Assembly: GCA_002269645.1 (NCBI GenBank) | Contig: NIVC01004420.1 | Location: 1-46,616 of the forward strand | Length of the DNA: 46,616 bases | Source: Macrostomum lignano | Taxonomy: Eukaryota | Direction of reading: 5' to 3' | Part shown: positions 1 to 46,616 of the stretch, one piece after another | Layout: each line of letters starts with the position of its first letter | Numbering within the stretch: the first letter of the stretch is position 1 | Notes under the pieces: generated by a model | Told to the model about the DNA's origin: nothing | The model's database searches: none | What the model saw: the letters and a program-made list of their open reading frames with translations, nothing else | Program-made: the position numbers and the translations under genes

Positions 1-184
1 GACAAAGAACTTTTGGCCCAAACTCTTGGCAGGTTTTGACCATTGCCAACAATGTGCACTCACAAACAAACTCAAGCCATTGGTCCTTTTAATTTAATTT
101 CTAAATGACACACAAAAGATTGGAGTGGGCTGAGATGCACAGTGAGTGAGGGAGTGAGTTATGTAAACTTTGTCGAGCAGTAGA

Positions 185-490
185 AAGTTGACTGCTCTAC
201 AGCTCATTAACTGGGCATTCGTTAGCGACCTGCGTGTCCGCAAGAGGCGGCCGCCAGGGAGTTCTATAGAGAGAATCTGGAGTGGTAGGCTCAGCCCATA
301 CGCAGCTTTTATAAATTTAGTGCTTTAAACAGCCAGGAAACTTCGCCAGCTCACTCCTATTGAATACTAATAAAGTCACCTAAACTCACAGAAATATCGA
401 ATTCATTTGAAGCCAAAGCCATGCAGTATTAAACTAGCATTTAAATTAGAACTCCATGTATTTGGACTTTCTGCAGCTTTGCAGTTTCAG
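185..490 (+). repeat. Diverged inverted duplication, arm A part 1 (pairs with 13866-14187)
   Basis: Shared blocks AACTGGGCATTC, CAGGGAGTTCTATAGAGAGAATC, AATTAGAACTCCA and CAGTTTCAG occur in reverse complement at 13866-14187. Confidence 0.8.
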
Positions 491-634
491 CTAACAGCTG
501 CTGTCATACATGCGCCCTGTGAAGTACAAATGTAGCTGCTGTGAAGTACATGAATATAATTTCGAGAAAGCTATTCCCAAGTTTAATTTATGATTTGTGT
601 CAACTAAGCCTCTAGAAGCCTCTAGCATACAACA

Positions 635-1082
635 ACTACTTAACGCGTGTAAAGTGGTCGATTTTCAGCATATTTGACGCAAAAAACGCAAATTATACTA
701 CTATCTGAAAATGAAGTAAGTAGTATATGAAAACGTGATATATGTACACATAGCATACTTCTATATGTACTTGCATATGTACATTAACCCCGTCTATTCC
801 CAATCCTATATGTACATTGTCTACTTCTATGTCTACATGTAACATTAATCCCTATCTAAATTTCCCCAATGTACCTCTATATGTACACTGCATACTGTAC
901 TTGCATATTTAAACCCATATCTACTTCTAGGACAATTTCTATATGTACAGTGTCACTTCTATATATGTACATTAATTCCCAATCTACACGACAGTCCCCA
1001 GCTGTATTTGAAACCCTCTATACAACAGCAGCCAGTTTATGTAACATTCTCTCTCTCTCTTGGAGTAAACGAAAATTTCCTA
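635..1082 (+). repeat. Left terminal inverted repeat
   Basis: ACTACTTAACGCGTGTAAAGTGGTCGATTTT...GAAAATTTCCTA is the reverse complement of 10485-10938, with scattered mismatches and small indels. Confidence 0.95.
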
Positions 1083-1667
1083 CTCGAAACACCTGTATAC
1101 AGTGTATATTGCAGAGGTGGGGTGCGCTCGCCGGCTGTACAATCCGTTGCATGCGTCATCCCCCAGCCCTCAAGAATGAAAGGCTTCAATGATATGGTTC
1201 GGTACAAACGGCATTGTAAAGAGAAAGGAATATATATTTACAAAATCGATAAAATCAGTAGCATATTACAAGAAATAGATGATGCACAACATTACCAGCC
1301 AATAGAATATACAGAAAATTTACATTGTTTTTCAATAGTCTCCTTTTCATAAATGATTTTAAGCAAGTCTGACATGCAAAATATGTACAATTGCTTTTTA
1401 CATTGGCAATTTTACGCGCATACAAGGCAAAAATGTTTTATGTACCTTTGATGTATAGTTGTTCCTCTTCATAAAATATTTTATGTAAATTTGACATGTA
1501 AAATATGTACAACAAATAGATTTTACTCTGACAAATATACCGCACACAATACAAAATGTTTTGATGTCCATTTATAGTCAGTTTATAACCACAAGGGCCA
1601 GCATTATTTATAGCCATAAGGCCGGCTGCGCACAACCCGCCGCCCGTACACTCGTTTAGTCAGCACG

Positions 1668-2066
1668 CAGGGACTACTCAAACATCGGGACGGGAAACTA
1701 GGCAAATCATGGTGAAGTTATTACGAGGCTGGTTTGTTAGCAGCTGACGAGGCTGGCTGGCTTATTTGTATAGAGCGATACTTTGTTGTCTATGGTTATT
1801 TTCTATTATTTGAAGCTTAATTGTGATAACCGCTATTTCGACTGCAGTCCAGCAGGGGATGCTGGCATTATAGCAGCTAAGTTTCTGGCAGACGAGTAGG
1901 ACAAGCTCGATTTTTCTGCTTGGCATCAATGCCAAGAAAGTGCAGCGTTGTTGCTGCAAGTTATTTATGAGTCCGAACGATTAGCTACGAAACTCGGTTG
2001 AGCGAGAGCGATGGAAAAAGGCCCTACCGAACATCCTGGAGGTAGGCGCTATTTGAGTAGTCCCTG
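1668..2066. mobile_element. hAT-type MITE (399 bp)
   Basis: 15-bp TIR CAGGGACTACTCAAA / TTTGAGTAGTCCCTG with an exact 8-bp TSD TCAGCACG (1660-1667, 2067-2074). Excision restores pPolB ...QRVLT-KRVYG...PYGYK* in frame. Confidence 0.93.
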
Positions 2067-2409
2067 TCAGCACGCGCTGAAACGTCTTGTCCATATTGAT
2101 CGTATGGATGGTACAAGACGTCTTGTCGCGCCTGAACTGAAACTGCGACAGCTGCAGAGAGCCGCCGTGCAGCAGGGCGCTGCGCAGGTCCTCACTGCGC
2201 TCCCAAATCTCTGGCGTCAGGTGAATGCCCTTGCATTTCAGGACCTGGCTCCGGGCACCGGCCGCATCCTCGACAATGTAAGTGTAGAGCTTGGGCCCTC
2301 CACTTACAAAGTCGGTCGTTTGGCTGCCTGCAGGCACCTCGTCGTCCACATTCCGAGGCTCGTGCCATGGGCCGGCTCCCATTGGCCCTCGGAATGGCGG
2401 TAAACGACC

Positions 2410-2504
2410 CTGTGTGTGTGGGTGGGCAATTAGTCAGGTACTAAATCTTATTTACATGTCTATACGTAATCAATTCTAAAAGAATCTATCCAGCCAATAC
2501 TTAC
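2410..2504 (-). other. Spliceosomal intron in pPolB motif C (95 bp, phase 2)
   Basis: GACACCGACTC|GTAAGT...CTGACTAAT...ACACAG|GGTCGTTTAC. Removal gives YCDTDSVVYRHSEGQWEP. Confidence 0.9.
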
Positions 2505-2793
2505 GAGTCGGTGTCGCAATAAATGGCCCGTTCGCCGAGACCCTCCAAGGCCTCGTACAGGCAGGCGCAGTCGGGCCTGCTTGGTCGTAAGGACCCCCGA
2601 TTGGTACGTTGGAGTAGCGGAACGGCCGCTGATTAAAGTAGCGGTGCCGGTACTCCAGCAGCAGCAGCATAAACTCGCTGCCAATCGGCTCGCAGGCCTT
2701 GACCTGGAGTTTCGGATCGGTCAGCCGGGCGAGCCAGTCCTCGTAGCTGGACACAATCTCAGGTCATCGCGCTGACAGAATTTACCCCAGAGC

Positions 2794-2868
2794 CTGTGAA
2801 AATATTGGGTTTGTGCTGCTACTGTTAGTAAAATAAATATTTTAACAAGCAGAATTATGATTACTTTC
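2794..2868 (-). other. Spliceosomal intron in pPolB motif B (75 bp, phase 2, GA donor)
   Basis: AATTC|GAAAGT...TACTAAC...TTTTCACAG|GCTCTGGGGTAAA. Removal gives KIFLNSLWGKF. It has a perfect TACTAAC branch motif, but the donor reads GAAAGT rather than GTAAGT. Confidence 0.82.
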
Positions 2869-3424
2869 GAATTCAAAAAGATTTTCGCCACAAAGCGAAG
2901 TCCTGGGTTGGGCTCGACCCCGTCCAGCTTGACGCCTTCCTTGGAGTAAAAATCGGCAATTTAGGCAGCCCGCTCATCGTCAGTCATGCCGGGGGAGCCG
3001 CTCGACTCGGCCTTCAGCTTGAGAAAGGTGTTGACTCGCTGAACAGGCCGGTCCTCTGCTCTGTCCAGTAGGCTAGCGCGTGCCCGGCTTCCAGACGGTA
3101 GCCCAACTAGAAGGCCTTCCGCAGCTCCGGCGTTGCCCAGGTACCCGTCAGCGCCCGCTCCTGGTCTGAGTGGCTGCAGCACTCGCGGCTGCACTGCTCC
3201 TGCTGCTGCTCCATACAGGTGCGGCAAACCCCAAAAATGAGCTTCTTCTGCACCCTGTATGGCAACAGCGGAATGTGCAGATCTGACGGCGGCAGCACTG
3301 TTACTTCGGCAATGCCAAAGTAGCTGGCCAGCGCGTCAGAGTCGAGTGTCTGCGGCGTCGGGTGGTGCACCGGGTGGCCAATCGGGTACGCGTCTTTTGA
3401 TTGTACCGTCGGGTACAGAGAGAC

Positions 3425-3512
3425 CTGCCAGTTGAAATAAAACAGTATTTCTCATAAACTGTATTTCATATTTTGCAAAATATTCTACTACATTAGTAGT
3501 ATCACTACTCAC
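3425..3512 (-). other. Spliceosomal intron in pPolB motif A (88 bp, phase 0)
   Basis: GATGTG|GTGAGT...CTGGCAG|GTCTCTCTGTACCCG. Removal gives DVVSLYPTVQSKDAYPIGHP. Confidence 0.9.
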
Positions 3513-4728
3513 CACATCCTGATATTTGAGCGCCTCAGTATCACTGGCCATAGCATGCGGGATGAAGCATTCTACTCGACCACCGTAGAGCGCATCCTCC
3601 ATCTTGAGCGGTGCACGCAGATGGGCAGTTGCGGCGATAAAATCAGCCTGCGATGCCAATACAGTGTCATATTCATGCTCCCAAATGACACGAACACTGT
3701 AATTATGCCGCTCCAACTCGCGAGTGAACCGCTCAGTCTCGTGGCGGATGTGGCTCAGAGGCTGCCGCTTTAGTGGGTGGACAACATCCTGGTCGGGCAT
3801 ATACTGCTCGCAGCCATGGTAGAAGCAGCCATGAAACTGCAAAACAATGTTTGTAGCCTCATCGAAGCCTTTCACCTTGCGGCCGAGAATGACAGCCTGA
3901 ACAAATGGTTCAAGCCCATCGCAAATGTCTGCAATTATCGCCCTGTACTTGAGCTACACAGCCCTCGCGAAGCAGGACTGTGTCGCTCAAACAATAATCG
4001 AGATATTCCCGATTAAGGTTGAACAACTCGCCCTGTCGCGAGGCCAACCATGCACAGATGGAGTCGTATTCCTTGTTGGCCTTGCCGCCGTAGTAATCAA
4101 TAGCCGGGTAGGGGCCCACGTAGTTCCAATCGGCCGGCTTGTTGAACTCGTGGGGAAAGGTCCCCTTGGCCAGCTTTGTTGCAAGGCCCAGCGCTTTGGG
4201 AATTGTGCAAGCAGGATTGGCATAAAGTTGAGCGAGTTTTTAAAAACCAACTTGTCAACCGTCATGCACATTAGCCGGCTGCCTTGAAACACCACTTGTG
4301 GCCGCTTCTTGGCCAGGCCGTTGAGTAGAGCGCCGAGCAGCAAAATAGCATCGTAGTCAGATGCATTGTGAGCCGCAACTATGGCGCCGCCTCGGAATGT
4401 TGTGCTCAGCCAGGCGAAAAAATGCATTCAGCGGGCTCGAGCCCACTGCCACAAAGTCGGCCATTTGGCAGGCACAGTCTGAGTGGGTGACGCAATTGGA
4501 GAAATTCTCCCCCAAATCGACATTGACGGTCAGCAACATGTTGTCAGCAGTCAGTTTAGCCGCGACAAAATCATCGGCGTGCAGGTCCGCGCAGAGCACA
4601 GAAATTATTCCATCAAACGTTCAAACGCTCGAATATCAACCATATCTGCTGTGAGCGATACTGCATACTTGTAGTCTTTTGCCTTAAATTTAGGCAGAGC
4701 CTTTGCCCCGCAAGGCGCGCAATGAAGC

Positions 4729-4810
4729 CTGAAAAATTGGAGCGCTTGAAATTAGAATTGCAAGCGGCGGCGGCGGGTGAATGACTCATGAAATAAAATC
4801 AACTCCTTAC
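4729..4810 (-). other. Candidate fourth intron upstream of the pPolB exonuclease domain
   Basis: GTAAGG donor, TTCTAAT branch-like motif and TTTTTCAG acceptor, 82 bp. The flanking protein could not be recognised, so splicing is not validated by motif restoration. Confidence 0.4.
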
Positions 4811-4899
4811 CGTTGCCTTCGACAGTGTCGGGCTGGGGCGGGGGTGGAAATTTAGCCAAATCTGCAATTAAAATGTGCATGGTGACTAAAATTCTGACC

Positions 4900-7800
4900 G
4901 ATGGAGGGCAATTGTCTCAGTCGCCGCCTGACATCTTTCAGCGGCCGGGTCTGAGCACCGCGTGGCTTTGTGTAGGTCCGTGGCAATGGTGACCTCTTCT
5001 GGGAAGGGGGTCCACGGAGGCAGGGGTGCCGGTAGTTCTTGTGGAGTCAGCTGTCCGACTGCAAGGTTGGTCAGCCACTGGCCGATCCTCTGGAAGCACG
5101 GTTTGAAAGAAAGAGCCAGGACGTCTTCGTCAACGGGGTCCGCTTTCGGATCGGTTTCACTCTTGAGGAGAGCTTCATGAGCCCTGCAGCGGAGGCGGGC
5201 TTGACGGGCGGCGGGCGGGGTCCCCGGTCGGGAGGAGGTTCAGCCTGGTGTATTCTCTAGCAGCCTGATCCAGCGCTCTGAGGAATAGGGCAGGTAGGCC
5301 AGCCTCCGCAAGCAGGGTCCGCCTGTTAGTGATTCCAAGGGCAGCCCGTGATAATGCGGGCGCATTTGTTCTGTTCGGCTTCCAGCTTGTAGCGGTTCGT
5401 GGGGGCCGCGTGGGTGAACTAGATCGAGGAGCCATAGTCCAAGATGGAGCGTATGTAGGCGGTGTAGGCGGTTCGGAGGGTAGTTCTATCAGTTCCGAAG
5501 TGTTTGCCTGCGATGGCCAGCAAGCAGTTGCGTCGATTAGCCATCCTAGTTTTGACCAAATCGACGTGTCTGGAGAAAGTCAACTGGTCATCGAATTTGA
5601 GGCCCAGCCCAAGAAGGTGGATTCAGCTTCGTAACGCAGGGGCTCATTTTCGATGCAGAACCCCTTAGCGCACTTTGCCGCCACATTCCGCGGGATTGAG
5701 AGTGAAGGTGGTGAAGCTGCACTTGTGAGTGCTCAATTGGACTTTCCAGCGTTTAGTCCAACAAACAATGGCATCGAGGGCCGGCTGGGCGCAATCCGTG
5801 CACTCTTGCAGGCTACGGCCAGTGGTCAGTATTGCCGTGTCATCCGCGAAGAGAGATCGATGCACCCTATCGTCGAGGCCGTCGTCGATGTCGTTAACGT
5901 AGATCAGCCAGAGGAGGGGTGCGAGAACTGATCCTTGAGGGAGGCCGTCCGTAAAGACTCTCCAGTTGGAGCAGATGCCGTCCCAGCGGACTCTGGCGCG
6001 GCGATCAGAGAGGAGGTTCTTGACGAAGCGGATGACATGGGCCGGGATGCCGAGTCTGGCCATTTTATCATACAAGCCGGGTCGCCAGATTCGGTCGTTT
6101 TATTTTTTTATTAGAGGCAGGGGGGTTGTGTGCACCCTGGCGCACTTTAAGCGACATAGGCACACAACCGGCGAGAGGCATTACTACCCATTCCGCCGAC
6201 TCCCCTGAGCAGGCATACAAGCGCGCGGATACGTACGCAGGCACACAAGCACACAGGAGTGTACAGCGGCCCTAACTTTATATTATCGTTAGGCATGTGC
6301 ACTTCACTGCGCCTTGGGGGGTTGGCTCTCAAGGCCGTTAATTGCACGAGCAGAGCCAAGCCGAGATTCCAATTCAGCCCCAAATTAATGTGACTGCACT
6401 TGGAATCGAGCCTGGGTCGCTGGCACACCAGAGCAGCTGCGCTATCGCTGGGCTACGGCCCCCCTTAGATTCGGTCCTAGGCCTTGGCAAAGTCCAGGAG
6501 GATCAGGATAGCGCGCTCAGACTTGCCTTGCTCGAGGGCGTCAAAGATGGCCTGGGTGATACGGGCCAGTTAGTCGATCGTTGAGTGGCCTTTGCGGAAA
6601 CCGGCCTGGTTTTTGTTAAACAGGTTGCGCGATTCAAGCCAGTGGAAAAGGCGGTTCTGGAGGATGAGCTCGGCCAATTTGGCAATGCAGCTGAGAAGCA
6701 AAATGGGCCTGAAGAGTCAGTCTGCCCAGGGTCTTTCCCTTTCTTATGGATAGCGATGATTTCGGCACGCCTCCAAGCGGCAAGGATGGTGCGGTTTAAC
6801 CAGCAGTCGTTGAGGAGTTCGAGGAGGCGGCTTTTTCCCCGAGGGGAGGCTTGACGAAGGAGTTCATTGCTCGGGGCTTTCCCGTTTTTGAGCTGCTTGG
6901 TGGCCAGCTCCGGTTCGGTGTTGGTGATCGGGCTACAGATGTCGGAGCGGGTGCCGTCGCAGGTGCAGTTCAAGACTGCGCGGCGCACCTCTTGGATGAT
7001 GGGGCGGTCCTCAGCCTTATTTTTTCCAATTCTGGAGACCTCGGCATAGGCTCTGCAGAAGAGCTCCGCTTTCGCTCGGGCTGTGGCCGCGAGTGGATTC
7101 GATGGATAAATGTTGCCGCTGGCCGGACGTTCGAAGGCTGCGGCGGGCTTAGAGCTGGGTATGCGCCCATCGAAGCGTTTTATCAGCCTCCACATATCAC
7201 CATGGCTCTCGGAAATCAAGCTTCTTTTCCTCCTGGATGACACGGGCGGCCTCTTGTTTTAAGTCGGAGTACCGGCGGATGCTTTCAGGGTCATCGGGGC
7301 TCTCGATCAGGGAGAGGCGACTTTCTTCCCGGCGGTCCGCAGCTTTCTGGCAGCGTTCATTCCAGAAGGGCTGTCGCTTTCTGGGGCCGTTGCCGAAGGG
7401 GATGGCCTAGCGGGCCGCACCGGTGAGGGCGCTGGTGATCAGTTGATTACGGCGATCGGCGGAACAGCACGCCGAATTCAGTAGGTTTTTGATTCTAGCC
7501 AGCCTGGAGTCAAGGTCAACCCGGAAGGCCTGCCAGTCAGCCTTTTTGAAGTTGAACCGGCTGGGAGATTTCGGCTTCACAGGGTCGTTGGCGTCGAGAT
7601 TTACCAGCATCGGCAGGTGGTCAGAGCCGATACCCTCAAGGGTGCACCAGTCGGCGCGGCTGGCCAGGTCGGCTGTGACGATGCATAGGTCAGGAGCTGA
7701 TTTCCCCCCTGTAGCCGGATTAAGGTGGGTGTGGCCTCCGTCGATGAGTATCGACAGGCAGCAGTTAGTAGTCCACTCTTCAATCGCAGTACCTAGCTGG

Positions 7801-8940
7801 TCCTCCCTCTGGAAAGGGTCCCAGCAGGTGGCATGCGCGTTAAGGTCTCCTGCGATAAGCGTGCGAGGGCCGAGGATGAACCCATCTGGGTTGAAGGTGG
7901 CCTCGATGTCCTCACGGGTGCTGCGGCGAGCCGGTGGAACATAGGTGTTTATGACTCGGATTGGTTTAGCGCCCGCGAGAAAGATTTGGGTGCCATGGCA
8001 GAGCAAGTGTGATCGTTGGGTTGCCTATGGGCCGACTGTAGTCTTTTGAATGCGGTGTCATCTCTAACCAGGGTGAGGATCCCGCCTTGGTTTGCTTCAG
8101 CGGGGCCGTTCGTCTCGTCCGGGCAGTAGTCGTTTCGTCCGCTGATGTTGTAGCCGGCAAAGGAGGGGCCGTAGATTTAGGGCGGAGGAAAGTCTCTTGG
8201 AGCATAACGACGTGGGGGCGCTTGTCGGCGATGAGTTTGGCGAGTTCTGTGGCGCGTTTCTTGAGGCCGTTGCAGTTTAGGATAAGGGCAATCACCGGGG
8301 ATTTGCGCCTTCGGGTCCGCACTTCCGGCTCCGGGGGCGGATCCATTAGGGCGGGCGTACCGGTGTTAGCCTGGGAGCGCTACCGTCTTTGGCGGCCGTG
8401 CTGGAGGCCGTGCCGCTCGTTTGAAGTTGTTTCACGTCGTGGCACGCCGTGCGGAGCCTTTCGGCAGGTCTGTAGCCGCCAGATTGTCGTGGCGAATTTA
8501 GCACCGGCGTACTGGTAGGTGTCGGTTTGGCTGGCGGCGGCGCATTGTCAGTCTTGTTTCGGCAGGGTTGGCATTCCCAAGGGGTGCCAGAGACAGAAAA
8601 GTGGCGAAGTGCTTTAGGCTGATGTCAGTGCACCTTCTGTGGTTCCAGGTGCGGCACCTCGCACATTGTATCGAACAGTCGGCTCCATAGCCGAAGTTCT
8701 TTCTACAGGCTCCACACGGGAACCTGGGTCCCGGGTTGGCTTCGATGTCGCCAGCAAGGAGCAGAAATGTTGTAAACCAGCTCAGGAGGTGCGACCATGT
8801 TCTTCGATTCTTGGGCATCGACGACAGTCTTCTGGGGACGCGCAACCTCCCTTCGCGACCGGTTTGACAGGTCACGGTCAGTTGCGCAGTGTGAGTGAGA
8901 CCGGAACAATTGGCGCGGGTTTCCTCGCGACGCCACCCCT
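4900..8940 (-). mobile_element. Non-LTR retrotransposon (Ingi/Vingi- or I-group-like): 2A peptide, PHD finger, APE, RT; frameshifted, 3' end missing
   Basis: ATG at 8818; LLLAGDIEANPGP (8749-8726); C4HC3 PHD. APE motifs LNCNGL, MLQET, AGDLNAH, PDL, GSDHLP. RT motifs QAGFR, LLDFAKA*DRIW, GLPQGSVLAPLL, LFADD. A PPW connector at ~5000 follows, but no RNase H and no poly(A) or repeat tail. Boundaries are approximate. Confidence 0.88.
6097..6466 (-). mobile_element. tRNA-derived SINE inserted in the LINE RT
   Basis: Head GGGGCCGTAGCCCAGCG (A-box-like)...GGCTCGATTCC (B-box-like), A-rich tail, and exact 10-bp TSD AGATTCGGTC (6087-6096, 6467-6476). Removal rejoins DRIW-RPGLYDKM. Confidence 0.92.
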
Positions 8941-26028: not shown

Positions 26029-29000
26029 TGGCTGACTGGCTGACTGAATGACTGACTGACTGTCACACATACCTGTCCCTTAGCCGAGGGTCCCAGGCTG
26101 CCGGGCGGCTGCGGCAGCGGGATGGCACCGGGGCCCCGGTGGGCGAGCAGCAGCTGGTACACCAGGAAGAGCTTGTCGCCGTCAGTGCCGGACCTGTTGG
26201 CGTAAATCTCCAAGCCGTACAGGCCGGGCGATGGCGGCAGCGCGCGGATCAGCAGCTGGGCCTGGACTACACGGCTGACGCAGGCCGACTCGAGTGGCTC
26301 AGATTGATGAGGCGACTTCAGCTTCACCATGAAGCGCAGCCGGTCGGCCTCGCTACCGGGAACCTGTGGGAAGGGGGTGGGCGGCGGTGGGATCTGGGAG
26401 TTAAAATGAACTCTGAAATAGTTATTGAGGATTTTAGAGCACTGGAAGATGGGATTTGAGGACACCAGAGCACTGGGAGATGGGATTTGAGGACACCAGA
26501 GCACTGGGAGATGGGATTTGAGGACACTGCACTGGGAGATGGGATTTGAGGACACCAGAGCACTGGGAGATGGGATTTGAGGACACTGCACTGGGAGATG
26601 GGATTTGAGGACACCAGAGCACTGGGAGATGGGATTTGAGGATATCAGAGCACTGGGAGATGGGATTTGAAGATATCAGAGCACTGAGAGATGGGATTTG
26701 AGGACACCAGAGCACTGGGAGATGGGATTTGAGGACACCAGATCACTGGGAGATGGGATTTGAGGATATTAGAAAATTAGGAGATAAATTTCGGGATTTT
26801 AGAAGAGGATCTTTAATTGGGATCAAGATATTCACCTTAAGCATGACATCCTCTGACAGGGTATTAGTAGTGAACAGCGGCAGGTCCTCGGCCGGGTTCA
26901 TGGCGGACAGCTTGTACTTAATATTGGCCTCGTTGGGCCCGTAGCTGGTGTTCTGGCACATGGGGAACGGCTCCACACGAGGCGACCGGACCACGGCGTC
27001 GAGGCGGTATTCGCAGACGGCGCCAAATACCAGCTGTTCTTTGCCTGGCGCCGGCATTGGCGCCTTCGAATCGCCGGATTCGACCTCCTTGGCGTAGAGG
27101 ATGAGCCGGTAGGCGCCCGACTGCGGCGGCCGCAGGGCGAAGGTCGCCGTCGAGTCGCGCGGATCGTAGAAATGGACGCCGAAGCGGCTCAGCCGGCGGG
27201 TGGATTCCTCCTCCTCTTGCTGCGCCTGCGGCTCGGGGGAGGTGCGATTGGCGGACACTATGTACTTTTATTAATTGATCCAAACAAACACATTAGACGC
27301 TTGGATTAGGCAAGTTAAGCAGAGTTGGCCACGGTTAGTACGCATTTTAATAGGCTTAAGGGCAAAGTGAGACTACATAAGATATTTAAGATGCGAGTGT
27401 ATGTGTGGAAGTTGTAGTCTAGTGGTCAGAGCGTCGGACTCACGACTGAAAGGTCGTGAGTTCGATTCTGGACCCACTCGGAACAATTTGTGTCCTTGAT
27501 CAAGACACCCAACTCTGCATTGCTTCAGTTCATCCAGCTGTAAAATGGGTGCCAGCATTAGCTGGGGTAATTGAGGGTGTGTGGCGACCCCCAGACCTTG
27601 GACTGAACAGCCGTACGCAGCCTTCAGATGCGCCGCGCAATAGCTGCGGCTGAGCTGTCGGTTGCACATCTGCCCAATTGGGGCAGGTGTAATCAATTAT
27701 TTTTATTATTATTACTAGGCCAACGCACTCGCAGCCTAATATTCTGCAAGTTAAGCAGAATTGGCTATGGTTAGTACGCACCTGAATAGGCAGCTTGAAG
27801 ACCGACCCCAAGCTCACCTGCGCGCTACCCTCAGCGGCTGACACGCTGTGAGCGCCCAGCGTGAAGGTGAACGCCAGCCGGCTGGCCGAGTCCCAGGGCA
27901 CGCCGAGCTTCACCAGCAGCGCCGGCTGCACCTCCGGACAGTCGGCACCGGAGGCGGCAGCGTCGGCGGCGGCCGCATCGGCGTCATAGTCAATGCGGGC
28001 CAGCAGGTGGGAGCGCAGGTCGAGGCCGTGCTTGAAGAAGGCGCTTTTCACCGGGGCCAGCGCCTCGAACTGCAGCTTGGTGATTGGCTCGCGGAGCAGC
28101 TGCCACTCTTCGCGGTCGGGCAGGTGAGTGTACACCTGAGGGATTTAGCATGGGGATTTGGGGATTTCGGATTTGCTAGGATTGTAGAGGCTGAGAGTTT
28201 GAATTTCTGAACAGGGGATATGGGATCTTAAGATTTCTGAATGGGGATCTTGGGATTTCTGAATAGGGGATCTTGGGATTTCTGAATAGGGGACGTTGGG
28301 ATTTCTGAATAGGGGATGTTGGGATTTCTGAATAGGGGATGTTGGGATTTCTTAATAAGGGATCTTGGGATCTCTAAACTGGGGATGTTGGGATCTTTAA
28401 ACAGGGGATGTTGGGATTTCTGAATATGTGATCTTAGGATCTCTAAACAGGGATGTTAGTTAGGATTTCTGAATAGGGGATCTTGGGATCTCCGAATAGG
28501 GGATCTTGGGAATGGGATCTCTAAACTGGGGATGTTGGGATCTTTAAACAGGGGATGTTGGGATTTCTGAATATGGGATCTTAGGATCTCTAAACAGGGA
28601 TGTTAGTTAGGATTTCTGAATAGGGGATCTTGGGATCTCCGAATAGGGGATCTTGGGATCTCCGAATAGGGGATCTTGGGATCTCCGAATAGGGGATCTT
28701 GGGATCTTTAAACAGGGGATGCTGGGATTTCTGAATATGGGATATTGGGATTTCTGAATAGGGGATACGGGATGGATTTCGAATGCTACAATGGGGATTT
28801 CTGAATACAATGAGTTAATAGACAAGCCTCACCAGCTTAGCCGGACTCGGCAGGAAGTAGAATTCGTCCAACTCGTAGCGCACATTATCCAATGTACTCT
28901 GCTTGCCAATGAGCCGCCTGGCCGCCCAGTGACAGTCAACCAGCTGCCACTGGCCCGCAACCAGCACGGCGTTCCAGCTGTGCCGGCCGCGAGTGTCCGA

Positions 29001-30756
29001 GTCGAACACCATGCCCGGGTGGTACTCGGCGCCCTTGGCGTAGCCGGCGATGATCTGGCAGGGGATGTCGCAGGCTGAGCACAGTGTGTAGAACGCTTGC
29101 GCATAGGTGCTGGTGCCGGCCTTTATGCCCATGAGGATGGACTCGGGCGAGTCCGGCTTGTAGCTTGAGAAGTGCAGCTTGCTGAGATCCTTGGAGCACA
29201 GCCAGAAGAACAGGATGCGCACCTGCCGGACACGGCGATATCAGGGCTGGATGGATGACACTTTTAGGGGTATGCGCGAAATTCCAGTCCATGTGCAATT
29301 TTAAGAAGTCCCTGGCTGACAAAGCTAATAGACTTCTAAAAAAGCATCTGGACTGGAGAGAAAACTATACCAGTTAACATTATCAAAGAGATGGAGAAAA
29401 TTGACAACAGTATTATGTAGCTGGTCCAGGTGCTATCTATAAATACCCTTGGCACTTCTATAAAATAGAATCTTGACTGGAAGCCCAGTATATATATGTA
29501 TGAAATTCTTCAGATGGCAAACCTTCTCCAATTCGTCGTTAACTCGAGGCCCGTAGATCAAACGCCAGATGAGCTCTTTGAAATTCTTCGGATCGTGTTG
29601 CTGAGCAGTCTCCAAGGCGTGCGTGTCAGTCCGGCGGAATTGCTCCTGGGCCGGCTTCTGATAGCCTGCAGCCGGCGGCAGCTGCGGCTTCGGGTCAACG
29701 GCGGCCGGCGCCGGGGCCTGCAGCGACTTTCCGATGGCGTCCATGTGCGACGGGAGGGAGAAGTCCGACGGCGGCGGCTCCACCACGACTGTGGGGGAGT
29801 AGGAGCAGGCAAATGAATGGGGATTCTTCCCAAGCAGGGAATCAATATTTACTGGATTGGGATTCTTCCCAAATGTGGGATCAATATTCACTGGATTGGG
29901 ATTCTTCCCAAATATGGGATCAGTATTCACTGGATTGGGACTCTTTATAAACGAGAAAATAATTCAAAATGAGAACACTCACCCTTCTGTCCGTATTGAC
30001 CCTTCGGCTCCCAGGTCTTGGCGTCTGAAACGGGCAAACCAAAAGCAACAAAAAAGAGTAATTTCTATGAAAGCTAGCTCATGCACCCTGCAATTGCAAT
30101 GCACTACTCACATTGGTCGTGATGAGCAGGCTTGAGCACTGATGTCGGAGCCTGACGCAGCTGCTCCAAATTCGATGGCATGGCAGTCTGCGGCAAAAAT
30201 AAAACGAAACATTCCATATTGAAATCCATAAATCAGTGCGGGTGATTAAGTTAGTAGGCAGCAAAACAAAATCAAGATTATGACACTTGCTAGCATGATT
30301 GTTAAACAGATTAATGCATGATAAATGAGCACTAATTCGCCAGCTTACAAATCATAAAGCATCAATCAAAATGCGCTAATTAGATCGAAGCCATTCTCAC
30401 TTTAACCACTAAGCATTAAACTTAGGATTAGCAGCAGCATTAATTTTGTTAGTAAGTAGTGGAGTAATACATAATTCTAATAGGCACTTGATTTTTTAAT
30501 TTAATAATGTTAGTTAGAGTTTTAGCCAGTGAAATTTAATTCACTATTAAAATACTGATTTGATATTGATAATATTGATTTGTTGTTAGAAAATCAGAGA
30601 AACCTGACTGCAGTGCCGAGCCAACACAGAATGCTGTTAAAGCTGGATTATCAGGACAGTATAACTAAATCCATTCCACTACAGCTCGGGATTTCTAAAG
30701 ATGGACAGACAGACACACAGACAGACACACAGACAGACGGACAGACAGACACACAG

Positions 30757-30788
<32 letters not shown>

Positions 30789-30798
30789 GCAGACAGAC

Positions 30799-30851
<53 letters not shown>

Positions 30852-30870
30852 CATAGACAGACAGACAGGC

Positions 30871-30913
<43 letters not shown>

Positions 30914-33900
30914 AAGACAGACGGACAGACAGACAGACAGGCAGACAGACAGACAGACAGACAGACAGGCAGGGTCAGTATGCCAGCCTGTCACTTTTTA
31001 ATAAAAAGCTCCGCATCAGAGCAAGACCAAACAAATGATGGCTGGGACAGGCAGGTCGGGGGAGGGCCGCAGCTACCTTCCGCTTGATCGTGAGGTTGCT
31101 CTCGGTGGAGGCAGGCATGGCCGTGTAAGCCGGCTTCCTCGACGCGGGCGCATTCGGCGAGGCGCCGCGCGAGCCGCGGTTGCTGCCGCTGCCGCTGCCG
31201 GGGCCGGAGCGGCGCTCCAGCAGGGTGCCGGACTCGGGATCCAGGTCGTGACTGCGCAACGGTTTGCCCAGCAACACGTCGCGCATGTAGGGCTGCTGCG
31301 CCAGGTAGGCATCATCGTCCGGATCGGCAGATTCACCGGGTGCAGCGGCTCCCGGCCTGGCCTGCTGCTGCTGCTGGTACTGCTGCTGGTAGGGCTGCTC
31401 AGCCGGATGCTTCGCCTGACCGCCAGGAGCTCCCGGCGCACTGGCGTAGCCTGGCGCCCGCCTAGCGCTGGCCATCTCATCCGATGGCTGGCCCGTCTGG
31501 CGCGTAGCATTTATATTGGATAAATATACTTGAAAAATTCTTAACAACACTACTTACTAGATTGAAAGAAGTAGAAAAGTAAGCTCATGTCTAGAAAAAT
31601 CCGAAAAACAACATTGAAAGAAAAAATAGCGCAGACGAGGGATTGAGAAATCGTCGTCTTACCAGCATATCGGGCGGCGGTGGCGGCAAAAAGTCCGGCG
31701 GCATGTCATCTGGACCGGCTGACAGCTGCTGGTCTCTGCCGGGGCCGTAGCGCGATCCCGAGCCGGGGCCTCCTTGGGTGCCTGCTGGACCTCCATAGCC
31801 GCCGGGACCTCCTTGGGTGCCTGCTGGACCTCCATAGCCGCCAGGACCTCCTTGGGTGCCTGCTGGACCTCCATAGCCGCCAGGACCTCCTTGGGTGCCT
31901 GCTGGACCTCCATAGCCGCCAGGACCTCCTTGGGTGCCTGCTGGACCTCCATAGCCGCCAGGACCTGGGCCGCCGGCTCGGCTAGGCGAAGCGGTCTGAC
32001 CGCTGACGCTGCTAAACTGCGGCTGCTGCTGCTGGTCGCCGCTGCTGCCGGGGGCGCAGTACGGCTTCGGGCCCAGCTGGGAGGCCATGCCGCCCCCTGG
32101 GCCGCCGCGCGGCGAATTGCGGCCGCCGCCTGCGGCTGGCGCAGACATGTTCGCGCCAGATTGTGGCGCCGGAGCACCGGAACCAGAGTGACCACCGTAG
32201 CGATAGGGGTCGCCTTGCACAGTCTGCGAGAGTTCGGGTTTGGAATGAATACAGTTTGAGGCTTTAGCGGCAGCTAAGAAAGAGCGCGCCAAAGTCTGGT
32301 AACAGAACGGCGGTTTTGGCATTTGTGCACTCAGCGAGACACTAGGTGGCGCCGAGCTACACATTTAGTGGCGCCGAACTATTGATAGATATTTAGTGGC
32401 GCCAATCGAACTGTAGAAAAGAACCAAATACAATATCAAGTGCATACGAGTGTAACAAGTGTAAACAATACGAGCCGTGTAAATGAACACCGCGTACTTT
32501 TCAATCTAAACAATAACCCATACGGACCCATAGGTCATAAGCCATGTTTATGCCAGAGGCTTCAATCATTAAGTGAATGGCATTGCGTCAAACTTCCACA
32601 TCATATGGGAACTGGTCGTGTCTACCGCACAGCCCCTTTATGGAATTAACCGGAGTGGAATTCAACCATAGGAAAACTATTCAAGGCCGTCCCAGATCCC
32701 CGCACACGCAGGCACGAATGATGGAATTCCAAAAATGGAAATCTGCAGTGCGGATTGCCGAGCAAAACTGACCAAAATCTGTCCTGGCTTCAGCTGACTG
32801 CACTTAGCTTTCAACCTTCCATTTTCATTTTTCCGATCCAGATGCTTCATATATTTTGGAAATCCATGGATTTGTCACATAGACAGACTTATTTAGAGGC
32901 TAAGCTAGTCATAATTTACTACCAAATACGCTATTTCAGTGCACATTTTTACTAAGCTATATGCATATTTCTATACACTTTTATGCTACGTAGAGTAACT
33001 TAGCAAATATGGTAAGGTCGCAGTGGTGGGTCCCTTAGCGTCACCCGATGGGGGTGAGAGTGCATGGGTTACGCATGCATTACAAATACAGTGAGACTTC
33101 ATTTCACTTAACAAGCAACCAATAAGCGTTTAGTCGGAAAAGGAATGAGGGAGAACTAAGTTAGACTTTCTCGTCACACGTATAACAACTATACGCACAC
33201 GCAGCTGGCTAAACACAGTTTTCTATGCATAAAAAAACGCTCGCCTCGATTCGGGACACGCCACGAATAGCGAACCATTTTTGCGAATTTTTTTTCCAAC
33301 TGGAGGGCAGATGTCCTACAGAGCTATACACAAGACAGCAAAATTGGCTAACAAATATTCTAAATCTGCAAGGTTTTTGCGCAGCACTATTTCTAATTAT
33401 CTGGAGAGTGGGAGCTCTTTGTTAGTGTAAAAAATTCTCGCTTTTGCGCCAGCCATAGCAACGGCTTCCTGGTTCCTGTCCTGTCTGTCTTTGTGTCTGC
33501 GCCTGTGTCTATGTTTGCGTCTTTTTGTCTATTCCTGTGTCTGTCTGTGTCTTCGTGTCTGTTTCTGTCTTTGTGCCTATGCCTGTCTTTGTGTCTGTTT
33601 CTGTGTCTTTGTGCTTACGCCTGTCTTTGTGTCTGTTTCTGTGTCTTTGTGCTTACGCCTGTCTTTGTGTCTGTTTCTGTGTCTTTGTGCTTACGCCTGT
33701 CTTTGTGTCTGTTTCTGTGTCTTTGTGCTTACGCCTGTCTTTGTGTCTGTTTCTGTGTCTTTGTGCTTACGCCTGTCTTTGTGTCTGTTTCTGTGTCTTT
33801 GTGCTTACGCCTGTCTTTGTGTCTGTTTCTGTGTCTTTGTGCTTACGCCTGTCTTTGTGTCTGTTTCTGTGTCTTTGTGCTTACGCCTGTCTTTGTGTCT

Positions 33901-36900
33901 GTTTCTGTGTCTTTGTGCTTACGCCTGTCTTTGTGTCTGTTTCTGTGTCTTTGTGCTTACGCCTGTCTTTATGTCTGTTTCTGTGTCTTTGTGCTTACGC
34001 CTGTCTTTGTGTCTGTTTCTGTGTCTTTGTGCTTACGCCTGTCTTTGTGTCTGTTTCTGTGTCTTTGTGCTTACGCCTGTCTTTTTGTCTATTCCTGTGT
34101 CTGTCTGTGTCTTCGTGTCTGTTTCTGTCTTTGTGCCTATGCCTGTCTTTGTGTCTGTTTCTGTGTCTTTGTGCTTACGCCTGTCTTTGTGTCTGTGCTT
34201 ACACCTGTCTTTGTGTCTTCCTGTGTCTGTCTGTGTCTTCGCGTCTGTTTCTGTGTATTTGTGCCTATGCCTGTCTTTGTGTCTGTTTCTGTGTATTTGT
34301 GCCTATGCCTGTCTTTGTGTCTGTTTCTGTGTCTTTGTGCTTACGCCTGTCTTTGTGTCTGTGCTTACACCTGTCTTTGTGTCTTCCTGTGTCTGTCTGT
34401 GTCTTCGCGTCTGTTTCTGTGTATTTGTGCCTATGCCTGTCTTTGTGTCTGTTTCTGTGTATTTGTGCCTATGCCTGTCTTTGTGTCTGTTTCTGTGTCT
34501 TTGTGCTTACGCCTGTCTTTGTGTCTGTTTCTGTGTCTTTGTGCTTACGCCTGTCTTTGTGTCTGTTTCTGTGTCTTTGTGCTTACGCCTGTCTTTGTGT
34601 CTGTTTCTGTGTCTTTGTGCTTACGCCTGTCTTTGTGTCTGTTTCTGTGTCTTTGTGCTTACGCCTGTCTTTGTGTCTGTTTCTGTGTCTTTGTGCTTAC
34701 GCCTGTCTTTGTGTCTGTTTCTGTGTCTTTGTGCTTACGCCTGTCTTTGTGTCTGTTTCTGTGTCTTTGTGCTTACGCCTGTCTTTGTGTCTGTTTCTGT
34801 GTCTTTGTGCTTACGCCTGTCTTCGTGTCTGTTTCTGTCTTTGTGCCTATGCCTGTCTTTGTGTCTGTTTCTGTGTCTTTGTGCTTACGCCTGTCTTTGT
34901 GTCTGTGCTTACACCTGTCTTTGTGTCTTCCTGTGTCTGTCTGTGTCTTCGCGTCTGTTTCTGTGTATTTGTGCCTATGCCTGTCTTTGTGTCTGTTTCT
35001 GTGTCTTTGTGCTTACGCCTGTCTTTGTGTCTGTGCTTACACCTGTCTTTGTGTCTTCCTGTGTCTGTCTGTGTCTTCGTGTCTGTTTCTGTCTTTGTGC
35101 CTATGCCTGTCTTTGTGTCTGTTTCTGTGTCTTTGTGCTTACGCCTGTCTTTGTGTCTGTTTCTGTGTCTTTGTGCTTACGCCTGTCTTTGTGTCTGTTT
35201 CTGTGTCTTTGTGCTTACGCCTGTCTTTGTGTCTGTTTCTGTGTCTTTGTGCTTACGCCTGTCTTTGTGTCTGTTTCTGTGTCTTTGTGCTTACGCCTGT
35301 CTTTGTGTCTGTTTCTGTGTCTTTGTGCTTACGCCTGTCTTTGTGTCTGTTTCTGTGTCTTTGTGCTTACGCCTGTCTTTGTGTCTGTTTCTGTGTCTTT
35401 GTGCTTACGCCTGTCTTTATGTCTGTTTCTGTGTCTTTGTGCTTACGCCTGTCTTTGTGTCTATTCCTGTGTCTGTCTGTGTCTTCGTGTCTGTTTCTGT
35501 CTTTGTGCCTATGCCTGTCTTTGTGTCTGTTTCTGTGTCTTTGTGCTTACGCCTGTCTTTGTGTCTGTGCTTACACCTGTCTTTGTGTCTTCCTGTGTCT
35601 GTCTGTGTCTTCGCGTCTGTTTCTGTGTATTTGTGCCTATGCCTGTCTTTGTGTCTGTTTCTGTGTATTTGTGCCTATGCCTGTCTTTGTGTCTGTTTCT
35701 GTGTCTTTGTGCTTACGCCTGTCTTTGTGTCTGTGCTTACACCTGTCTTTGTGTCTTCCTGTGTCTGTCTGTGTCTTCGCGTCTGTTTCTGTGTATTTGT
35801 GCCTATGCCTGTCTTTGTGTCTGTTTCTGTGTATTTGTGCCTATGCCTGTCTTTGTGTCTGTTTCTGTGTCTTTGTGCTTATGCCTGTCTTTGTGTCTGT
35901 TTCTGTGTATTTGTGCCTATGCCTGTCTTTGTGTCTGTTTCTGTGTCTTTGTGCGTATGCCTATCTTTGTGTCTGTTTCTGTGTCTTTGTGCTTACGCCT
36001 GTCTTTGTGTCTGTTTCTGTGTCTTTGTGCTTACGCCTGTCTTTGTGTCTGTTTCTGTGTCTTTGTGCTTACGCCTGTCTTTGTGTCTGTTTCTGTGTCT
36101 TTGTGCTTACGCCTGTCTTTGTGTCTGTTTCTGTGTCTTTGTGCTTACGCCTGTCTTTGTGTCTGTTTCTGTGTCTTTGTGCTTACGCCTGTCTTTGTGT
36201 CTGTTTCTGTGTCTTTGTGCTTACGCCTGTCTTTGTGTCTGTTTCTGTGTCTTTGTGCTTACGCCTGTCTTTGTGCCTGTTTCTGTGTCTTTGTGCTTAC
36301 GCCTGTCTTTATGTCTGTTTCTGTGTCTTTGTGCTTACGCCTGTCTTTATGTCTGTTTCTGTGTCTTTGTGCTTACGCCTGTCTTTGTGCCTGTTTCTGT
36401 GTCTTTGTGCTTACGCCTGTCTTTGTGTCTGTTTCTGTGTCTTTGTGCTTACGCCTGTCTTTGTGTCTGTTTCTGTGTCTTTGTGCTTACGCCTGTCTTT
36501 ATGTCTGTTTCTGTGTCTTTGTGCTTACGCCTGTCTTTGTGTCTATTCCTGTGTCTGTCTGTGTCTTCGTGTCTGTTTCTGTCTTTGTGCCTATGCCTGT
36601 CTTTGTGTCTGTTTCTGTGTCTTTGTGCTTACGCCTGTCTTTGTGTCTGTTTCTGTGTCTTTGTGCCTATGCCTGTCTTTGTGTCTGTTTCTGTGTCTTT
36701 GTGCTTACGCCTGTCTTTGTGTCTGTGCTTACACCTGTCTTTGTGTCTTCCTGTGTCTGTCTGTGTCTTCGCGTCTGTTTCTGTGTATTTGTGCCTATGC
36801 CTGTCTTTGTGTCTGTTTCTGTGTATTTGTGCCTATGCCTGTCTTTGTGTCTGTTTCTGTGTCTTTGTGCTTACGCCTGTCTTTGTGTCTGTTTCTGTGT

Positions 36901-39900
36901 CTTTGTGCTTACGCCTGTCTTTGTGTCTGTTTCTGTGTCTTTGTGCTTACGCCTGTCTTTGTGTCTGTTTCTGTGTCTTTGTGCTTACGCCTGTCTTTGT
37001 GTCTGTTTCTGTGTCTTTGTGCTTACGCCTGTCTTTGTGTCTGTTTCTGTGTCTTTGTGCTTACGCCTGTCTTTGTGTCTGTTTCTGTGTCTTTGTGCTT
37101 ACGCCTGTCTTTGTGTCTGTTTCTGTGTCTTTGTGCTTACGCCTGTCTTTATGTCTGTTTCTGTGTCTTTGTGCTTATGCCTGTCTTTGTGTCTGTTTCT
37201 GTGTCTTTGTGCTTACGCCTGTCTTTGTGTCTATTCCTGTGTCTGTCTGTGTCTTTGTGTCTGTTTCTGTGTCTTTGTGCCTATGCCTGTCTTTGTGTCT
37301 GTTTCTGTGTCTTTGTGCTTACGCCTGTCTTTGTGTCTGTGCTTACACCTGTCTTTGTGTCTTCCTGTGTCTGTCTGTGTCTTCGCGTCTGTTTCTGTGT
37401 ATTTGTGCCTATGCCTGTCTTTGTGTCTGTTTCTGTGTCTTTGTGCGTATGCCTATCTTTGTGTCTGTTTCTGTGTCTACGGTACATGTGTCTGCGCCTG
37501 TTTCTATATATGTGTCTTTTTGCCTGTCTGTGTCATGTCTGTCTGTGTCTGTCTCTGTGTCTGTCTATGCCAGTGCCTGCATGTGTGTCTATATCTGTGT
37601 CTGCCTGTTTGCCTGCCTGCCAGTCTCAATAGGTTTGCGCAATGCCATCCAAATGTCCACCGGAAGCAACAGCATACATAGCTTGTACGAGTATGTATTT
37701 GATGCGCGCTACTGATGCGACAATCTAAAAAGCTAGGGTAACTTTTTCTACATGCAAACTCTCTCTACTGTACTGTACGTACAGATCTGCTGACCAAAGA
37801 GTGCTGTAAAGGCAGGCATCAGTTGAATTGGCCTAATCCAAGCCGGGTAAAAAGTCAACAGTTATTAACAGAGTAAATATTGTATCAAAATTATTTCGCA
37901 AAACAGAGCTAGCGCGGTCAGAGTTACCTGAAATCTATCCAAGCTCCAGCCTTTGTAGCCTTGCTAATTCATGATGCTTAGATTGAATTTAACAGAGCTT
38001 TGAAAGTCGGCTGCGGTGCAGACAGGACCGGCAAGCATTTAACACACACATTTTCACGCGGCCCAGGCGTGCTGTTTTGTAAACTTATTTGCCAACAGCA
38101 GCAGACTTAAAAAGTCAAGATAAGGCCAAGCTTGATTTCTGTACACTGGATTCTATTTTGCTTAATTAACTACTGATAAGAATGGTTCAGCTAATTGAGC
38201 TGGGTGCGGTTATAACACAAATAACTGATAACAGTGCGTACAGAAAATTCATGTTAATTATTTTATCCAACTCAATCTTACCTTGGCAGTAGTGCTAGGA
38301 ATGTACTGTTGCTGCTGTCTGTGCGGCTGCTGCTGCTGACCCTGCGGCATGGACATCTGGCCGCCCTGAAGGTTGAGCTTGTGAAACTCGGGCTGGAAAA
38401 GTGCATAACACACGCATAAGGCTTGCAATACATATGCCACAAAACAGTTCAAGCCGCAGAGTGAAGGTTCTGATATTTACAAGTTAGAAAAATAAACAAA
38501 AAACAAGCTCTGCTAGACACAATCGAGGGGCTGGCTGGAATGGCATTACCGCAATAGGAATGGCCAGAGGGCACTCGCACTGGGTGGGTCTGCCTGCCCA
38601 GGACTACTATAGAGAAAGACAATCTGGATTGGGAAACGACTTGCGAGTCTCGAGTGGGTTCCCAACTTTTGACTGCCACAATTTGACTGTCACAATTCGA
38701 GTTTCACGATCTGACTGTCACAATTCGAGTTTCTCGATCTGACTGTCACAATTCGAGTTTCACGATCTGACTGTCACAATTCGAGTTTCACGATCTGACT
38801 GTCACAATTTGAGTTTCTCGATCTGACTGTCACAGTTTGATTGTCACAATTCGAGTGGCACAATTTGACTGTCACGATTTGTGTGCTACGATCTGACTGC
38901 CGCAATTTGACTGTCACAATTTGACTGTCACAATTCGAGTGTAACAATTTGAGTGTCACAACCTGACTCTTAAAATTTGACTGTCTCAATTTGACTGCCA
39001 CAGTTTGACTGCCACAATTCGCGTGTCACAGTTTAATTGTCACAATCTGACTGTCACAACTTTGTATTATAGGGGATCGTTTGTAAATTTGAAGTATGAA
39101 ATAGGACAAAATTTGCTTTACTTTACGACTACAGAATACGCAGAAGTTAATAACTAAAGGAGTGTCAGTTAGAGCTCTGTCTCTTTCCCAGATTATTCCG
39201 TCTTGAGCTTGGCATTCATGGTGTCTGCCTTGTCTGTCTGTGCGCTGCACAGCCAGTGTCTTTCATTCTCGCATTTATTTACCTATAGATAGCATGCCAT
39301 GAACTGTATGAGTACTGAGCTCGCGGCCTCTATTAAACTCCATCATCATAGCTGCCTCATAATGCTAGCAACTCACTAATGCTGAGTCCTTTTTCTTTGC
39401 CGTTGTCTCTCTGTGTTTAAGATACAATACTCTATTAAGAGACTCTTTTACTCAAATTTATGCAAATATTAAGCATTAAAATTAATTCTTTGACATTTAA
39501 GATAGGATGAATCGCTAGGGCTAGCAGTCTAGTGGTTAGAGCGATTCTGGACCCACTTGGAACAATTTGTGTCCTTGATCAAGACACCCAACTCTGCATT
39601 GCTTCGGTTCACCCAGCTAAAAATGGGTGCCAGCATTAGCTGGGGTAACTGAGGGTGTGTGGCGACCCCCCAGCCCTTGGACTGAACAGCCGTACGCAGC
39701 CTTCAGATGCGCCGCGCAAATAGCTGCGGCTGAGCTGTCGGTTGCACATCTGCCAACTAGTTTCAATGTACGCTTTCGCGACAGGCGCCTCTCACCTCGG
39801 TATCCGTGTACGGCGCAGGCAGGTCGCCAAGAGGCGCAATCTCATAATTATAATTGTACATCTCTCTTGGCGGGGTTGTGCCAGCGAACTGGTTGCCACC

Positions 39901-42900
39901 AACGTAGCCAGGCGGGGCCTCGTAGTGCAGCAGGTACTGGCACATGTGGGTGAACGTGTCCCCGTCCGCCGGCTCGTTGGCGTACACCTCCAGGCCGAAC
40001 TCGCCTGCAGGTAAAAACATTAACAATAGAAATGAATGAATTTTGTCAGGCTCAAAGCTTTTGTGAGCTCAACTCTCAAGTCTGTGGAGTTGGGGACTCA
40101 AGCAACAGAGATTTTCGACTCTGTTCACGTTGCACGTTGTGGTTGTGGTGTGGGAGGCTAAAGTTAAGATAAATGCAGCCCTAGTCAATTTTTCCTAATG
40201 TACAATAAATAAGTGCGACAAGGCAAGCAGTCAAGCGCGCAGACACACGCTCACGCGGGGTGTACAGCGGTCCCGACTTTCATATCGTCAGTCACCAAGG
40301 GCCAAGCCCACCGCTAAATAATCACTCACCAGGCTCCGGCAAGGTGATCTGGAAGGTGGACTGGTTCGGAGCCTCGAACTGCTTGTTATACTGGTCCAGC
40401 GCATTCTCGGCGTAGTTGTTGTGCCGCAGCTTGGCCAGCAGGTTCACCTCCGGCCGGGACTTGCGGAAGTACAGCTGAACTTGGCCATTGACGGAGCTCA
40501 CTACGCCATCCTTGTGCGACGGGGCCAGGCCGTACTTCTCCACGTGGATGCCGGGGCCCCAGTTGCAGTCGTGGCAGGTTGGAAACGGCGTAGCGTCCGC
40601 GGCGGCCTCCTCGCAGTTGATTCTGTACTCGCAGGCGGCCCGGTAGGTGTTCTCAACTCCGATGTGCCCAGTGACCTCCTGGGCGTACACGGTCAGGTAA
40701 TAGTGACCCGACATCGGCATGCGGAAGTAGAACTGGATCTGGTTGAACGTGGTCTCTTGGAGCACGAACGATTTCAGCTCCGTGCCACGGAACCTGTGGG
40801 TGGATTAGGGGGGATGAATGAGACCCTGATCCCTGCATTCTAGATCCCTGCATTCTAGATCTCTGCATTCTAGATCTCTGCATTCTAGATCCCTGCATTC
40901 TAGATCTCTGCATTCTAGATCCCTGCATTCTAGATCTCTGAATTCTAGATCCCTGCATTCTAGATCTCTGCATTCTAGATCCCTGCATTCTAGATCCCTG
41001 CATTCTAGATCTCTGCATTCTAGATCCCTGCATTCTAGATCCCTGCATTCTAGATCCCTGCATTCTAGATCTCTGCATTCTAGATCTCTGCATTCTAGAT
41101 CCCTGCATTCTAGATCCCTGCATTCTAGATCCCTGCATTCTAGATCTCTGCATTATAGATCTCTGCATTATAGATCCCTGCATTCTAGATCCCTGCATTC
41201 TAGATCCCTGCATTCTAGATCTCTGCATTATAGATCTCTGCATTATAGATCTCTGCATTCTAGATCTCTGAATTCTAGATCCCTGCATTCTAGATCTCTG
41301 CATTCTAGATCCCTGCATTCTAGATCTCTGCTTTCTAGATCTCTGCATTCTAGATCCCTGCATTCTAGATCCCTGCATTCTAGATCCCTGCATTCTAGAT
41401 CTCTGCATTCTAGATCCCTGCATTCTAGATCCCTGCATTCTATATCCCTGCATTCTAGATCTCTGCATTCTAGATCTCTGCATTATAGATCTCTGCATTA
41501 TAGATCTCTGCATTATAGACCTCTGCATTATAGATCTCTGCATTCTAGATCTCTGCATTCTAGATCCCTGCATTCTAGATCTCTGCATTCTAGATCCCTG
41601 CATTCTAGATCCCTGCATTCTAGATCCCTGTATTCTAGATCTCTGCATTATAGATCTCTGCATTATAGATCTCTGCATTCTAGATCCCTGCATTCTAGAT
41701 CCCTGCATTCTAGATCTCTGCATTCTAGATCTCTGCATTCTAGATCTCTGCATTCTAGATCCCTGCATTCTAGATCTCTGCATTATAGATCCCTGCATTC
41801 TAGATCTCTGCATTCTAGATCTCTGCATTCTAGATCCCTGCATTCTAGATCTCTGAATTCTAGATCCCTGCATTCTAGATCTCTGCATTCTAGATCCCTG
41901 CATTCTAGATCCCTGCATTATAGATCTCTGCATTATAGATCTCTGCATTCTAGATCTCTGCATTATAGATCTCTGCATTCTAGATCCCTGCATTCTAGAT
42001 CCCTGCATTCTAGATCTCTGAATTCTAGATCCCTGCATTCTAGATCTCTGCATTCTAGATCCCTGCATTCTAGATCTCTGCATTCTAGATCTCTGCATTC
42101 TAGATCCCTGCATTCTAGATCTCTGCATTCTAGATCCCTGCATTCTAGATCTCTGCATTCTAGATCCCTGCATTCTAGATCCCTGCATTCTAGATCTCTG
42201 CATTCTAGATCCCTGCATTCTAGATCCCTGCATTCTAGATCTCTGCATTATAGATCTCTGCATTATAGATCTCTGCCCTGCATTCTAGATTCCGGATTAA
42301 AAGGGAGGCCTGACCCCTGCATTCCGGATTAGAAGGGAGGCCTGATCCCAGCATTCCGGATTAGAAGGGAGGCCTGATCCCTGCATTCCGGATTAGAAGG
42401 GAGGCCTGATCCCTGCATTCCGGATTAGAAGGGAGGCCTGATCCCTGCATTCCGGATTAGAAGGGAGGCCTGATCCCTGCATTCCGGATTAGAAGGGAGG
42501 CCTGATCCCAGCATTCCGGATTAGAAGGGAGGCCTGATCCCAGCATTCCGGATTAGAAGGGAGGCCTGATCCCTGCATTCCGGATTAGAAGGGAGGCCTG
42601 ATCCCTGCATTCCGGATTAAAAGGGAGGCCTGACCCCTGCATTCCGGATTAGAAGGGAGGCCTGATCCCTGCATTCCGGATTAGAAGGGAGGCCTGATCC
42701 CAGCATTCCGGATTAGAAGGGAGGCCTGATCCCAGCATTCCGGATTAGAAGGGAGGCCTGATCCCTGCATTCCGGATTAGAAGGGAGGCCTGATCCCTGC
42801 ATTCCGGATTAGAAGGGAGGGGAGGCCTAATCCCCTTCATGGATAAGACAATCCAGAAATTTTTACAGACAATTTCTTGCTGGCAAAGGTTTGAGTATCT

Positions 42901-43805
42901 GCATGATGGGCTAAGGATTAAAAGAAGTCAAGACAAAACCCGGATCCGCAGGCACACCTGTCAATCAGTTCTTCTCCATAGTGCAGCTTAAACGTGAATG
43001 ACGCCCTCTTGCCGTAGCCCAGCGCCATCTGCAGCTTGCCCTGCTTGGTCCAGACCACGCCGTGAGTCGCCTGCTCAAACGACATGCCGCACTTGAAGAA
43101 ATGCGATTTAGTCAATGGCAAATCTTCGAATTGTTCAAGCGTTAGCGGCTGACGCAGCAGCTGCCACCGGGGATCCTCGGGATAGTGGCTGTACACGGCC
43201 TGCTGCGGCTCCATCATAAAATAGAAATCGTCGTATTCGTACACGAGATTCTCTGGCGAGTTGTTCTCCGAGCTCAGGTAGCGCATCGCCCAGTGCGCGT
43301 CCACCAGCTGCCAGGCGCCGTCAATTTTGATGACATTCCAAGAATGATTGTGCGCCTGGTTGCGGAACACGCAGCCGGGCCGGTACTCCACGCCTTTGGC
43401 GTAGCCGGACACGGTGACGCAGTTGAGCTGGGCGAAGCTGCACAGCAGCTCGTAGATCCTGGCGAATGTACCCCGCTTATAGTTGGATAAGAACGCTTCT
43501 GGCGAGCCTTTCTCAGCCTGGGCGAACTGGATATTCTTCATGTCTTTGGAGGTCATCCAGCGGAAGATGACGCGAGCTCGCTCGAGCTCGGTGAGGCGCA
43601 CCCGGTACACCAGGTCCCACATCAGGTCGCGAAAGGTCGGATGCTCGCGTCGGCTCACCTCGATGGCGTGCTCGTCAATTTTGGCGAACACCTTGGGATC
43701 ATCGTAGACTTGATGCTTGAGAAAATGTGGGGGTTTTGGGTCAGGACTGCGGTCAATGACCTGCTGGCCAAGGTTAAACGCGTCCGGTGCCCTGTGCCAG
43801 TTCAT
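25167..43805 (-). CDS. Hillarin/KY-like protein with two transglutaminase-like modules (~1,690 aa); exons 43805-42958, 40793-40330, 40004-39796, 38392-38282, 32223-31663, 31496-31077, 30187-30112, 30024-29983, 29788-29523, 29222-28833, 28135-27818, 27225-26836, 26363-26073, 25838-25167
   Basis: Two sets of motifs (GYAKG.EY.PG, HSWN, WQLVD.HWA, YE.D.FYF, H.P....WQLL), each followed by beta-rich repeats (GLE.YAN, .CEYR.). All 13 GT-AG junctions are phase-compatible as traced. The donors at 31076 and 27817, the acceptor at 27226 and the 5' start are less certain, and more 5' exons may exist. Confidence 0.85.
25862..26065. repeat. (GACT)n microsatellite, intronic
   Basis: Direct reading. Confidence 0.95.
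26445..26770. repeat. 31/28-bp tandem repeat, intronic
   Basis: GGGAGATGGGATTTGAGGACACCAGAGCACT and a 28-bp variant. Confidence 0.9.
27407..27716 (+). mobile_element. tRNA-headed SINE (second family), copy 1, antisense in an intron
   Basis: A-box-like TAGTCTAGTGG, B-box-like GAGTTCGATTC, central CCAGCTGTAAAATGGG block reminiscent of CORE-type SINEs, and an (ATT)n tail. Near-identical body at 39517-39756. Confidence 0.85.
28190..28800. repeat. Degenerate ~22-23-bp tandem repeat, intronic
   Basis: GGGATTTCTGAATAGGGGAT(C/G)TT variants. Confidence 0.9.
29815..29942. repeat. ~39-bp tandem repeat, about 3 copies, intronic
   Basis: GGGATTCTTCCCAAA...ATATTCACTGGATT units. Confidence 0.85.
30703..30970. 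repeat. (GACA)n microsatellite, intronic
   Basis: Direct reading. Confidence 0.95.
31766..31968 (-). repeat. Coding 39-bp tandem repeat x5 ([13 protein letters not shown])
   Basis: Lies inside exon 32223-31663 and preserves the frame. Confidence 0.9.
33480..37625. repeat. 4.1-kb 38-bp satellite with higher-order variant cassettes, intronic
   Basis: GTGTCTGTTTCTGTGTCTTTGTGCTTACGCCTGTCTTT, about 100 units; the plus strand is extremely A-poor. Confidence 0.97.
38670..39060. repeat. Degenerate 28-bp tandem repeat, intronic
   Basis: GACTGTCACAATTCGAGTTTCACGATCT, decaying to a GACTGTCACAATTT core. Confidence 0.85.
39517..39756 (+). mobile_element. tRNA-headed SINE, copy 2 (31-nt deletion in the head, tail absent)
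   Basis: Aligns with 27407-27675 except that 27434-27464 is missing. Confidence 0.85.
40826..42285. repeat. 15-bp tandem repeat, about 96 copies, intronic
   Basis: TAGATC(C/T)CTGCATT(C/A). Confidence 0.97.
42290..42830. repeat. 32-bp tandem repeat, about 16 copies, intronic
   Basis: GATTAGAAGGGAGGCCTGATCCCTGCATTCCG; no spacers between units. Confidence 0.95.
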
Positions 43806-46616
43806 TGTGCTTGCAGGAATCAGTGAGATTTGAACTGTAGCTCAGATCAACTGAAATGAGTGGTAAAGTTATGCTGTAAGCAGGAAGCTGGTCTTCTTTT
43901 CAACAGAATTTTTCATTACTAGCATATTGTTTTCAGACATTGTGCTATACAGAACAGATGTTCATGGTGATTAATTATTGTTTTCTAAGGCAATTACAAT
44001 CAAAATTAAGCGAAGTATACTATAGAAAAATTTTTATGCTATTTTTGTATAATTCCATATAATAACCATTTCCCATTTCCAATTTTCACATGTCATAACA
44101 AAAATACAAAATACAAATCAATACAAACTTCAATACAAAAATTGAAGCTCTGACAGCAAATTAATATGAAATTAGATGTGGGACATGCCATATAATCACA
44201 ATGAAGATTTAGCCATAATTGTAAACTATATAACTGTTCAATCCATCTTGAATTTTCTATTGGCAACTGTTTTGTATATGTATCTCTGATGATCATTAAG
44301 ATTTACTATAAACATAGGTAAACACTCATAGCCTATAATAGGAACTATTAATTCAAAAGGACTTATGATCTAACTTAATAATTAAGAGATATAAACTATA
44401 CAATGGTTAATAAAGTTGAGTTACTTATACCTTATATATGCACAATCTGAAATTATACCAGCTATATAATTTAGTTTTGACTTGAAAAATTCCACTTAGT
44501 TTAAAGACCAAGTTAGACCTCAAACAAAATAAAGTTTCAATTTATAGTAGTTTTTTGTCAAAAGGCAAAAAATCTTAAATAGCAGTTGCTTAATATGTAT
44601 TATAATGCAATAGGAAATATTATCTCCTAGAAAACTTTAGTTAATTAACTAGAAATTACAAAGAAAACTACAAGGTTTTAAAGGCCTGATATATCTATAC
44701 TATAGTCTAGATCATTATAGGCATAGGCATATATAAAAAATTCTAGTTTTTTATTCTACTTCAACAGTATTTCAACATATTGAAAATAATTACACTAAAA
44801 ACAAAGTTGCTTATATGCCAACTTAAATAATACATAATATATTATAATGATTGTTGCATCCTTTGATTTTGCCATTAACTAGCAAGCTAAAATGCCTTTT
44901 ATATCATATATATTTTAAAAAGCAAATAATTATAATACGTATTATCTAACATTGAATTTTTATATTAAGTAAGCTTATGAAAATTGCTAAAAACAAAGAA
45001 CTAACTTTTGATATAAAATTAAAAGGCCTGAAAAGTATAAAAATGATAGACCTTAGACTCTAGGGCTAATCACATATGCTTAAGACAACCTAATTATTAT
45101 TGTTGGTAAGGCCTAGATTCTATAAAGCTAAATACAAGCAAATTAACAATTAACAATTATGCACTAGGCCTAAAAATGAAAACAATTATATTTCACTACA
45201 TTAACTTTCTTATTATATCTAACTGAAATTAATCTACTAAATCCTATATTTAAAATATTTTATGATATTATGCTATTATTTTTGGCAAATAGAGAGTAGA
45301 GACCCATCTATCCTGCAATGGCCTAACATGATCTCTAGTATGGTATGATAATATGAATTGAAGTTCAAAAAACTTATTAAAATTTAATTTTAACCTCAAA
45401 AATTGGTCCACGATAATAGAAAATTCTCCATAAAATACATGGAACAATTTTTGTAAGAGGGGATCCATTGGTCATTGGACCCCAAAATTTTGTTTGAGGG
45501 TTAAACCTGTAATTTAAAAAAGGACTACCAAATGGTTTTTAAATAAATTGGATCCCTTGCTTAGGAATTCATAATTTCTAATTAGGAGCCTACTGTGAGG
45601 TTAGTCAATTATATTGCTTTGGACAAAGACAAAAACGATAAACAAATGCGGAGAGTTTATATAAATTTCTTTTTGATACAACACAACACAATCAGTGGAT
45701 ATGCCTTATGAGTAAGCACTGCTACCAAGATGTGATATAATTTACTTATTTATTTTCAATCAATCATTAGTAGAAAAAATACAAGATAGAGAAATTTCAC
45801 GAGAAAACTACCTTTGAGTCGACAGTCACGTCTGGAAATCGGATGCTGGCGGAAACGAGTGGGCCCGACTTATTCTAAATTGGCGCCTACGCTCTGACTC
45901 AGAAATAGTTACAAAAATGTTTATAAAAGTAAACATTTTAAATAAATTCAAATATCGCAGTAGTTCTCGCATACATGTATCTATCTTTTCAATACGATAT
46001 AACGTCCATATCAACTAGATTTGTTAAATATCACCCTTTTTGTCACAAAAGTCAAATTCACTTTGCAAGAAATTTTGCAAATAAGATTGGTATCTAGTAT
46101 CCACTTCTACTACTAGATGGTAAACTTTTAAAACCCTTAAGCGTATAATAAACCTTAAGACCATGCAGTTTAACGTTTGTCCATCAACCTATATTACTTC
46201 TTACTTAGTTTTTGTCTCGTGCTTATGCTGCTGCTTTCTTGTAATATAGGATTATAGCTCTCTATATCACTATTATGAAATATAGTTTTTTTTCTTTTGT
46301 GAATTTTAGGACTATTTAATAATAATATGTACTATAATACTTCTAGTGTCTACTTGTAACTTAATAATTCCCTACGTTCATAACCATTTTTAAGCTTTTT
46401 TGCTTTAAAGCTGGATTCTATTTATTTTTATATCTGAATTTCTATCACTTCATTTTGTTTTCTTGAAGTTAAAATTAATGATATATTTGGGTTCATGGGC
46501 ATAAGTTATTATAAATTCTATTGATATAAACAGCGTGTATGCTGAATGTTTCTCAACTTATATCCCTTGAAATTTATACAGAAGATAAATATTCATCACC
46601 ATATACATTAATTTTA

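Follow-up and report, generated by a model that had tools for sequence, protein, structure and literature searches.

Polintons, or Mavericks (adintoviruses, Eupolintoviridae), are the described systems closest to the mobile element analysed here, which shares with them a PF03175 polymerase, a weak Vsr match, inverted repeats and target duplications of 6 bp. The portions available of two studies describe Polinton core genes as intronless (PMC8097293; 10.1101/2022.07.12.499685), whereas the element has up to six introns. It also measures 9.5 kb against the 13–25 kb of Polintons, lacks their integrase, capsid, ATPase and protease, and ends in ACTAC..GTAGT where they end in (AGT)2..(ACT)2.

A protein-primed polymerase expressed from a spliced nuclear mRNA is found in the adenovirus E2B unit, where splicing joins leaders and a tiny first exon and the catalytic body is one open frame; the catalytic body of the element, unlike that of E2B, is itself split by introns. 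Eukaryotic linear plasmids, transpovirons and bidnaviruses are, to our knowledge, cytoplasmic, mitochondrial or virion-borne, and we know of none that inserts with 6-bp duplications, whereas the element is chromosomal and spliced. The available part of one account presents them as capsid-less or segmented linear replicons with polymerases of the TP-vOTU type (10.1101/2024.03.18.585575). Spliceosomal-type insertions inside Polinton-like elements, as seen here, are reported for introner-invaded Polinton-like viruses of dinoflagellates, where, in the accessible text, they are mobile, belong to several families, mostly postdate integration and lie mostly outside coding regions (PMC12166617). The introns of the element are, in contrast, fixed, orthologous between families, non-dispersed and required for the reading frame. 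Nematode Mavericks also carry intron-bearing genes but, as far as the accessible text describes them, these are captured host genes beside an intronless core (10.1101/2022.07.12.499685), whereas here the core replicase is split. Our literature search returned no account of conserved spliceosomal introns in the polymerase of a Polinton, or of the same introns in close relatives, and the Macrostomum lignano literature examined does not mention the element; Repbase, Dfam or supplementary files may list the family.

Introns of the polymerase gene

The window, contig NIVC01004420.1 (46,616 nt), carries a Polinton-type protein-primed family B polymerase (pPolB) gene on the minus strand. It holds a dead copy of a repeat-ended mobile element of about 9.5 kb, and the polymerase gene is a pseudogene. 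One terminal inverted repeat, on the polymerase 3' side, starts ACTAC (635..865), and its counterpart at the opposite end finishes GTAGT (10716..10938); the 6-bp target duplication is imperfect in the window and exact at a duplicate locus on C89. The last exon, which runs from where motif C ends to the stop codon (1604..2409, minus strand), is interrupted by a secondary insertion, a 399-nt MITE (1668..2066) whose inverted ends measure 15 nt and whose target duplication measures 8 bp; we take it to be hAT-like. Upstream, all on the minus strand, lie the intron within motif C (2410..2504, phase 2), the frameshifted exon joining motifs B and C (2505..2793), the intron within motif B (2794..2868, phase 2), the exon joining motifs A and B, with stops and frameshifts (2869..3424), and the intron within motif A (3425..3512, phase 0). 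A remnant of the large exon, encoding the exonuclease and a VSR-like insert (3513..4519, minus strand), has frameshifts and a 180-bp deletion near 3896, and a deletion of about 1.2 kb at 4519 cuts the N-terminal exon, of which 4520..4728 remains (minus strand), and also took out one intron. Beyond it lie a further intron of 82 nt with GT..AG ends in phase 1 (4729..4810, minus strand) and a short second exon (4811..4861, minus strand). A decayed non-LTR retrotransposon, a LINE fragment with endonuclease and RT (4900..8976, minus strand), stands where the first exon with coding sequence and the greater part of the first intron would lie, and the non-coding arm of the element (8976..10715) has a TATA-like box near 9070. 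Farther along, at 25000-43900, the window holds many tandem arrays, and scattered among them on the minus strand are the exons of a transglutaminase/KY-like host gene.

The first-pass annotation had proposed that three AT-rich segments with splice signals divide the gene, and the segments do lie on the minus strand with the ends that it gave, measuring 88, 75 and 95 nt (segments 1 to 3, inside motifs A, B and C). That they are real spliceosomal introns is practically certain. The segment-2 donor is non-canonical in the window copy and GT in 32 of 37 copies. Removing the segments restores the frame only locally, since the exons still hold stops, frameshifts, deletions and insertions. The count of three introns proved too low, the gene having up to six, and both the intron at 4729..4810 and the terminal repeats at 635 and 10938 had been overlooked.

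Several lines of evidence bear on the three segments. Their GC content is 0.28, 0.28 and 0.36, against 0.53–0.61 in flanking coding DNA, full-length public records aligned to the window cross each of them with practically no residue gap, and none of 79 outside relatives has an insertion in motifs A, B or C. A DNA search of the same genome (41 matches; 40 of 51 candidates scored) recovered the segments in every fetched copy that aligns across them (33, 37 and 34 copies, some rows being duplicates of one locus, as with window/C19/C89 and C2786/C3085/C4430; independent insertions are hence fewer than rows), and an intron-less junction was seen in none of 86 stretches. GT..AG ends are present in 30/33, 31/37 and 32/34 copies, around interiors that vary freely, as in U2 introns, and lengths range over 81–116, 66–78 and 74–114 nt. 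These lengths are not multiples of three in 17/33, 10/37 and 22/34 copies. Segment 1 is an open multiple of three in 16 of 33 copies, where read-through is possible; its reading as a coding insert was rejected on the 17 of 33 copies with other lengths, the RNA-type contigs that skip it and the 79 relatives that lack it. In the sister copies checked, the segments appear neither as coding sequence nor as unrelated inserts, the outcome that the first-pass annotation had named as counter-evidence.

A search with PF03175, which gave 119 matches with 91 of 974 candidates scored, exposed a second family, with about 60% protein identity to the first. At its 13 loci, GT..AG introns occupy sites 1, 2 and 3 in 13, 13 and 12 cases (one extra non-GT pattern match being set aside), at positions and in phases identical to those of family 1, and the same introns recur in 13 of 20 further loci; a fourteenth locus, C234, does not belong to family 2, and its polymerase is a decayed intron-less relative. 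Two upstream introns, including that at 4729..4810, are also common to both families, and the long first intron is recognized by RNA in family 2 and by pattern in six family-1 copies. Intron sequences are no closer between families than shuffles. The introns are old: their gain preceded the divergence of the two families and probably fell in a long period of residence in the host lineage.

Splicing was assessed on assembled contigs from 8 of 24 listed runs, none of them recorded as RNA and 18 of the 24 guessed to be so. For a family-1 sister, introns 1 and 3 are skipped by contigs of three runs from three studies and of guessed RNA type (X3, X5 and X6), intron 2 is skipped by contigs of X5 and X6, and two upstream introns are skipped in single runs each; the deep DNA-like run X16 shows no skipping among the joints listed. 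For a family-2 copy, contigs of X1, X7 and X10, again guessed to be RNA, skip five introns, the 761-nt first intron is skipped in X1 and X7, and one X7 contig covers two junctions; among the joints listed for the DNA-like run X15, no skipping is seen. Each of the three motifs is contiguous in one GenBank nr record, and proteins 90–98% identical to the sister carry the Macrostomum lignano label, many automated models splicing these sites. With run types guessed, the introns thus appear to be removed from RNA and kept in DNA in sister copies. The junction check that the first-pass annotation proposed has hence favoured it, and its claim that spliceosomal introns divide the polymerase gene is upheld by their conservation across the lineage and their splicing in transcript-type data of sister copies. 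An acidic gene of about 330 aa in family 2 (L087:6662-7741, intron 7576-7667), without a Pfam match, is also spliced in X1, X10 and X7.

The three polymerase-domain intron sites fall in sequence windows at the 96–97th conservation percentile (top 4%), and the single upstream intron scored lies at the 15th, a pattern noted post hoc. The placement of the introns in conserved motifs may be due to chance, to retention because unspliced RNA has no activity, or to descent from mobile elements that target such motifs, for instance inteins or self-splicing introns.

The polymerase and its element

Fragments around the window segments match Pfam DNA_pol_B_2 weakly, and a search for pPolB domains of the kind suggested at the outset identified a protein-primed family B polymerase, with matches to PF03175 (E 1.4e-43) and to the phi29 polymerase (E 2.2e-7, profile A2). 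The Vsr profile match is weak (E 0.018), and the structure model has a mean pLDDT of 76. Cys and His motifs picked out by eye, together with analogy, point to putative terminal-protein and vOTU-like domains in the polyprotein. The exons are under purifying selection, with dN/dS of 0.118 among family-1 copies, 0.058 among family-2 copies and 0.139 between families (40 copy pairs sampled per comparison, open exons only; dS about 1.9 between families). Many copies are decayed, all four tested exon stretches being open in 9 of 28 and 10 of 12 copies. In a FastTree phylogeny of 38 rows, also foreseen by the first-pass annotation, the two intron-bearing families form one long-branched clade, sister to VSR-type pPolBs of molluscs, echinoderms, cnidarians and insects (support 91) and far from five other local polymerases. 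Among the best 150 matches listed from 1.84 billion representatives, M. lignano records reach 58–100% local identity and all others at most about 43%. No relatives were found in metagenome contigs; IMG/VR yielded six distant loci, in five of which the polymerase is one long open frame of 1100–1900 aa.

The polymerase copies belong to units bounded by inverted repeats, with ACTAC at the start and GTAGT at the end. These ends are present in 35 of 35 elements, which were chosen by them, and the terminal inverted repeats span about 220–950 bp in polymerase-bearing copies, within the 100–1500 bp expected of such elements. Exact 6-bp target duplications flank 23 of 25 family-1 and 14 of 14 family-2 elements, at many unrelated sites. 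Size is 9.36–9.71 kb in 21 of 34 elements, non-coding palindromes included; 10-kb fetches favour elements below 10 kb, and repeat-pair spacings in two candidate lists have the same mode. The two ends match exactly over their first 40 nt in 30 of 34 elements, against 5 of 281 between-element pairs. Within the first 26 nt, in a layout common to both families, ACTAC-x-TA and G(A/G)TTTT enclose a 17-nt cassette that varies block-wise between elements and is identical at both ends of one.

With eleven queries taken from local Polintons, none of the genes for integrase, capsid, ATPase and protease was found in 35 two-ended elements (best E 0.94), while the queries matched three control elements with E down to 1e-158, and none of 73 PF21738 matches lies inside an ACTAC..GTAGT element. 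Variants carry as cargo a PC4-like gene, a dUTPase or an unknown gene of about 330 aa; a family-1 variant (L038:4683-7837, C1263) has both PC4-like and dUTPase genes, the former resembling the PC4-like gene that local intronless Polintons also possess. Many elements with these ends are non-coding palindromes, derivatives built from the arm corresponding to window 8976..10715. One type returned 41 matches at 96–100% identity (40 of 198 candidates scored), an identity that marks these palindromes as young and recently spread. At G000:C303:572722-582109 (L152) and about 20 other loci, perfect non-coding palindromes of about 9.4 kb have family-2 ends and 6-bp duplications. Nested and rearranged copies cluster at G000:C157:55000-91000, and derivatives at L069 (C2132), L061 (C1091) and L156 (C1944) contain inserted THAP/P-like or mariner-like transposons, labelled by eye.

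Canonical Polintons of the same genome measure 16–18 kb, have single-frame polymerases and show AG..CT wherever ends are resolved, a motif also published for vertebrate Polintons in the available part of PMC8097293. The ACTAC..GTAGT elements do not share it, and their ends are the inverse of the AGT..ACT of local intronless Polintons. At least four canonical Polinton-like families have integrase, capsid and ATPase, namely L103-L105 (C2696), L093/L131 (C211), L107/L094 (C114) and L096-L106 (C506). Two canonical Polinton-like families seem to use a polymerase other than the standard pPolB, one of them with a primase-helicase, and integrase matches number more than 150 genome-wide. The element resembles the replication module of a Polinton and differs from members of that group in integrase, capsid module and end motif. 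The virus-like self-synthesising element first proposed as carrier is hence not a complete Polinton, the four genes being absent from all 35 elements and the end motif inverted.

Proposed working and rival readings

We favour, with reasonable confidence, a spliced Polinton derivative that likely replicates itself by protein priming and likely borrows an integrase, its introns being spliced in sister copies and the window copy being dead. In this model, host Pol II and the spliceosome would produce the mRNA, and unspliced RNA would yield an enzyme broken in all three catalytic motifs. The polyprotein, comprising terminal protein, vOTU-like protease, exonuclease, VSR-like insert and polymerase, would prime on a linear copy that has been excised, at its ACT-repeat ends, possibly assisted in some variants by the PC4-like single-strand binding protein. 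Replication through a panhandle or template switch would equalise both ends and shed palindromic derivatives; a jump-back role for end repeats is argued in the accessible part of PMC8097293. Because the duplications are of 6 bp, a retroviral-type integrase acting in trans would reinsert the copies. A search for this helper with an integrase query, in which 150 of 1757 candidates were scored and every one was at least 65% identical, did not find it, nor did one with the end sequences of capsid-bearing elements, and a PF04665 search gave four weak matches. Integrase-bearing local Polintons with resolved ends all show AG..CT and none AC..GT; the obvious helper therefore may not fit.

In a rival reading, the element belongs to a multipartite virus of Polinton-like type, as one of its segments or as its packaged satellite, and an ACTAC-ended partner has integrase and capsid, perhaps split by introns. 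We judge this unlikely. The narrow size range, shared by the palindromes, is what a packaging limit would give, but the 10-kb fetches are biased towards elements below 10 kb; the end motif is unlike that of every local Polinton with resolved ends, and bidnavirus segments have common termini in the available part of PMC8502044. Candidates scored for terminal repeats amount to 40 of 219 and 40 of 275, which leaves room for a partner, but all fetched elements with these ends bear the polymerase or are non-coding palindromes, and an end-variant pattern gave 80 matches against 167 for its control, with neither viral gene nor partner at the nine loci examined. A bolder version is possible though doubtful: a new class of self-replicating DNA element in animals, nuclear and gated by introns, coding only for the polymerase, marked by an end code of its own and fixed at 9.5 kb, which an unseen partner or helper would package and integrate as satellite or segment of a multipartite Polinton. 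With the same hesitation, ACTAC and the shuffled 17-nt cassette might be read as the end code of such a replicon, and the catalytic-motif introns as a switch restricting it to the host nucleus.

Introns, purifying selection and expression are also traits of host genes, and some copies are duplicate loci, as they would be in a domesticated host polymerase family multiplied by segmental duplication and now immobile. Such an origin is very unlikely, since inverted ends and a separate 6-bp duplication mark every copy, the flanks being unrelated, a derivative harbours one copy and a canonical Polinton one derivative, the near-identical palindromes indicate recent spread, and many copies are decayed. 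Still less credible is the reading of the segments as introners or MITEs that recently entered an integrated provirus, which the evidence largely refutes. It has a precedent in the dinoflagellate Polinton-like viruses (accessible text of PMC12166617), and introns 2 and 3 of one family-1 copy are more alike than 200 shuffles, a likeness missing from family 2. An introner would place the same sequence across unrelated genes, whereas all 36 matches of the segment-1 sequence lie at polymerase copies; the introns keep fixed positions and phases in both families, which stand at dS about 1.9, and no copy without the introns was seen.

Significance of the lineage

The spliced derivative of Polintons favoured here is partly visible in existing resources. 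The first-pass annotation had predicted that surveys based on open reading frames would miss the lineage, and this is true in part: automated UniRef models of M. lignano already splice these sites and call the products DNA polymerases, without element context. For that context and for the conservation of the introns no published description was found. Published surveys need intact open reading frames or several core genes together, and a spliced lineage with only the polymerase escapes them.

The lineage shows a path from virus to resident nuclear transposon, in which capsid and integrase are lost and introns gained while spread continues. Introns lodged in the top 4% of conserved sequence windows bear, furthermore, on how introns originate and persist. 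Lastly, the element appears to be transcribed and spliced in a laboratory flatworm in which RNAi is available, and questions of Polinton replication, such as protein-capped linear intermediates, the homogenisation of ends and integration in trans, would therefore be directly observable.

Follow-up and report, generated by a model that had tools for sequence, protein, structure and literature searches.

The window analysed here, a stretch of 46,616 nt from Macrostomum lignano (contig NIVC01004420.1, in a genome of 764 Mb), carries on its minus strand a gene encoding a protein-primed family B polymerase (pPolB). This gene houses the introns of the locus, and its nearest database proteins are labelled M. 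lignano (81-98% identical). The locus raises the question of why introns interrupt the catalytic motifs of a polymerase, motifs to which we assume that the letters A, B and C apply. An earlier note, made from the sequence, had placed one intron in each of these motifs and had suggested that the placement may be non-random. The features of the locus are listed below (slashes mark intron positions).

635..10938, minus strand: Polinton/Maverick-type element, polymerase-only, decayed copy of 10.3 kb with ends 5'-ACTAC...GTAGT-3'
635..1082, strand not given: terminal inverted repeat, downstream end, 94% to 10485-10939
2065..2409, minus strand: last pPolB exon, aligned part (spliced alignment)
2410..2504, minus strand: intron C, 95 nt, phase 2, DTDS/VV, inside motif C
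2505..2793, minus strand: pPolB exon, motif B to motif C (spliced alignment)
2794..2868, minus strand: intron B, 75 nt, phase 2, LNS/LWG, within motif B; this copy has a non-canonical donor
2869..3424, minus strand: pPolB exon, motif A to motif B (PF03175, E=2e-4)
3425..3512, minus strand: intron A, 88 nt, phase 0, DV/VSLYP, inside polymerase motif A
3513..4728, minus strand: pPolB coding DNA (N-terminal piece, exonuclease, Vsr-like domain), with frameshifts
3810..3836, minus strand: core motif of the predicted Vsr-like nuclease domain inside pPolB (profile matches E. coli Vsr, E=1.5e-5)
4729..4810, minus strand: 82-nt intron N1, phase 1, outside the catalytic motifs and close to the N-terminus of the polymerase
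4901..8968, minus strand: inserted LINE-like retroelement with endonuclease and reverse transcriptase pieces, boundaries approximate, a gap in comparison with sister copies
10485..10938, strand not given: terminal inverted repeat, upstream end, about 450 bp, pairing with 635-1082

The element containing this gene is of the Polinton/Maverick type. It encodes a protein-primed PolB and has terminal inverted repeats, and target duplications of 6 bp, within the 5-8 bp of this class, were seen in 6/6 sisters with paired ends from the same family (family 1), the duplication not being intact in the window copy. Its pPolB has OTU-like, exonuclease, Vsr-like and polymerase domains, the domain set described for the OTU and PF03175 pPolB of Polintons/Mavericks (Alpha adintoviruses) and for the Vsr-insert pPolB2 subgroup (PMC8502044, PMC10748475). 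Intact vertebrate Mavericks are described as free of introns (PMC8097293), while pPolB here bears five spliceosomal introns, and the element has no integrase, ATPase or capsid gene. No profile match to integrase was found in 15 element stretches, and none to ATPase or capsid in these stretches with small profiles (10 and 4 sequences; protease was not profiled). Only pPolB is common to the two families of the element found in this genome. The element is a polymerase-only derivative and not a complete Polinton. Since target duplications are present while integrase, ATPase and capsid are unmatched, integration is likely supplied in trans. A search covering family-2 ends found no partner element with integrase and capsid among 15 stretches with such ends, which comprised polymerase copies, non-coding derivatives and unrelated insertions.

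The window copy itself is decayed. Its pPolB carries 7 frameshifts and 2 stops, and has lost about 1.2 kb at 4519, together with an intron named N2, and about 180 bp at 3897. The LINE-like insertion contains RVT_1 (5665-6099) and Exo_endo_phos_2 (7407-8024) domains. Several further observations were made on the elements and on the window. Both families (window 635-10938; L121-L127, L081-L114) are polymerase-only, and 6-bp target duplications were seen for family 1 and for two derivatives with family-2 ends. L313 (C1090:36590-47900) has family-2 ends, inverted arms of 3.8 kb and a truncated polymerase, and is a rearranged derivative; L315, L316 and L327 are also rearranged derivatives with family-2 ends, largely palindromic and devoid of polymerase. 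At L322 (C1597), an ARF-like host gene encloses a transposon-like ORF cluster and a short element whose ends are family-2-like. Elsewhere in the window, the minus-strand stretches 40653-42284 and 42918-43841 hold a frame of pentapeptide repeats and an exon for a KY-like immunoglobulin domain, and positions 33397-37715 form a low-complexity repeat of 4.3 kb with extreme AT skew, open in three frames.

By their ends, A, B and C are real spliceosomal introns. They show U2-type ends (GT-AG, with a GTRAGT donor and a pyrimidine-rich acceptor) that are conserved across copies, the B donor of the window copy being non-canonical. Among the 30 best family-1 loci, the window's included, intron A has a GT donor in 30/30 and an AG acceptor in 27/30, intron B in 25/30 and 29/30, and intron C in 28/30 and 30/30, respectively. 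The exceptions at the B donor are GA in the window copy and in 3 near-identical copies, and GC in one. The lengths of the three introns vary among these loci while the ends are kept in most, and their GC content is about 0.28-0.36, compared with about 0.54 in 1-kb windows of the gene. Indications of splicing were taken from contigs of runs presumed to be RNA, all from one study and bearing the letters of sister copies. Intron C was skipped exactly in contigs of 4/4 such runs, intron B in 1/4 (X4) and N1 (4810-4729) in 2/4 (X2, X3). In a further look, C was skipped in 3/3 presumed-RNA runs and unskipped in run X6. Among the matches listed from these contigs, no splice joint was seen for A or N2; the public gene model P0001 joins N1, N2, A and B.

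The location of three introns inside motifs A, B and C was thus borne out, with ends kept in most sisters and the same positions in family 2. The word "validated", used for them in the earlier note, does not suit the window copy, given its frameshifts, stops and B donor. The note had also seen no other intron, except for a weaker upstream candidate. That candidate is real (N1), and a fifth intron is present in full-length sisters: N2 lies in the OTU-like region, in a stretch deleted from the window copy. The unbiased list for the gene is therefore five introns (N1, N2, A, B and C), of which N1 and N2 break the frame upstream of the other three. A sixth intron is possible at the extreme 5' end, where there is an acceptor-like site.

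As a separate observation, the start of intron A (window 3495-3509, minus strand) consists of the terminal hexamers of the element joined tail to head, forming a 6-bp hairpin over the donor in 26/30 family-1 loci. The folding of intron A was not clearly below that of shuffles, and an origin of the intron from the end of the element was rejected, as the whole-intron alignment was not significant.

The introns are fixed in two element families. In a DNA search, 40 of 70 candidates were scored and yielded 41 matches. Family 2 has about 62% amino-acid identity to family 1 (uncorrected pN/pS, 0.22/0.85), and in its copies A, B and C occupy the same positions and phases as in family 1 in 30/30, 30/30 and 29/29 covered cases. 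N2, which lies in a variable region, has been kept since the family split like A, B and C, and so has N1 in the copies inspected. No exact intron loss was found among the family copies examined (30 of family 2, and 30 plus 14 overlapping stretches of family 1). Introns of the two families measure 65-341 nt. The same genome contains an intron-free, degraded pPolB relative (L115, about 31% identity). Another pPolB family was noted at L103 (C1704), with a frame of 1478 codons flanked by dUTPase and deoxynucleoside kinase genes. Family 2 also has two more ORFs of about 166 and 360 codons (L081:3271-3768, minus strand; L086:6874-7953, plus strand) with no convincing Pfam match, and none was obtained for 34 other ORFs from one element of each family. 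The database fragments P0121 and P0122, from outside this genome (68% and 59% identical), coincide exactly with the exon that introns A and B enclose, which suggests that related species have the same two introns.

Is this placement non-random? Three of the five introns lie in the strict motifs A, B and C (p=4.6e-5 for an approximate gene length of 1250 codons). With a smooth conservation score, the result for the four introns of the gene that could be aligned was p=0.013-0.017. The earlier note had warned that introns are easiest to notice where they break a motif, and had named splice-aware alignment as the test that could refute its view by adding many introns in variable regions. Such an alignment added only two. 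As a control, 260 introns were planted, and 52/61, 59/69, 53/61 and 60/69 of them were recovered from the lowest to the highest conservation quartile (85-87%). This flat recovery shows that ascertainment bias is not the explanation. In the genes for host Pol alpha, delta and zeta, with which the note had proposed a comparison, 0/9 catalytic motifs were split, though introns occur nearby in these genes. The intron positions were therefore not copied from the host, and none is shared with the cellular polymerases.

To survey relatives outside this genome, a purpose-written spliced profile aligner was run on 87 pPolB loci, consisting of the best 80 of 510 metagenome loci, from a scan that required one exonuclease motif intact, and 7 of 32 viral loci. 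A call was kept as an intron if it broke the frame and had a GC content at least 5 points below that of the exons. Of the 69 calls of the aligner, 44 were rejected (39 open in-frame inserts and 5 frame-breaking inserts without low GC). The survey gave 21 intron calls in 14/87 loci, corresponding to 17 distinct sites, and 73/87 loci had no intron. No intron was found in the remaining 25/32 viral loci, scanned separately and mostly giving short matches, and a viral scan run with one protein found nothing. Many of these outside relatives adjoin integrase, ATPase and capsid genes. No frame-breaking intron was present in alignments of integrase (39), ATPase (32) and capsid (6), made with profiles from intron-free ORFs of the same loci. 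Of 3278 integrase candidates in the M. lignano genome, the 127 matches that were scored covered nearly the full length and had no large gaps.

The 17 outside sites had a mean conservation of 0.64 versus 0.48 (p=1.2e-4), and the difference held under nulls matched for flanking bases (p=7e-4 and 8e-5). It also held when 11 rejected calls were counted as real (p=0.002). Four of the 17 lie in the strict motifs A, B and C (p=2e-4). When the four focal sites were added, 15/21 sites were in the top conservation quartile, and 6/21, plus N1, were outside of it. Among the top-quartile sites, 7/15 fell in the strict motifs, compared with 6.9% expected (p=3e-5; 4/12 for the outside sites only, p=0.007). 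Catalytic motifs are thus preferred to conserved motifs of other kinds. The 21 sites were also clustered, with 16 close pairs versus 4.3 (p=4e-4). Sites in motif A occupy profile columns 791, 796 and 797, those in motif B columns 971, 973, 980, 982 and 983 (about 36 nt, in three phases) and those in motif C columns 1075 and 1076. Four sites (columns 683, 688 twice and 693) make the Vsr-like motif the fourth hot spot, although its core is unsplit in the window copy. The hot spots coincide with DNA-conservation peaks ranked 2, 3, 4, 6 and 13. These results demonstrate that intron placement in Polinton polymerases is non-random, as the earlier note had thought possible, and recurrent.

A tree of 82 rows (8/90 were dropped for coverage), weak at its deep nodes, distributed the intron-bearing loci over about ten scattered groups with intron-free sisters, and the loci L205 and L206, 75% identical, had no intron site in common. 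From these comparisons, the motif introns of distant relatives were apparently gained independently. Further indications came from 56 short database fragments, 6/62 having been left out as labelled with the host species. Seventeen of the 56 had their end inside the 8-column motif B (p=1.7e-8 against the mean rate and 1.7e-4 against the densest other stretch, for a query that itself ends at motif B and may favour such ends), and several of these carried donor-like read-through tails. Several fragments began in motif A behind acceptor-like heads. These fragments suggest that the B site of the window recurs in distant proteins.

The introns fit none of three mobile classes, PolB inteins, shintrons and introners. 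The earlier note had given offsets of 5 codons for A and 2 nt for B from the pol-a and pol-b intein sites, which we take to be SLYP/S and N/S. Introns A, B and C are AT-rich GT-AG inserts of 75-95 nt and not PolB intein alleles (pol-a, pol-b or pol-c), and no intein-sized insert was present at A, B or C in the 87 outside loci. Intron C lies 8 nt from the pol-c site, as the note had stated, a distance that fits the YGD/TDS position given for that intein (PMC549080). The 21 outside calls are 48-357 nt long and contain no nuclease-sized ORF. With no intron-encoded nuclease ORF and no intron above 357 nt, they are not homing introns of the shintron kind. Introners were rejected as well, since 300 pairwise comparisons of intron sequences gave short matches only (best score 28), with no significant match to the element ends or to the contig of origin. 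The idea of the note that the introns derive from inteins or homing elements was not supported, because positions differ between lineages, the introns are short, ORF-free and unrelated, and no intein-sized insert lies at the motifs in the 87 loci.

It is established that the introns exist, that they are fixed in two families and that they cluster in motifs over scattered lineages, and the observation of the earlier note holds with two more introns than it had counted. As for the mechanism, we infer, tentatively, that the motif introns may have spread by breaking the DNA site that a rival, site-specific nuclease would cut, while leaving the protein unchanged. Homing-type nucleases of Polintons and co-infecting viruses would cut motif DNA that is impossible to recode. 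A rare spliceable insertion anywhere in the recognition site, perhaps made during the repair of such a cut, would then give immunity. Immune genomes would sweep, possibly aided by copying of the intron into cut genomes, as in the collaborative homing described in PMC2988022, and the intron would stay because its imprecise loss in a motif would be lethal. The broader form of this proposal, which we hold more loosely still, is that plain ORF-free spliceosomal introns could act as anti-nuclease armour of animal Polintons, repeatedly gained in pPolB catalytic motifs by destroying homing-type nuclease targets. This would amount to a spliceosomal version of collaborative homing and to a new way of gaining introns, driven by selection.

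Target disruption is favoured by the several positions within a short window, by their location on DNA-conservation peaks and by the use of the same motifs by known homing elements; several positions per motif fit it better than a single homing site. Protection from motif-targeting elements, one of the possibilities raised in the earlier note, is thus the best-fitting mechanism, still unproven. Genes of the GIY-YIG and HNH types have been described from Polinton-like viruses (PMC12220804), and five free-standing viral ORFs (L290, L296, L297, L299 and L301) have a C-terminal Vsr-like domain related to that of pPolB and repeated N-terminal modules, with DUF723 in the two that were scanned. No nuclease cutting these motif sites was identified, and the sole nuclease-like part in the elements is the predicted Vsr-like domain within pPolB. 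No word of 4-6 letters spanning the junctions was clearly depleted from the element (one 6-mer was weakly so), which does not support a short restriction-type site. Dips of synonymous diversity near the introns were noisy, and were not clear in family 2, and no clear sign of a sweep by gene conversion emerged around the introns.

Retention offers a different account, in which intron gain is random, introns of tolerant regions are shed from compact virus-like genomes by imprecise deletion, and those in motifs persist because they need exact loss. Such a retention ratchet makes a nuclease unnecessary and agrees with the concentration of sites in the top conservation quartile and with the lack of exact loss among the family copies examined; we regard it as possible but doubtful. 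It explains conserved sites, but not the excess in catalytic motifs, because 18/25 of the strongest protein-conservation peaks (one forced intact by the search pattern) have no intron. On a noisy measure, moreover, columns free of indels hold only 1/21 sites, compared with 8% expected, and six further blocks without indels hold none. N2 has persisted in its variable region for the same time as A, B and C, and N1 has done so too in the copies that were inspected. It is improbable that the introns are degenerate spliceosomal homing introns, which once encoded nucleases, homed to the motifs and lost their ORF. Spliceosomal introns with HNH, GIY-YIG, VSR-like and PD-(D/E)XK nucleases do exist in mirusviruses (PMC12768974), and the sites are near classic homing sites (PMC549080). 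However, neither the ORF-free outside calls nor the family introns of 65-341 nt retain such a gene, their sequences share short matches only, and homing alleles keep one exact site, in contrast to the several per motif found here.

Improbable as well is one ancestral intron per motif that slid by a few bases and was lost exactly in most lineages, or a context bias of intron gain that tracks the motifs. Some sites indeed differ by only 1-5 nt, the base before the intron is G in 16/21 and the base after it in 17/21, and the window's B site seems to recur in the fragments of distant proteins. Yet the signal survives the context-matched nulls, the 73/87 intron-free loci would need many exact losses, the B sites are too spread for sliding (about 36 nt, three phases), and why the ancestor's introns were in motifs would stay unexplained. 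A regulatory switch, with motif introns tying polymerase activity to nuclear splicing, is very unlikely. Intron A is in frame and stop-free in 13/30 family-1 loci and unusually conserved in family 1 (p-distance 0.047 versus 0.055-0.084 for exons), but this low variability is absent in family 2 (0.186). The earlier note had likewise suggested that all catalytic residues might be made dependent on splicing. Motif placement is unneeded for this, since the frame-breaking introns N1 and N2 upstream already impose splicing. Least credible of all is chance or ascertainment bias: numbers within this one gene are small and the smooth conservation score gave only p=0.013-0.017, but planted introns were recovered alike in all quartiles and the signal outlasted the addition of the rejected calls.

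Compared with known systems, these introns resemble classic homing elements in their insertion into catalytic motifs of an essential replication gene, and differ from them as GT-AG introns with neither nuclease nor ribozyme, 8 nt from pol-c for intron C and at several positions per motif. They are similar to mirusvirus shintrons (PMC12768974) in being spliceosomal, in core genes of a nuclear DNA virus and about 80 nt in typical length, except that shintrons encode nucleases, and MING-1 introns occupy one exact site in that description, while the introns here have no ORF. The logic proposed for target disruption, with an intron that lacks an ORF interrupting the target of a nuclease at a conserved coding position, is that of collaborative homing between nuclease-less group I introns and free-standing endonucleases in phages (PMC2988022, PMC11296320); that process is known there for self-splicing phage introns, and no partner nuclease was found here. 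Host-type introns in viral genes also include the spliceosomal intron of the chlorovirus DNA polymerase (PMC7019647) and the introners of dinoflagellate Polinton-like viruses (PMC12166617). Unlike introners, the introns here form no sequence family, and no motif targeting is described in the available text of either source (PMC7019647, PMC12166617). A search of the literature outside Repbase and subscription journals found no report of motif-clustered spliceosomal introns in Polinton polymerases.

According to one description, spliceosomal introns do not favour conserved sites, in which they differ from inteins and group I introns (PMC2814812); according to another, vertebrate Mavericks that are intact have no introns (PMC8097293). 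As far as these two descriptions go, both rules fail in one gene family. Polinton screens based on ORFs or on motifs will miss these lineages, or call them broken, because the marker motifs are the very parts that are split. The repeated apparent gains in the same few motifs can be counted, and offer a way to ask what fixes new introns, nuclease conflict or a loss ratchet.
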